A stretch of DNA of 64,000 bases from a virus, in IMG/VR virus record IMGVR_UViG_3300027970_000006, one strand, 5' to 3'. Below the pieces are notes generated by a model that was given only the letters and a program-made list of their open reading frames with translations, searched no databases and was not told where the DNA came from. Positions within the stretch are counted from its first letter, which is position 1. Each line of letters starts with the position of its first letter. Below, in pieces: positions 1-64,000 of this stretch. Position numbers and translations under genes: made by a program.

Positions 1-505
1 ACCCTAACTTTGCAGTTTCAGGTGTCATATAATAATGATACCCTATTGTATCAATATTTTGGTCTCTCCAAGGAATATTAGGTAATCTACCATCATAAGA
101 CATTTTCTTTAAGATAAGATAATCTTCCTCATTATCAAGTAAAATCACTCCACCCCTACCTAATGAAAGATGTTTTTGATATTGGAAGCTGACACACATA
201 AATGTGTTAGGGATATAACTATCTTTTCTCCATAATACCGCAGCATCAATAATTATCTTATCCCCATAATTTAACGTATAATAATCTTCCCACTCTTCAT
301 CTCTCCATTCTCTTTCTAATCCCATTTTTTCGGCTAAAAATGGAACAGATAGGTATGTTCTTTTTGGTACGGATATCTTTTTTTCTTTAGTATATCTCAA
401 ACATAACTCAATTCCATGAGTACAACTATCAACCGCAATTGCGTATTTAGACCCAAAAAAATTAGAAATACGATTTTCAAATTCGGAAACAACATTAAAA
501 TTCAT
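1..505 (-). CDS. DegT/DnrJ/EryC1/StrS-family PLP aminotransferase (3' end runs off the window)
   Basis: Manual translation from ATG at 505: MNFNVVSEFENRISNFFGSKYAIAVDSCTHGIELCL...IIDAA...CVSFQYQKHLSLGRGGVIL; SF-x3-K PLP-lysine motif. Confidence 0.85.
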   Translation of the reverse strand, partial: MNFNVVSEFENRISNFFGSKYAIAVDSCTHGIELCLRYTKEKKISVPKRTYLSVPFLAEKMGLEREWRDEEWEDYYTLNYGDKIIIDAAVLWRKDSYIPNTFMCVSFQYQKHLSLGRGGVILLDNEEDYLILKKMSYDGRLPNIPWRDQNIDTIGYHYYMTPETAKLG

Positions 506-508
506 TTT

Positions 509-589
509 TTATTTTTTTAAATTTTGTATCACAAAAATAAATTTTGAGAATATACCTCCCGCCGATACGTTTAAAATAAATCTATCCAT
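509..589 (-). pseudogene. 26-codon ORF, probable truncated gene remnant
   Basis: MDRFILNVSAGGIFSKFIFVIQNLKK*; tightly packed between neighbours and resembles the Gly-rich N-terminal loop of fucosyltransferase-like proteins. Confidence 0.35.
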
Positions 590-611
590 TTTTAAGTAAT
601 CTTTTTGATAA

Positions 612-1478
612 TTATATTATTTTGTTACCTTCCATTTCTTTTGTTAACACCTCAGGATTACTCTTACAAACTCCCAATTCTTCGGTATCACTAATAAAGG
701 TTTTAAAAATGTAGTCCTCCGCATGAGGAAAGTCAATGGATCTTTTAAAGTTATCTATTACCGCATCCATTTTACTATAATAAAGTTCAAATGACAGATC
801 TTCAATTTTAAAATTGTCGTCTAATATTATTATCCCATCCGTATTAAAGTAATCGCCAATATTACTAATCCCATAATAAATTGGAATCGTTCCTGTCATA
901 AAACAATCTGTAATTTTTTCCGTAAACATATTTGAATATGTTGCGTTCTCCATTGCAAATGAAAAACAATAATCTTTTAGCCCATCTTCTTTATTATTTA
1001 TGGGGTTATAACCTCTACTAAAATGATCACATTTATTGGAAAATTTTTTAATAATTTTTTGCCTATAAATGTGTTCAGAACACATGGTTTTGTTTGATGC
1101 AATCATAGAAACCAATTTAGTTTTTGGATATATTTCACCGTGAGATAAAAAAGATTTGGCACTACATTGTGTAAGTTGGAAAATATCCGATAATTTAGAT
1201 AACTCAACGTCGTGAGTAAAAACTTTTTTAAATTTATTTTTTAAAAGTTCAATATTTTTTTCTACCCAATTATATGTATTCGGGGTAATTGTTTTTGATT
1301 CGCATAACCACCCATAGTTTTTTGTCTTTGGATTAGTTGGGGTGTGTAACCCATTATCAATGTGTATTGATATTGGTGCCGACCCATCTTTTACCCACTC
1401 AACAAATTTTGGAGGTAAATCATTTGTTGATATGGTGTGTTGAAAACATCCACCAACCATATTAATTTTAGTCTTCAT
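612..1478 (-). CDS. GT10-like (alpha-1,3-fucosyltransferase-type) glycosyltransferase
   Basis: YCFSFAMEN...FTEKITDCFMTGTIPIYYG matches the GT10 alpha-1,3-FucT motif. Confidence 0.8.
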   Translation of the reverse strand: MKTKINMVGGCFQHTISTNDLPPKFVEWVKDGSAPISIHIDNGLHTPTNPKTKNYGWLCESKTITPNTYNWVEKNIELLKNKFKKVFTHDVELSKLSDIFQLTQCSAKSFLSHGEIYPKTKLVSMIASNKTMCSEHIYRQKIIKKFSNKCDHFSRGYNPINNKEDGLKDYCFSFAMENATYSNMFTEKITDCFMTGTIPIYYGISNIGDYFNTDGIIILDDNFKIEDLSFELYYSKMDAVIDNFKRSIDFPHAEDYIFKTFISDTEELGVCKSNPEVLTKEMEGNKII

Positions 1479-1995
1479 TATATCCTAATAATTTAGCATT
1501 TTCAATAATCCTTGTTGGGTTTATTTTTTTAACCAAAATAGCTGGGTTACCCTTATAAACACCCCATTCTTCAGTGTCTCCAATCAGTAAACTTCTGGCG
1601 GTTAATAACACGCCTTTTCTAAGTGTTGATCCTGGTAAAACAATCGCATTTGTCCCAATATTTGAAAATTCCTCCATTACAACAGGTTCAATAATTTGAG
1701 TGCCTTTTAATTCATTTGGGATCATTGCTCCAAATAATCCACTATCATCAAATCTATCTGACCCACAAATAATTCTAGCTCCGGCCATTATATTATTAAA
1801 TCCTTTTGCGGTAAAAGAACTATTTTTACCTCCAATAATTGTAACATATGGACTAATATGGACATAATCGCCTATTGTTACATTTGTTGAACAATAAACA
1901 CCTTTATCAATTGCAACGTGCGAACCGATTATTAGCAAATCTTGTTTTGACACTACATCATCGTGAACAATAACATCTTTACCTGTTATTTTCAT
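1468..1995 (-). CDS. Hexapeptide-repeat (LbetaH) sugar O-acyltransferase
   Basis: IGSHVAI, IGDYVHISPYVTI, IGTNAIVLPG, YKGNPA motifs. Confidence 0.85.
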   Translation of the reverse strand: MKITGKDVIVHDDVVSKQDLLIIGSHVAIDKGVYCSTNVTIGDYVHISPYVTIIGGKNSSFTAKGFNNIMAGARIICGSDRFDDSGLFGAMIPNELKGTQIIEPVVMEEFSNIGTNAIVLPGSTLRKGVLLTARSLLIGDTEEWGVYKGNPAILVKKINPTRIIENAKLLGYNED

Positions 1996-2606
1996 TATAA
2001 TAAATCTTTAAATTTAGAATTAATCATTTCATCAATGTTAACCTCATTTGATTTTGTTTTAAACATGCCAGAGTTTAAGTGAATATTATCAATTGAATAA
2101 TAATTATCGTAGTTGTTCATATCACTAACAATGAAATGAAAAAGTGTTTTAAATTCAAAATTTTTAATTTTAGACATTTCTTCTAATTTGTCATTAAATA
2201 ATTGTGTAATTATATTTCTTTCATTTTTGGTTTTATAACTCATAGCCCCATTTCCTTGTATGCTATTATTAGAACCTGAAGGTATTGGACCCCAAACACC
2301 TACTTTATACCCTGAATTTATAAAATGGTCTAAAAATAAACAATATCTATCAACACATTCTATAACAACATCTTCATATGTTCTATTATTATTATCGGCA
2401 ACAAACCCTAAATGACACCTAGCATCAATTTCACCAAAAGAAAAGAATATATAATCCGAATTTTTGTTTATAGGGTTAGACAATAAAAAACTATCTATTT
2501 GTGAAATTTTTTTTATGTTTTGATATGCCGTTGGTGCCGTCAGCCACAATTTAACATATGAATCATTAAATGATTGTACGTGACTATCTCCTACTAAATA
2601 AATCAT
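1995..2606 (-). CDS. SGNH/GDSL-like hydrolase or acyltransferase
   Basis: N-terminal GDSH, central FGEID, C-terminal DNIH. Confidence 0.7.
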   Translation of the reverse strand: MIYLVGDSHVQSFNDSYVKLWLTAPTAYQNIKKISQIDSFLLSNPINKNSDYIFFSFGEIDARCHLGFVADNNNRTYEDVVIECVDRYCLFLDHFINSGYKVGVWGPIPSGSNNSIQGNGAMSYKTKNERNIITQLFNDKLEEMSKIKNFEFKTLFHFIVSDMNNYDNYYSIDNIHLNSGMFKTKSNEVNIDEMINSKFKDLL

Positions 2607-2612
2607 AATTTT

Positions 2613-3230
2613 TTATTTTTTACCCCATGATTCCCAAACAAATGGATAATCAAAATTTATTTTAAATTCATTATCCAATAAATTATTACGGATTTTTTCT
2701 CTTCTTTCTATATCACCCTCAATCCCCAAATGAAATTGGATTTGTATGTTTTTAAATTTGTTAATTGATCCGGTTGATATCATATTTTCTAATAATGGAT
2801 ATTCGTCACCCTCAATATTAATCTGAATTAGGTCAACATACTCTAACCCAAAATTATTTAATATAGTGTCAATTGTGTTAAATTTAACATTTACCCCATC
2901 CCCATTAATTAAATTAGATGATGACCCATCTCCACCCATATAAATAACCCCATCTTTATCTTCAATACCTGCACCAACATTTAATAATCTTACTTTAGGG
3001 TTATTTGCGAATTTGGATACCATTCCATCATAAAAACTATGTATTGGTTCTAAGATATAAACATTTGGATTATATTTATCTACCATTTGTTGTGCCCAAA
3101 CCCCAGTATATCCACCCAAATCCATAATGATTGAGTTTTCATTTAAATCGTATGTTATGTTATGGGTATAATCTCCCCTATCATTAAACCATCTACCTAT
3201 CTCATTACTATTTAAAGTTAAATTACTCAT
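2613..3230 (-). CDS. FkbM-family methyltransferase
   Basis: MDLGGYTG SAM motif, LEP, DLIQINIEGDEY. Confidence 0.85.
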   Translation of the reverse strand: MSNLTLNSNEIGRWFNDRGDYTHNITYDLNENSIIMDLGGYTGVWAQQMVDKYNPNVYILEPIHSFYDGMVSKFANNPKVRLLNVGAGIEDKDGVIYMGGDGSSSNLINGDGVNVKFNTIDTILNNFGLEYVDLIQINIEGDEYPLLENMISTGSINKFKNIQIQFHLGIEGDIERREKIRNNLLDNEFKINFDYPFVWESWGKK

Positions 3231-3642
3231 TTGTTATAAATTTTTTATCAAGTGATTGTCCTTCATAAGGACCAGTTTTATATTCATATACGATTGTATT
3301 ATCTTCTAAAATTTCATAAGTGTGACCACCGTAAAGTGTGAAACTAGCATCTCCAGCTTGGAGTATTGGAGTCGCAATAATTGTGTCATCAATATCAAAT
3401 AAAATACATCTAACACTACCTTTAATAACAACCCAAGATTCTTGAGCAATTTGTTCCGTATAGTGTCTATCTTTAGTAATATGTTTATGTGGTGGAAATG
3501 TTTTATCTTTTTCCATCTTTAATGTTGCACATTGAATAAAATTATCTTCAGGTATAACTTCTGTTCTACCATTGATTTCATCCAACCTATTAATTACGTG
3601 TAATAGTTTGTCTGTTTCTACTTTTGAGTATATTTTTTCCAT
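3223..3642 (-). CDS. Cupin-fold protein (WbuC-like / sugar isomerase)
   Basis: PHKH...QESWVVIKG...GGHTYEILE...EYKTGPY. Confidence 0.7.
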   Translation of the reverse strand: MEKIYSKVETDKLLHVINRLDEINGRTEVIPEDNFIQCATLKMEKDKTFPPHKHITKDRHYTEQIAQESWVVIKGSVRCILFDIDDTIIATPILQAGDASFTLYGGHTYEILEDNTIVYEYKTGPYEGQSLDKKFITNE

Positions 3643-3645
3643 TTC

Positions 3646-4434
3646 TTATTTGTTAAGGTTTATCCATTCTGATGGGAATAGTGTTGATATATTAAGGTGG
3701 GCATTTGATGACCCAAACCATTTATTTGTTGTAATTACTTTCTTGTCTTTATTTGGATTTAGATATGCTGCCCACCAACTGAATGTGCTATTACAAATTA
3801 TGTTATCTTTACATAAACTCATCGTATATAAATCTAACCAATCTTTACCCGAAGTATAGAATATTTTATTGGGTAAATAATCAAACATATTTTTAACCCC
3901 ATCTAAATCATCACTAAAAATTAAAAAAGTATTATTTATACCAATAATTTTTGCCGCCTCTTTATAATATTCTTCAGATTGTTGTGGGTGATGATTTGGG
4001 TATTTTAAATAATCACCTCTTCTAATATGTATAGAAACATAATTATTAACTTCAGGTAAACTTTTTAATATCTCATTTTTAATTTCTTCCGTAGGTTTAA
4101 AAATATCTATAATAGTTTGTTTATTATTTATAAAATATTTTTCACTCTGAAAGTACCCATCTAATAGTAAATTAATTCCTTTATTGTATTTTATTTCTTG
4201 GTAATTAAATTGGGTTTCAGTATGAACAAAATAATTTTGTGGCAACCTATCAATAAAATTAAAATTTCTTAAAATATTATTATCATAATTTTTATAATCA
4301 GGATCGATAGGTCTTATAAATTCTTTAGAAAAAACATAATCAACCCCATTATCAATTGACATACTGATTGATGCCGCAAGTTTAAACATTACATTACCAA
4401 TACCACCCCGATGATTTGTTGTTATAAAATTCAT
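3646..4434 (-). CDS. GT11 alpha-1,2-fucosyltransferase-like
   Basis: GGIGNVMF, GYFQSEKYF, HIRRGDY, FSDD, NSTFSWWAAYL. Confidence 0.9.
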   Translation of the reverse strand: MNFITTNHRGGIGNVMFKLAASISMSIDNGVDYVFSKEFIRPIDPDYKNYDNNILRNFNFIDRLPQNYFVHTETQFNYQEIKYNKGINLLLDGYFQSEKYFINNKQTIIDIFKPTEEIKNEILKSLPEVNNYVSIHIRRGDYLKYPNHHPQQSEEYYKEAAKIIGINNTFLIFSDDLDGVKNMFDYLPNKIFYTSGKDWLDLYTMSLCKDNIICNSTFSWWAAYLNPNKDKKVITTNKWFGSSNAHLNISTLFPSEWINLNK

Positions 4435-4437
4435 AAA

Positions 4438-5067
4438 TCACTTTATCAACCATTTATAATCTGTAACCTTATTTTCTATATCGCTAAAACTAACTCTTTG
4501 GGTTGCAATTACAGGGTAAAAAGAATAAACATTTAATGATTTTTGTAATTCAGCGTATATCACATCTAATGCGTTATCGTATTTTTTTAATCTTTCTAAT
4601 ATGACATTAAATGATTTTTTATTTATTGCAACGCAATGAGTACTAAATGTGTTATGTAATTTGCAAACCTTTTCATTTACTATTACTGGTGGATTTATTC
4701 CCATATGTGTATTATGGTTTCCCCCAAAATATAACATATCCCAATCTTTTGGTAACATATTAAAATACTCGTCCATGTCCTCAACTTGTTTTTCAAACTC
4801 AACGTCGTCCTCTAATATTAATATTGAATTATAATCATTTTGAATTGATTCCTCTAATATTTGTATGTTTGTTAAAACTAATGCCAACCTTGATGGTGTC
4901 ATAAAACCTGATGAGGTTTGGTTTAACTCTTTTCCGTCTACAGCTTTAAATCTATTAACGTTTGTTAGTTTGTTTTTTTCAAATTCAACAACACATTCAC
5001 TCCACCTATCTGGTCTACGATCTAAATTTACGCAATATGTTTTATCAAAAAATTCTGTTATTTTCAT
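4438..5067 (-). CDS. GT25 glycosyltransferase
   Basis: VNLDRRPDR, RFKAVDG, ILILEDD. Confidence 0.85.
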   Translation of the reverse strand: MKITEFFDKTYCVNLDRRPDRWSECVVEFEKNKLTNVNRFKAVDGKELNQTSSGFMTPSRLALVLTNIQILEESIQNDYNSILILEDDVEFEKQVEDMDEYFNMLPKDWDMLYFGGNHNTHMGINPPVIVNEKVCKLHNTFSTHCVAINKKSFNVILERLKKYDNALDVIYAELQKSLNVYSFYPVIATQRVSFSDIENKVTDYKWLIK

Positions 5068-5627
5068 TAGTGATTTATGTTATAATATATTTCAGGTGTT
5101 ACAACCCAATTATTGGTTAAAGATTTTAATTTAACTATAAAATCAAAATCTTCACCATCTCTATTATTGTCAAATAATAAATTTTCAAATTTGTTTTTAA
5201 AACAAAATGATATTCCTACTTGACCAAATTTTATTTGGTCACTTGTTAGTGGTGGTAATACAATTCCATTTTCATAAACCATTCTCCAAAGAACAAAGTC
5301 AAAATTAGAATACTTTGTAAAAAGATCCTCAACGTATTTATGATGAATTGAATCGTCATCGTCTAAAAAGCCAATCCATTCTGTATTAACCAATTTTATT
5401 CCTTCATTCCTTACTAAACCTGATTTTCCATGATGACCACTAAAACCACCAAGTTTATCAATTTTTATTGTTTTAATTCTATCGTCATTAAAAGAAATGC
5501 CATCAACACCATCATAAACAATAATACATCTCCAATTTGTATTTGTTTGGTTCAATAATGAATCAATAGTTCTATCTAATGTGGGTCTGTTTAATGACGG
5601 TATAATAAATGTAATTTTTTCCTCCAT
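5067..5627 (-). CDS. GT2-like (GT-A) glycosyltransferase
   Basis: FIIPS, SLLNQT, RNEG, FLDDDD, GEDFDF. Confidence 0.8.
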   Translation of the reverse strand: MEEKITFIIPSLNRPTLDRTIDSLLNQTNTNWRCIIVYDGVDGISFNDDRIKTIKIDKLGGFSGHHGKSGLVRNEGIKLVNTEWIGFLDDDDSIHHKYVEDLFTKYSNFDFVLWRMVYENGIVLPPLTSDQIKFGQVGISFCFKNKFENLLFDNNRDGEDFDFIVKLKSLTNNWVVTPEIYYNINH

Positions 5628-5628
5628 A

Positions 5629-7125
5629 CTACTTTTTAAATAGTTTATTATAATTTTTATTTATAAACGGTAATAAAGTGTTGTTATAATCGTAAGACTC
5701 TTTATTTCTTGACTCAACACTTTTACCTCTGGTTTGACTTTCAAAATGATACGACACCAAACTACCATCATAATAATTTTTAAATCCTAAAAGTACACAA
5801 GAAAGGTTCAATTCAACATCTTCAAAACAAACGGTGTATTTTTCATTAAATCCTCCAATTTTATTAAACAAGATTTTTCTTATCATCATTAACGCCGCGG
5901 TATTTCCATAAACATCTTTTGTTCCGGTTGTGTATAAATAATATGACCCAAGATTGGCGTGTGTTAGCGTTAAATTTTGATCACCTCCTAACCCAAATAT
6001 AATTCCATCGTGTTGTATTGTGTTATCTTCAAAATGTAATCTACACCCAACCGTCCCAACTCTAGATTTTTCTTTAAAAAGTTTTAACATGCCATAAATC
6101 ACATTATTCAATATTTTAATGTCATTATTACAGAATAATAAAAATTCGTAATCTTCATTTACATGATTTTTAACAACATCGTTGTTAATTTTAGCAAAAT
6201 TGTAATAATCGTATTCAATTAAATTAACATTGCCTAATGGTAAAATTTGAGATTTAATTTGATTTTTTTCATCATCTGTTGACCCGGTGTCGGCAATGAA
6301 AATTTCAAAATAGTCTTGATTACAGTGGTCATAAAAAGACTTAACACAATCATATAACATATCAACATTACCCTTTGTTGGTATTATTATTGCAACTTTA
6401 CCAATATTTTTTATTGGTTTTTCTTTAATAAGTGGAACGAAGATTTCAGAGGGTTTTAAATCTAAAGGTAATTTATCTTTCCATTTCTCAACAAACTTAT
6501 CTTTGCTCATCCAAAATTCATCATTTGGTTTTCCAACAGATTCATGGGTGATATCAAAAGAAGATGTTACCCCAATTTTAATTCCGTCCAAATAATTTGG
6601 AACACAAAACCCATGATCGTAAAAATGGAACTTCCCAATCGTCTCATCAAAGTTGTGTTTGATTTTTGTTTTATCAAAAGAAATGAACAATCCATCAATG
6701 GTCACCACTGGAATTAAACTATCCATTTTTATTGAATACCTGTTAATCCATTTTTTTTGACCTTCAGGGTGGTGATAAACTTGACCCACCATTGTTTGAT
6801 TCATTCTTTCCCAATAAACACCAGACTCAGGAAAATAACAAGACCCTGCTTTCCCAATTATACTGAATTCGGGGTTATTAGAAAAATCATCTAAGAGTTT
6901 TTTACCCCACCCTTTTTCAAGTTTTATGTCGTTATGACAACAAACTACAATATCATATATTGATTCGGTAATTCCTGAATTATAAAGTTCCGATAATGAA
7001 AATTGGTTATGATTTTCATATTCCAATATTTGAACGTCTTTAACCCCAACGGTATTTAATAAATGTTGTTGGAATTTTTTATTGTAATCTTGATCTTTAT
7101 GTGTTGAGTAAATTATCGTTATCAT
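5629..7125 (-). CDS. Two-domain GT-A/GT2 glycosyltransferase
   Basis: Domain 1 CHNDI...DGLF...FHFYD; domain 2 IIIPTK, ADTGS, FCNNDI, GGFNE, FEDVEL, HFESQTRG. Confidence 0.85.
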   Translation of the reverse strand: MITIIYSTHKDQDYNKKFQQHLLNTVGVKDVQILEYENHNQFSLSELYNSGITESIYDIVVCCHNDIKLEKGWGKKLLDDFSNNPEFSIIGKAGSCYFPESGVYWERMNQTMVGQVYHHPEGQKKWINRYSIKMDSLIPVVTIDGLFISFDKTKIKHNFDETIGKFHFYDHGFCVPNYLDGIKIGVTSSFDITHESVGKPNDEFWMSKDKFVEKWKDKLPLDLKPSEIFVPLIKEKPIKNIGKVAIIIPTKGNVDMLYDCVKSFYDHCNQDYFEIFIADTGSTDDEKNQIKSQILPLGNVNLIEYDYYNFAKINNDVVKNHVNEDYEFLLFCNNDIKILNNVIYGMLKLFKEKSRVGTVGCRLHFEDNTIQHDGIIFGLGGDQNLTLTHANLGSYYLYTTGTKDVYGNTAALMMIRKILFNKIGGFNEKYTVCFEDVELNLSCVLLGFKNYYDGSLVSYHFESQTRGKSVESRNKESYDYNNTLLPFINKNYNKLFKK

Positions 7126-7131
7126 ATTTTT

Positions 7132-7818
7132 TTAACTATTTTTATAATCTATTAATTTCGGTAATACTAAATTAAGATAACGTTTAAATTCATTTTCATC
7201 CATAATACCTTTAAAAGAATTAACATTAAACGAACACATAACTAAATTATCTTTAGTGTATCCTAATTTTGGGTCTAACCTTTCTATTGAGATGCTATTA
7301 AAGTTGAGAGTCCCTTTATTATGTGTAATATCAATACCAGTATAATAACATTTGCCGTTTTGTAAATTATAGATATTAAATAGGTCTCCTTTCAATAAAT
7401 CAAATGGTACATTTTGTAGTTGACATTTTTTTCTTAGGGATGGTAATTTACTATTAAAATAATGTTCTAATGAATTTTTATAACTTTCAGACTTCTTTTT
7501 ATACCCTTTTTTGACACATTCATATTTAGAAAAACATTCCTTACAAACTTTTTGGTATCCGTCATAACTTGACCTATTTTTGGAAAACTCTTCAGTTAAT
7601 TTAAATTCTTTACATTTAAAACATTTCTTTTTTCCATCAATAATTGGTTTACACCTGTGTTTTGATTTAGAATATGTAAATTTTTTATTTGCAACCATAC
7701 CACATGATAAACAAACACATTTCACCGGTTTTTGACTACCATAAGTCAATCCATTTGAGTAGTATCCAAATTCATTAAATGTTAATTGTTCATTAATTTG
7801 CCACTGACCATAACTCAT
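7132..7818 (-). CDS. Zn-finger/HNH-like homing endonuclease (likely start MSYGQW at 7818)
   Basis: CxxC pairs (CLSC, CFKC, CKEC); GKCYYTG...SISIERLDPKLGYTKDNLVMCSFNVNSFK. Confidence 0.7.
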   Translation of the reverse strand: MSYGQWQINEQLTFNEFGYYSNGLTYGSQKPVKCVCLSCGMVANKKFTYSKSKHRCKPIIDGKKKCFKCKEFKLTEEFSKNRSSYDGYQKVCKECFSKYECVKKGYKKKSESYKNSLEHYFNSKLPSLRKKCQLQNVPFDLLKGDLFNIYNLQNGKCYYTGIDITHNKGTLNFNSISIERLDPKLGYTKDNLVMCSFNVNSFKGIMDENEFKRYLNLVLPKLIDYKNS

Positions 7819-7879
7819 AATATTTATATTTTGTTTTTTATTTAAATATAAATACTTGATAAATAAAAAAGGATTTAAT

Positions 7880-8491
7880 CTAAAACAAATTTGTTGACCC
7901 AAAACCATTATCGTTTCTATCTTTATTTTCTAATTTATTTTTTTCAACAAAGTTAATCCATTTACCTGAAACTACTGGACATAAAACCGCTTGAGCAATT
8001 TTTTGACCCTTCTCAATTTTAACTTTATTTTTTGTTGTGTTAAATAAAATAACTTTAATTTCCCCCAAATATCCTTGATCAATTGTTCCTGGAGAATTCA
8101 AAACCATAAGTCCTTGTTTTAAAGCCAAACCACTTTTTGATCTAACTTGAATTTCATATCCATCAGGAATATCAAAATGAAGACCAGTTGAAATTAGTTC
8201 CCTATCAAACGAATGAATCCACTTATCTTCGGTTGAATATAAATCAAAACCCGAATCTGATTCATAAACATGCTTTGGATTAACGGAATCTACATTAGAT
8301 TTAACAAATTCTAAATCAATTTTTGGTAAGTATTCTTCCATTTCTTGTTCTAACTCTGGAATATCTAATCCAAAAGTTTTCATTATCAGATCATAATCAA
8401 TATCATCATCTTCTTTATTGGTCATGGAATCTAATATTTCTCTAATATCGTTCATATCTTTTTCAGATATATCATCAAACTCTTCGCTCAT
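7880..8491 (-). CDS. dut: Trimeric dUTPase with acidic N-terminal extension
   Basis: SGFDL, RSKSGLA, NSPGTIDQGYLGE, KIAQAV, RNDNGFGST (motifs I-V). Confidence 0.95.
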   Translation of the reverse strand: MSEEFDDISEKDMNDIREILDSMTNKEDDDIDYDLIMKTFGLDIPELEQEMEEYLPKIDLEFVKSNVDSVNPKHVYESDSGFDLYSTEDKWIHSFDRELISTGLHFDIPDGYEIQVRSKSGLALKQGLMVLNSPGTIDQGYLGEIKVILFNTTKNKVKIEKGQKIAQAVLCPVVSGKWINFVEKNKLENKDRNDNGFGSTNLF

Positions 8492-9216
8492 TATTTTAAA
8501 CTTTTTAATTTCATTATTGCGTCTATCAACACATTTACATCTTTTTCGCAGTATTCTGCAATTTCTTTTAACCTATTATGTTCCCAATACGCTTCGTGTA
8601 CCATACCCCCATTAATCTCACCATCTTTTGGTGTTGGTATGTCTAAACAAGCACACATTAAATCTAATGAACCAACTGCGGTGTATGCCCCATATTGCCA
8701 AATTTCTTTTGTATCAATTGCTTTAATTTCCCAAGGCTTTGTATCGTATGAAGGAAGAATCTTAGATGGCATAATCCCATTAATTATCATTCGTTTTGCT
8801 AACATAGGGATATCAAAGTTTTTTAGATTATGACCACAAAGATAAAAATCTAGTTTATGACATCTGTTTAAAAGATCCCTAACTTGTATTAGTAATTCAT
8901 GTTCATCATCTCCTGAAAATGTTTGTTTTTTTGTTTCTCCGTTGTCTAAAACAAAAGACATGGATACACAAACTATCTTTGCGAACTCAGGAACAAGAGC
9001 CGATCTTTTTTTAAACACTATATTCATATGTTCTTCCGTTGATCTGTCTTTCTCCCATTCTTTATCTTCAGGAAATCTTTTTAAAAACCAATCAAAGTAT
9101 TTGTCAAATTGCTCTGCGACTTTAGGGTTAGTTTTAATACATGATTGATAATCAGAACACCCACCAACGGTTTCAATGTCTAAAAATAAAATTTTTGTTA
9201 TTGGTATGTTAATCAT
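8491..9216 (-). CDS. Stand-alone PolB-related 3'-5' exonuclease (DEDDy)
   Basis: FLDIET, GHNLKNFDIPML, YCEKDV. Confidence 0.85.
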   Translation of the reverse strand: MINIPITKILFLDIETVGGCSDYQSCIKTNPKVAEQFDKYFDWFLKRFPEDKEWEKDRSTEEHMNIVFKKRSALVPEFAKIVCVSMSFVLDNGETKKQTFSGDDEHELLIQVRDLLNRCHKLDFYLCGHNLKNFDIPMLAKRMIINGIMPSKILPSYDTKPWEIKAIDTKEIWQYGAYTAVGSLDLMCACLDIPTPKDGEINGGMVHEAYWEHNRLKEIAEYCEKDVNVLIDAIMKLKSLK

Positions 9217-9224
9217 TTTTTTAT

Positions 9225-9467
9225 TTAATTATTTGACGTTATTTTACCACCAAAAGGAAATCCAGCAAACCCTTCTAAATCCATAATTGACTCTAAAAGT
9301 GAAATACAATTGGTTTCGTCTTTTGAATTAAATTGATGTGATTTAAACTTATATGATGAGTCATCAGCGATAATATAAAACAACATAAAATTTTCGTTTG
9401 TTGACGGATGATTGATATAGTTATCGTATACTTCTTGTGGTGTTAATTGTTGTGTTAATGTGTTCAT
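9225..9467 (-). CDS. Hypothetical protein
   Basis: 80-aa ORF packed co-directionally in the operon. Confidence 0.6.
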   Translation of the reverse strand: MNTLTQQLTPQEVYDNYINHPSTNENFMLFYIIADDSSYKFKSHQFNSKDETNCISLLESIMDLEGFAGFPFGGKITSNN

Positions 9468-9470
9468 ATT

Positions 9471-10682
9471 TTATTTAATTAAAGATTTATAAAATTGTGC
9501 CCTTGTTTTCGTAACCAAATTAAGATCATATCTTTCTTTTACGGTTTCATATAATCTTTCACCAAGATCGGTAATCATATTTGGATTATCAACCAATTTT
9601 TTAATGTTTTTTGCCCAATCGCTGTGATTATTACTTTCGTTAACTAATAATGCGTTACCATTTGTGAATTGACCCTTATCTAATGCGTGTTTTAAGTCAA
9701 TTGTATATGGACCAACATTGGACGCGATTATCGCTTTTTTGTAAAATCCTGCTTCAATCACTTTTAATTGAGATTTCATTCTGTTGAATATGTGATTTTT
9801 AATCGGTGCCAAAGAAATATCAAAATTTGAATAATTTCTTGCGTATGAATCTACAGGTCTTGTCCAAACTCTAACATAATTTTCATTCTGAATTGCCGGA
9901 TAATCTCCTTCTTGGAATTTATCTAAGAACGTTTTATACTCAGGAGAAATAATCTTATAGTTGTTTGTAAATATTTCTTCATATCTAACCCACACGGTTT
10001 CTTGTGGTTTGATCGGTCTTTGTGTTTGTTGTCCTGTTTCTTTATTGATTTCAGTTACTGTTCCTCTAATATCAAAACCACAAACATAATATTGTAACTT
10101 ATCTTGCATCGGAGATAATTTATTAACCATTCCGTCTAATAATTTTAAATCGTGTAAGTGTGATGATCCTCCTAACCACCCAACTCTAATTTTGTTTGAT
10201 GTTGGTGTTGGTTCTTTAAATTGTGGTTCATTTGGGTCAATTGCGTTTGGTAAAACAATAACATTTTTATTAAACTTTCTAATTTCATTGGCAAATATCT
10301 CTGTGGTTGTTATCACATAATCTGCAGCTCTTAAATTATCAACAATTTTTGTGTGGAGTTTGTTTTCAACAATTAGTTGATGGATTGGGTGTTCTTTTGT
10401 TGGTAACCAATAATCATCAATATCAGCAATTACAACAATTCCCAAACTTTGTAATGACTTAATTAATTGTGGGCATTGCTCAATTTGACCCATACTTCTA
10501 TGAAAATGAACAATTTGGTATTTTTTCCAAAAATTGATATCATTTAATTTAGGTTGATAGTCAATATCAACGTGAAAATCATCAGGATAAAGGTTTTGGA
10601 GTTTAATATGGGGGTCAACCGATCGAAATTTTCCTACTCCTGACGTATCTGAGGGGGTCACTAAAACGTTAATTTTTGACAT
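9471..10682 (-). CDS. GT-B (GT4-like) glycosyltransferase (likely start MSKINV)
   Basis: DIDDYW, LPNAID, GWLGGSSH, DISLAP...FNRMKSQLKVIEAG...ASNVGPY. Confidence 0.8.
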   Translation of the reverse strand: MSKINVLVTPSDTSGVGKFRSVDPHIKLQNLYPDDFHVDIDYQPKLNDINFWKKYQIVHFHRSMGQIEQCPQLIKSLQSLGIVVIADIDDYWLPTKEHPIHQLIVENKLHTKIVDNLRAADYVITTTEIFANEIRKFNKNVIVLPNAIDPNEPQFKEPTPTSNKIRVGWLGGSSHLHDLKLLDGMVNKLSPMQDKLQYYVCGFDIRGTVTEINKETGQQTQRPIKPQETVWVRYEEIFTNNYKIISPEYKTFLDKFQEGDYPAIQNENYVRVWTRPVDSYARNYSNFDISLAPIKNHIFNRMKSQLKVIEAGFYKKAIIASNVGPYTIDLKHALDKGQFTNGNALLVNESNNHSDWAKNIKKLVDNPNMITDLGERLYETVKERYDLNLVTKTRAQFYKSLIK

Positions 10683-10698
10683 ATTTTCTTTTTGTTTA

Positions 10699-10727
10699 AT
10701 TGTAGTCAAAAACTAAAGAATAATCAA
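10699..10727 (-). promoter_or_regulatory. sigma70-like promoter for the glycan/dUTPase operon
   Basis: Minus strand TTGATT-17 nt-TACAAT just upstream of ATG 10682. Confidence 0.55.
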
Positions 10728-10758
10728 TAAAAAAACCCACTCTTTTGAAATGGGTTTT
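10728..10758 (-). terminator. Rho-independent terminator
   Basis: Minus strand CCCATTTC-AAAA-GAGTGGG followed by a T run, downstream of 10784..11389. Confidence 0.75.
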
Positions 10759-10783
10759 CTGTTTGGGGTTTGCCTGAAAAGTA

Positions 10784-11389
10784 TTATTTAGTCATTTTTT
10801 TAATTTTAAGAACTTTACCTTCAAATAAATGTTGTCCTACACGAAATTTAAACATTTCAGAACTTTTAGTTTCTGATTCAATCAATAGTCCGTTTTCTGA
10901 CAACACATCTTCCATTGTTTCTCTAACAATATTTTTAATATCATTTGCCGATAATCCAATTGATGATTGTTGTGTTTGTGATTGTGGTTCTCTTCTCTGA
11001 GTTTCTTCTTTAATAAAATCACCTTTAGGGTTTGTATTCATTAATCTTGACGCTTTTTCAACCAATTCATTACTTAAAACCGCGCCAGACCCAACTCCCA
11101 TTGTTGGTTGTTGGATTGGGTGTTCTATCATTAATCTTTTAATTTCGTCGGGAAGTTTTGAATTTGCAATCCTATCTTCTGTTGGAAGGGTCGGTTGTTT
11201 TGGGGGTGAATAAGGTTTGGTTTCTTCCATAAACTCTTGTGGTATATTGTATTTTGCTGGTGCAGCATCATACCCTTCTACAACAGGAGTTGTCATTTCT
11301 CTTACTTGACCTCTACCAATTTCATTATGTCTATCCATGATTTTTTTTGAAACCATGAGTTTTTGTAGTAATTCTGATTCTGAATTCAT
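10784..11389 (-). CDS. Hypothetical phage protein (possibly virion-associated)
   Basis: 201-aa ORF in the late-motif operon; IVRE/LSE/LIESE motifs near the C-terminus. Confidence 0.6.
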   Translation of the reverse strand: MNSESELLQKLMVSKKIMDRHNEIGRGQVREMTTPVVEGYDAAPAKYNIPQEFMEETKPYSPPKQPTLPTEDRIANSKLPDEIKRLMIEHPIQQPTMGVGSGAVLSNELVEKASRLMNTNPKGDFIKEETQRREPQSQTQQSSIGLSANDIKNIVRETMEDVLSENGLLIESETKSSEMFKFRVGQHLFEGKVLKIKKMTK

Positions 11390-11408
11390 ATTAATTTAAT
11401 TTACATTT

Positions 11409-11789
11409 TTAAAAAACTGCGTTTATTATTACATTTTCCATACTTTTATCCCCATTTGGGTTATAGTTAGGTCTTGGTGTGTCAAACGTTTCTTGAGTTG
11501 GTCTTATGAATTCCATTTTATCAACCCTAAAAAACCTCCACCCCGGTAATGGTTTTTTCCCTAAATAACCTGTATGTGAAGCCCCTTCTTTGTCCCACGC
11601 TCTTAAAACAGGATTGCCTCTTTTTGTGTTACCAAAAGCAACAGGTTCAATAACCCTTAACCCTCTTCCTCCTGGTTCATCACCATTGTAATAAATTACG
11701 CACACTCTTCTGTTAGTTATAGCGTCTATGATTTGATCCTTAGATGCTACTTCTAATATAAGATTATTAAGGGTGTTGTAAAGTTTCAT
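11409..11789 (-). CDS. Stand-alone WYL-like domain protein
   Basis: AITNRRVCVIYY...RVIEPVAFG...LRAW...WRFFRVDKM matches the WYL (Sm/SH3-like) pattern. Confidence 0.7.
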   Translation of the reverse strand: MKLYNTLNNLILEVASKDQIIDAITNRRVCVIYYNGDEPGGRGLRVIEPVAFGNTKRGNPVLRAWDKEGASHTGYLGKKPLPGWRFFRVDKMEFIRPTQETFDTPRPNYNPNGDKSMENVIINAVF

Positions 11790-12073
11790 TATGCCGATGG
11801 AGTAGTGTAAGGTCTGTTTGGTTGAAATTCGTTTACTTTGATCTCATTTTTTCTTTCAACAATATCAATGGAAGACCCACCATTTATTGTGTCAAGAAAA
11901 ATTCCCGTTCCTTTTCCTGATTCATCTCCATCTGAAATTGCGTCAGGATTTACCGATGAATAAGGATTTACGGTTTTGTAATCATTTTTCACGATAAGGC
12001 TTTTTCTTTGTAAGTCGGCAATTGCGGTTAAATCATTTGCCGGTTGACTGAAATCTAATCTTTCTGATTGCAT
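11789..12073 (-). CDS. Hypothetical protein
   Basis: 94-aa ORF overlapping the start of the next gene. Confidence 0.65.
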   Translation of the reverse strand: MQSERLDFSQPANDLTAIADLQRKSLIVKNDYKTVNPYSSVNPDAISDGDESGKGTGIFLDTINGGSSIDIVERKNEIKVNEFQPNRPYTTPSA

Positions 12074-12074
12074 T

Positions 12075-12545
12075 TTAAATTATTTTTTTTATTATTTGGT
12101 TTATTCTGTCTAAGTCTTCTTTAATTCTAACATCTTGTGTAAAGGTGCTATGATCTTTTGATGGTCTAACCATATTGGCATATGGACCAAGATCCTTAAC
12201 AAGATTAACGTCTATTTGATCTGGCATAAACTCATCATCAACTCTATTCGCCAATGAATCATTATTTCTTAATTGTTTCATTGTTCCCTCAACCCAGTTT
12301 TTCATATAATCAGCCCCATTCAAAATAAATGGTGCATCGGTCCCATCTCCATCATATGTATCAAACCAATTTTTAATTCTTCCAAGTTGTTGATAAGTCA
12401 CATAACCCGTATCTCTTAACTCCTCATTTCTTTTATGACCTTCAATAGAAGAATCTGAATTTGGAAACTCGTCAAAACAGGTTTGCAAATATTCGGTTAC
12501 CTCTTTTGGTAATGGAATTGTTTTATTATATAAATTACTATTCAC
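12075..12545 (-). CDS. Hypothetical protein
   Basis: 156-aa ORF; C-terminal IKEDLDRINQII. Confidence 0.65.
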   Translation of the reverse strand: MNSNLYNKTIPLPKEVTEYLQTCFDEFPNSDSSIEGHKRNEELRDTGYVTYQQLGRIKNWFDTYDGDGTDAPFILNGADYMKNWVEGTMKQLRNNDSLANRVDDEFMPDQIDVNLVKDLGPYANMVRPSKDHSTFTQDVRIKEDLDRINQIIKKII

Positions 12546-13422
12546 CTTGTTTTAAATGTTTGATTAATTTTTCTATGCTAATGTTTTCTTTTTCTGCCAA
12601 TTTTTTAATTGCCTCAATATTTCTCATTAAAATTTTTGAAATGACGTTATTGTCATCTTCATCTTTATATTTTTTAACAACCTCTTTGTCTTTTGATTTT
12701 TTTGAAATAATAATTTCGTCAATCATCTTTTCCATTTTTTGTTTTTCAAGTTCCGCCAATCTTCTTTTTGTAAAACAATTTTTACATTGACCCATTCTTT
12801 TTTCTTGTTTAAGTTCTTTATCTAGTTTCTTATCAAAACCAAATCTTTTCAATCTTTCATCTCTTTCAATTGGATCTTCAACATCCATTTTCTTTAATAT
12901 TTTGTTTGCCACATCATATGTTGGAGCGTCTTCGGTTTCTTCAAACCCAAAAGATTCTGATTGATCAACTTCACTTAAAGGTTTTCCATTATTTTCTTCA
13001 CCTTCACCATAATAAACACGGATAAAAGGAAATTGATTTGACTTTGTCATACGAACCGTTTGGTCAGTAGTTTTCTTAGCCAAGTTTCTTTGGTTTAAAA
13101 TTGGAATACTTGATCCAATTACAGACCCATCAGGATTAACCAACTCTCCCAACTCTCCGTCAGGTTTTTCTTTTCTTTTTGCGTTTGAATCTAAAAGAGT
13201 ATGAACTTGTTTTTTTGTTAATTTTTTCCCTGAATTTAATATTTTTGAAATAACATTTTGAATTTCTCTAAACACCTCTTTATCTACAACAATAACGTCA
13301 TCTTGTTTTCTTGACTCACTAATAGTATTTGATACCGAATAATAAACAGCAATTTTATTTCCCTTATCTTTTAAAAAGAAATAATATGGTTCGTTGTAAT
13401 ACTCATGGTTTAATTTAATCAT
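12538..13422 (-). CDS. Hypothetical protein
   Basis: 294-aa ORF preceded by TATTTAT motif (13438-13444, minus). Confidence 0.7.
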   Translation of the reverse strand: MIKLNHEYYNEPYYFFLKDKGNKIAVYYSVSNTISESRKQDDVIVVDKEVFREIQNVISKILNSGKKLTKKQVHTLLDSNAKRKEKPDGELGELVNPDGSVIGSSIPILNQRNLAKKTTDQTVRMTKSNQFPFIRVYYGEGEENNGKPLSEVDQSESFGFEETEDAPTYDVANKILKKMDVEDPIERDERLKRFGFDKKLDKELKQEKRMGQCKNCFTKRRLAELEKQKMEKMIDEIIISKKSKDKEVVKKYKDEDDNNVISKILMRNIEAIKKLAEKENISIEKLIKHLKQGE

Positions 13423-13475
13423 GATTTAATTTTCTTAATAAATACTTTGATTTGTTGTATTTATTAATAAAAGAA

Positions 13476-15842
13476 ATGGCATATCAAAATATAAATCAAT
13501 ATAATTATCAGAAATTAAAAATGCAAGTCATTTATGACGGGCAAGATATGTCGTTGGCATCTGATGAGGTTGATTTTAATCAAGAAGTTGTGTTTTCACC
13601 ATACTTAATTGGTGTTGATGATGGTGAAAAATTACCAATATCTCTTAATCTTAATAGTCCTTTAACTACCCAAAATCTTAATTTAATCTATGGAAACTAT
13701 GACATCAATAACGTTATTGTTTCTGAAAATTTTTACCAACCAAAAGATTTAAATTTAAATTGTTTTAGTTCTAACACAACTTGTGATATTGGTTTAACAG
13801 GTATTGACAATGGATTGGTTACCAAAATTAAAGGGGACTCTTTAGTTTTTACTAATGGTTTATTTACAGACGCAGAAAAATTTGACAGATTATATTATGA
13901 CAGAAGAATGAAGTTCATTCAAACAACAACAAATGTTCCGTCTAACAATAAGTTTTCAGGAATACCTGAATACACAACATATCAAATGGTCTCAAAAGTT
14001 AGTCCAATTTTTGGAAGGTATGTTGAACTTTATGGTGGTTTTTATCAAGGGTTTTATAAGTTATTTGGTTATGACTATGATATTCTTCCTGAAAGAATGC
14101 ACAAAGGATGGTCTGTTGAATTATTATTAAAACCAAGATTTGGTGATGAATATTCTCCACCGCCAGGATATACAACCTTAAATCAAATATACCCCAACAA
14201 TAAAAATACTTTCTTTTATATGGGGACAAGGGCCGAAAATAAATTCTATCATTACGCCGATGGTAAAGCAAAATGTGATCCTGATTATGTTAGGGTTACG
14301 TCTGGTTTAACAAAAGAAGAAACTTGTGCTTGTTGTGATTATTCGGTTAATAATAGTAGATGTATATATGTGTATCCACCAAGACCTATTGGTGGTGTTT
14401 ATGATCCACATCTAAACTACGGATGTAATTTATGTAAAGGTGACAATGAACAAAAACTCACTTGTGGTTGTGGTTGTGATCAAGAACCTTGTGAAACTTG
14501 TGGGTGGATGTGTTTTCAACATAATTGCTCAACAATTAATGTCCCAACCCCAACCCCGACTCCAACACCAACAACAACTCCCCCTTGTGATACCTATCCT
14601 TCGGTGATTGCGTGTAGTCCAACGGTTCCATGTTGCACGTCTTGTCCTTCATGTGGATGTGATACTTGTGGATGCCCTCCATCATATCCATCAACAATTT
14701 TTTCATCAGTAGAAGATACTTGTGAAAAAGATCCAAAATTTGATGCGTTATCCAATAATATTTCATTTAGATTATGTGGTGAACCACAAAACCCCGGAAT
14801 TGGTATTAGAGCAATTAAAATTACGGGAGATTGCGTAACAACAGGTTCTTGTGTGACAGGTCAAACATATGTGACAGGATATACGATAGTTGACATTTGC
14901 ACCCCACCAATTTACCCGTATTGTTTAGAAGTGAACCCATCTTGGTTAGGTATTGAGCATTGGTTTTTACTTAATGTTGTTTGGGAACGATATACTTATT
15001 TAGATTATTGTGATTTAAGATGGTTTGGTGGATTAGACGATATAACAAGAGTAGAATTACTTCAAAGTTTGGCAAACAACACGGTATCGTTAATCGCTCC
15101 TCCATACACAAACGGATATGAAGTCCCTGGCCAAGTTGAGATTGTTCAATTAAATCAAAGATGGTTAGACGACACCAAGTTTAGAATGGGTAGATTAAAG
15201 ATCTATATTAATGGTAGAATATTTTATACCATAGAAGATTTTGAAGAAGTAATACCAAGAGGGTTAGACACAGATAAAGAAAAACAAGTTGGGGTTCCTT
15301 TTAATATGTCTTGGGGTGGTGGAACTCAAGGTCTTCACGAAAACTTAACCCTTAATTTTTGTAAAATTTGGAGTTATTCTGTAGGAAATGTAACCACAGA
15401 TATAGTTTATAATGATTGTGATAATAATCCAATAACATTATCAGGTCTTACAAATGTGTCTGGAAGTATTATTGTTGATAAAAACTCAACACCATATTTT
15501 ACAATTTCAGATATAAATAATGTTTTAAGTTTTACGGGAGATTATTCGTTAAAAGCGAATGACTATAATCAAGACCCAGAATGTTTCCCAAATAATATTT
15601 TAAGTGCCACGACATTAAATAAATTAAAGACACACATTTTATTAGAAGAAAACTTTGCAGGAACTTTTGATGGGGCAATTTCTCAATTTAGATTTTACAC
15701 CGAACCATTGTCTTCTCCTGAAGTAAAACATAATTTCAAATTATTAAGAGATACTTTTTATATGTTTGATCCCGATTGTCCAAATTGTGATCTTGCCGCT
15801 TGTCTCCCTAATGATTTTACTTATACAATAATTAACACATAG
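13476..15842 (+). CDS. Putative structural protein with LamG/concanavalin-like fold, Cys-rich and Pro-Thr inserts (likely start MAYQN)
   Basis: GWSVELLLKP, LKIYINGR, FDGAISQFRFYTEPL LamG-like signatures; Cys cluster; PTPTPTPT. Confidence 0.55.
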   Translation: MAYQNINQYNYQKLKMQVIYDGQDMSLASDEVDFNQEVVFSPYLIGVDDGEKLPISLNLNSPLTTQNLNLIYGNYDINNVIVSENFYQPKDLNLNCFSSNTTCDIGLTGIDNGLVTKIKGDSLVFTNGLFTDAEKFDRLYYDRRMKFIQTTTNVPSNNKFSGIPEYTTYQMVSKVSPIFGRYVELYGGFYQGFYKLFGYDYDILPERMHKGWSVELLLKPRFGDEYSPPPGYTTLNQIYPNNKNTFFYMGTRAENKFYHYADGKAKCDPDYVRVTSGLTKEETCACCDYSVNNSRCIYVYPPRPIGGVYDPHLNYGCNLCKGDNEQKLTCGCGCDQEPCETCGWMCFQHNCSTINVPTPTPTPTPTTTPPCDTYPSVIACSPTVPCCTSCPSCGCDTCGCPPSYPSTIFSSVEDTCEKDPKFDALSNNISFRLCGEPQNPGIGIRAIKITGDCVTTGSCVTGQTYVTGYTIVDICTPPIYPYCLEVNPSWLGIEHWFLLNVVWERYTYLDYCDLRWFGGLDDITRVELLQSLANNTVSLIAPPYTNGYEVPGQVEIVQLNQRWLDDTKFRMGRLKIYINGRIFYTIEDFEEVIPRGLDTDKEKQVGVPFNMSWGGGTQGLHENLTLNFCKIWSYSVGNVTTDIVYNDCDNNPITLSGLTNVSGSIIVDKNSTPYFTISDINNVLSFTGDYSLKANDYNQDPECFPNNILSATTLNKLKTHILLEENFAGTFDGAISQFRFYTEPLSSPEVKHNFKLLRDTFYMFDPDCPNCDLAACLPNDFTYTIINT

Positions 15843-17351
15843 ATGAGTCAGAATATATTAATTAATAGTGTTTTTTATGATGGCGAATTGGCCGAAGTTT
15901 TATTCAAACCAGACAATGACGATGTTGTTTTAAATTTTGACCAAATAACATTACCATTTTTATTTGAGCCTTATTTATTATTTCCGCCAAGAGAGATTTA
16001 TGGGACATATACGATTAAACCTGTTTCATCAAGTTGTCCTTATTTTTTAAACGTAGTTAGACCAACCCCAACTCCGACGCCAACACCAAGTCCTACAAGA
16101 ACTCCGACACCAACACCTACAACAACAAATACACCAACACCTACATTAGACCCGTGTAAACTACCAAGTCCAACGCCAACATCTACTTTAACACCAACAC
16201 CGACACCAACAATTAGTGTGACTCCGACACCAACACCGACTTGGAATCCATGTATTACTCCATTCCCACAACTTATGGTAAATATTTTGTTGGAGATAAT
16301 TCCAGGATCTGTAAAATTAAAAGCGACGGTATCATATAATCAAGGTTTACCAAATGACACATATATTTGTTTTGATGCAATATTAACAACAAAAACAAAT
16401 GAAATAATTGTTGTTCCAAAACGATTTTTAATTAATTCTGGAACAATGATGGGCGTATTTGAAACAAAATTAGATTTAGATTTTGATTCAATAAAAGATG
16501 TTGTGTTTATTGAAAATACTCAAATTGAGGGTCATGATATTACACCAAATTTTATACAAGAAATAAAAAAACATTTACCACCAACTAATACACCAACACC
16601 GACAAATACCCCAACTAACACACCGACAAATACCCCAACTAATACTCCAACTCCAACACCAACAAATACCCCAACACCAACAAATACCCCAACACCTACA
16701 ATTACACCAAGTGTTGGGTCATCACCAACACCAACTCCAACTAATACTGCAACTCCTACGGTAACTCCTACAAATACATTAACGGCAACTCCTACGGTAA
16801 CTCCTACAATTACACCCACAACCACTGAAACACCAACTCCTACACCAACTAATACATTAACTGCAACACCTACAAACACACCAACACCTACTACCACTGA
16901 AACTCCTACACCGACACCTACAACCACTGAAACTCCTACACCGACACCTACGTCAACTAACACTCCTACTCCTACGTCAACTAACACTCCTACTCCTACT
17001 CCAACATCAACACCAACGACTATTCCAAAAATTTATTTTGGAAAATCAGTAAACGCAAACTTTAATTCAGGAGACGAGTTGTTGTTGTCGACAATTGATA
17101 CTTCGCAAACAACTAATTTATATTTGGAAATTCCATCAGGTCCGGGTTATTTTTATATTTTAATTCCATCCGCAAGTAATCAACCATCAATGTTTAAAAA
17201 TAGTGATTCGGGTTGTAATGGTTTTGTTATTCCGATAACAACAAAACCTGATGTAAATATAATTGACAATTTTGGGAACTATACTATTTATTCAGTATAT
17301 AGATCATATATATCAACCTTTGCTAAAGTTGATGTGTGGGTATGTGAATAA
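15843..17351 (+). CDS. Pro/Thr-rich mucin-like putative virion protein
   Basis: Two long PT/PTNT tracts separating small globular domains. Confidence 0.7.
16062..16240 (+). repeat. Pro-Thr low-complexity coding repeat
   Basis: (CCN ACN)n tract. Confidence 0.85.
16578..17020 (+). repeat. Pro-Thr(-Asn-Thr) coding repeat, about 145 codons
   Basis: PTNTPTPT and PTTTETPT units. Confidence 0.9.
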
Positions 17352-17377
17352 TATTATATATGTATATAGAAATTTAA

Positions 17378-18163
17378 ATGGCCGATTTTAGTAAAATCGG
17401 TGGGGTGGGGATTATGGGCTTCATCTCCCCGATGGACACATTAGACACTTATGCAGTTATTGATCCTTTATATGGTATTGATGGATTACGTAATGTTGAC
17501 GAAGAATCGGATTTAAATTTAATACCATACGACAGGAGAAGACCTGGTATGATTGTCGGAACTGATGGAGGTTCTAAATTTTTCAAACTTAAAAACATAT
17601 TTTGGTCTTTTGAATTAACAGATTGGGAAGAAATTTTTTTTTTAAGTTCCACCCAATTAGATGTTCTTAGAAATTTACCCAATAATTTAGTAGTCCCTGG
17701 TGTTAATTCATCAACATTTATTGATCGTGAATTAATTTCAGGATCTATCAATAGTGTAAATAAAGAATTCCAACTTCGGTTTACACCTGAATTAAATTCA
17801 GAACACATTTATTATAATGGACTCTTACAAGATAAAGGATCGGATCTTGATTATAGTATAAGTGGAAAAACAATCACATTTAATAATCCTCCAAAAATTG
17901 GAAGTAAATTACTTTGTTCGTATAGAACTTATAGTGAAATTAATTTTATTGATCACGAATATCCTATTGGTAAAATAAATGGGGTTAATCGTATTTTTGA
18001 ACTTAGTATTAAACCAAAAACAGGAAGTGAACACATCTATTTGAATGGTCTTTTGCAAGACTTTGGTGAAAATAATGATTACACAATAAATGGAAAAACC
18101 ATAACATTTAGTATTTCACCACCTTCTTGGAGTAAAATAACCTGTTCATATAGATTTAATTAA
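17378..18163 (+). CDS. Putative fibre adaptor: N-terminal domain plus two tandem beta domains
   Basis: Two copies of G-x-I-N-x-x-N-x-x-F-x-L...SEHIY-x-NGLLQ...DY-x-I-x-G-K-x-ITF-x3-P. Confidence 0.6.
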   Translation: MADFSKIGGVGIMGFISPMDTLDTYAVIDPLYGIDGLRNVDEESDLNLIPYDRRRPGMIVGTDGGSKFFKLKNIFWSFELTDWEEIFFLSSTQLDVLRNLPNNLVVPGVNSSTFIDRELISGSINSVNKEFQLRFTPELNSEHIYYNGLLQDKGSDLDYSISGKTITFNNPPKIGSKLLCSYRTYSEINFIDHEYPIGKINGVNRIFELSIKPKTGSEHIYLNGLLQDFGENNDYTINGKTITFSISPPSWSKITCSYRFN

Positions 18164-18229
18164 AATAAAATTAACATAAAAACATTACAACTTAAAAGAT
18201 AAACATATTTATAATAAGAAAGAAAAAAA

Positions 18230-18466
18230 ATGATGGAACAAGAAGAAAAATACTCAACGTCAGATTTATATTTAGGGGCGTATTTAAAATTAAAAGGATT
18301 TAAGATGTCTGTTGAAAAACAAAGAAATAAAGCTGTTTTTATGTTTGATAAGACGGAAGAAATACAACAAGAAGTTAATAATTACTTAAATGAAAGTGGT
18401 TCATGTGGACCCCTTTTATATACAAATTCAATTAAGAATTTAAAAAATTTATTATATAATTTGTAA
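18230..18466 (+). CDS. Small DUF5659-like protein
   Basis: YSTSDLYLGAYLKLKGF...VFMF pattern recalled for DUF5659; own TATTTATA motif at 18206. Confidence 0.6.
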   Translation: MMEQEEKYSTSDLYLGAYLKLKGFKMSVEKQRNKAVFMFDKTEEIQQEVNNYLNESGSCGPLLYTNSIKNLKNLLYNL

Positions 18467-18494
18467 AAAGTTTGTCTTTTTCAAATTTACCAAA

Positions 18495-18698
18495 TATTTA
18501 TATGTAAATATCGTCGTGTTATGCGGCAATTATTAATATCTCTTATTTATCTCCTTATTTAAATTAATCTATTATTACGTGGGTGTTTTTATCCTTAAAA
18601 CCACCCTGTTACTATTTGTATGCGTAATCCAACTTGCCTCAAGAGTTGAGAACAAGGTGTAAAGATCACTTTTTAATAAATAAAAAAATAATTTTTTT
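18495..18698 (+). ncRNA. Candidate structured 5' leader / cis-regulatory RNA
   Basis: About 200 nt between TATTTATA (18495) and ATG 18699 with several stems (see findings). Confidence 0.4.
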
Positions 18699-21530
18699 AT
18701 GGCTACTACTAAAATAGTTTTAGACTTACAATCGGACTTGGTATTATCAAGTCCATCAATCACAACCCCAATTGGTATCGTTGCTGGTGACATCGCTTAT
18801 GGTTCATCAAACGTTAATGCTGAGTTAGGAACGTTGTCTTCAAACATCGCTCAAGAAGTTGTTGATCGTGCTACTGCGGTTACTTCTGAAGCAACAGCAA
18901 GAGTTTCAGGTGATAATTCAGTTGCATCTAATTTATCTTCTGAAGTTGTTAACAGAACAAACGCGGTTTCTTCTGAAGCTTCTACAAGATTGGCTGCTGA
19001 CAATTCATTGGCTACTTTAATCTCTGTTGAAATTTCAACTGAGCACGCTCATCACTCAACTGCCGAAGCATCAATCGATTCAAGAATTTCAACTGAAGAA
19101 GACGCTAGATTAAACAAAGATAACTCTTTGGCTACGTCAATTTCAAATGAAGTATCTGACAGAACTGCTGCCGTTTCTTCTGAAGTTGTTGCAAGAACCG
19201 CTGCTGATAATTCATTGGCTTTAGATTTAGCTTCTGAAATCACTAACAGAATTTCTGATGTTAACGCTGAAGAAACAAGAGCTATGGCTGCTGAGTTATC
19301 ATTGAAAACTGATTTGACAGCTGAAGGTTCAAGAGCAATGTCTTCAGAGGTTTCTATCGCTAACGATTTAGCCGCTGAAACTACTGCAAGAATTGCTGAC
19401 GTTGATGCTGAAGAATCAAGAGCTATCGCCGCTGAAGGTTCATTAGCTGCTGATTTAGCTTCTGAAGAATCTGCTCGTATGGCAGCTGACGCTTCATTAA
19501 ACACCAAAATTGAATTCGTTATTTCGAATACTGATGCGGCTGCATTAGATTCATTAACAGAAATCGTTGGTGCGTTCCAATCGGCTGATGGTGACATCAA
19601 CAACGCTATCACTACATTAGCAACAAATTCATCAATTGCAGTATCAACTGAAACTTCAAGAGCAACTGCTGCCGAAGGTTCTATCGCTGCTGATTTATCT
19701 TCTGAAATCGTAAACAGAGGTTTAGATGTTGATGCTGAAGAAGCAAGAGCACAATCTGTTGAGGCAGACTTATCTGAAGAAATTTCTTTAGAAGTTGCTA
19801 ATAGATTAGCCGAGGTTTCAACTGAAAAAGCTAGAGCAATGGCTGCGGAAGGATCTATTGCAACTGACTTGGTAACTGAAACAACTAACAGAACAAATGC
19901 TGATGCTTCATTGGCTACTTTGATCTCAACTGAAATTTCTACAGAACACGCTCACCACGTATCTGCTGAGAATTCATTAACAACAAGAGTTTCATCTGAA
20001 GAGTCAAGAGCTACTGCAGCTGAAGGATCATTAGATACTAAAGTTTCTGTTGAAACTTCAAGAGCTACCGCTGCTGAAGCGTCTATCGCATCTAACTTGT
20101 CTACTGAAATCGTTAACAGAACTGCTGATGTTGATGCTGAAGAATCAAGAGCTATGGCCGCTGAGTTAGTATTAACTAACAATTTATCAACTGAAGTATC
20201 TAACAGAATAGCTGACGTTGATGCTGAAGAATCAAGAGCTATGGCTGCTGAGTTAGTATTAACTAACAATTTATCAACTGAAATCGTTAACAGAATTGCT
20301 GACGTTGATGCTGAAGAATCAAGAGCTAAGTCTGCTGAGTTAGTATTGACTAACGCAATCAATGCTGAAGAAACTGCTCGTGAAAATGCTGATAACGCAC
20401 TATCTCAAGAAATCTCTGAGTGTTGCTCAATCCACACATCTGTTGATGTTGTTTTATCAGGTGAAATCATTAGAGGATTTGGTTCAATCGAAACTACGGT
20501 TTCTACTAAAGAATCTATGGCTATCGTAAGAGAAGATAGTATTGATTCTAAATTGTCTTCTGCAATTTCTTCTGAAGCATCTTCAAGAGTATCTAAAGAT
20601 GGTTCATTAGAGTCTGTAATTTCAGAAGCTAAAACTTCTATCAACAACTCAATTTCTTCTGAAGCTTCTTCAAGAGTATCTGGTGATCTTTCATTAGAAA
20701 ACGCAATTGCAAGAGAAGAAGGAAGAATTGACGCAATCCTTGATGGTTCAACAGTTGATTTAGATCAATTTGCTGAAATCGTTTCTTTTGTTAATGGAAT
20801 TGACTTAGAAAATGATAACGCATTGTTAGCTGCTGTAACTTCAATCGGTACTGCAATTGGTAATGAAGAGTCTTCAAGAGTATCTAAAGATAATTCATTA
20901 GAATCTGTAATCGCAACAAACAGAACTGACGCTAACACAGCAATGTCTACTGAAGTTTCTAACAGAGTTTCTGCGGATAATTCATTGTTTGTTCAATTGA
21001 ATGACAAAATCAACAACGAAATCTCTGATAGAACTGCTGACGTTGATGCTGAACAAGCAAGAGCTGAAGGTGCTGAAGGGATGTTGAATACGAAAATCAA
21101 CACTGAAATCTCTAACCGAGTAGATGCTGACTCTTCATTAGCTACATTGATTAACAATGAAGTAACAAGAGCTCAAGGTGCTGAAGGTTCATTAGAGGCT
21201 GCATTGTCTTCTGAAGTTGCTAACTTGTTATCAAATACAGACTTAACTGCAATTGATTCATTCTCTGAAGTAGTAACTGAATTAGACGCTGTTAAAGGTA
21301 TAATCAACAACACTTACTTCAAGAAAGTAGCAGTTTCTGGTTTAGTTAATGGAACTAACAAAAACTTCACCCTTGCATCTGAAGTAAGATCTAATTCTGA
21401 AACAATCTACTACAACGGATTGTTACAAGAAGAAGGTGTTGACTACACAATCTCAGGTGGTACTAACATCCAGTTTACTTATACTCCTAAAATGGGTGGT
21501 AAAGTAACTGCTTACGGTGTTTACGCTTAA
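18699..21530 (+). CDS. Long Ala/Ser/Glu-rich coiled-coil fibre protein
   Basis: Repeating E-x-x-R-A-x-A-A-E/D units, three LDSL/LDQF/IDSF-x-E-I/V neck motifs, C-terminal beta domain shared with 17378..18163. Confidence 0.75.
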   Translation: MATTKIVLDLQSDLVLSSPSITTPIGIVAGDIAYGSSNVNAELGTLSSNIAQEVVDRATAVTSEATARVSGDNSVASNLSSEVVNRTNAVSSEASTRLAADNSLATLISVEISTEHAHHSTAEASIDSRISTEEDARLNKDNSLATSISNEVSDRTAAVSSEVVARTAADNSLALDLASEITNRISDVNAEETRAMAAELSLKTDLTAEGSRAMSSEVSIANDLAAETTARIADVDAEESRAIAAEGSLAADLASEESARMAADASLNTKIEFVISNTDAAALDSLTEIVGAFQSADGDINNAITTLATNSSIAVSTETSRATAAEGSIAADLSSEIVNRGLDVDAEEARAQSVEADLSEEISLEVANRLAEVSTEKARAMAAEGSIATDLVTETTNRTNADASLATLISTEISTEHAHHVSAENSLTTRVSSEESRATAAEGSLDTKVSVETSRATAAEASIASNLSTEIVNRTADVDAEESRAMAAELVLTNNLSTEVSNRIADVDAEESRAMAAELVLTNNLSTEIVNRIADVDAEESRAKSAELVLTNAINAEETARENADNALSQEISECCSIHTSVDVVLSGEIIRGFGSIETTVSTKESMAIVREDSIDSKLSSAISSEASSRVSKDGSLESVISEAKTSINNSISSEASSRVSGDLSLENAIAREEGRIDAILDGSTVDLDQFAEIVSFVNGIDLENDNALLAAVTSIGTAIGNEESSRVSKDNSLESVIATNRTDANTAMSTEVSNRVSADNSLFVQLNDKINNEISDRTADVDAEQARAEGAEGMLNTKINTEISNRVDADSSLATLINNEVTRAQGAEGSLEAALSSEVANLLSNTDLTAIDSFSEVVTELDAVKGIINNTYFKKVAVSGLVNGTNKNFTLASEVRSNSETIYYNGLLQEEGVDYTISGGTNIQFTYTPKMGGKVTAYGVYA
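20100..20355 (+). repeat. Three near-identical 87-bp tandem units (29 aa)
   Basis: GTTGATGCTGAAGAATCAAGAGCT at 20130, 20217 and 20304. Confidence 0.9.
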
Positions 21531-21551
21531 TCTTTGGTTTTAACCAAAAAG

Positions 21552-21580
21552 AAAAGGGGTTCTTCGGAACCCCTTTTTTT
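21552..21580. terminator. Bidirectional Rho-independent terminator with cUUCGg loop
   Basis: AAAAGGGGTTC-TTCG-GAACCCCTTTTTTT between convergent genes. Confidence 0.9.
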
Positions 21581-21597
21581 ATATATAATAAATTATA

Positions 21598-22800
21598 TTA
21601 AAGATTATCGTATCTATTTGTGTTTGGATTATAAACCAAATCTTTATTTCCACCATTAAAAAGATTATAAATCAATTTGTCATAAGTTTCAATAAGTTCT
21701 TGATTATCTGCGTGATACCTTTGTAAAACCAAATCATTTTTTTTGTGATATTCCGTAATATTTTTATCGTGTTCGGTTAAAATATAATTCAACATTTTGG
21801 CACCTTCTTTTGTGTCACTATTTTCATAATAATAACCAAGATCTTTACAAAGTGGTGCGTTATGTAAAACAGGATACCCCAAATAAGCAGCATCCAAATA
21901 CAAATAATTTAAAGGGTTTAATATTTGGTGACAAATTAAAACGTCAAAATATTGGGTTAAAACAAATGATGTTTGATATCTTGATTCTGCGGTGATTTTT
22001 TTATCTTCATACAGATCAAAAGTTTTGATTATGGATAAAAACTCATAATTTTCTTTAAGTTTTTCGCCATTTGTAATCATAAGTTTATCAATTTTATTTT
22101 TTCCTGTTTCAGTCCTATAAGATTCTTCAGCAATCATTGTTGGGATTATAGAATATTTAACAACATTGATATTTGGTTCCATAATTCCTAGTACCTTTTT
22201 TTCTTTGTCGGGGTTATATTTATAACCTTTTTTATAACGACCATCTTTAAAACCACTTTCAATTCCAATCACCGCTTCAAGTAAGAATTTATTATGCCAA
22301 ATGAAAGGAACAATGAATGAATTTGTTCTATATAGTGTTGAGAAAAATCCGTTATTTGTATCGTGTTGTTGTGGAATATACCATAGTTCATCAAATGTCG
22401 TTTCATATTCAAAATATCTTTTTTTGTTTTCTTTAAACAAAACATTTTCCATGTGAATTACATAATTGTTTCCGCATTTGTAACCGATAAATCTTTTATT
22501 TTTATCTTCTTTAAACTTCTTAATATCTTCTTCGTAAACTTGGGCTCCCATCATTACAATAAGATCCATTTCCATAAACTTATCTTTAAAGTTATAGATA
22601 TTGATATCTTTAAGATATGAAGGTCTTTTTTCAGAAAAATCTACATCAAATGTGTTTAATATAAAAACTTCATAATTGTTTTTGGATTGTTTTAATAAAT
22701 GAACGAACATTAGAACATTTTGTTTCATTCCGTTTGTCCATATTGATTCTGTGTTTGATTGTAAACCTAATGTAATTCCAATTTTTAAATTTTTCATCAC
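21598..22800 (-). CDS. DUF2827-like protein (probable GT-B fold glycosyltransferase)
   Basis: KIGIT...SIWTNGMKQN, CGNNY, PFIW, MEPNINVVK, HQILNPLNYLYLD, YPVLHN, GYYY motifs recalled for DUF2827. Confidence 0.7.
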   Translation of the reverse strand: MMKNLKIGITLGLQSNTESIWTNGMKQNVLMFVHLLKQSKNNYEVFILNTFDVDFSEKRPSYLKDINIYNFKDKFMEMDLIVMMGAQVYEEDIKKFKEDKNKRFIGYKCGNNYVIHMENVLFKENKKRYFEYETTFDELWYIPQQHDTNNGFFSTLYRTNSFIVPFIWHNKFLLEAVIGIESGFKDGRYKKGYKYNPDKEKKVLGIMEPNINVVKYSIIPTMIAEESYRTETGKNKIDKLMITNGEKLKENYEFLSIIKTFDLYEDKKITAESRYQTSFVLTQYFDVLICHQILNPLNYLYLDAAYLGYPVLHNAPLCKDLGYYYENSDTKEGAKMLNYILTEHDKNITEYHKKNDLVLQRYHADNQELIETYDKLIYNLFNGGNKDLVYNPNTNRYDNL

Positions 22801-23351
22801 TGTTGTTTTGTTTGGTTTATAAATTGTTTTATTATTTCGTCTTTTTGTTCTTGAGTTTCAGAATGAACCCATAACCATAAAAAAGAACCTGACACCAATT
22901 GTAATTCTTTTTTCTTTTCTTCTATTGTCTTTTGTAGTAATATAAAGCCATTTGATTCAAAATCTATTTCAATATTGATTTTTTTTGCAATTTTATAAAG
23001 TGTTAATAAATCATTTTTTTCATATGCAATTTGAGATTCTTCATACCATTTTGATCTTAACGGGTTTTTTGATTTGTCTGGATGACATTCTTTTGCGATA
23101 GCCCTAAAAATTGATTTGATTGTTTTTTGTTCTTTTTCTGAAACCTCAAATGGTTTGTCTTTTTTAATACCACAAGAGTTAGTTTCTCCTGTCACTATTG
23201 GAGATTCATAACCCATTTTTATTGCTTCTTCCATAAATAATGGTTTATGATATGTGGTGAATTCATCAACATATTCTTTTTCTAAATCTAAAAGGTTTAA
23301 CTCTTTTAAATAAAGATTTAATTTCAAGTCGTTTAACTTTTTTTTTGACAT
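22797..23351 (-). CDS. J-domain (DnaJ-like) co-chaperone
   Basis: IKSIFRAIAKECHPDK with intact HPD, followed by ..SQIAYE. Confidence 0.75.
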   Translation of the reverse strand: MSKKKLNDLKLNLYLKELNLLDLEKEYVDEFTTYHKPLFMEEAIKMGYESPIVTGETNSCGIKKDKPFEVSEKEQKTIKSIFRAIAKECHPDKSKNPLRSKWYEESQIAYEKNDLLTLYKIAKKINIEIDFESNGFILLQKTIEEKKKELQLVSGSFLWLWVHSETQEQKDEIIKQFINQTKQQ

Positions 23352-23441
23352 ATCCTATAAATAGATTAAAATGGATTTGAGTTCATATTTATATGTGTTA
23401 TTTAATTTTATTTTAACTAACAGAAATATTTATAATATAAG

Positions 23442-25034
23442 ATGCCAATTTATAACAGATTAACAGATAGATCAAAAGTTTCTGCGATCACATTGAATGA
23501 TATTATTCACGTAGTAGTTACGGGGGATACATCACAAAGTCCGCAAGGATCGTCATATTACGCACCCTTAACGTATTTACAAGCGATTTTAAGTGGATCA
23601 TCAGGTACTAACGGAACATCAGGAACTAACGGAACCAATGGTACTAGTGGATCATCAGGTACTAACGGAACATCAGGAACTAACGGAACTTCAGGAACGA
23701 ATGGTACAAGCGGAACTAATGGATCTTCGGGTACCAATGGTACAAATGGAACTTCAGGGACTAACGGCACTAGTGGTACTAGTGGTATATCAGGGGTAAA
23801 TGGTACTTCAGGTACTGATGGAACAAGCGGAACATCACCGGCAGTTCCGGGATTAAATAATGAAATATTAACTTCAGATGGTTCAGGTGGAATAGTTGCC
23901 GAAAGTAATATGACTTTTGATACTACATTACTAAACATAACTGGCCGTACTGATATCTATGATACAATAGGAACTATTCCTTCATTAAAAATATTTTCAC
24001 AACATAATTTTCCACAACACTCTTCTTTATTGATCGATTCTGAAGGAACACCAACTGGTAATACAAAATTATACGGAGCAGAAATTACTGTTTATGGTGC
24101 TTCAAGTTCAAACACAGGTATTTTAATTAGTGCAGGAGGAGATAATGACGGAAATAATACAGGTATAGACGTATCGAATAATTCCACAGGATATGGAACC
24201 TTTCCATTACAGTATGGAATAAAAGGTCTTGTTTCGGGATCTATTACCAATGGTTTTAGTAGAAAATATGGTTCTAACTTTGAAGTTATAAATCAATCCC
24301 AACGTAATATAGGTTACTCTGTCACGGTTTCAGATGCAACTATTTTTAACATAGGTTACGAAGCCTTTATTAATGGGACAACAGGAGATAGTATTGGTAT
24401 GCAAGTGCTTAACACTAACGCCGACACGAATGGTGGTGATTCTCAAACAGGCGCTTTGATTAATGTTTTAGGTGGTGGTAGTTTTCTAAGTACAAATAAA
24501 AAAGGTTTAGATGTTAGTGTTAATGGAAGCGCACAATCAAATATAGGTTTACGATCTTTTGCTAGCGGTGCGTCACAAAATTATGCAATATACACTTCAG
24601 GTGGAAGATTTTCTTTTTATCACGACCCAACTTCAGAATTAACGGGAACAACCAGTGTTGAAGGTTATGGTGATATAGTAACTTTTGGTGGTGTTGGTAG
24701 TTCGTTTAATGCTGGTGATGTTGTTTATTTAGATATTAATGGTGATTGGTTAAAAACCGATGCTACAACCGCAACAACATCAACTAGTATGTTAGCAATT
24801 GCGTTAGGTAGTAGTCCATCGGAAGGTATGTTGGTTAGAGGTTATGCGTATAATAGTAGTTGGGGGTTTACTATCGGTGTTCCTCTATATTTAAGAAGTG
24901 TCCCTGGTTCCATCACAGAAATAGCTCCTGGTGGAACAGGTGAAGTGGTTAGAATTGTTGGGTATGCCACAGGAGATGTTGGGAGTGGAAAAAAAATATA
25001 TTTTAATCCCGACAATACTTGGGTAGAATTGTAA
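23442..25034 (+). CDS. Putative fibre protein with Gly-X-Y (GTS/GTN) repeat and beta-rich C-terminus
   Basis: About 26 G-T/S-S/N triplets; Gly-rich beta-repeat middle; C-terminal AGDVVYL...GVPLYL...VRIVGYA domain typical of phage fibres. Confidence 0.7.
   Translation: MPIYNRLTDRSKVSAITLNDIIHVVVTGDTSQSPQGSSYYAPLTYLQAILSGSSGTNGTSGTNGTNGTSGSSGTNGTSGTNGTSGTNGTSGTNGSSGTNGTNGTSGTNGTSGTSGISGVNGTSGTDGTSGTSPAVPGLNNEILTSDGSGGIVAESNMTFDTTLLNITGRTDIYDTIGTIPSLKIFSQHNFPQHSSLLIDSEGTPTGNTKLYGAEITVYGASSSNTGILISAGGDNDGNNTGIDVSNNSTGYGTFPLQYGIKGLVSGSITNGFSRKYGSNFEVINQSQRNIGYSVTVSDATIFNIGYEAFINGTTGDSIGMQVLNTNADTNGGDSQTGALINVLGGGSFLSTNKKGLDVSVNGSAQSNIGLRSFASGASQNYAIYTSGGRFSFYHDPTSELTGTTSVEGYGDIVTFGGVGSSFNAGDVVYLDINGDWLKTDATTATTSTSMLAIALGSSPSEGMLVRGYAYNSSWGFTIGVPLYLRSVPGSITEIAPGGTGEVVRIVGYATGDVGSGKKIYFNPDNTWVEL
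23594..23835 (+). repeat. 9-bp-period GTS/GTN collagen-like coding repeat
   Basis: GGA/GGT ACT/ACA AAC/TCA/AGT units. Confidence 0.9.
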
Positions 25035-25038
25035 TATT

Positions 25039-25173
25039 ATGGCAACAGTATCAGGCGTTTTGGTTAGTTTAATATCTAAAATAGAATATGTAAAAGGACC
25101 AATACTTGACCCAAAATCTAAAACAATATCACCCTCATTAACTTCAAAAAACTTTTCATATATTCTGTCCTAA
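25039..25173 (+). pseudogene. Chimeric 44-aa ORF, probable 5' stub of a deleted gene
   Basis: MATVSGVLVSLISK starts 4 nt after the preceding stop, then runs into the antisense of an FkbM fragment. Confidence 0.45.
25075..25172 (-). pseudogene. Truncated FkbM methyltransferase domain beyond an in-frame TAG
   Basis: Read-through gives EIF*DRIYEKFFEVNEGDIVLDFGSSIGPFTYSILD (SAM motif I). Confidence 0.75.
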
Positions 25174-27476
25174 AATATTTCAGAAGTTATCGTTTCTTTA
25201 TACCACTCACTTTGATTACCCCAATTAAAAGAAGTTATATTATTTCTAATTTTATTTATTTCTTTTATCACCATCTCTGATGTTATTTGTTTTGAACACT
25301 CAAATTGACGATCAGTTCCTTTGTGTAAAGGACACCAATCCCAATCTCCTGCGTCTAATCTATCCCAATTAAAACATCCATGACAAACGTTTTCATTTAT
25401 TACCCTATATGTGTCTAATTTTGTTTCAGCCCATTTTTCACTAAACCCCGATATAAGAACAACGGGTAGTTTACAAGCCCAGGCTAACCAAGACAACCCT
25501 GATCCAAGACCTATAAAAAATTCACAAGTAGATAGATCATTAATTACCTCTTGTAAATTTCCACCTTTAAAAACTGAAACTCCTTTTGGGTAAAAGTTAT
25601 TCATATACCCATCACCTTCTTTTGAGTAGATCATACATTCATACCCAAGATTATTTAAGTAATCAACAACTTCTTGCCAACCATTTTTATTGTTCCAATA
25701 TTTTGCTTGTGATGTAGAATGAAAACCAATCCCAACTTTTTTCTTTTTTTCTACATTTGGTAAATTAAGATTTGGTCTTATTTCTTTATAATCTAAACCA
25801 AGAATATCGGTTGCCGTTTTTTGAAGTGGTTGTGTTTTAATATCTGTTTTATGAATATTGGAGTTTAATTCCCCGTCTTCATTATAAAACCAACCCAATC
25901 TGTATTGTGCGTAGATATTTAAAACAACTTCGCCAGGTTCAACAAAATCTATTTCGGGGTATTGATCTTTAAATAAACTATTAAGGAAAGTAGACACTAT
26001 AAGTTGACAACCGTGTTTTTTTCTAAATACCTCACAATAAGGGATCCATGCTAATGTATCACCAAGAGATTTTGACCCAAAAGAAATATAAACTCTTTTG
26101 TTTTCCAGATCTAAAACATTTTCATAAATAAGATTGTTGTTTTCTCTAACTTCAGTTTTCCATTTTGTATAATATTCTCGGTTGAGTTTAACCCAACTAT
26201 TTATTTTAATTTTGTTTTCATAAACCAAAGATTTCTCATCAAATAATTTAATATTAAACTCTCTATCCCCCTGACCCAATATTTCAAAAAACGGGTTCAC
26301 AACAAAATGTTGTTTAATAACATAATCGTTTTCAATCGGAATATTATTGTATTTTTCAATTTTTAAAACCTCATCATAAAAAGATAAAAGATCTTTTCCA
26401 AAATCTTTTTGATTTTCTATTTCATATGTTTTATCACTACTAATGAGTTTTAATAGTTGATTAGAAATGTTTAAATAATCATTAGTTTCTATTGGTGTGA
26501 TATAGTTATCAAACATTCCCATATAATGTAAAAAGTTTCTTGCAATAATCTTCATACCATAATTGATTGCTTCTCTAATTACCAACGGATTACACTCCCA
26601 AACCGAATTAAACATCATAACATCACAAGCAATCATAAATGAATCAACATCATTTCTTTCACCCCAAATTGTGACATTCTTTGGTGGATCATTCATAATC
26701 GGTTCCCAATAGGTCTTAAAGTTTTCTGCTTGGTTTCCAATAAAATGAAAATGTAAATCGGGATTACTATTTTCAAGTAATCTTGCAACTTCAATACCTT
26801 CTTTTTGATTTTTTCCTTCGGTCCATAACCCAACATTTAAGATGTGGGTTTTAGTTGGGTCTATTTTTAACTTTTCTCTTTCTGTTAATTTTTTAAGTAA
26901 CGGAACTCTGTGTTCGGTTAAAGGTATATCTAATTCTTCTAAAATGGTTTTTACTTTATTTTCATATGGATATGTATGAAGTTTCTTATATGATTTTTCA
27001 GATTTAAATGTTTCAAAATGATATGGGGTCACAAAAGAATATGCATCAGGGTGTAATTTTTTATTTTCAGGGTTATACCAAACATTATGACAGGTTTCAA
27101 TTATTTTCCAAGACCTTTTGTTATCATAAAGTTGGTTTAATAAGTTTAATGGTATTTTATTAAAACTTTCAAACCCTTCTGATATTTCTTCAACATGAAC
27201 GATGTCTATTTCATTTTGTTGTATAATTTTAATTAGATCATATTTTTTATCACTTTGAGTTGTTTCTCCTAAGGTATAAAAATGATCCATACCTAATAGA
27301 GTTATTATTTGATTTCTTTGAACTACGTATGTATCACTGAATTGTGAGTATTCAACCAAAAAGATCTCTACTTGGTCTTTGAATTTTTGAAGTGATTCAA
27401 TTCTTTTTAAGACAAATTGGGGCATTCCTCCTGTGGATAAATGTGGTACAAGGTATAATATTTTAATGATATCCAT
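25170..27476 (-). CDS. GT4-like domain fused to an Aah/TibC-type (BAHT) protein O-heptosyltransferase domain
   Basis: N-terminal PHLSTGGMP...NVG...KNQ...ECNPLVIREA; C-terminal SLGDTLAW, KYWNN, FIGLGSGLSWLAWA, ISGFS, CHGC...WCP.H...FECSK iron-finger cysteines. Confidence 0.85.
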   Translation of the reverse strand: MDIIKILYLVPHLSTGGMPQFVLKRIESLQKFKDQVEIFLVEYSQFSDTYVVQRNQIITLLGMDHFYTLGETTQSDKKYDLIKIIQQNEIDIVHVEEISEGFESFNKIPLNLLNQLYDNKRSWKIIETCHNVWYNPENKKLHPDAYSFVTPYHFETFKSEKSYKKLHTYPYENKVKTILEELDIPLTEHRVPLLKKLTEREKLKIDPTKTHILNVGLWTEGKNQKEGIEVARLLENSNPDLHFHFIGNQAENFKTYWEPIMNDPPKNVTIWGERNDVDSFMIACDVMMFNSVWECNPLVIREAINYGMKIIARNFLHYMGMFDNYITPIETNDYLNISNQLLKLISSDKTYEIENQKDFGKDLLSFYDEVLKIEKYNNIPIENDYVIKQHFVVNPFFEILGQGDREFNIKLFDEKSLVYENKIKINSWVKLNREYYTKWKTEVRENNNLIYENVLDLENKRVYISFGSKSLGDTLAWIPYCEVFRKKHGCQLIVSTFLNSLFKDQYPEIDFVEPGEVVLNIYAQYRLGWFYNEDGELNSNIHKTDIKTQPLQKTATDILGLDYKEIRPNLNLPNVEKKKKVGIGFHSTSQAKYWNNKNGWQEVVDYLNNLGYECMIYSKEGDGYMNNFYPKGVSVFKGGNLQEVINDLSTCEFFIGLGSGLSWLAWACKLPVVLISGFSEKWAETKLDTYRVINENVCHGCFNWDRLDAGDWDWCPLHKGTDRQFECSKQITSEMVIKEINKIRNNITSFNWGNQSEWYKETITSEIF

Positions 27477-27591
27477 ACCATAAAAATAATTTATACATTT
27501 TAATTGTGAAGTTCACCTAAAAGTTTTAGAAGTCGTAAATTAAGATATTTATTTAATGGACTTTGTTTATTAAAAATTGTCCTTTTTATTT

Positions 27592-27894
27592 ATGTCTAAT
27601 ATAATTCAAATAACCTCAATATCGGGAACCCCTCCTTATGATATATATGTTTGTGATCAAACAATCACATATTGTTATTTGGTGTCAGGATCTACGTTTA
27701 TTATACCACCTTTAACTTTTAGTGTTCCACCACCATTAGATACGTCAACACCAATTATATTAAAGATTATTGACTCTTTGGGTTGTGAAAAAATATTTCT
27801 TCTTACTTGTGGTGAAATTTATGGAAAATTATTTGAAGGATTTGAGGTGTTCTTGTTTCAAGATGCTGCGATTTATTTGTTTGAAGGTCCTTAA
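27592..27894 (+). CDS. Small putative structural protein (likely start MSNIIQ)
   Basis: ISGTPPYDIYVCD...KIIDSLGC; TATTTAT at 27546. Confidence 0.6.
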   Translation: MSNIIQITSISGTPPYDIYVCDQTITYCYLVSGSTFIIPPLTFSVPPPLDTSTPIILKIIDSLGCEKIFLLTCGEIYGKLFEGFEVFLFQDAAIYLFEGP

Positions 27895-27907
27895 CAATTT
27901 AAAAATT

Positions 27908-28606
27908 ATGGAAACTAAGACTTGTAGTTGTTGTCAAGAAACAAAAGATATTATTGAATTTGGTTTAAAGGGAACCAATAAGGATGTCCTGCAAAGCAGG
28001 TGTAAAATGTGTCGTAAAATAGAGTCAAGACAGTATCTTGAGAAAAATCCAAATGTTAATAAACTTTATTGGGAAAAAAATAAAGAGAGAAGAAGTGAAG
28101 AATATAAGAAATGGGTCTCTATGAACGAAAATTACCATAAAGAATGGAGATTAAAAAATTCAGAAAAAGTAAAACAATCTCGTAAATCATATGAGAAAAA
28201 AAATAAAGATAAGGTTAATGAATATAAACGACTAAAACGAAGTGAAAATTTAGAAGATTATCGGGAGAAGGAACGACTTAAATATGAAAATAATAGCCAT
28301 CTAAAATTAATTAGAAACTATAGAACTAGAGTTAAAAACTACATTAAGTTCAATAAGTTTTCGTTAAATACGGGTACTTACGAAATTGTTGGTTTAACAT
28401 CAACTGAGTTAAAAATCTATCTTGAATCTAAATTTGTTGATCTTATGTCATGGGATAATTACGGACTAAGTGGTTGGCATGTTGACCATATAATACCTCT
28501 GTCCTCCGCAAAAAATGATGAAGAATTAAAAACGTTGTGTCATTACACAAACCTACAACCTTTATGGTGGTTTGATAATTTAAGTAAGGGTTGTAAAATA
28601 GTTTAA
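27908..28606 (+). CDS. HNH homing endonuclease (likely start METK)
   Basis: N-terminal CSCC/CKMC; WHVDHIIPLS...HYTNLQPLWWFDNLSKG. Confidence 0.85.
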   Translation: METKTCSCCQETKDIIEFGLKGTNKDVLQSRCKMCRKIESRQYLEKNPNVNKLYWEKNKERRSEEYKKWVSMNENYHKEWRLKNSEKVKQSRKSYEKKNKDKVNEYKRLKRSENLEDYREKERLKYENNSHLKLIRNYRTRVKNYIKFNKFSLNTGTYEIVGLTSTELKIYLESKFVDLMSWDNYGLSGWHVDHIIPLSSAKNDEELKTLCHYTNLQPLWWFDNLSKGCKIV

Positions 28607-28662
28607 ATAAAAAATATTCATATTTTTTATTTTACACTTATTTTTTAATAAATTAAAATAAT

Positions 28663-29910
28663 ATGAACACCATTTTTATACAAATTGCGTCCTACAGAGA
28701 TCCTCAATTAATTCCGACAATTAAAAACTGTATTGAGAACGCAACTCATCCTGATAATTTAATTTTTGGGGTATGTCGACAATATCACCCTGAAGATGGT
28801 TTTGATGACTTATCCGAATATGATGGCGATGAAAGATTTAGAATCTTAAACATTAATTACACCGAATCTAAAGGCGTTTGTTGGGCGAGAAATCAAGTAC
28901 AACAATTATATAAAGGTGAAAAGTACACCCTTCAAATTGATTCCCATATGAGGTTCGAAAAGGGTTGGGATGGTACATTAATTAAGATGATAAAACAACT
29001 CCAAAAAAAGGGACATAAGAAACCTTTACTTACGGGTTATGTTTCATCATTTGACCCTGAAAATGATCCTGAAGCAAGGGTGCAAGAACCTTGGCGAATG
29101 TCTTTTGATAGATTTACACCTGAAGGTGTTGTATTCTTTTTACCTGAAACAATTCCAGGGTGGAAAGAAATGAAAGAGCCTATTCCTGCAAGATTTTATT
29201 CGGCTCATTTCGCATTTACGTTAGGTCAATTTAGTACTGAAGTACAACACGACCCTTTATATTATTTTCATGGTGAGGAAATTTCAATTGCGGTAAGAGC
29301 GTTTACCTATGGTTATGACTTGTTCCACCCACATAAAGTAGTTGTTTGGCACGAATATACGAGGAAATCGCGTGTGAAGTGCTGGGATGATGATAAAGAA
29401 TGGCATTTAAAAAATACGGCATGTCATAAAAGAAACAGACAACTACTTGGTGTTGATGGAGAAACATATAATGGTGATTATTCAGAATGGTTTGGGTCTG
29501 AAAGAACCATTAGAGATTATGAAAAATACGCAGGAGTTCTTTTTGAAACAAGAGGCATTCAACAAGAAACAATTGATAAAAAATATCCCCCAAATACATA
29601 TGAGTTTAAGTCAGAAGAAGAATGGAAAAATTCATTTTCAACCATATTCAAACATTGTATTGATTTAGATTTAAATCGTGTTCCTGAAACTGATTATGAT
29701 TTTTGGGTTGTCGCTTTCCATGATAAAGAACATAACACACTATTTAGACAAGACGCCGACGCCAATGAGATTATGAGAATAAAATCTGATCCTGATGGTT
29801 ATGGTAAAGTATGGAGAGAGTTTAATACAACGGAAATTCCTTCATATTGGGTGGTTTGGCCACACTCTATATCTAAAGATTGGTGTGAAAGAATTATAGG
29901 TAATTTGTAA
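28663..29910 (+). CDS. GT60-like polypeptide alpha-GlcNAc transferase (Skp1 Gnt1/Gnt2-like)
   Basis: IFIQIASYRDP, GVCWAR, LQIDSHMRF..GWD, FHGEEI, RAFT.GYD, WHEY. Confidence 0.85.
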   Translation: MNTIFIQIASYRDPQLIPTIKNCIENATHPDNLIFGVCRQYHPEDGFDDLSEYDGDERFRILNINYTESKGVCWARNQVQQLYKGEKYTLQIDSHMRFEKGWDGTLIKMIKQLQKKGHKKPLLTGYVSSFDPENDPEARVQEPWRMSFDRFTPEGVVFFLPETIPGWKEMKEPIPARFYSAHFAFTLGQFSTEVQHDPLYYFHGEEISIAVRAFTYGYDLFHPHKVVVWHEYTRKSRVKCWDDDKEWHLKNTACHKRNRQLLGVDGETYNGDYSEWFGSERTIRDYEKYAGVLFETRGIQQETIDKKYPPNTYEFKSEEEWKNSFSTIFKHCIDLDLNRVPETDYDFWVVAFHDKEHNTLFRQDADANEIMRIKSDPDGYGKVWREFNTTEIPSYWVVWPHSISKDWCERIIGNL

Positions 29911-29913
29911 AAT

Positions 29914-30513
29914 ATGGTTAAAGGGCATTTTGTATACGAAAACTTAATTATTAGCCAACACCAAAATGTTGGTGAAAAGTTTGATTTATTAATTTCAGAA
30001 TTAAAACCAAAAAGAATATTAGAGATTGGCACCGCAAATGGTGGTTTAACTTTAATGTTAAGAAGATTATTAAATAAAAATAATCTTAATGAGTCAATTA
30101 TTAGAACTTACGACATATTAGAACAAATCAATTTAAAAAATAAAAATGAGGCAGGAATTGAGATCATAACAAAAAACCCGTTTAACTATCCGTATAGTGA
30201 TTTAGAACATAGAAAAGAAATTGAAGACTTCATACAACAGGATGGTATTAGTTTGGTTTTATGTGATGGTGGTAGTAAAATTAATGAATTTAGATTATTA
30301 TCTTCTCTTTTAAAAATCGGAGATGTTATCATGGCTCATGATTATGCTTACGACGAAGAATATTTTAAAAATCATATTGAGAACAAGATATGGAATTGGC
30401 ACGAAATACAATTTTCAGACATAAAAGAATCTTGTGAAAAAAATAATTTAGAGTCCTACATGAACGAAGATTTTCAAGACGTGGTGTGGGTGTGTAAAGT
30501 AAAAGTAAAATGA
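29914..30513 (+). CDS. Class I SAM methyltransferase (CmcI/Methyltransf_24-like)
   Basis: KPKRILEIGTANGG, LCDGG, GDVIMAHD. Confidence 0.75.
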   Translation: MVKGHFVYENLIISQHQNVGEKFDLLISELKPKRILEIGTANGGLTLMLRRLLNKNNLNESIIRTYDILEQINLKNKNEAGIEIITKNPFNYPYSDLEHRKEIEDFIQQDGISLVLCDGGSKINEFRLLSSLLKIGDVIMAHDYAYDEEYFKNHIENKIWNWHEIQFSDIKESCEKNNLESYMNEDFQDVVWVCKVKVK

Positions 30514-32177
30514 TCACATTAGTAACTGGTTTATGGGATATTGGTAGAGGAAACTTATCTGAAGGTTGGTCAAGATCTTTTGATCACTACTTAAATAAGT
30601 TTGAACAATTATTACAAGTAGATTGTAATATGATAATTTTTGGTGACAAAGAATTAGAAAGGTTTGTCACAGAAAGAAGAAATGAAGAAAACACACAATT
30701 TGTTTTAAGAGATTTAAGTTGGTTTAGAAATGGTGAGTTTTTTGATCAAATACAATCAATTAGAAATAATCCAAAATGGTATAATTTAGCCGGATGGTTA
30801 AAGGACTCAACTCAGGCAAAATTGGAAATGTATAACCCATTGGTTATGTCCAAAATGTTTATATTACACGATGCCCTTCTTTTGGATAAATTCAATTCAG
30901 AAAAACTTTATTGGATTGATGCTGGTTTGGCAAATACCGTTAATATGGGTTATTTTACTCACGATAATGTTTTACCAAAGATAGATAAATTATCCGATAA
31001 TTTTTTATTTGTTTGTTTTCCATATCAAGCGGATCGTGAAATTCATGGGTTTAACATTGATAAGATGACAGAGATAACGGGAACAAAAGTTGATAAAGTT
31101 TGTCGTGGTGGATTTTTTGGTGGAACAAAAGAGGTTATTCGTCAAATGAATACCCTTTATTATGAACTTATTAAGTCAACATTACAAAGGGGTTTAATGG
31201 GAACCGAAGAAAGTTTATTTTCAATTCTTTTATATAACAATCCAACAATTACCGATTATGTTGAAATTGAGTCAAATGGTCTTGTTTACAAATTTTTTGA
31301 AGACATTAAAAATGATACGGTAGAACTAAAAACATTAAGAAAAACAAAAAAAATAGTTAAAAGTTCATCGGGAGACGTTGGTCTATATGTTATTTCGTTT
31401 AATAGTCCAAAACAATTTGAAACGTTAATCAATTCTATGATGGAATATGATTCTGATTTTATTTCTAAAACAAAAAAGTTTTTATTAGATAATTCAACAG
31501 ACCTATCAACAACACCAAAATATTTAGAACTCTGTGATCAATATGGATTTGAACATATCAAAAAAGATAATATTGGAATAACTGGCGGTCGTGTTTTTGT
31601 GGCGGAACACTTTAACGACTCCGATATGGACTATTATTATTTCTTTGAAGATGATATGTTTTTCTATAATGGTAGTGAAAATGTTTGTAAAAATGGTTTT
31701 AATAGGAAAACTAAAAATCTATACAGAAAAGTTTTACAAATATTTAAAAAAGAAGAATTAGATTTTCTTAAATTAAATTTTACGGAGTTTTTTGGTAGTC
31801 ATGAAAAACAATGGTCGTGGTATAATGTGGATCAAGAGTTTAGAAAAAGTCATTGGCCTATGAACCAAAATTTACCAAGACACGGACAAGACCCAAATTC
31901 ACCATGTTTAGAGTTTAAAAATATAAAATCATATGAAGGTATTCCATATGCCACAGGAGAGGTATATTTGTCTAACTGGCCAATTATTTTATCAAAAGAA
32001 GGAAATTATAAGTGTTATATTGAAACAAAATTTCAATTTCCATACGAACAAACATTAATGAGCCATTGTTTTAAAGAAACAATAAAGGGTAGAATTAGTA
32101 GTGGGGTTTTACTTATGACACCAACTGAACACGACAGGTTTGATTTCTACGAAGGTAGTTTAAGAAAAGAATTTTAA
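30510..32177 (+). CDS. HtrL/YibB (WlaTC-like) glycosyltransferase fused to a GT-A domain
   Basis: TLVTGLWDIGR, SKMF, YWIDAG, GGFFGG, GTEE; second domain LLDNS, FFEDDM. Confidence 0.7.
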   Translation: MITLVTGLWDIGRGNLSEGWSRSFDHYLNKFEQLLQVDCNMIIFGDKELERFVTERRNEENTQFVLRDLSWFRNGEFFDQIQSIRNNPKWYNLAGWLKDSTQAKLEMYNPLVMSKMFILHDALLLDKFNSEKLYWIDAGLANTVNMGYFTHDNVLPKIDKLSDNFLFVCFPYQADREIHGFNIDKMTEITGTKVDKVCRGGFFGGTKEVIRQMNTLYYELIKSTLQRGLMGTEESLFSILLYNNPTITDYVEIESNGLVYKFFEDIKNDTVELKTLRKTKKIVKSSSGDVGLYVISFNSPKQFETLINSMMEYDSDFISKTKKFLLDNSTDLSTTPKYLELCDQYGFEHIKKDNIGITGGRVFVAEHFNDSDMDYYYFFEDDMFFYNGSENVCKNGFNRKTKNLYRKVLQIFKKEELDFLKLNFTEFFGSHEKQWSWYNVDQEFRKSHWPMNQNLPRHGQDPNSPCLEFKNIKSYEGIPYATGEVYLSNWPIILSKEGNYKCYIETKFQFPYEQTLMSHCFKETIKGRISSGVLLMTPTEHDRFDFYEGSLRKEF

Positions 32178-32205
32178 TTCAAGTATTTATTGAAAAATAA
32201 CTTGA

Positions 32206-33246
32206 ATGGAGTTTTTCATTAAAAAGGGGGCAACTCTTCCTGTATTAAAAATAAATGTAATAAAAGACGGACGAAGTGACTACGATAGAACTATGCGGTT
32301 TTTAGAAGAAACTGACATATTTTTTTCTATGGTAAACACAGAAACAGGTATTCCAAAATTTACTACCAGACCTGCGGGTGTGATGAAAAAAGAACAAATT
32401 GATCCGACATTAGAACCTGAATACTATGTTTATTATCAATTTACACCAAAAGACACGAAAAGTGTTGGTAGATATCAAGGTCAATTTTTATTCAGAAATG
32501 AAACAGGAATTTTAACATTACCACTAAATCAAAACATATTTGTAAACGTAACGGATAGTTTTATAATAAATGATTATGAATATCAAAGTTGTTATGTTGT
32601 AGATTTTCCTTGTTGTAAATCACAACCTTTACCACCACCAATTCCTCCAATACCAACAACTACCACATCAACCATAGCACCAACTACAACATCAACCACT
32701 TCAATAAATGTTACAACAACATCTACAACCTTAGGTCCTGAACCAACAGGTTATACTGAGTGGGTTGTGTCATTTGGGTCGGGTAGTGTTAATAACGCTT
32801 GTTCACAAACTGGTCAATTTGTAACCGCATATACACCTGTAATGTCGGCTTTAACAATTGGTCAAACTCTTTGGGCGACACCAAGTTTTGACACTTATTC
32901 TTTTGCGACTAATGGCGGTTGGTTTAAAGTTTTAAAAAGAAATGGATTACCTTACTCACCAAATACAGTAGTGTATGTTGGTGCGTATAGTTTATTATTC
33001 GGTAATTATACTCAAGTGATTTATTCCCATGAGTGTGGAACTTCATTTCCTTGTAAATGTTTTACATATACTAAAACACAAAATAATGTGTTTAATTCGC
33101 GATATGTGAATTGTAATGGTAATGGTACTGCAATAACTTTACCATTTAATGGATCTCAAACTTTCTGTGCCGCCTTTACACAACCATATGACTACATAAG
33201 TGTTTCGGGAGGAAATAACAATTGTGTTAATGGAGTTTGTCCTTAA
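32206..33246 (+). CDS. Putative virion protein: BppU-like N-terminal domain, Pro/Thr linker, Cys-containing C-terminal domain
   Basis: MEFFIKKGATLPVL...YYQFT..DT...GRYQGQF; PTTTTSTIAPTTTST. Confidence 0.55.
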   Translation: MEFFIKKGATLPVLKINVIKDGRSDYDRTMRFLEETDIFFSMVNTETGIPKFTTRPAGVMKKEQIDPTLEPEYYVYYQFTPKDTKSVGRYQGQFLFRNETGILTLPLNQNIFVNVTDSFIINDYEYQSCYVVDFPCCKSQPLPPPIPPIPTTTTSTIAPTTTSTTSINVTTTSTTLGPEPTGYTEWVVSFGSGSVNNACSQTGQFVTAYTPVMSALTIGQTLWATPSFDTYSFATNGGWFKVLKRNGLPYSPNTVVYVGAYSLLFGNYTQVIYSHECGTSFPCKCFTYTKTQNNVFNSRYVNCNGNGTAITLPFNGSQTFCAAFTQPYDYISVSGGNNNCVNGVCP

Positions 33247-33284
33247 TTAAAATCGCAACTAAGGTATTTATAAAGAAAGTATAG

Positions 33285-34505
33285 ATGGAGTTTACTATCG
33301 GTCAGAATTCAAATTTGCCATTATTGAAGTTACAAGTCGTAAAAGACGGTATAAGTAATTACGAGTCTATGATGAGTTTTATTGAGACTTCATCAATATT
33401 TTTTTCTATGTCGGACACCGAAACTGGTGTTTTAAAAATCAATTCCGAAGCGGCAAGTTTTGTTGAGAAAATGGAAATGAATCCAAATGCAAGTCCTGAA
33501 TTTTATGTGTATTACAGATTTACTCCACAAGACACAAGTAAACCAGGTCGTTATGAAGGTCAATTTGTATTTATAAATGAAACAGGGACACTTGTTTTAC
33601 CGATTAGAGAAAGGTTATTCATTAATGTTGTTGAAAGTTATTTATCAAATGATCTTCCTTATAATAATTGTTATGTTTTAGATTATAATTGTTGTATAAC
33701 TCCATTCCCAACACCAACCCCAACTCAGACCCCATATCCTGTATTAAGTAATACACCAACCCCTACACCAACATCAACCGTTACTCCTACCGTTACTCCT
33801 ACCGTTACGCCAACTAATACCGTTACGCCAACTAATACTCCAACTAATACTCCAACTAATACCGTTACACCAACTAATACACCAACTAATACACCAACAC
33901 CCACAGTAACTCCAACATTAACTCCGACAAATACCCCTACGGTAACACCTACAAACACACCAACTAACACCCCTACGGTAACACCTACAAACACTGTAAC
34001 CCCTACGGTAACACCTACAAACACTGTAACCCCTACGGTAACACCTACAAACACTGTAACCCCCACAATTACACCTACAAATACCCCCACTCCAACAGTA
34101 ACACCTACACAACAGTTTGGTTATATGAACGTAAAAGTTGCTTTAGACCCATTATCTTTATCTCAACCATATAGTATTTATTACGCGATCAATCCTTCTT
34201 TCATATCAACACAACCTTTTCCAACAGGATTGACGTGGAACCTATTAAATACTCAATCAGCAACAACTTGTCCTACTTTGACAAGTTTTGGATTGATACA
34301 GATTCCTATTGGGAATGTGTTGTATTTTCATTTAAGAGATAGTCTTGGTACTACGGTTTATCAGACTTCTGGTGGCGTTTTTGGTAATGATCCATGTGTT
34401 TCATCATTTGATTTTTATACCCATAATTTCTCTTTTGGGGGGCCGGGAACATTTGATTACGGTCTAAGGTTAATTTATCCACCATCAGGAGTCCCTTACC
34501 CTTAA
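33285..34505 (+). CDS. Paralogue of the preceding gene with a long Pro-Thr tract
   Basis: [14 protein letters not shown]...YYRFT..DT...GRYEGQF; about 130-aa PT tract. Confidence 0.6.
33700..34110 (+). repeat. Pro-Thr coding repeat including three perfect 30-bp units
   Basis: CCCTACGGTAACACCTACAAACACTGTAAC x3 at 33971-34060. Confidence 0.9.
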
Positions 34506-34519
34506 TTTTTTATTTTTAG

Positions 34520-34548
34520 TTGATAAGAGTAAATTTTACTTCTATATT
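34520..34548 (+). promoter_or_regulatory. sigma70-like promoter for DNA polymerase
   Basis: TTGATA-17 nt-TATATT. Confidence 0.55.
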
Positions 34549-34607
34549 TATTTACGAAGGTAAATGCCGACCTTATTCGGTAGCTAATACACCAAAAGTA
34601 AATAATT

Positions 34608-37424
34608 ATGATATCACAAGAAGAAATTGAAAATTTCCTACAAGGAAACGACGCAGAAGAATATATCGTATCAGTAGAATATGATTATGTATCCGACAAA
34701 ATTTTTAAAATAAAAGAAGTTCCTGGAAAAGGAAAACAAATACAAAAAGATAGTCTCATATCTTTTGCATGGGTCGGAGATTTAAAAAATCTAAACTTTT
34801 ATTCAAAATCAAAAGCAGTACAAAAAGAAGCCATGTCAAAACATGGGATCATTATTGAAAAACTCAGAACCGATGGGAACGAAAGGTTAGAGAATGGTTT
34901 AACATTTATGGTCAAATCAACAAAAGGTTATAGAAATTTAATTCAGTTTTTTAGAGAAGGTGGAGTTGATCCGTGGGGTGAAAACGTTAAAGATCTTATA
35001 ATGGTATTACCCCCCGTTGAGCAATACCTCATCTCAAAAGAAAAGAGATTATTCAAAGGATTTGAGGATTACAACGATATCACAAGAATGGTATTTGACC
35101 TTGAGACCACATCTTTAGAACCTAAAGATGGTAGAATATTCATGATTGGGATTAAAACAAACAGAGGGTTCAAAAAAGTAATTGAATGTACCAATGAAGA
35201 TGAAGAAAGAAGGGGTATCACTGAATTCTTTCGTATTATTGAAGAACAAAAACCATCCATTCTTTCAGGGTATAACTCATTTAACTTTGACTGGCATTGG
35301 ATTTATGAAAGATGTAAACTCTTAAACCTTGATATTAAAAAAATTGCCAAATCATTAAATCCCCAAAAATCTATTTCACAAAAAGATTCCATGTTGAAAT
35401 TAGCAAATGAGGTTGAAAAGTTTACTCAAACTCAAATGTGGGGTTATAACATTATTGATATTCTACATTCAGTTCGTCGTGCTCAAGCGATTAACTCAAA
35501 CATCAAAGAAGCTGGTTTGAAGTATATTACCAAATATATTGAAGCAGAATCTTCGGATCGTATTTACGTTGATCATGATAAAATTGGATCTATGTATCGT
35601 GATAAAGAAGACTATTGGTTAAATATTGAAAATGGTAAATATAAAAAAGTTGGTGTTGATTCTAAAATTGATGATATTTGTTCAAGACATTCAAATGTTT
35701 ATATTAAAACAACAGGGGACGACATTATTGAGCGTTATCTTGACGATGACTTAGAAGAAACTCTTTTGGTTGACGAGGAATTCAATCAAGGTTCATTCTT
35801 GTTGGCGTCACTTCTTCCAACAACTTATGAACGAGTTTCAACAATGGGGACAGCGACTCTTTGGAAAATGTTGATGTTAGCTTGGTCTTATAAACATGGA
35901 CTTTCAATACCATCCAAAAACGACAAAGGGAACTTCGTAGGTGGACTTTCTCGTCTGATTAGAACAGGATACTCAAAGAACGTATTAAAACTTGACTACT
36001 CGTCTCTATACCCATCTATTCAGTTGGTTCATGATGTATTTCCTGAGTGTGATGTAACAGGTGCGATGAAAGGTCTATTATCATACTTTCGTAATACTCG
36101 TATCAAATACAAACAATTAGCTGAGGAATATGCGTCTATTGATAAAAAGAAATCAACTTCTTATGACCGTAAACAATTACCAATTAAGATCTTTATTAAC
36201 TCCATGTTTGGGGCTTTGTCTGCACCACAAGTATTTCATTGGGGTGATATGGATAAAGGGGAAATGATTACTTGTACTGGTCGTCAGTACCTTAGAATGA
36301 TGATTAACTTCTTTATGGATCGTGGTTACACACCACTCGTAATGGACACGGACGGTATTAACTTTTCGGTTCCTGAAGGTGTTGAAGAAAGACGATATGT
36401 TGGTAAAGGTCTTAATTGGAAAGTAGTTGATGGTAAAGAATATATTGGTGAAGAGGCAGATGTTATGGAGTTTAATGATCTTGCAATGAGAGGTGAAATG
36501 GCTCTTGACACCGATGGACAATGGCCGGCATGTATTAACTTGGCACGAAAAAACTACGCTCTTATTACCGCAAAAGGTAAAATTAAACTTACAGGAAACT
36601 CAATCAAGTCTAAGAAAATGCCAATCTACATTGAGAAGTTTTTAGATAAGGGGATCAAATTACTTCTTGATGGTAAAGGTCAAGAGTTTGTAGAGTGGTA
36701 TTATGAATACGTACAACAGATATTTGACCTACAAATTCCTTTAATGGATATTGCAAACAAAGCAAAAGTGAAACAAAGTATTGATGATTATATTATTCGT
36801 AGTAAACAAACAACAAAGGCTGGAAGTTTAATGTCTCGTCAAGCACATATGGAACTTGCAATTAAAGAAGGTCTTAATGTAAATCTTGGTGATGTAATAT
36901 TCTACGTAAACAACGGAACTAAAGCGTCACACGGAGATGTTCAAAAAGTGAATAAACCAAAGAAAGGTTGGTCTCAAGAACATGTTAACACTTACGGAGG
37001 ACCAGTTCCTGATTCATTAGAGTCAATCATCCAACTTAATTGTTATAGAATTGACCCATCTGACTTAGAAAACAACCCAACTATGAAAGGTCAATACAAT
37101 ATCCAACGAGCAATTGCAACATTTAATAAAAGAGTTGAGCCATTACTTGTGGTGTTTAAACAAGAAGTTAGAAACAACTTGTTGGTTAAAAATCCTGAAG
37201 ACAGACCATTTTTTACTAAAGTTCAATGTGAATTAATTAACGGACAACCATTTGATGAAGGTGATCAAGATAAGTTAGAAGATGTTATGGAAATATCAGA
37301 TGAAGAAATGTTGTTTTGGAACAGGGTTAATGAAACTCCATTTCATATGTATAAGTTGGCGGATGAAAGTATGTTAAAATACGTTCCTGAAAATGAGTTA
37401 ATCAAGTTTCATCCCGTCACTTGA
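34608..37424 (+). CDS. Family B DNA polymerase
   Basis: Exo I FDLETT, Exo II GYNSFNFD, DYSSLYPS, KIFINSMFG, MDTDG. Confidence 0.95.
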   Translation: MISQEEIENFLQGNDAEEYIVSVEYDYVSDKIFKIKEVPGKGKQIQKDSLISFAWVGDLKNLNFYSKSKAVQKEAMSKHGIIIEKLRTDGNERLENGLTFMVKSTKGYRNLIQFFREGGVDPWGENVKDLIMVLPPVEQYLISKEKRLFKGFEDYNDITRMVFDLETTSLEPKDGRIFMIGIKTNRGFKKVIECTNEDEERRGITEFFRIIEEQKPSILSGYNSFNFDWHWIYERCKLLNLDIKKIAKSLNPQKSISQKDSMLKLANEVEKFTQTQMWGYNIIDILHSVRRAQAINSNIKEAGLKYITKYIEAESSDRIYVDHDKIGSMYRDKEDYWLNIENGKYKKVGVDSKIDDICSRHSNVYIKTTGDDIIERYLDDDLEETLLVDEEFNQGSFLLASLLPTTYERVSTMGTATLWKMLMLAWSYKHGLSIPSKNDKGNFVGGLSRLIRTGYSKNVLKLDYSSLYPSIQLVHDVFPECDVTGAMKGLLSYFRNTRIKYKQLAEEYASIDKKKSTSYDRKQLPIKIFINSMFGALSAPQVFHWGDMDKGEMITCTGRQYLRMMINFFMDRGYTPLVMDTDGINFSVPEGVEERRYVGKGLNWKVVDGKEYIGEEADVMEFNDLAMRGEMALDTDGQWPACINLARKNYALITAKGKIKLTGNSIKSKKMPIYIEKFLDKGIKLLLDGKGQEFVEWYYEYVQQIFDLQIPLMDIANKAKVKQSIDDYIIRSKQTTKAGSLMSRQAHMELAIKEGLNVNLGDVIFYVNNGTKASHGDVQKVNKPKKGWSQEHVNTYGGPVPDSLESIIQLNCYRIDPSDLENNPTMKGQYNIQRAIATFNKRVEPLLVVFKQEVRNNLLVKNPEDRPFFTKVQCELINGQPFDEGDQDKLEDVMEISDEEMLFWNRVNETPFHMYKLADESMLKYVPENELIKFHPVT

Positions 37425-37745
37425 TAAGATATACCACACTCCTTGTATGTTTTTAAGTTCTATACAAGCGCCACGCCCAATGTTAATTTCATCCCAATCA
37501 TCATCAATTCTCCCAACATCAGGAATTATTGAGCAATTAGTTAAAGATTTTATTGTGATTTTATCTGTTGTGGTTGAGTTTAATTTTATCTTACATTGAC
37601 TAACATCTCGTACTAATAACAAATTTTCGCCATTAGTCGTATAAACGGATTCACTAACGACAATTGTGTCAAAAGTATTTAGGTTTATAGACCTTCCCCC
37701 TCTAAATACCGTTTTTCTAATTGGTGATTCTCTATGTATTGCCAT
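37398..37745 (-). CDS. Hypothetical small beta-rich structural protein
   Basis: 115-aa ORF downstream of the neck gene. Confidence 0.55.
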   Translation of the reverse strand: MAIHRESPIRKTVFRGGRSINLNTFDTIVVSESVYTTNGENLLLVRDVSQCKIKLNSTTTDKITIKSLTNCSIIPDVGRIDDDWDEINIGRGACIELKNIQGVWYILSSDGMKLD

Positions 37746-37750
37746 AAAAA

Positions 37751-38878
37751 TTAAATTACATATATTTGACGAGGCATTGCTCTAAACTTTAATTGTTTGT
37801 TAAGATTTTCAGCCAACAAAGCTTCTCTCTCCATTATTTTTTCAGGACGAAGTCTTGTAAGTCTGCCATCAGCACCAATAAGTTCATCAATCAATTTAGT
37901 TTTTTCATCTTTAGCTTCGGTTGATAAAGATGCGTAATCCATTTGTAAATCACCATCAGGAGCTTTTAAATTACCACTAAACTTACCACGAACTCTTGCC
38001 AACGTTTCTTTACAATATGCGGTAAACCATCTTCTAACCCAAACTTGAGCGGGGTTATTTAGTTTATACCAACTAATTTTATCGTATGGAACATCTGAAG
38101 GTAATAAAATAATATCAGGATTATCTGCCAAACACTTATCTCTATCTCCTTGTGAAGTATCATAATACCAATACCAAACTTGTCCTTTTGATAATTCTGC
38201 GTTTCCAAAATCAAATTTACCCCCCGGTGTGTTTAGAAGGTGTAACGCTTTTTTTCCACCAGGAAGTGCGGTAATATAATAAGTTAAATCTCCTGCGTAT
38301 ATTCTTCTTTGGATGTTAACTTCTTGCATTCTTAATAGGGTGTCAAACGCTGGTGTTAAATAATAACTTCCTGCCATATTACCAATCTGAGCAAGACCTC
38401 CTCCACCTCCAAGACCTGTTCCAATTCCAACACCAGCAAAACCTCCTAAACCAAACATTAGGTTGTTTAACGTTGATGGTGTAAACCATAAAACCTCATT
38501 TATTTCACGACCTGCCGGTATTTCATATATTTGTTGGTTAGGAACTAACTGAATGTAATCTTTTTTAATTTCCCAGTCACCTCCGGCTTGTAGACCAACT
38601 ATTTTAGAATATGCGTATGTGTATCTTGTTTCAAAATCTAAACTTTTTGTGATAAATGCTCTTGATAGAGATTGTGTGTCTAGATTTAAATTATAAAGTG
38701 ATGTCCATTGTGATTCTGTTAACCAATCTTGAACATATTGCGAATATTCGTCAATGGAATATTCCAACAAAGTATCCATCATTTCATCTTCTAATTCAAC
38801 AGATCTAAGAGGTGCCCCCAATAAATGTCTTACCTTTTGATAGAATTGACTTCTTTCTGGTTCATTAATAATTGCCAT
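37751..38878 (-). CDS. Neck/head-completion protein (T4 gp13-like)
   Basis: LGAPLRSVELEDE N-terminus; KETLARVRGKF...PDGDLQMD C-terminus. Confidence 0.65.
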   Translation of the reverse strand: MAIINEPERSQFYQKVRHLLGAPLRSVELEDEMMDTLLEYSIDEYSQYVQDWLTESQWTSLYNLNLDTQSLSRAFITKSLDFETRYTYAYSKIVGLQAGGDWEIKKDYIQLVPNQQIYEIPAGREINEVLWFTPSTLNNLMFGLGGFAGVGIGTGLGGGGGLAQIGNMAGSYYLTPAFDTLLRMQEVNIQRRIYAGDLTYYITALPGGKKALHLLNTPGGKFDFGNAELSKGQVWYWYYDTSQGDRDKCLADNPDIILLPSDVPYDKISWYKLNNPAQVWVRRWFTAYCKETLARVRGKFSGNLKAPDGDLQMDYASLSTEAKDEKTKLIDELIGADGRLTRLRPEKIMEREALLAENLNKQLKFRAMPRQIYVI

Positions 38879-38907
38879 AGGAGTTTTCTTTATAAATATC
38901 TTAAAAT

Positions 38908-41025
38908 TTATTTAAGTACTTGTTGAATATCCATTTTAAATCTGTCGTTCTTTGATAACTTATTAATGATATCTTGAGGAATATTATCCCCCAACTTATT
39001 AACACCGTATTGTGATCCTAATTGATTGAATAAATCTAATATTTCTTTTGTTTTTTCGTCACCAAGCAAAAAAGATGTATATTCTTCATCAGAGATTATT
39101 GGAAATTTTATTGATCCTTTTGTTGGTGCAGTGTCAGAGTCAGTTAATTTCAATACTTTAGTTGAAAATCTAATTTGTTTTGACCCTTTGGTTTTTGGGT
39201 TTACGGTCATTCCCGGTGTTTTTATTATGTTTTTTAATTTTTCTTTATCATAATAAAATAAAACTATTTTAAAATCTTCTTGAGGTATTCCAAGTAACAT
39301 TCCATCAACATCTTTTAACAAATAATCTATTAAGTCTTCTGCAATATTTTTAAAATCTTGATTTGTGCTATTGATAAGATAACTTATTGGGTTTGGGGTA
39401 TTGGACATTAAAATAAGTTCTTTTTTATTTTCATCACTTCCTGTGTAGTTGTTTATATATTCACCTAAAGAATAATTAACACCTTTAAGAACAACAGACT
39501 CATTTAAATCTCTAATAATTTTACAAGAAATTTTTTCAGATTGTGGAGTAATAATATCATATGGGGTATTTAATCCTTCAGATATTGTCCCCCCTAATAA
39601 ACCAGATATTAATCCCTCAAATTCAAACCCTCTAACCCTACTTCTGTAAAATCTACTATAATAGTTATTAAACCTAAATCTTGATCTTTCTGATACTGTA
39701 TTTAAATCCAAAGTCATAAGTCCATTTATGGTTCTATCAAAATTCAAATTACCCCTTTCAATTTCGGCAGTTATAATGTTATTTATTGCAACATTAGCAC
39801 TTTCCATATCTAAAGGAATTAATCTAATTTTTTGTAATTCTTTTTCCATTGTTTGTTTTAAACCCATATTTGTCTCTTCGTTTTCTAATAAAAATTTTAA
39901 ATGAGATTCATTTAATTTCTTTTTTGTTTTTACTTTTGATAGATAAAGTTGATTTACAAAATCCCAATTAACAACATCCCAAAACTTTTGTATGTATTCG
40001 TCTCTTTTGTTTTGGTATTTTAAGTAATAAGCGTGTTCCCAAACATCAAGACCTAAAATTGGATAACCCCCCTTTTTAACAATATTCATTAAAGGGTTAT
40101 CTTGATTTGGTAAAGACATGATTTTTAATTTTCCTTCTTTTGTTAAATATAACCAAGACCACCCTGACCCAAAACGATCTTTGGCGGCTTGATTAAATTT
40201 ATCTTTCATTTTTTTAATGTTCCCAAAATCTTTTTTAATTTTTTCATAAACTTCACCATGAGGTCTTTGTTTTTTGGGAGACAACATTTTCCAAAATAAT
40301 GCGTGATTAAAAGCCCCTCCAGCATTATTTCTAATGACATTATCAAATTTACTAATGGATCTAATGATTTCTTCTAATGTCATATCACCATCTTTATCTT
40401 TAAGTGCTTTGTTTAATTTATCAACATAACCTTTATAATGTTTTTTGTAATGAACATTCATTGTTTTTGTATCAATAAATCTAGATAAAGACGAATATGA
40501 ATATGGAAGTTTTTCCACACCTATTGTTTTCATTTCAACCAACAAACTTTCTTTGATTGATGTTTTTTCTGATATTAGTATTTCTTCGTTTAATATATTA
40601 ATTCTTTTTTCAATTCCTTTACCTTCATACATTTTTGGTTCGTAATCTGGATTTTCTTTTTCAAATATCTTAACAATTCTTCCTGCAAATGCGTTTGCTT
40701 CGTCTTCATTTTGACCACCAATGTTTGGTCCGTGTTCTCTTTTTAGAATATCCATTTGATATTCATGAACCCATTCATGCGCTAATGTTCTCATAATATC
40801 TCGGTTCATTCTATCACCAACCAATACTTTTATAACATTATCACCCCTTCTGCTACCTGTAGACATTTCTCCTTTCTTTTGATTTAAAAAAAATATCTTT
40901 AAATCATTTTTTAATGGAAATTCTCGTTGCAAAAGTTTTACAAACTTATTAATAAAGTCAGAATGTTTTTTAAAATCTTTATTTTCGTAACTGAATGATA
41001 CTTTCATGTTAATTTGGAACCTCAA
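38908..41025 (-). CDS. Fusion: HExxH metallopeptidase-like + Mn/Fe superoxide dismutase + C-terminal domain
   Basis: LAHEWVHE...EDEANA; LPYSY...TMNVHYKKH...NNAGGAFNH...FGSGW...NQD...DVWEHAYY. Confidence 0.85.
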   Translation of the reverse strand: MRFQINMKVSFSYENKDFKKHSDFINKFVKLLQREFPLKNDLKIFFLNQKKGEMSTGSRRGDNVIKVLVGDRMNRDIMRTLAHEWVHEYQMDILKREHGPNIGGQNEDEANAFAGRIVKIFEKENPDYEPKMYEGKGIEKRINILNEEILISEKTSIKESLLVEMKTIGVEKLPYSYSSLSRFIDTKTMNVHYKKHYKGYVDKLNKALKDKDGDMTLEEIIRSISKFDNVIRNNAGGAFNHALFWKMLSPKKQRPHGEVYEKIKKDFGNIKKMKDKFNQAAKDRFGSGWSWLYLTKEGKLKIMSLPNQDNPLMNIVKKGGYPILGLDVWEHAYYLKYQNKRDEYIQKFWDVVNWDFVNQLYLSKVKTKKKLNESHLKFLLENEETNMGLKQTMEKELQKIRLIPLDMESANVAINNIITAEIERGNLNFDRTINGLMTLDLNTVSERSRFRFNNYYSRFYRSRVRGFEFEGLISGLLGGTISEGLNTPYDIITPQSEKISCKIIRDLNESVVLKGVNYSLGEYINNYTGSDENKKELILMSNTPNPISYLINSTNQDFKNIAEDLIDYLLKDVDGMLLGIPQEDFKIVLFYYDKEKLKNIIKTPGMTVNPKTKGSKQIRFSTKVLKLTDSDTAPTKGSIKFPIISDEEYTSFLLGDEKTKEILDLFNQLGSQYGVNKLGDNIPQDIINKLSKNDRFKMDIQQVLK

Positions 41026-41437
41026 AGAATATAAAATCGGACTCTAAAATATAAGGTCCTAAGTTTGTTATGTATCTTACGGACGCTTTATAATCACCTG
41101 TCATCATAGGTGTATAAAAACTTGAGGTTCCCTCAAAAATAATATCTGAGTTAAAATACCAAGTCCATGTTGTTGATCTTACGGGTATTGGAAATTGGGT
41201 TGGTGTCATTGCAAATAAATTAGTCCCATCGTTCATTATATCTAATCTATTTCCAAAAACTAAAGATAACATCGCATTTTTAAGTTCATCAATTTGACCT
41301 TGTAAATCAACGTCCACTTGATCATTAATTGAGTCCTCTGTGGAAATTTTTGTTTCTAACGATTCGTCTATTGAATCTAATGAATTAAGTTCTTCACTTA
41401 GTCCACTAATCTGATCTTGATTTAATTTTGTTGGCAT
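41009..41437 (-). CDS. Short fibre-related protein (coiled coil plus small beta domain)
   Basis: SLDSIDESLETKISTEDS resembles repeats of 18699..21530. Confidence 0.5.
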   Translation of the reverse strand: MPTKLNQDQISGLSEELNSLDSIDESLETKISTEDSINDQVDVDLQGQIDELKNAMLSLVFGNRLDIMNDGTNLFAMTPTQFPIPVRSTTWTWYFNSDIIFEGTSSFYTPMMTGDYKASVRYITNLGPYILESDFIFFEVPN

Positions 41438-41461
41438 AAATTATTTATTTATAAATAAATA

Positions 41462-44323
41462 TCACCTTTTGTTAATTAGATTTAATATTTCTTCTGCAAC
41501 ATCACCAACATTTTGAGATATCTGATCTCCCATAACGGTTCTAATGATTTCTTTTTTCTTATTTAAAATATCATAAATCGCTCCCTCGATTGTGTTTTCA
41601 TATAAAGGATAATAAACTAACACGTTTGATTTTTGTCCATAACGATATGCCCGATCTTCTGCTTGAGCATGTTCTGCAGGAACAAATGATAAATCATTCA
41701 TTATAACAACCTCGGCAGATGTTAAAGTTAAACCAACACCGGCCGCCTTTAAATTCCCAACAAAAACTTTAATTTTTTCATCATTTTGAAATGAGTCAAC
41801 CGCTTGTTGACGAACTGCATTTGAACAACTTCCGTCAAGATAAACCGCTTTTTTTCCAAAATGTTGATAGATTGTTTGAAGGGTATCGGTAAAATTTGTG
41901 AAAATAATTATTTTTTTATCTTGTTCTAAAATGTTTTCGGCAAATTCTATTGTTTGTTTTGTTTTTTCATTTGCAATTACTTTTCTAACTTTCATTAACT
42001 TTGAAAACTGAACCGTAAGTGATGAAGACTCATCTGTGTTTTTATCATACCAATCATAATATTCACCCATAAGATCTTCATATTCTTTTGATTTTAATCT
42101 TAAATAAACAGGTGTAATAATTTTATCGGGTAAATCTAAAACATCTTCTTTTAATCTACGAAGAATTTGTTTTGAAGTTCTATCTCTTAATTCTTCAAGG
42201 TTAGACGCTCCCGACACATTCCATACTTTTCTGTTTCCTGCTTTAAATTGATACCCCTGACAATATCGGATGGCATACGCCATCCAATTTTGTGCGACGG
42301 AGCTTTCAATGATATTCAAAAGATTATAATAATTCATAGGTCGTGAAGTCATCGGTGTTCCCGTTAACAACCACACTCTATTAATTTTTTTAACAAAACT
42401 ATTTATGATTTTTGTTCTTTGTGCTTGAGCGTTTGAGATCATATGTGCCTCATCCAAAATAACTAAATCAAAATTACATTGTTCTAATAAAGTTAATTCC
42501 TTACTCTTTGGGTCGTGAAAGTTTTTTAATATATCATAGTTGATGATCACAAAATCATGTTCGGTTGAAAACTTTTTTCCTTCACAAATAAAAATAGACC
42601 TGTCAGAGTAATTTTCAATTTCTCTTTGCCAATTTATTTTTAATGATGCCGGACAAACAATTAATATTTTTTTTGATCCTGTTTCTAAAGATGCGATAAT
42701 TGTTGATGTTGTATTATGAGTTACGATACAATGTTCGGTTACATATAGTTTATCAGGAGAGTCTACTGAAATACAAACACTTTTTTCAAACCCAACCTTT
42801 TCAATATTTTTAATAAATCTACCAGTTGGATATTTTGTTGGTTCAACATACCTTTCGGATTTTCGTTTTAATCTGAAAGGGTTCAGTCCTTTTGGTAGTT
42901 TAATATTAACCCTATATGCTAACTGACCTTTCTTTTTTTCACCATTATGAGTGTATGTCGGGATACGTGTTTTAACCCTTGCGATACCACCTAATGTTTG
43001 AACCACCTCAACAACATCATCACAAAGTTGTTTTGAAATGGTGGAGAATTCAGTCCCTAAAAACTTCCCACTACCATTAAACATACAATGACCGTCAGTA
43101 TCCATTAATCCTTGTAAAATTGATAATCTATTTTCAATTGATGAATATTTGTATATTTCTGGAATAAATTTGTTATGGGAACGGGTGTGTTCGATACCTA
43201 AATCATATAAAGACAAATTCACATTAATATATCCATTTCTTTTATTACCTTGTGATTTATTTTCTTTTAAATTTAGTGAAGTAAATAAATTATCATAATC
43301 GTCTTTATGAACTGAAAATCTAATATTTTTTTTATTGAACGAACCATCACCTAGAGCAAGACCTAACAAATATGGGTCAATTGGAAGATTGTCGTTACGT
43401 TCAAATTGAATTGATTCTACAATAGGAATTTGCCATTTATTATTTCCGTTTGGTGATTTGAAATAAGTTTCAATTTCATATTCGTTATCTTTATTATAAC
43501 CAATACCTTTAACTCTAATTTTACCACCTTCAAACATTTGTTTTGTTGATAACACTAAAGATTTTTTTCGTCTTTCGTTTTTTCTATTTTTACCATAATT
43601 GGGCGATGAAACAGACCACAAATGTTCATCACCGGCCAAAATAGAAAATCCGTCATTAAATGTAATTTTATATGTTTCCTTAACTCCCTGTGGAAATACA
43701 CCAACTACATTATGGGGTTTACCGTCACTACCAATAACTTTATCTCCAACTCTAATATCCCCAATTTTTTTTGTTCCTGATGGAGTATAAACTGGAGTTT
43801 TTACGGGCAAGAATTTACCGAGTCCCATATCGTCTGCCAAAATAAATCTTTTTGATCCTGCCAATTTTTCAATTGCAATTTTTTGATGAGAAAGTGGAGG
43901 ACGATGTGAATACTTCGTATAATCAATAGAAACAGATTGGACATTATGTGTTTTAATTAATGCTGATTTAGGAACCCAAAATTCTGATAGTTTATCTTCA
44001 TCAAAAAACTTACCCCAAACATGATAAGATTTTTCTTTTTCAACCAACAACTTTTCAATATAAATTTGTTCGGGTGTTTTTAACAAACATCTTTCCTCTG
44101 AAAACTTTTTAGAAAAATAACTATCAAGATCAACCCATTTACGAGCAACTTTAGGTGTTGTGTCGTAATAGGATATAATATAATCTGATTGAGTTCTTGT
44201 TGGGTAAAACTTTTTGGATGATTCTTTTTTGTTTTTAAGATATAAGATATAGTTATTGGCTCCACTATAGGTGTCAAGTAATTCTAATGCTTTATGCTCA
44301 ATAAGAGGTTTTATATTTTCCAA
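41462..44323 (-). CDS. SNF2/SWI2-family helicase containing an intein (likely TTG start at 44323)
   Basis: LADDMGLGK/T Walker A, DEAH, LTGTP, LRRLK, GVGLTL, QAEDRAYRYGQ. Confidence 0.92.
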   Translation of the reverse strand: MENIKPLIEHKALELLDTYSGANNYILYLKNKKESSKKFYPTRTQSDYIISYYDTTPKVARKWVDLDSYFSKKFSEERCLLKTPEQIYIEKLLVEKEKSYHVWGKFFDEDKLSEFWVPKSALIKTHNVQSVSIDYTKYSHRPPLSHQKIAIEKLAGSKRFILADDMGLGKFLPVKTPVYTPSGTKKIGDIRVGDKVIGSDGKPHNVVGVFPQGVKETYKITFNDGFSILAGDEHLWSVSSPNYGKNRKNERRKKSLVLSTKQMFEGGKIRVKGIGYNKDNEYEIETYFKSPNGNNKWQIPIVESIQFERNDNLPIDPYLLGLALGDGSFNKKNIRFSVHKDDYDNLFTSLNLKENKSQGNKRNGYINVNLSLYDLGIEHTRSHNKFIPEIYKYSSIENRLSILQGLMDTDGHCMFNGSGKFLGTEFSTISKQLCDDVVEVVQTLGGIARVKTRIPTYTHNGEKKKGQLAYRVNIKLPKGLNPFRLKRKSERYVEPTKYPTGRFIKNIEKVGFEKSVCISVDSPDKLYVTEHCIVTHNTTSTIIASLETGSKKILIVCPASLKINWQREIENYSDRSIFICEGKKFSTEHDFVIINYDILKNFHDPKSKELTLLEQCNFDLVILDEAHMISNAQAQRTKIINSFVKKINRVWLLTGTPMTSRPMNYYNLLNIIESSVAQNWMAYAIRYCQGYQFKAGNRKVWNVSGASNLEELRDRTSKQILRRLKEDVLDLPDKIITPVYLRLKSKEYEDLMGEYYDWYDKNTDESSSLTVQFSKLMKVRKVIANEKTKQTIEFAENILEQDKKIIIFTNFTDTLQTIYQHFGKKAVYLDGSCSNAVRQQAVDSFQNDEKIKVFVGNLKAAGVGLTLTSAEVVIMNDLSFVPAEHAQAEDRAYRYGQKSNVLVYYPLYENTIEGAIYDILNKKKEIIRTVMGDQISQNVGDVAEEILNLINKR
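42713..43813 (-). mobile_element. Class 3 intein with LAGLIDADG homing endonuclease (367 aa)
   Basis: Inserted GK|T in Walker A; ends VTHN|T; LLGLALGDG and LQGLMDTDG motifs; W-C-T triad. Confidence 0.9.
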
Positions 44324-44383
44324 ACCTATTCTTTTAATAAAAATAATAATAAAAGTAATATTTATCAATAAAAAAGATTTTTT

Positions 44384-44896
44384 ATGAGAAATAATGTTCC
44401 AATAACAAGGTTAGGCAAATTTTTTGGTGAGAAAGACTTTGAATTAGAGGTTTCAATCGGTCAAGAATGGTTAATTGGTGACATGAACTATACTTGTGTA
44501 TTGTATAGAATTGATAGAAATAAAATTAAAACAGATGATGTTTATGGTGAGGTTGTTAAAGATGGTATAAAATTTTTACCCCCTGTTGAGTTCAACGCTT
44601 ATGTTGGAATTGCAGCACCTGAAAACAAAATGGTTGGGACAACCAAAATGGATCAAATGGAACCGGGAAATATAACAATGTCAGTTTATTTAAAAACATT
44701 AGAAGATTTACAAATTGACATAGACTTTGGTGATTATGTTGGTTATTACGATACTGAAAACTTTGTTCGTTATTATACGGTTGTAAATGATGGTCGTGTA
44801 GTTTCGGACATTAAACATACGTATAAAGGTTACAAACCATTTTACCGTAGTATAATCGCGGCTCCTGTCGGACCAAATGAATTTAGAGGATTATAA
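44384..44896 (+). CDS. Neck/head-closure protein (gp14-like)
   Basis: DDVYGE, position upstream of terminator and sheath. Confidence 0.55.
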   Translation: MRNNVPITRLGKFFGEKDFELEVSIGQEWLIGDMNYTCVLYRIDRNKIKTDDVYGEVVKDGIKFLPPVEFNAYVGIAAPENKMVGTTKMDQMEPGNITMSVYLKTLEDLQIDIDFGDYVGYYDTENFVRYYTVVNDGRVVSDIKHTYKGYKPFYRSIIAAPVGPNEFRGL

Positions 44897-45933
44897 TGGC
44901 ACTACCAAAACAAGTTAAACCAACAATACCTTTAAATTATCCTAAGACTCTTCTTCCAAGAAGAGAAGAAATAAAGGATATGATTACAAAGGACGGAACT
45001 TATTTACCTAAGTCATTATTACATGCAGACTTAGATAGAGGGTTTTTAGATTTTGTTAAGGAAAAATTCAATATTGTTTCAGAAGGAAATAGAATACCTG
45101 TTGTTGATATTTTAATTACAACTCAAAACTGGTCTCAATTTGTTGAAACTTGGGATTTTCAAAATATTGATAAAAACTTAGAGCCTCCATTTATAACCGT
45201 AATTAGAAATCCTGAAGTTAAATATGGAAATAACCCTGCGGTTATGTATAACATACCAAATAGACGAATGTATTATTATATGGAAGTTCCAACATGGGAT
45301 GGAAATAGACAGGGTGCTGACATTTATAAAATACCACAACCAGTCCCAATTGATTTAAAATATACCGTGGCAATAGTTTGTAATAGAATGAGAGAAGCAA
45401 ATACTCTTAATCAAAGAGTTATGGAAACATTCGCATCAAGACAAGCATATCAAACAATCAACGGACATTATATTCCAATTATTAATGATTCTTTTTCTGA
45501 TGAATCTGTTAATGATTTAGAAAAAAGAAAATATTATATTCAAAAATATGATTTCACAATGATGGGATTTTTAATTGATGAAGATCAATTTGAAGTTTAT
45601 CCTGCACTTTCAAGAACATTCCAAATGTTTGAAGTGGATCAAAGACCAATAAAAAGACCCCAAAAGAAACAACAACCACCACAATTGGAATCTATATCCT
45701 TTTCATACCCAAATAGTGCAACAACAGAAGAAAGACTTTTTGCTTATACTTGTAATTTATTTTTACTAGAAACAACAAATGTAATTTCTTTTTCTGTTTT
45801 CATTAACGATCAATATGTTGGTGATGATTTAGAACTTGTTCAGATTAATAATGGGGATGTGTTAAAAATTGTCGTGACAATTGGTGATACAGGTCAAGAA
45901 CCTTCAGTAGTTTTTACACAAAGTTTAATTTAA
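44896..45933 (+). CDS. Tail terminator / sheath stabiliser (gp15-like)
   Basis: IPQPVPIDLKY motif, position before the sheath. Confidence 0.55.
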   Translation: MALPKQVKPTIPLNYPKTLLPRREEIKDMITKDGTYLPKSLLHADLDRGFLDFVKEKFNIVSEGNRIPVVDILITTQNWSQFVETWDFQNIDKNLEPPFITVIRNPEVKYGNNPAVMYNIPNRRMYYYMEVPTWDGNRQGADIYKIPQPVPIDLKYTVAIVCNRMREANTLNQRVMETFASRQAYQTINGHYIPIINDSFSDESVNDLEKRKYYIQKYDFTMMGFLIDEDQFEVYPALSRTFQMFEVDQRPIKRPQKKQQPPQLESISFSYPNSATTEERLFAYTCNLFLLETTNVISFSVFINDQYVGDDLELVQINNGDVLKIVVTIGDTGQEPSVVFTQSLI

Positions 45934-46094
45934 TTTTCTCCGTATATATCCTTCTTTTCTTTACACTTTTCTAAAATTAAGTTTTCCAAAAACTTATACA
46001 TTTTAATACCTCTCTTATCACAATATTTTTTAAGAACATTGTGAACATCTTCGTCAATTTTTAAATTTTTTATCTTTTTGAGTTCTTTATCCAT
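45930..46094 (-). CDS. Small ribbon-helix-helix-like DNA-binding protein (54 aa, not in the ORF track)
   Basis: MDKELKKIKNLKIDEDVHNVLKKYCDKRGIKMYKFLENLILEKCKEKKDIYGEN*; TATTTATA upstream (46131-46138, minus). Confidence 0.7.
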   Translation of the reverse strand: MDKELKKIKNLKIDEDVHNVLKKYCDKRGIKMYKFLENLILEKCKEKKDIYGEN

Positions 46095-46174
46095 AGGGCA
46101 GAAAAAAGGCAGAATAAAATCATACCAAGATATAAATAGTTTTTATTTTGTAAAGTTTTTGATGAAAACCAAAG

Positions 46175-46182
46175 TATTTATA
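46175..46182 (+). promoter_or_regulatory. Putative late promoter TATTTATA (sheath); representative of about 19 copies
   Basis: Same motif upstream of most structural genes on the coding strand. Confidence 0.6.
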
Positions 46183-46214
46183 GAAAAAATAAATAATTAA
46201 AAGTATTTTACAAT

Positions 46215-49200
46215 ATGGCAACTAACAGTAAGGTTTTTGTTTCGCCCGGTGTGTATACTTCTGAAGTTGACTTAAGCTTTGTAGCACAAAGTGTGGGTGT
46301 AACTACATTAGGTATTGTTGGGGAGACTTTAATAGGTCCAGCTTTTGAACCTATTTTCATTACAAATTTCACAGAATTTGAAACTGTTTTTGGGGCAACT
46401 TCTCCAGAAAAATTCATAAACACTCAAATTCCAAAATACGAAGCTTCGTATATTGCCAAGGCATACCTTCAACAATCTAATCAGTTATTTGTAACTAGAA
46501 TTCTTGGTTTATCAGGATATGACGCAGGCCCATCTTGGTCTGTAACAACTGTCGCTAACGTGAACCCATCAACAATTGGTGTTTGGTGTTTAAGTTCCGT
46601 TACAGATTTTACAACTTGTGAGACTATTTGTGTAACACCAAAAGAATTATCATTTACGGTTCCTTTTACAGCTTGTACAAACTCTCAAACAACAATTGGT
46701 TATACTACTGATTTTCCCGATGAAATTCAAAATATACTATTTGATCAATATGAACAATTTAATGGATCTGTATCTACTTTAGATTCACAAATTAGAAACT
46801 TAATTTTTGATGTAATAACCGATTCTCAACCATTCGTTGCAGAAGATGAATACATTTCTTACTTTGGTTCAATAGACACTAATGACTATAATACTTTAGA
46901 AGGTGCTGGATGGACAGCAGCAACTAACGTATTTAACGTTCCTTCAGTTTCTTTAGATGATACTGACTTAACATCTCCTTTGAATGACTCTTGGTATTAT
47001 GCCCTATTCACAAACACGGGGAATACTAATTATAGTGGTTATTCTTTCTTTACTTATATTTCAGGTTTAACTTCTTATTACCCTAACCCAACGCCAACAC
47101 CACAAGCGTCGGCTTCACCAACACCAACTCCTTCATTTGTTAATCCTTGTATTACACCTTCACCATTTACATCTCCAACACCGACACCGACACCTGTTAA
47201 CATAGATTGTTATTCAGGAACAATTGTTGGTAAAATTTATTACTATACTGGTACATCATATGTGAATTATGATAATGTGGTTGTTGGAACATTAAGGTCA
47301 AGAGGTATTTCAACTTATACAAATGCAACTAACCCAACTTATTCTGTAACAGGAACATCAGACGTAACACTTAATATGGCAGGTCAATACTCAACCGTAT
47401 TAAAAAACCCATACGCAACTTTTGGTGTAAACGTTGTTGATAAATTTGGAACAAATTATTCATTTGAAACTTCATTTACTCAAAACGATCCTGAATATTG
47501 GACTAAGGTATTTGGAGTAACTAACTTCCAAAAACCAAGAATTGAGGTTCCTGTTTTTGCTGAAGAAAATTTCCAATCATTCTTAAACTTCTCATGGAGA
47601 AAAGGATATATTAGAGGTTTAAATCCTAACTTAATTGCTCTTGACTCAGCACAAAGTGGTGATCCTGATTCAATTGGTTGGTATTTAGATAAATGGCAAA
47701 CACCTGTTTCACCTTTTGTTGTTTCAGAATTAAGAGGTAATAAAGTTTACGACCTATTTAGATTCTATACAATTTCTGATGGTGACGCAGCAAACACATT
47801 GGTTAAAATATCAATTATTAATCAATCATATAATAATTTAACGTTTGATGTATTGATTCGTAGTTATTTTGATACAGACGCAAACCCTGTGGTACTTGAG
47901 AAATTTACAAATTGTGGTATGGATCCGGGTCAAAATAATTTTATCGCAAATAAAATTGGTTCTTTAGACGGAGAATACGCACTTAATTCAAGATATGTAA
48001 TGGTTGAAATGAGTGAAGACGCTCCGATTGACACACTTCCTTGTGGATTTAACGGGTTTAATTTTAGAAACTACGCAGGTGCTAATTCACCATTCCCAAT
48101 TATTAAAGGTAAATATGACTTCCCTGGTGAAGTTATTTATAACCCACCATTTGGTTTATCTTCAGGTAACGATAATGCATTAGTAAGTCCGGGAGATAAC
48201 GTAAGAAGAACTTACTTAGGTATTTCTAATTCTTATGGATGGGATCCGGCATTCTTTGAATATATTGGTAAGAGAAACCCGATTAACTCTTGTGATATAG
48301 ATGGTCTTCCATTTAATTATAGATCTGAAGGTTTCCATATGGACGTAAATGCAAGTGGTTTAACAATCGGACCTGAATTCTCAACAAGTGGTGAACCAAG
48401 ATTTGTTTGTGGTAATTCATCATTCCTTACAGAACCAGAATTACCAACAAACGCTTATTACAGATTATTCGCACGTAAATTCACATTCTTAGTTCAAGGT
48501 GGATTTGATGGTTGGGATATCTATAGAGAATGGAGAACAAATACCGACGAATATCAAATTGGTAGAAGAGGTTTCCTTAACGGAGCATGTCCTTCATCAA
48601 GATACCCTACCGCAGTTGGTTGGGGAGCGTTTAAAGAAATTTCTTTGGGTGATGGAACACAAAACTTTGCTAATACCGACTATTATGCGTACTTGTTAGG
48701 TCAACAAACATTCGCAAACCCTGAAGCAACTAACATTAACGTATTTGTTACACCTGGTATTGATTATGTTAATAATAGTAATCTTGTTGAAGACGCAGTT
48801 CAAATGATTGAATTCAACAGAGCCGATTCACTTTATATTTGTACAACCCCTGACTACGACTTATATTTACCAACAACAACTGGTATTGATGGGTTTATCT
48901 ACCCTACAGAAGCGGTTAACAATTTGGATAACACAGGAATTGACTCAAACTATACCGCAACATATTATCCGTGGGTATTGACAAGAGATAGTGTAAATAA
49001 CACTCAAATCTATATTCCACCAACGGCTGAGGTAACAAGAAACTTGGCACTTACAGATAACATCGCGTTCCCGTGGTTCGCAGCGGCAGGTTACACTCGT
49101 GGTATTGTTAATTGTATTAAAGCTCGTAAGAAGTTAACACAAGAAGATAGAGACATTCTTTATGTTGGTAGAATTAATCCAATTGCCACTTTCTCTGATG

Positions 49201-49565
49201 TTGGTACGGTAATTTGGGGTAATAAAACTCTACAAGTTAGAGAATCTGCTCTTGACAGAATCAACGTTAGAAGATTGTTATTACAAGCTCGTAAGTTGAT
49301 TTCAGCGGTATCTATCAGATTGTTGTTTGAACAGAACGACGCACAAGTAAGACAAGACTTCTTAAATGCGGTTAACCCGATCTTAGATGCTATCAGAAGA
49401 GACCGTGGTTTATATGACTTCCGTGTAACGGTTTCTTCAGATCCTGAAGATTTAGATAGAAACCAATTAACAGGTAAAATCTATATCAAACCAACAAGAT
49501 CTCTTGAATTTATTGATATTACATTCTATATTACTCCAACAGGAGCATCTTTTGAAAATATCTAA
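46215..49565 (+). CDS. Contractile tail sheath protein
   Basis: FVSPGVYTSEVD, TYYPW, PWFAAAGYTRG, INPI, WGNKTL, RINVRRLL, PTRSLEFI. Confidence 0.95.
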   Translation: MATNSKVFVSPGVYTSEVDLSFVAQSVGVTTLGIVGETLIGPAFEPIFITNFTEFETVFGATSPEKFINTQIPKYEASYIAKAYLQQSNQLFVTRILGLSGYDAGPSWSVTTVANVNPSTIGVWCLSSVTDFTTCETICVTPKELSFTVPFTACTNSQTTIGYTTDFPDEIQNILFDQYEQFNGSVSTLDSQIRNLIFDVITDSQPFVAEDEYISYFGSIDTNDYNTLEGAGWTAATNVFNVPSVSLDDTDLTSPLNDSWYYALFTNTGNTNYSGYSFFTYISGLTSYYPNPTPTPQASASPTPTPSFVNPCITPSPFTSPTPTPTPVNIDCYSGTIVGKIYYYTGTSYVNYDNVVVGTLRSRGISTYTNATNPTYSVTGTSDVTLNMAGQYSTVLKNPYATFGVNVVDKFGTNYSFETSFTQNDPEYWTKVFGVTNFQKPRIEVPVFAEENFQSFLNFSWRKGYIRGLNPNLIALDSAQSGDPDSIGWYLDKWQTPVSPFVVSELRGNKVYDLFRFYTISDGDAANTLVKISIINQSYNNLTFDVLIRSYFDTDANPVVLEKFTNCGMDPGQNNFIANKIGSLDGEYALNSRYVMVEMSEDAPIDTLPCGFNGFNFRNYAGANSPFPIIKGKYDFPGEVIYNPPFGLSSGNDNALVSPGDNVRRTYLGISNSYGWDPAFFEYIGKRNPINSCDIDGLPFNYRSEGFHMDVNASGLTIGPEFSTSGEPRFVCGNSSFLTEPELPTNAYYRLFARKFTFLVQGGFDGWDIYREWRTNTDEYQIGRRGFLNGACPSSRYPTAVGWGAFKEISLGDGTQNFANTDYYAYLLGQQTFANPEATNINVFVTPGIDYVNNSNLVEDAVQMIEFNRADSLYICTTPDYDLYLPTTTGIDGFIYPTEAVNNLDNTGIDSNYTATYYPWVLTRDSVNNTQIYIPPTAEVTRNLALTDNIAFPWFAAAGYTRGIVNCIKARKKLTQEDRDILYVGRINPIATFSDVGTVIWGNKTLQVRESALDRINVRRLLLQARKLISAVSIRLLFEQNDAQVRQDFLNAVNPILDAIRRDRGLYDFRVTVSSDPEDLDRNQLTGKIYIKPTRSLEFIDITFYITPTGASFENI

Positions 49566-49583
49566 TTTGAATTAAAGAAAACT

Positions 49584-49610
49584 AAAGGGGGACAATTGTT
49601 CCCCTTTTTT
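49584..49610 (+). terminator. Rho-independent terminator
   Basis: GGGGGAC-AATT-GTTCCCC-TTTTTT. Confidence 0.85.
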
Positions 49611-49632
49611 ATTAAACAAGATATTTATTATT

Positions 49633-50463
49633 ATGAATTATAAAAAAGTTGTAAAAGAAATTATTTCTGAAATTATTCACGATCAGATGAAACCAACGAT
49701 GAAGTATTACGCTTTTGATTGGGACGATAATCTTATGTATATGCCAACCAAAATTTATTTAAAAGACGATAAAGGAAAAAGTGTTGGTATGTCTACCGAA
49801 GATTTTGCTGAATATAGAACGGAAATTGGAAAAGAACCTTTTAAATATGAAGGACACACCATTGTTGATTTTGACAATGATCCTTTTAGAGATTTTAGAG
49901 TAACTGGTGATAAAAATTTTATAAAAGACTCTCTTAACGCAGAGACAGGTCCATCTTGGGATGATTTTGTTGAGGCGGTTAATGAGGGGTCTATTTTTTC
50001 AATCATCACAGCAAGAGGTCATACACCATCAGTTCTTAAAAATGCTGTTTATAATTTAATTAAAAAGAATAAACACGGGTTAAACGAAAAAACTATTGTA
50101 AAAAATCTTAAAAAATATAGAGATCTTGCCGATGAAGATGAACTTTCTGACGACGAACTAATTAGAGTTTATTTAGATATGTGTAGATTTCATCCTGTAA
50201 GTTTCGGAGAAGGATCAGCTGCAAATCCAGAACAATTAAAAGTAAATGCAATGAAAGAGTTTATGACTTATGTTCAAAATCTTTCAAGACAACTTCAAGA
50301 GAAGGCATTTATGAAAAACAAAATCAGTAATTATTTTATACCTTATATTGGTTTTTCAGATGATGATTTAAGAAATGTTCAAACAATGAGAAAATATTTT
50401 AATGATGAAGATGAATTAAAAATATATCATACTAGTAAAGAAGGAAAAACTAAATATGAGTAA
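49633..50463 (+). CDS. HAD-superfamily-like phage protein
   Basis: FDWDDN (motif I), IITARGH (motif II), K, FSDDD (motif IV). Confidence 0.65.
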   Translation: MNYKKVVKEIISEIIHDQMKPTMKYYAFDWDDNLMYMPTKIYLKDDKGKSVGMSTEDFAEYRTEIGKEPFKYEGHTIVDFDNDPFRDFRVTGDKNFIKDSLNAETGPSWDDFVEAVNEGSIFSIITARGHTPSVLKNAVYNLIKKNKHGLNEKTIVKNLKKYRDLADEDELSDDELIRVYLDMCRFHPVSFGEGSAANPEQLKVNAMKEFMTYVQNLSRQLQEKAFMKNKISNYFIPYIGFSDDDLRNVQTMRKYFNDEDELKIYHTSKEGKTKYE

Positions 50464-50528
50464 CTGGTCTAGTTAATAGATTATTTAAAAAAAAATAGAA
50501 GTAAATAGAAAAATTTTTCATAAGATAC

Positions 50529-50536
50529 TATTTATA
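50529..50536 (+). promoter_or_regulatory. Putative late promoter TATTTATA (tube)
   Basis: 34 nt upstream of the ATG. Confidence 0.6.
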
Positions 50537-50570
50537 GTAAAAATAAAACAAAAAATTAAAAAAAAACAAT

Positions 50571-51059
50571 ATGGCTGATTTATTAATGAAAATGCCGATC
50601 CCTTACGAACCGAAGAGGGAGAACCGATGGATTTTGAGATTTCCATCATCACTTGGTATCAATGAATGGTATGTTGAAACAACATCAAGACCAAAACTTA
50701 CAATTGCGTCAACGGAAATTCAATTTTTGAATACTTCAACATATGTTGCAGGTCGTTTTACTTGGGGAGAATTACCCGTTACTTTCCGTGATCCAATTGG
50801 ACCTTCTGCGTCTCAAGCGGTTATGGAATGGATTCGTTTATGTGCTGAGTCGGTAACAGGACGTATGGGTTATGCTGCGGGATACAAGAAAAATGTTGAC
50901 CTTGAAATGTTAGACCCAACAGGTGTTGTTGTTGAAAAATGGATTTTGGAAGGAACTTTTCTTTTAGGATACGATGGTGGATCACTTACATATTCTTCAG
51001 ATGGTGTTGCAAAAATAAGTTGTTCTATGAGAATGGATCGTTGTATTTTAGTTTACTAA
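50571..51059 (+). CDS. Tail tube protein (gp19-like)
   Basis: EPKRENRW, YVAGRFTW, VMEW, YKKN, VEKWILEG. Confidence 0.85.
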   Translation: MADLLMKMPIPYEPKRENRWILRFPSSLGINEWYVETTSRPKLTIASTEIQFLNTSTYVAGRFTWGELPVTFRDPIGPSASQAVMEWIRLCAESVTGRMGYAAGYKKNVDLEMLDPTGVVVEKWILEGTFLLGYDGGSLTYSSDGVAKISCSMRMDRCILVY

Positions 51060-51079
51060 TAAAAAAATAATATATATTC

Positions 51080-51114
51080 AAGACCTATTACTTTACTAGT
51101 GATAGGTCTTTGTT
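51080..51114 (+). terminator. Hairpin / weak terminator after the tube gene
   Basis: AAGACCTATTAC-7 nt-GTGATAGGTCTT then TGTT. Confidence 0.55.
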
Positions 51115-51912
51115 ATGTTTATAACAAAAGAATTTTATATTATGGAACAAGATGTTTATCAAGCTGGTCAAGCTGAATTCAATTTACCACACGATGTTAT
51201 ACAATTACCTAGTCAAGGTAAATTTTATAAATCAAAAAAGAAATCTGTTAAAGTTGGTTATTTAACTGCTGTTGATGAGAATATTATCGCAGATGCGGAT
51301 TATAAAAAAAGTATAACTGAAAGTATTATATTTCCTTTATTAAGAAATAAACTTTATGAAAAGGATTTAAGACCTGAAGAACTTATTGATGGTGATGTTG
51401 AAGCAATTCTGTTATTTTTAAGAAATACATCTTTTGGAACAGATTATACGGTAACATCTGTTGACCCCGAAACAGAAAAAAGGTTCCAAACCACAATTAG
51501 TTTGGACGAATTAAATTATAAAAAAATTAATTTGGAACCAAATGACGATGGATATTTTGAAACCAAACTTCCTGTATCAGGATCAAGAGTAAAATTAAAA
51601 ATCTTGAATATGGGTGAAAAATTTGAGATTGAAAATATATTAAAATCATATCCATCTGGAAGAGTAACACCAACAATTACCACAAGATTATTGAAACAAA
51701 TTGTGGAAATTGATGGGGATTCTGACAAAGGAAATATTGCGATCTTTATTGAAAAGATGCCAATTGCAGATTCTAAATACATTAGAAAGTTTTTATCCGA
51801 AAATGAACCAAGATTAGATTTATCAAAAGAAGTAACAGCCCCATCAGGAGAAAAAGTAGTGATTGACATTACTTTTGGGGTGGAGTTTTTTCGGCCTTTC
51901 TTATCAATATAA
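51115..51912 (+). CDS. Tail assembly chaperone / gp26-like baseplate hub assembly protein
   Basis: LPSQGKFY, YLTAVDE, GDVEAILLFLRNTSFG, ends EFFRP; lies between tube and tape measure. Confidence 0.7.
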   Translation: MFITKEFYIMEQDVYQAGQAEFNLPHDVIQLPSQGKFYKSKKKSVKVGYLTAVDENIIADADYKKSITESIIFPLLRNKLYEKDLRPEELIDGDVEAILLFLRNTSFGTDYTVTSVDPETEKRFQTTISLDELNYKKINLEPNDDGYFETKLPVSGSRVKLKILNMGEKFEIENILKSYPSGRVTPTITTRLLKQIVEIDGDSDKGNIAIFIEKMPIADSKYIRKFLSENEPRLDLSKEVTAPSGEKVVIDITFGVEFFRPFLSI

Positions 51913-52045
51913 AACAACAATTTTAGACGAATTTTATTATTTCTCAAAAATATTTAGAACACAATACTCTGAATTTTTGAGAATGCCCACCTATGTGAGA
52001 AAGTATCTTGTAAATAAATTTGTTTCTGATAGCGAAAAGAAATAA
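51886..52045 (+). CDS. Probable frameshift extension of the tail assembly chaperone (G-T-like)
   Basis: +1-frame ORF FGLSYQYKTTILDEFYYF...MPTYVRKYLV overlapping TTT TTT CGG. Confidence 0.6.
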
Positions 52046-52073
52046 AACAATATTTATTTAAAAATAAGTTTAA

Positions 52074-53933
52074 ATGCCAAGTTACGAAAGTTTAAGTACT
52101 GAAAAGTTAATTAGAGAACTTAAAGACCGAGATGCGACCATAGATTATCAAGAAGATAAAATTAGAAAACTTCAACAAAAATCATCAAGTGTATCATCAT
52201 CAAGTACTGAATCAATTACTGATGGTTATAGTGTGTGGGCGGCTAATATTGATGGTATTTCAAACAAGATAACATCAACCGCAAATGAATATGTTGAAGC
52301 CATAAATCCATTAGATTCAACAGCATTTGCTGATTTAGACAAATACGCAACAGAAATTCAAAGCACTTTTGGTATAGGAAAATCAAGAATGGATGAATTC
52401 AAGAAAACCATTGCTGATGTTTCTCCTGAGTTAGCTAAAATGGGAATTGAAGAAACCGAAATCGCCGGAAAAATTACCAAAATAATGGAAGGAGTAGGTA
52501 CTACCGCAAGTTTAAGTATGAAGGCGGTTACAGAATTAGCTGCGGCGTCAAAAGTTACTGGAGAACGAGAGGAAACTTTAGCCGCCAATTTTAAAGAAGT
52601 CGGAGTATCAATTAATGATGTTGGTTCAGAAATGAAAACAGTAATTGATTACGCTAAAAATGTCGGAGTTTCTGTTAAAGGAGTTTCAAGTGATGTTGTT
52701 TCAAACTTAAACAAAATGAATTTGTATAACTTTGATAACGGGATCAAAGGTTTAGCAAGTATGGCAGCAACATCACAAAGAATTGGACTTAGTATGAGTA
52801 ATGTCTTTGAGTTTTCTGAAAAAATATATAATCCTGAAGGAGCAATAGAAATGGCCGCAGGATTACAAAGACTTGGTGTAACTGCGAGTGGACTATTAGA
52901 TCCGTTAAGAGCTATGGATTTAGCGGCAAACGACCCTGAAGGGCTACAAAAAGAAATGATAAATATTACTAAAGAGTTTACAGCATTTAATGAAAAAAAT
53001 GGTAAATTTGAAATATTACCTGGAGCGAAAAGAAGAATGAGAGAAATTGCTGACGTGATGAATATTCCTGTTGAACAGTTGGCAAAAATGTCAATAAACG
53101 CGGCGGATTTTGATATGAAGATGAAACAAATTAAATTTCCTTCTTTAGCTGAAGGAGATGAAGAAACAAAACAATTAATAGCGTCAATGGCACAATTAGA
53201 GGGTGGAGTTGCTAAAATACAAGTTAAACAAGAAGATGGTACAATTGCAACAAAAAGTGTTGAAGAATTAACACCACAAGATATTGCAGAATTAAAAAAG
53301 GCAAATGAAGACTCTTCAAAAAGTTTGGAAGAGTTGGCAGTAGAACAATTATCAGTTCAAGAACAAACTTTAAATTATTTTAAAAGCGGAGAATTGGCCC
53401 TTAAAATGGGAAAAGCAACAACACCTAGTTTAAGTAGATTTTATGGGGCTGTTGCCAAATCAAATTTAGATATTGCCAAAAACGTAAGTAAAACCGTAGG
53501 ATCAACAGAAAATGTTAGAAATACAATAGGTGATGTTTCAGATCCTTTGGAATCATTAGTTAAATCCTTGGCGGATGGTAATGCCGCAAATGTTAAAATT
53601 TATTCAGACAAATTAGTGGAAAACTTAGGTAATATTACCGAAAAAATAATACCAAAATCTACAGAGCTAGTTACTAATATTGCTAAAGACATTGCAACCA
53701 CTTTTTCAGAAACATATAAAAATGTTGGAAACCCTGAAACTAAAGAAACAAAAACGGTAAATGTTAATTGGAATATTACTGGCGATCCTAATGTAACTAA
53801 AAATATAACTCAAGAAACATTTGATAAAATGTTAAACACATCAACAACCGACCCAAACACTAAAGTAATGGTTAGCTCAAATTTAGATGGAGGTTCTGCA
53901 CCATCGGCAGCAACAGGTTCTAAAAATAAGTAG
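52074..53933 (+). CDS. Tape measure protein
   Basis: Helical Ala/Lys/Glu-rich 619 aa, position after tube and chaperone. Confidence 0.7.
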   Translation: MPSYESLSTEKLIRELKDRDATIDYQEDKIRKLQQKSSSVSSSSTESITDGYSVWAANIDGISNKITSTANEYVEAINPLDSTAFADLDKYATEIQSTFGIGKSRMDEFKKTIADVSPELAKMGIEETEIAGKITKIMEGVGTTASLSMKAVTELAAASKVTGEREETLAANFKEVGVSINDVGSEMKTVIDYAKNVGVSVKGVSSDVVSNLNKMNLYNFDNGIKGLASMAATSQRIGLSMSNVFEFSEKIYNPEGAIEMAAGLQRLGVTASGLLDPLRAMDLAANDPEGLQKEMINITKEFTAFNEKNGKFEILPGAKRRMREIADVMNIPVEQLAKMSINAADFDMKMKQIKFPSLAEGDEETKQLIASMAQLEGGVAKIQVKQEDGTIATKSVEELTPQDIAELKKANEDSSKSLEELAVEQLSVQEQTLNYFKSGELALKMGKATTPSLSRFYGAVAKSNLDIAKNVSKTVGSTENVRNTIGDVSDPLESLVKSLADGNAANVKIYSDKLVENLGNITEKIIPKSTELVTNIAKDIATTFSETYKNVGNPETKETKTVNVNWNITGDPNVTKNITQETFDKMLNTSTTDPNTKVMVSSNLDGGSAPSAATGSKNK

Positions 53934-53985
53934 GTCTACACTAAACAAAAAAAATACATAATATCTATTTATAGAATAAAGTAGT

Positions 53986-56900
53986 ATGGCCGAAAGTTTT
54001 TTATCGTTTGGTAATTCAGAAACATTTAGGAAGCAGTTATTAGTTAGAAACCTAATACCATATGGTGTGCCGGGTGCTTACACGTCACCATCAAACCCAA
54101 TTAATTACGAAACAAACTTAACCGTTAGTAATGTAGTGGACTCTCCAAATAACTTTGTCTCAACAAATTTATTTGCAAATGATCTATATCCATTAAACGA
54201 ATATGGTCCTGAAGGAGGGTTTAGTAATCCCATAGGTATCAATAGTCTTGCGTCAACCAGTAATCCTGAAGGAACCAATCAAGGACCTTACCAACCAAAT
54301 GATACTGTTTTAGATGTTGTTAATGAATTTTATATTGAAACTGCGTTTGTTACTAACAAGTGGGGACCTAGTGGTGGATATAAAGATTTAATAGTTATTA
54401 CCGATATACAAAATAATGGAAATATATATCAACCATATTGGGATCCCGGATATTATAGTTATTCGTCATACCCTACTTTTAATATAGTATTTCAAAATGA
54501 TCCTGTGGGATCAAATGGTCCTTTATCTTCAGATAGTTTTATTGCACAAATTGGTGCTTCACAATTAAAATTTGCATTTAACGAAAGAGTTGCACAAGAA
54601 ATACAACAAGCAACAATTGGTGTTATAAACTTAGATACAATAAGTGATCCTTTTTCTGCTAGTTTACTAGCAACAGGACAACAACCGTTTTTCATTAGAG
54701 ATTGGAAAATTACGGTTCCTGAAAACCCTGCGTTGGCAGCAATTTCATTGGCAAATAGATTAACGGGAACATATTTTCCTGTTTCGTTTATTCCTGGTGA
54801 TTATTTTGACGATGATAACCCAATAAACAAACCACAAACAGAAGCAGCACTTGGTGTTGCCAATAGTTTAACTGGTGGTTTATTGGCCCCCATAATGAAC
54901 AAATACAGAAATCCTTCTGAAATATTTGTTGCGAACACAGGTAACGGACAAAGATCCGCATTATTTTCGGCATTAGACTATAACTTATATAGACCGGCAT
55001 ATAATAGAGGTGTTATTGGTGGGTTGATAGCAAACGCATCGGCAGCGGTAAATAGATTATTTGACCAAGACAAAGCTCAATCTTCAGGGTATTATGTTGG
55101 TAGTGAAAACGCAGAACCTTCACAAATAGACGGACCACCAAATCAACTTCCTGTTAATCAATTTGGTGTTCAACAACAAAGTATTGTTTATGGACCACAA
55201 GAATTGGGTATATTATATGAAGGAAATGAAGAAAAAATAAAATTTGGATTTAAAGGAAAATCATATACTGATGGTGGTGGAACTTCAGGACAATTAGTAT
55301 GGACTTCACCAAAATACAAACCAAATGCTGGGTTTAGAGCAACAGAAGGTGGTGGTGCCGGAAGTTTAGATGATGAGTTTAATCAAATATCTGCCGATTA
55401 TTTACAATACCAATCAACTGATATTGAGTTTAAACCGGGATCTATTTTATATGAGACACAACAATTAGTAAATTCTGCCGATCAGGTTCAGGGTCAAACA
55501 AGATTAAAACATGTCGGAACAGCAATTAATCAAGTTTCAAAAGTTTTTAACGATGGATATAAAGAATTAACAAAAGGATCAAGGGTTTTATCATATGTCA
55601 ACCAAGCAGATGGAACTCAAGCCGGTTTAGAATATTGTAGGGTATTTCAAAAAGACACACCATATTATACTTATGCTGATCTACAAAAAACTGATGGTAT
55701 TACAACCGCAGGAAGACGAGCAGATTATTCAATCTTAGACAATACGTATAATTTGAATATAGCACCATTAAGAAATCCTGGATCTACAAATATTGTTGAC
55801 GGTAAGGTTAAAAAATATATGTTTTCAATTGAAAACTTGGCTTGGAGAACTTCAGATAGACCAGGATATACATATGACGATCTTCCTGTTTGTGAAAAAG
55901 GAGCTAATGGGGGTAGGGTTATGTGGTTTCCACCTTATAATTTAAAATTTTCTGATGACTCAAAACCGGACTTTAACACAACATCTTTTTTGGGAAGATC
56001 AGAACCAATATATACCTATAAAAACACAAGTAGATCAGGTCAATTAAGTTGGACAATAATTGTTGATAATCCAGCAATGTTAAATACTATCATTGAAAAA
56101 CAAATGAAAGGAGTTGCAAGAGAAAGGATTCAAAGCGTTGTTGATTCATTTTTTGCTGGATGTACGAAATATGATATGTATGAATTAGGTATAAAATTTA
56201 ATACAATACCAACAAAAGATTTATATACATACCAACAAATATTAAATAATCCTAGACTTACTTCAGAAGAACAAGTACAAGTTTTACAAAGCATACCTGC
56301 CGACCAAAATAATAGTAACTCTAATAATTCTGAAGGGGCGGACCCACTTCAAAATGCAACAGCACAAGGAAACCAAACACAAGATAATACTCCACCAGAT
56401 TACAATTGGAGTTCATATGAAGGGTTGGGGTTCTATTTTGAAAATGATGTTCCTGGTGGACCTAATGGAACCAAACCGGGTGAAAATAAAACACTAGGAA
56501 CATCAGCAAGTAATTTTGATGTTTATTATAATCAATATATTGGTTTAAAAAGTACTTACAACTCAAAAGCGCCACAAAATGTGAACTCAAATGGGGAGAT
56601 ATTTAAAAAGGCCGCAATCCCTAACTTTTTCACTGACGTTATTGAAGGAAATTTCAATACGGTTCAAAATGACTTGATGAAACAAATTGATGATGTATTG
56701 GTCAAACGAGTAGGAAGTATTACTTTAGAAATGTTAGGATCGGCATCAGCACCACAAGAAAAGGCGTATAACGTTAAATTATCAGAAAGAAGAAATGATT
56801 CTGTTAAAAAATGGTTTTTAGCATATAAACTATCCGATGGTAAAACAATACAAGAATACGGGGACAAATTCAAAATGACCTTGAATTCACAAGGTGAAGA

Positions 56901-59079
56901 AACCGTTATACCTCAAACAAGAGCAATTGCAACAGCCACAACACAAACAAACGATATTAGTGTTGCAAATTCAAGCGGGGGAGATGTGTTATCGGCAAGT
57001 ATTAATTGTACCGTTAATAGTTTTGCTGTAACCGCAAATGGAACAAAAATCCCTGACCAAACAACGCCAACTGAGGCACAATGGTATAGTGTTCCGGCTA
57101 TGGCATGTAGACGAGTTGTAATACAAAAAATTACTGCAGTAATACCACCAAATCCTGTTACACCTCCACCACCTGTTGTATCGCCACCAAAAGAAGAAAA
57201 TAATACACAAAACATTTTAACGGCAACAACTCAAAGTATTAAACCTGAACCTAAAATTACTGTTGAACAAAAAGTTAGAGAAGGAATATCAAAAAAGATA
57301 TTAAGAAATCTTTTTACCGAATGTGATTATTTTGAAATTATTAAAGAAACAGACCCGATGGTTTTTGACACAATAAAAGATAAGATTAAGTTTTTTAGCC
57401 CTGCGTTTCACTCAATGACACCCGAAGGTTTAAATTCAAGATTAACATTTTTACAACAATGTACAAGACCTGGTCAAACAATACCAATTATTGGTCCTGA
57501 TGGTAGACCAAAATACAATGACGCTTTAAATACATCATTTGGTGCACCACCAATTTTAGTATTGAGAATTGGTGACTTTTATCATACTAAAATTGTACCA
57601 ACCTCATTAGGGGTAACATATGAACCACTTAGTTTAGATCTAAACCCCGAAGGAATAGGAGTCCAACCAATGATGGCGAACATATCACTTAGTTTTAATA
57701 TTATTGGAGGAATGGGATTAAAAGAACCAGTTCAAGAACTTCAAAACGCTTTATCTTTTAATTATTATGCAAATACTGAAATTTATGATGAAAGAGCGGT
57801 ATCAACTTATGACACAAGTAAATTAGATAATTATGTTGTTGAAAAGATTACAGGAGGACTTCCACCTGTAAGCCAAGGACAACAGGTACAGATTAATAGT
57901 GTGCAACCTAAAAAAGGAGGAAGCACCGTTGGAAGTATTGTGGATACCACCACAATGGATTATTCAGGGTTATATGATTCACTACAAACCAAATTACAAG
58001 AATATTTCAAAGCGTACTACGATTCAATAAATAAGACCACAACGGATTATTCGTATGGCGCAACACTTATGGCGATAAAAAATAAAAACTATACTGAAGG
58101 AGAATTATCACCATTTACAAATGAAAAAGTTGACACAATTCTTTATGGTAAATCAAATGATTATCAAGAATTTATTGATAAGTTGGTAAAAGAAGTTGAA
58201 AAAGATATTGATCAGGGAGATAACCCTATTTTAAAAACCGTAAGCGACAGGAGTGGTGGTATTACTGGCAAACAAAAAAGAGAATTACAAGAAAAATTAA
58301 AAACACAAGTATCAAAAGGTCAAACCGATATTGGAAATGCGATATTAAATAATTATACAAACATACTTAATGTTGAAACAGATCTTAATTATATCTTTAG
58401 ACAACTTGATGTTGTTGCATCAAAATTAGATGGTAGTTTATTAAACACTAACGAACCTGTTTTATATGATTTAAGTGGTAATACATTTTTTGACCCAACA
58501 GAAAATAGCGGGTCTATTTTTGATATTTACACAATTAAAATGCCAAAAATAATTAAAGACTTTAATGAATTACTAATAAATAAAGATTTTAATGAAGAAT
58601 TTTATAAAAAATCAAATTCAACATTAGACAATGGAAATGGGTGTTCGTTTGTTGTTGGAAATAATCAGTCATATTTAATTAATTGCCCAACTAATAGATA
58701 TTATACATTAATGACACCATATTTCTTGAACTCTGAAAAATATCAAAATATGGTAAACGAGTTAATTGGTGGTACAGAAGTTAAATCAGATACTAAAGGA
58801 TTATCAGAACAAATAACCGCAGCTTGTTTGGATTTAAAGAGTGAGTTTGAATCTTTTCAAAAATTTTGGACAGATCAGTTAAAAAGTATTGCTGATGATC
58901 AAAGATATAAAGACGCAACATCATGGAAAATTCCTGACAACGCTGTTAAAACATGTTCATATATAACACCAGCCGAAGGAGATATAAACCAAAAAACCAA
59001 AAGGATAAAAGACCTATATTCAAATGTTAATTTGAATGATAAAACCAAAACCTTTAATGGAAAAGTAACATTTAATTAA
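53986..59079 (+). CDS. Large baseplate/tail protein with an internal OmpA-like domain
   Basis: MWFPPY..FSD, FLGRSEPIYTY, PPILVLRIGDFY; FYFEND...GSASA...YNVKLSERRNDSV...CRRV. Confidence 0.6.
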   Translation: MAESFLSFGNSETFRKQLLVRNLIPYGVPGAYTSPSNPINYETNLTVSNVVDSPNNFVSTNLFANDLYPLNEYGPEGGFSNPIGINSLASTSNPEGTNQGPYQPNDTVLDVVNEFYIETAFVTNKWGPSGGYKDLIVITDIQNNGNIYQPYWDPGYYSYSSYPTFNIVFQNDPVGSNGPLSSDSFIAQIGASQLKFAFNERVAQEIQQATIGVINLDTISDPFSASLLATGQQPFFIRDWKITVPENPALAAISLANRLTGTYFPVSFIPGDYFDDDNPINKPQTEAALGVANSLTGGLLAPIMNKYRNPSEIFVANTGNGQRSALFSALDYNLYRPAYNRGVIGGLIANASAAVNRLFDQDKAQSSGYYVGSENAEPSQIDGPPNQLPVNQFGVQQQSIVYGPQELGILYEGNEEKIKFGFKGKSYTDGGGTSGQLVWTSPKYKPNAGFRATEGGGAGSLDDEFNQISADYLQYQSTDIEFKPGSILYETQQLVNSADQVQGQTRLKHVGTAINQVSKVFNDGYKELTKGSRVLSYVNQADGTQAGLEYCRVFQKDTPYYTYADLQKTDGITTAGRRADYSILDNTYNLNIAPLRNPGSTNIVDGKVKKYMFSIENLAWRTSDRPGYTYDDLPVCEKGANGGRVMWFPPYNLKFSDDSKPDFNTTSFLGRSEPIYTYKNTSRSGQLSWTIIVDNPAMLNTIIEKQMKGVARERIQSVVDSFFAGCTKYDMYELGIKFNTIPTKDLYTYQQILNNPRLTSEEQVQVLQSIPADQNNSNSNNSEGADPLQNATAQGNQTQDNTPPDYNWSSYEGLGFYFENDVPGGPNGTKPGENKTLGTSASNFDVYYNQYIGLKSTYNSKAPQNVNSNGEIFKKAAIPNFFTDVIEGNFNTVQNDLMKQIDDVLVKRVGSITLEMLGSASAPQEKAYNVKLSERRNDSVKKWFLAYKLSDGKTIQEYGDKFKMTLNSQGEETVIPQTRAIATATTQTNDISVANSSGGDVLSASINCTVNSFAVTANGTKIPDQTTPTEAQWYSVPAMACRRVVIQKITAVIPPNPVTPPPPVVSPPKEENNTQNILTATTQSIKPEPKITVEQKVREGISKKILRNLFTECDYFEIIKETDPMVFDTIKDKIKFFSPAFHSMTPEGLNSRLTFLQQCTRPGQTIPIIGPDGRPKYNDALNTSFGAPPILVLRIGDFYHTKIVPTSLGVTYEPLSLDLNPEGIGVQPMMANISLSFNIIGGMGLKEPVQELQNALSFNYYANTEIYDERAVSTYDTSKLDNYVVEKITGGLPPVSQGQQVQINSVQPKKGGSTVGSIVDTTTMDYSGLYDSLQTKLQEYFKAYYDSINKTTTDYSYGATLMAIKNKNYTEGELSPFTNEKVDTILYGKSNDYQEFIDKLVKEVEKDIDQGDNPILKTVSDRSGGITGKQKRELQEKLKTQVSKGQTDIGNAILNNYTNILNVETDLNYIFRQLDVVASKLDGSLLNTNEPVLYDLSGNTFFDPTENSGSIFDIYTIKMPKIIKDFNELLINKDFNEEFYKKSNSTLDNGNGCSFVVGNNQSYLINCPTNRYYTLMTPYFLNSEKYQNMVNELIGGTEVKSDTKGLSEQITAACLDLKSEFESFQKFWTDQLKSIADDQRYKDATSWKIPDNAVKTCSYITPAEGDINQKTKRIKDLYSNVNLNDKTKTFNGKVTFN

Positions 59080-59081
59080 AT

Positions 59082-59405
59082 ATGGGATTACAATATTGGA
59101 ATAGATATACTGACTTTTTGATAAATGGACAACAAACCGTTGTTCCGTATATTCAATTACCAGCAAAATCATCAGATAAAAATTACATATACATTATTGG
59201 GCAATCTAGATTAGATAAAATTTCACAACAATTTTACGGTACGCCATATTTTGGTTGGTTAATACAGGTTGCAAATCCTCAGTACTCAGGAAGCGAATTC
59301 GCGATTCCAGATGGTGCTGTATTGACTATTCCATTTCCTTTAGTAGCTTCATTACAAGATTATAAAAATTCTTACGAAAATTATTTCTTCTATTATGGTA
59401 GATAA
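59082..59405 (+). CDS. LysM-like / gp53-like baseplate wedge protein
   Basis: RLDKISQQFYGTPYFGWLIQVANP...IPDGAVLTIP. Confidence 0.75.
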   Translation: MGLQYWNRYTDFLINGQQTVVPYIQLPAKSSDKNYIYIIGQSRLDKISQQFYGTPYFGWLIQVANPQYSGSEFAIPDGAVLTIPFPLVASLQDYKNSYENYFFYYGR

Positions 59406-62400
59406 CCAAGAAAATATATTAGTTGAACTTGACTATGATAACATCAGCCTTATTGACCCTAACAAAGTTATTGATGAACAAGGTAATGTTAAAGATAGAT
59501 TAGTTAAACAAGAAGATCTGGTATATTATGCCAATCTTGAGTGTAATGTTTTACCAAGAACAAAACTAGCCGTTGGATCGGCAATGAATGACTCTCAAAG
59601 AACAATATCCGTTGCTAAAATTAATTTTTTAAATCCTGGAAATAAAACATTCATGGATACCGCATGGTCTGATGAGTTAACAGGTAAGGGAACATTGGAA
59701 GGTAAAGGTGTAAACCAACCAAGACAAACTGCGGTAAAAAATCCTAATCAAACAAATGATTATTATATAACACAAAATCTTTGGTCAAACGGAACACCGG
59801 GAGCGGTTGATAATGGATTTTTGGGTATGAAATCAATAAAAATGTCAATCGGAACCGACTTCTTACCTCAAATTGATGTTGAATTGGAAGATATTAAAGG
59901 GAGAGCTCTTTTTGAGGGAGGTAATAATTCCCCATACTCAGCGTTTTTCCAATTACCATACCCACAATTTACTTTAACACTAAAAGGGTATTATGGAAAG
60001 GCGATAAAATTTCCAATAATGCTTCAAACGTTCACATCAACATTTGATCCTGGCACACACAATTTTCAAATAAAGTTAAAATTTTATGGATATAAATACA
60101 CTCTTCTATCATATGTGAATTTTGGAGCTCTTATGGCAGTTCCACAAATGTATAGAAATGATGTAACACAAACACCTGTATCTAAAACACAAGGAAATCA
60201 AACGTCAAGTTCTCAAACCTCAACCACAACAACAAGTGTTAGTAGGGGATATCAAAAAATGAAAGAAGTATATTCTGATTATAAATCTAAAGGGTTAATT
60301 CCTGATGATTTTCCTGAAATTACATTAAATCAATTAAAATATAGATTACAAAAATTTATAGATGATGTTTTAAGTCAATTTGAAAAAGAAAATATGGGGG
60401 TTTTATCCGATATGACTTTGTATACAAATAATTTATTGGCATACCAACAAAAAATATTTTTATATGCAAACGCTTCTTGGTATGGTTCTTTTATGGATAA
60501 AGACAATCCTATTGTATTAAAACAAAATTCACAAAATGTTTACATCTTTAAAAAAGAGTTAGATGCGAATAAAAGATCTGACTCAATAACAAAATTAAAG
60601 GGAGATATTCAACAATATAATGACGTTTTAAATCAGAATGGGGTTTTTGGTATAAACGGTAAATATACCGTAGGAGGAATTACAACAAAATCAAATATTG
60701 ACGTTCCGATTAGTTTAGAAAAACTACAAAAAAAAATTACAATATCAGATATTGATTTTGTAAAAACATATACGGCGCAAAAAAACGCACCAAAAGGAAA
60801 CTATAAAGAATCTGATGATGTGATCGTACAATTTAAACAGACTATACAATCACAATTACTTGTCAATGATAATATCACTTATTTCTTTGAAGGACCAAAT
60901 TCGTTTATGAATATAACCGATAATATTGCAAAAACCGCATCAGAAACAAGAAAAAAAGTTGAAACAGAAATAACGGCAAGTTTATCTTCAAAATTCAACT
61001 CTCAAGGAAACGGGGGGTTAGGTTTTATTCCGTCAATAAGAAATATCTTGGCAGTTTTTTATTGTCAAGGAGAAACGTTTTTAAGATTATTAGACGAGGT
61101 TCATAAAAAGGCATGGGATCAAAGAGAAAATCAATATAGAAGAGCCGCCATTTTTGGTAATACGTCCACAGCACCAAGCGTTGATTTAAAAACATCAACA
61201 CAAAATAACGAACCAATTTATCCTTGGCCTCAAGTATTAAAAGAATCTGTTGGTGAAGATAATAAAGAAAAATTTGAAATAATTTATCCTGGAGATCAAA
61301 CGGTTGCAAATACATATAGAGCATATAGTCCTGAGGTTTGGCCAGAAGTTGAGTTTGTTGAACAATTTATTAAAGGATATACAGAAAGGCAGTTAAATAA
61401 CAATGACTCAAAAGTTTTTGAAGCTAATTTAAAACCTTTACGAATATCATTAAATGGTATTGATTTTCCAACAACAAATCAGATTTTCCAAAATAAAGAA
61501 GAGTCAAAATATTTTTATGAAATATATGAAAGATTATTATTAAACTCTTTTTATAGTAATTTTAATAGAAAAAGTGGATACCCATTGGGTATGTATGAAG
61601 TAGAATCTGAAGATGAGGCGATAAACATCATTCAAAGTTTAGGTGCCGATAATCCATTTTTAAGTAAAATATTAAAAGAATACCTTTTAGACTCAAATAA
61701 TTACGTTTCTTTTTTGAAACATATCTCAAATGAAGGACAAGGTGAAAGTTGGCAAACATTTATACGAGGGGAATTTGTAACACCATATATTAAAAACGAA
61801 GTTTCTAATCCAAACATATTACTTAATAGTGGAATTTTTAATTCATTAAAATCACAACCAGACGTTTCATTATCTAACCCAAAAAATTTAATCAATATCG
61901 GTAAATACTTAACGGGTAGCTCATCTTCAAATGAGTTTGATTTTATTGATACTTACCCATTACTTGATTTAAATTGGGATAAAAATAATTTGGCAAATGG
62001 TAAAAGTTTAAATAACGCAAAAGAAGCTTTTGATACAAAATTAGTTATACAATATAACAACATACATAAGACAATAACAAATTTTGGATTATCAACAACG
62101 GTAAATGATATTAGACCATTCACGTATTTTAACTTCCAAAATTTAAATGTAACACCTAATACAACAAGTTTAAAAACTTTTTATAATACTAGAACATACT
62201 CTAATCAACTGATAACTGAAGGTAATCTTTATTATAGTAATTATTCTAATTATCTTGACGCAAGTCAGACAACATCAATGTTAAACACACCTTATTTTAT
62301 AAACGCAATTCAAAAAGGGGTGTTTAATTTTAGATACAAACAAACCGATCTATATCCATATAAATTAGGGGCATATTTGTTTTTAAATAGTTTACCTTTA

Positions 62401-64000
62401 GCAACATTGAGAGAAAAATATGTGACAAATTCAGGTCAAGCAACTACTGATTTGGATTATATTTTAGCGACAATGAAAAAATTTGGTGCGGTTCATAAAT
62501 TACCATATTCTTGGATTTTAAAATATGGATCAATATGGCACAGATATAAAATATACAAAGAAACTGGTGTTGATATTTTAGATGAAGTTTGGAAAGATTT
62601 TAACTATAAAGAAAATTGGGATCCTGCAAATTCTGCAACAACATATTCATACAATCTTATAATAGATGGAACACCAAGAAATTTAATTTTAGATAACACA
62701 TCAGGAACACCACCATTAACAGACATTAATACAGGATTTTATCCACAATTGATGGATGATTTTAATGTCTTTTTACAAGGGTTAAAATTGTTTAGTGGTC
62801 AAACACAAGTAAGTGGGTCTTGTGTTAGTCAGAATATTACCGGTACTTGTGTGACCTATCAAGTTACAGGAACTTGCTCAACAACAGGAACAGGAATTAC
62901 AATTAATTCTATATCAAAAAATTATGTAAAAATTCCACACACAATTTATATTCCTTCATTAAATGCTAATATTTTATTAACAGGTCAAACATCTGGTACT
63001 ACAGGAGGAACAGGAAATTATACGACACCACTTAATTTTAACGCTGCCTTCACAAATTTACCATTTGTATTGGGTTCATTTGCGGATATAACTAACACAT
63101 CATCAACCCCAATTAAAGTTGGGAATATATTGAGTGGATCTACTTCTATATCTGTAATAACCGTACAAAGTATTTTTAGTGCATCAACAGGAACAACATC
63201 AATTTTTGAGGTTAGTAAAATTTCTGCAGAAACATTTAATTATACGGTTTTAAATCCGCCTCTACAGATAACCGCGATAGATTCAAATGTTATTTCGGGA
63301 GGAACAATATTAAACGGAGCATATTTAAATGGTAATGTTGTAATATCATCTCAAATATCTGGAACAACAGGTGGTGTTGGGTTATATTCCGTATCAACAA
63401 TACAACCACCAACAACAAGTCCATTTGTAGTTCAAGGTGCGTATGTTCAAGGAATTGGATCTTTGCAAATTCAAAGTTATTTAAATAATGGAAAATTGGC
63501 AATGTTAAACACAACTAACTCAACCATTTTTGAATTACCTGGATTTGATCCACAAACACCAACAAGAAGCATGAGAGTCAGTCCTTGGTCTGTAATTGTT
63601 AGTTCATCAACTCAACCTGATTTTTATTATGTCCTTCCATCTTTTGGGTCAAATGTTAATCAAGCGAAAGAAGAAGCATTTAAAAACGGAACTATGAAAG
63701 TTGAACTTTCAAACAACCCAGCGATGTTTAATGGATCTGTAAGATTATTTTGGAATGCACCACAATACGGATGGTTTGATAATTCAAAACTCAAAAAAAA
63801 TAATCCAGAAACATATCTTAAACAGATATTAAATGAACAAAAAGATCAACAAAACTTTTTAATAACTGGTGATGATACTGAATATACAAGTATTGAAGAA
63901 CTCTTCACAACTTTTAATACATCTGTGTTGGATAATTTTGAGTCTGAGTTTTTGAATTTTAGTAGATCTCTTTATGATTATGTTGATACGTTACCAAACC
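59395..64000 (+). CDS. Very large baseplate hub / tail-associated protein (partial, >1535 aa, not in the ORF track)
   Basis: ATG at 59395 (MVDNQENILVELDYDN...), frame appears open to the window end; GMKSI...PQIDVELEDIKGRALFE...FFQLPYPQFTLTLKGYYG. Confidence 0.75.
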   Translation, partial: MVDNQENILVELDYDNISLIDPNKVIDEQGNVKDRLVKQEDLVYYANLECNVLPRTKLAVGSAMNDSQRTISVAKINFLNPGNKTFMDTAWSDELTGKGTLEGKGVNQPRQTAVKNPNQTNDYYITQNLWSNGTPGAVDNGFLGMKSIKMSIGTDFLPQIDVELEDIKGRALFEGGNNSPYSAFFQLPYPQFTLTLKGYYGKAIKFPIMLQTFTSTFDPGTHNFQIKLKFYGYKYTLLSYVNFGALMAVPQMYRNDVTQTPVSKTQGNQTSSSQTSTTTTSVSRGYQKMKEVYSDYKSKGLIPDDFPEITLNQLKYRLQKFIDDVLSQFEKENMGVLSDMTLYTNNLLAYQQKIFLYANASWYGSFMDKDNPIVLKQNSQNVYIFKKELDANKRSDSITKLKGDIQQYNDVLNQNGVFGINGKYTVGGITTKSNIDVPISLEKLQKKITISDIDFVKTYTAQKNAPKGNYKESDDVIVQFKQTIQSQLLVNDNITYFFEGPNSFMNITDNIAKTASETRKKVETEITASLSSKFNSQGNGGLGFIPSIRNILAVFYCQGETFLRLLDEVHKKAWDQRENQYRRAAIFGNTSTAPSVDLKTSTQNNEPIYPWPQVLKESVGEDNKEKFEIIYPGDQTVANTYRAYSPEVWPEVEFVEQFIKGYTERQLNNNDSKVFEANLKPLRISLNGIDFPTTNQIFQNKEESKYFYEIYERLLLNSFYSNFNRKSGYPLGMYEVESEDEAINIIQSLGADNPFLSKILKEYLLDSNNYVSFLKHISNEGQGESWQTFIRGEFVTPYIKNEVSNPNILLNSGIFNSLKSQPDVSLSNPKNLINIGKYLTGSSSSNEFDFIDTYPLLDLNWDKNNLANGKSLNNAKEAFDTKLVIQYNNIHKTITNFGLSTTVNDIRPFTYFNFQNLNVTPNTTSLKTFYNTRTYSNQLITEGNLYYSNYSNYLDASQTTSMLNTPYFINAIQKGVFNFRYKQTDLYPYKLGAYLFLNSLPLATLREKYVTNSGQATTDLDYILATMKKFGAVHKLPYSWILKYGSIWHRYKIYKETGVDILDEVWKDFNYKENWDPANSATTYSYNLIIDGTPRNLILDNTSGTPPLTDINTGFYPQLMDDFNVFLQGLKLFSGQTQVSGSCVSQNITGTCVTYQVTGTCSTTGTGITINSISKNYVKIPHTIYIPSLNANILLTGQTSGTTGGTGNYTTPLNFNAAFTNLPFVLGSFADITNTSSTPIKVGNILSGSTSISVITVQSIFSASTGTTSIFEVSKISAETFNYTVLNPPLQITAIDSNVISGGTILNGAYLNGNVVISSQISGTTGGVGLYSVSTIQPPTTSPFVVQGAYVQGIGSLQIQSYLNNGKLAMLNTTNSTIFELPGFDPQTPTRSMRVSPWSVIVSSSTQPDFYYVLPSFGSNVNQAKEEAFKNGTMKVELSNNPAMFNGSVRLFWNAPQYGWFDNSKLKKNNPETYLKQILNEQKDQQNFLITGDDTEYTSIEELFTTFNTSVLDNFESEFLNFSRSLYDYVDTLPN

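Follow-up and report, generated by a model that had tools for sequence, protein, structure and literature searches.

The window, by which we mean the whole stretch of DNA analysed (64,000 nucleotides), derives from a jumbo myophage that is uncultured and low in GC and has a T4-type capsid; its host probably belongs to the Bacteroidota. Positions 17378 to 23351 carry the genes and features listed below (evidence in brackets), and the ORFs lie exactly where a first-pass annotation of this DNA had placed them when it described a self-contained fibre cassette:

17378-18163, plus strand: adaptor, 261 aa (ORF list)
18230-18466, plus strand: DUF5659 protein, 78 aa (Pfam PF18903)
18467-18698, plus strand: fibre leader, 232 nt, ORF-free (alignment with relatives)
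18513-18527, plus strand: leader hairpin 1 (covarying)
about 18579-18607, plus strand: leader hairpin 2 (covarying)
about 18630-18659, plus strand: leader hairpin 3 (covaries by eye)
18699-21530, plus strand: fibre, 943 aa (ORF list)
20103-20354, plus strand: 87-bp rod repeat, tandem triplication (Tandem Repeats Finder)
21552-21580, unstranded: bidirectional intrinsic terminator (stem with A/T runs)
21598-22800, minus strand: DUF2827 protein, about 399 aa (Pfam PF10933)
22797-23351, minus strand: J-domain protein, 184 aa (Pfam DnaJ and HPD)

The fibre protein is Ala-, Ser- and Glu-rich (Pro 0.3%, Gly 3.9%) and consists of an N-terminal peptide (residues 1-33), a rod of 29-, 18- and 11-residue repeats with three breaks (about residues 276-310, 683-720 and 844-875), and, at the C-terminus, a beta domain (about residues 872-943). 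A hydrophobic period of 3.62-3.64 (power 6.9) was found in every segment along the whole length of the protein and points to an alpha-helical rod about 110 nm long that is not built of heptads, in line with the earlier estimate that the fibre would exceed 100 nm if continuously helical. The 87-bp repeat, corresponding to 29 residues of the rod, is present in 2.9 copies with 90% matches, and this triplication is recent. Orthologues range from 647 to 1539 aa and share 14 invariant positions at the N-terminus, while the rod diverges to 33% identity. The C-terminal beta domain, as previously noticed, occurs twice in the 261-aa adaptor (BLASTP: 41%, E 5e-18; 45%, E 3e-12). The fibre matched phrog_13589 (PHROG) and no Pfam family, neither foldon/Fibritin_C or another fibritin family nor a signal peptide or membrane anchor family; the YadA anchor, stalk and head, ESPR and secretion signal were likewise absent from the Pfam search. 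N-x-S/T sequons were not enriched (13 found, 15.4 expected), so that a glycosylated fibre would have to carry O-linked sugars or a novel type of modification. Among cultured phages, only weak matches to the rod repeats were obtained, in 'tail fibre' genes of a Vibrio phage and of cyanophages, the nearest being a gene of cyanophage C48C1 annotated as tail fibre, with gp13/14/15-like genes immediately downstream. Cultured phage genomes gave no match in a megablast of the locus or in tblastn searches with DUF2827 and DUF5659, a PDB sequence search with the adaptor, fibre and DUF2827 proteins returned nothing significant, and the Protein Atlas matches of the fibre and the DUF5659 protein were unnamed viral clusters only.

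To quantify a codon preference of the fibre gene that had been noted by eye, the gene was compared with the other 44 ORFs of the window, and the counts agreed for all four codons: GCT made up 91/140 Ala codons (65%) in the fibre and 134/597 (22%) elsewhere (Fisher p 3e-21), ATC 37/64 (58%) versus 143/1330 (11%; p 2e-18), AAC 61% versus 29% and TTC 50% versus 15%. The bias is even along the gene, the non-repeat C-terminal domain included. In the window the codon index was 0.62 for the fibre, 0.37 for the sheath and 0.32 for the tube gene; in relatives it was 0.54-0.58 for the capsid, 0.53-0.66 for the fibre and 0.17-0.33 for neighbouring genes, and the fibre gene was the most biased gene in 9/9 further loci, including those of a distant clade (clade B, see below). 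Since the fibre gene thus reaches the codon usage of the major capsid gene of relatives, very high expression is predicted, which in turn suggests many copies per particle. The adaptor gene shows no codon bias, making a 1:1 stoichiometry of adaptor and fibre doubtful.

These values bear on the possibility, which we regard as unlikely, that we are dealing with an ordinary tail fibre of low copy number or with a neck whisker or collar resembling fibritin, the codon bias not reporting copy number and the 261-aa protein being a neck or baseplate branching part. A low-copy product is difficult to reconcile with an index equal to that of the capsid gene in relatives and far above those of the window's sheath and tube genes, whose products exceed 100 copies. 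T4 fibritin is built as a segmented parallel coiled coil, and the position of the cyanophage homologue would also suit a neck or tail fibre, but the fibritin families went unmatched and the gp13-like neck gene of the window (37751-38878) lies 14 kb from the fibre gene.

The fibre gene is equipped with a promoter-like motif of its own and with a long leader in which, as judged from aligned relatives, hairpins covary. The leader motif ATATTTATATG, at 18494-18504, is invariant in the MAFFT alignment of the window with 10 relatives, and a second motif, TATTTGTATG, is found at 18613-18622. Exact copies of ATATTTATATG occur only twice, upstream of the fibre and of the collagen-like genes, with no overall enrichment. 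The structured leader proposed earlier was recovered from the comparison of these 11 sequences (RNAalifold and pair counts): in hairpins 1 and 2, 87% of cells were paired as against 70% in shuffles, none of 500 shuffles reached the observed pairing and compensatory changes were present in 10/12 pairs. Folded as a lone sequence, the leader gave no significant structure (z -1.66), and no Rfam family matched it. Hairpin 3 was left out of the count because MAFFT misaligns the two subgroups. No Shine-Dalgarno sequence precedes the fibre ATG. Most other late genes have a TATTTAT motif 15-35 nt upstream, so the fibre leader is unusually long, and the capsid gene of relatives has no comparable leader. 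In scans, sigma-70-type promoters and the Bacteroidota TTTG-N17-21-TAnnTTTG pattern were no more frequent than expected by chance. At its 3' end the fibre gene converges with the J-DUF2827 operon on a common terminator, a GGGGTTC-TTCG-GAACCCC hairpin whose 11-pair stem stands between a run of A and a run of T; its position is conserved, with covarying stems, in 9 relatives, in agreement with its earlier description as convergent and bidirectional.

The adaptor comprises an N-terminal anchor domain (residues 1-99), of which residues 1-37 are predicted to be disordered yet are highly conserved, and tandem beta domains (about residues 110-186 and 189-261) modelled by AlphaFold with a pLDDT of 80-93. 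Each beta domain matched CBA120 TSP4 (7rfv; Z 8.6, rmsd 1.9 A over 63 residues) and a match to 9efk reached Z 8.7, Z values near 8 being only moderately specific; the T7 gp17 N-terminus, the Kp7/Kp9 tailspike anchors and the T4 baseplate were matched as well, and nearly all of the best 30 VIA-align rows were phage tail, neck or baseplate proteins. For the same fold, BFVD yielded 166 matches at E <= 0.001, including the K1E endosialidase adaptor and gp10. The adaptor also matched PHROG tail-fibre families (E 1e-6 to 5e-9) and has 457 homologues in metagenomes, in three architectures. As modelled, it contains the fibre-anchor/branching fold of T4 gp10, CBA120 TSP4 and the K1E adaptor twice, which fits its first designation as a fibre adaptor; the restriction of the matches to tail and baseplate anchor domains would also favour a neck or tail fibre. 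A complex prediction of adaptor residues 100-261 (x3) with fibre residues 1-50 (x3) scored 0.00, which speaks neither for nor against docking. The DUF5659 protein matched PF18903 over its full length (55.2 bits, cut-off 23.6, E 6e-15), and 31/78 of its positions are invariant in 12 orthologues. Its gene always lies between the adaptor and fibre genes in the window's clade, and it adjoins the fibre gene in the related genomes G001-G004. The family as a whole contains 1154 representative clusters, mostly viral; six distant members sampled, mostly on contigs of 1-2 kb, had mixed contexts (tail, replication, connector): one belongs to the tail module of a siphophage, another precedes the gene of a YadA-stalk-like protein, and further ones are followed by connector-like or replication-like genes.

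The DUF2827 protein matched PF10933 with 328.2 bits (cut-off 25, E 7e-98, profile positions 1-362). Nearly all of the best 50 Foldseek matches of its AlphaFold model (pTM 0.76) were GT-B glycosyltransferases, the best being GT4-type (6eji, BshA), with E about 1e-9 to 1e-8 (lowest value 3.6e-9), probability 1.0 and TM 0.45-0.59, and a GT-B fold glycosyltransferase is therefore predicted, in keeping with the DUF2827-like glycosyltransferase named in the first-pass annotation. Its likely start, the ATG at 22797, overlaps the stop codon of the J gene as TGATG, an arrangement by which the two genes appear to be translationally coupled. The J domain, as judged from its sequence, is divergent: the Pfam DnaJ profile scored 23.4 bits, below the 27.8 cut-off (E 6.6e-5, 40/63 profile positions). 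H90, P91, D92 and K93, which include the HPD motif (residues 90-92), nevertheless do not vary among 11 orthologues, the most distant of them at 29% identity, and the N- and C-terminal extensions are conserved too. No Hsp70 was encoded in four related genomes, and the partner of the J protein would thus be host DnaK. G001-G003 additionally encode a canonical DnaJ, so that the presence of a J domain does not by itself imply a connection with the fibre.

To assess co-occurrence in other genomes, 64 distinct DUF2827 loci in viral contigs (IMG/VR) were inspected. A J protein was encoded within 1 kb of DUF2827 in 49/64 loci, and a fibre-like gene within 150 bp in 27/64 and within 7 kb in 47/64. In clade B, where DUF2827 identity is 39-41%, the order is fibre -> DUF2827 <- J, and DUF2827 is accompanied by the fibre in 11/11 and by the J protein in 9/11 cases. 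J proteins of clades B and C have the same architecture and HPD. In total, fibre, DUF2827 and J protein occur together in three clades and two gene orders, and this linkage, which includes a distant re-ordered clade, marks them as a deeply linked triad. The adaptor, the DUF5659 protein and the long leader, found only in the window's clade, are additions in one clade. The cassette first described as self-contained thus holds as a conserved set of fibre, DUF2827 and J protein, but not for the other three elements. One-domain and split adaptor forms occur in related phages. On a different, 166-kb phage backbone the same five genes lie between a gp13-like neck gene and the sheath genes, the position of wac in T4, which is a further argument for a neck whisker.

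A rather improbable reading is that the neighbourhood is incidental and that DUF2827 and the J protein serve general glycosylation or host takeover, with other substrates such as PT-rich or collagen-like proteins, DNA or host factors. In its favour, the window has at least 9 other glycosyltransferase genes and, around the locus, mucin-like, PT-rich and collagen-like proteins that are plausible substrates, in clade B the triad has collagen-like neighbours as well, DUF2827 lies about 3 kb from the fibre gene in G002 and about 10 kb in G003, and the J-domain protein Rki of phage RB43 acts on sigma-32, which it stabilises, and not on a structural protein (PMC3486835). Against this, the linkage of the triad has survived inversion and re-ordering in three clades, and in the one relative that lacks the whole block, a single natural deletion between the middle of the adaptor gene and the HPD codons of the J gene takes fibre, DUF2827 and J domain together. 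Moreover, in unrelated bacteria DUF2827 genes adjoin Ser-rich coiled-coil adhesins and have no collagen-like or PT-rich neighbours. The adhesins next to three DUF2827 paralogues of Paraburkholderia, Polaromonas and Burkholderia dolosa are of the YadA type, with YadA anchor, stalk and head domains and a signal peptide all found. A Flavobacteriaceae MAG contig encodes a related Ala/Ser/Asp coiled coil directly upstream of DUF2827. In the bacterial loci no J-domain protein was present.

With slightly better than even confidence, we interpret the module as conserved late genes of uncultured jumbo or large myophages that make a very abundant fibre of about 110 nm. In this model the J protein would recruit host DnaK to hold the long nascent fibre chains, and DUF2827 would act in the cytoplasm and O-glycosylate Ser/Thr residues of the rod, a role already suggested for it with trimeric autotransporter adhesins (bioRxiv 10.64898/2026.01.22.700529). 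The fibre would then trimerise, its conserved N-terminus docking onto the beta domains of the adaptor, whose conserved N-terminal domain would sit in the virion, and many copies of the fibre per particle would form not six tail fibres but a hairy coat. DnaK-aided folding, glycosylation, anchoring and virion placement are the parts of the model that we infer. A bolder version, which we hold to be possible though unlikely, makes DUF2827 and the J protein a dedicated glycosylating machine for Ser-rich coiled coils whose enzyme is common to bacterial trimeric autotransporter adhesins and phage fibres, with hundreds of glycosylated hairs of ~110 nm and possibly chained fibres. The fibre ends in the adaptor's own docking fold, which may permit head-to-tail chaining or branching from few anchors, and this would reconcile a capsid-level fibre with low expression of the adaptor. 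Very high predicted expression next to an adaptor gene without matching bias could alternatively point to an abundant intracellular or cell-surface structure outside the virion (a scaffold, cytoskeletal element or released decoy), and the relatives without the block show that it is dispensable. We consider this alternative very improbable: the fibre lacks matches to signal peptide or membrane anchor families and has a tail-fibre anchor fold at its C-terminus, its gene lies among late structural genes with a late-type motif upstream, and rod homologues in cultured phages are annotated as tail fibres.

Under the favoured reading of an abundant virion fibre, its capsid-level expression suggests a glycan-decorated hairy surface in widespread aquatic jumbo phages, probably of Bacteroidota, which, if true, bears on adsorption, on the stickiness of particles in water and on evasion of grazing or immunity. 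The occurrence of DUF2827 with Ser-rich coiled-coil fibres in two unrelated settings provides a specific, testable hypothesis on the function of the family, for which the phage locus offers a small soluble system. A J protein coupled to a glycosyltransferase would, if confirmed, be a phage-encoded Hsp70 recruiter of a new, client-specific type, and the leader, with its covarying hairpins, is a candidate for an undescribed cis-regulatory RNA of a highly expressed late gene.

Among known systems, T4 fibritin (gpwac) resembles the fibre in its segmented alpha-helical form, the T4-type capsid, a conserved N-terminus suited to docking and, in one relative and the cyanophage homologue, a gene beside gp13-like neck genes. 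It differs in that the phage fibre has a fibre-anchor-type beta domain in place of a foldon at its C-terminus, a rod twice as long with a 3.63 period instead of heptads, capsid-level codon usage and a neighbouring glycosyltransferase and J protein. Giant viruses bear glycosylated fibrils. Certain mycobacteriophages are reported to glycosylate the C-termini of their capsid and tail-tube subunits with phage-encoded enzymes (Freeman et al. 2023, as cited in PMC12619734). In both, as here, virus glycosyltransferases are presumed to modify the virus's own surface proteins; in contrast to those mycobacteriophages, the enzyme family at the locus is DUF2827 and the presumed substrate a coiled-coil rod. 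Branching adaptors (T4 gp10, CBA120 TSP2/TSP4 XD, K1E/K1-5) share the small beta fold behind an anchor domain, in tandem in the window, a two-domain layout that lets one anchor carry two fibres; identity is only 15-20%, and in the window the same domain also ends the fibre. Adaptors of this type build the hyperbranched fibres of phiKp24/RaK2 (PMC9700779).

The many extra whisker- or hair-like fibres on the tail or capsid of the 'hairy' large phage vB_PcaM_CBB (PMC5259590) and on the capsid of phage 7-7-1 (PMC12796354) are the morphology predicted here from the expression level; no sequence relationship of either to the locus was found. Relatives of the window share some traits with the 'Moraphage' lineage of aquatic jumbo phages (25 published genomes; PMC12619734): they reach 232-281 kb, have probable Bacteroidota hosts and encode several glycosyltransferases and DnaJ. 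Rki of RB43 is likewise a small phage J-domain protein with an HPD that would engage host DnaK, but it has no link to structural genes, whereas the J gene of the window shows translational coupling to a glycosyltransferase gene and is inherited together with a fibre gene. Larger relatives of the window have, in addition, a canonical DnaJ of their own. DUF2827 has been reported to adjoin trimeric autotransporter adhesins in Burkholderia, Veillonellales and Pasteurellales (bioRxiv 10.64898/2026.01.22.700529), and the adjacency that we observed in Burkholderiales agrees with that report. The adhesin loci differ from the phage locus by the lack of a J protein and by a DUF2827 identity of 26-36%, and the phage fibre, devoid of YadA parts, ESPR and secretion signal, would fold in the cytoplasm. 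Common to both is a long Ser-rich coiled-coil gene adjoining one or more genes for a cytoplasmic DUF2827 protein of predicted GT-B fold.

ORF calling across 17378-23351 matched exactly the coordinates and the layout given in the first-pass annotation, which had proposed a self-contained module that makes, folds, glycosylates and anchors a fibre.

Elements of the cassette at 17378-23351.
Plus strand: 261-aa ORF, adaptor
Plus strand: 78-aa ORF, DUF5659 protein
Plus strand: 232-nt gap, leader
Plus strand: 943-aa ORF, fibre
Minus strand, converging on the 943-aa gene: 400-aa ORF, DUF2827 protein
Minus strand, converging on the 943-aa gene: 184-aa ORF, J protein

Searches against Pfam assigned the 78-aa protein to DUF5659 (E 6e-15) and the 400-aa protein to DUF2827 (E 7e-98), placed the DnaJ match of the 184-aa protein below threshold and returned no family for the 943-aa fibre. 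The strong convergent terminator that had been claimed is present as a hairpin with an A run and a T run where the two transcription units meet, and it is kept in nine relatives with covarying stems.

Scanning IMG/VR by alignment yielded 64 distinct loci with DUF2827, in three clades.

Gene linkage at viral DUF2827 loci.
Clade A (contains the window): DUF2827 identity 55-94%; 44 loci; J gene within 1 kb in 40; fibre homologue within 150 bp in 14 and within 7 kb in 33
Clade B: DUF2827 identity 39-41%; 11 loci; J gene downstream and convergent in 9; fibre homologue immediately upstream and co-directional in 11
Clade C (tandem DUF2827 paralogues): DUF2827 identity 25-29%; 9 loci; J gene within 5 kb in 3; fibre-like gene within 7 kb in 3

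The expected co-occurrence was found for the fibre, DUF2827 and J genes among the 64 viral loci; the adaptor and DUF5659 are absent from the clade B loci, where the triad is followed by collagen-like genes. The linkage data make it likely that fibre, DUF2827 and J protein form a functional unit. The proposal of a self-contained module largely holds, with one main correction: the deep unit is this triad and not the whole cassette. A complete 166-kb phage with another backbone carries the same five genes between its neck and sheath genes, and the block is deleted in one relative (L027:8001-8656) from mid-adaptor to the HPD codons. In that contig the adaptor ends after its anchor domain, the J gene is broken right after 'HP' and is followed by a DNA polymerase gene, and DUF5659, fibre and DUF2827 are absent. 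Leu-rich, repeat-rich proteins are inserted between fibre and DUF2827 in some relatives (two paralogues at L020:12973-15376; L018:12877-14412).

In line with the suggested glycosyltransferase, the DUF2827 model adopts a GT-B fold (pTM 0.76), and nearly all of its top 50 structural neighbours are GT-B glycosyltransferases, GT4-type enzymes matching best. Two contigs binned as giant-virus MAGs (L125 and L128, labelled GVMAG) encode up to four DUF2827 domains, some in ORFs of 884-1098 aa, adjoining a fibre-like protein with an S74-type intramolecular chaperone end. The stop codon of the J gene overlaps the DUF2827 start (TGATG), and the HPD of the J protein is invariant in orthologues down to 29% identity. 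None of four related genomes encodes an Hsp70, and three of them carry a separate canonical DnaJ (80-103 bits; G001:40008-40184, G002:210494-210673, G003:49903-50091); this suggests that the J protein recruits host DnaK for a specific client.

The fibre is rich in Ala (15%), Ser (14%) and Glu (10%) and nearly devoid of Pro (0.3%), and a single hydrophobic period of 3.62-3.64, fitting 29/8, 18/5 and 11/3 repeats, dominates all of its segments, which indicates an alpha-helical rod that is hardly supercoiled, not a heptad coiled coil. The rod has three breaks, each of ~30 residues, with a common D-x-F-x-E-I-V-type motif; subtracting them from about 815 rod residues gives by arithmetic a length of approximately 110 nm (the first-pass estimate was more than 100 nm if continuously helical). 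An 87-bp unit of the gene is triplicated (90% identity) and orthologue lengths span 647-1539 aa, so rod length evolves through gain and loss of repeats. Residues 1-33 contain 14 invariant positions while the rods diverge to 33% identity, and a conserved end on a divergent rod is the usual mark of a docking end. At the other end, the beta domain formed by the last ~70 residues does occur twice in the 261-aa protein, as had been noted.

An AlphaFold model of the 261-aa protein (43 homologues) showed two confident beta domains (pLDDT 80-93) and an N-terminal domain that begins with 37 conserved yet unstructured residues. Both beta domains superpose on the CBA120 tailspike 4 XD domain (Z 8.6, rmsd 1.9 A), as well as on T7-like fibre N-terminal anchors, Klebsiella phage tailspike anchors and T4 baseplate proteins, and matches in a viral structure library include gp10, the K1E endosialidase adaptor and RaK2-type branching receptor-binding proteins. 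Given these matches to anchor and branching proteins, the predicted structure makes the name adaptor well founded at the level of fold. Some relatives have a one-domain form (162-164 aa), and in others the protein is split, the anchor domain being joined to a different protein of ~400 aa and the beta domains residing on a separate 241-aa protein; such modularity is typical of fibre systems. Upstream of the adaptor (13452-17351, plus strand) lie genes for two large proteins, one of 796 aa that combines a Cys-rich region and PT linkers with a C-terminal LamG-like motif, the other of 502 aa, about half of it Pro/Thr repeats, whose C-terminal domain is always encoded immediately upstream of the adaptor gene in relatives. 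On the other side, the cassette adjoins a gene for a collagen-like 530-aa protein (23442-25034, plus strand), of which the first 75-85 residues are ~80% identical among relatives and the remainder is divergent; possibly this protein serves the two-domain adaptor as a second fibre.

The DUF5659 protein, with 31 of its 78 positions invariant, is better conserved than the fibre, and its gene always lies between adaptor and fibre in the clade of the window; distant relatives occur in mixed contexts. It may act as a chaperone or regulate the leader. The leader itself, conserved in 10 relatives, contains ATATTTATATG, which is invariant, and another motif like it, and is structured as predicted: two hairpins covary, with compensatory changes in 10 of 12 pairs and pairing in 87% of cells, versus 70% in shuffles and 35-52% with partners slid. 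The only other exact ATATTTATATG in the window lies at 23385-23395, upstream of the collagen-like gene. In relatives, the capsid gene has no such leader. Most other late or structural genes have a TATTTAT motif just 15-35 nt before the start codon (e.g. 46180-46190, 50540-50550, 38885-38895), a candidate late promoter element whose T4 counterpart would be TATAAATA.

Codon usage was compared by the mean share of GCT, ATC, AAC, TTC, TAC, ACT, TCT and GGT. The favoured codons noticed by eye in the fibre gene were borne out by an index of 0.62, above the sheath (0.37), tube (0.32) and adaptor (about 0.16) genes of the window; in two relatives the capsid gene reached 0.54-0.55 and the fibre 0.53-0.66, and the fibre was the most biased gene at nine additional loci from clades A and B. 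C-ending two-fold and T-ending four-fold codons are preferred with GC3 unchanged, a classic mark of translational selection, and we read this pattern as expression at capsid level. The unbiased codons of the adaptor argue against one adaptor per fibre. The fibre may form a capsid coat, tail hairs or neck whiskers. By analogy, we infer a chain in which DnaK would hold the fibre chains, DUF2827 would glycosylate them and the adaptor would anchor the fibre.

Structural proteins encoded in the window (G+C ~31%) include the tail sheath and tail tube, a baseplate hub and a gp13-like neck protein; it also encodes a family B polymerase, an SNF2 helicase with an intein and at least 10 glycosyltransferase-family proteins including DUF2827. 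The sheath (46215-49565, plus strand) is 1116 aa long, roughly double what is usual, and the 166-kb relative (L004:1215-4728) has two adjoining sheath paralogues of 567 and 587 aa instead; the helicase (41462-44368, minus strand) is of SNF2 type and split by a Hint/LAGLIDADG intein, and a 705-aa fusion protein (38908-41025, minus strand) contains a complete Fe/Mn superoxide dismutase. A DNA-level search of the window against cultured phages gave no match. On related IMG/VR contigs (232-281 kb) the capsid gene is of the T4 Gp23 type; its nearest cultured relatives are Flavobacterium phage immuto, Microcystis phage Mel-JY01 and Rhodothermus phage RM378. The lack of a Shine-Dalgarno sequence ahead of the fibre ATG and the related locus in a Flavobacteriaceae MAG point to Bacteroidota hosts; Shine-Dalgarno sequences are likewise absent at the structural-gene start codons examined. 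The lineage shares traits with the 'moraphages', a group named recently (PMC12619734).

A literature search for the combination of fibre, DUF2827 and J protein in phages found no description. In bacteria, DUF2827 is immediately preceded by a related Ala/Ser/Asp rod on the Flavobacteriaceae MAG contig, and in three Burkholderiales genomes YadA-type adhesins are flanked by three DUF2827 paralogues, an adjacency that agrees with a recent survey (bioRxiv 10.64898/2026.01.22.700529). The cassette varies known themes (fibre modules, virion glycosylation and phage J proteins) and provides a useful cross-link to bacterial adhesins.
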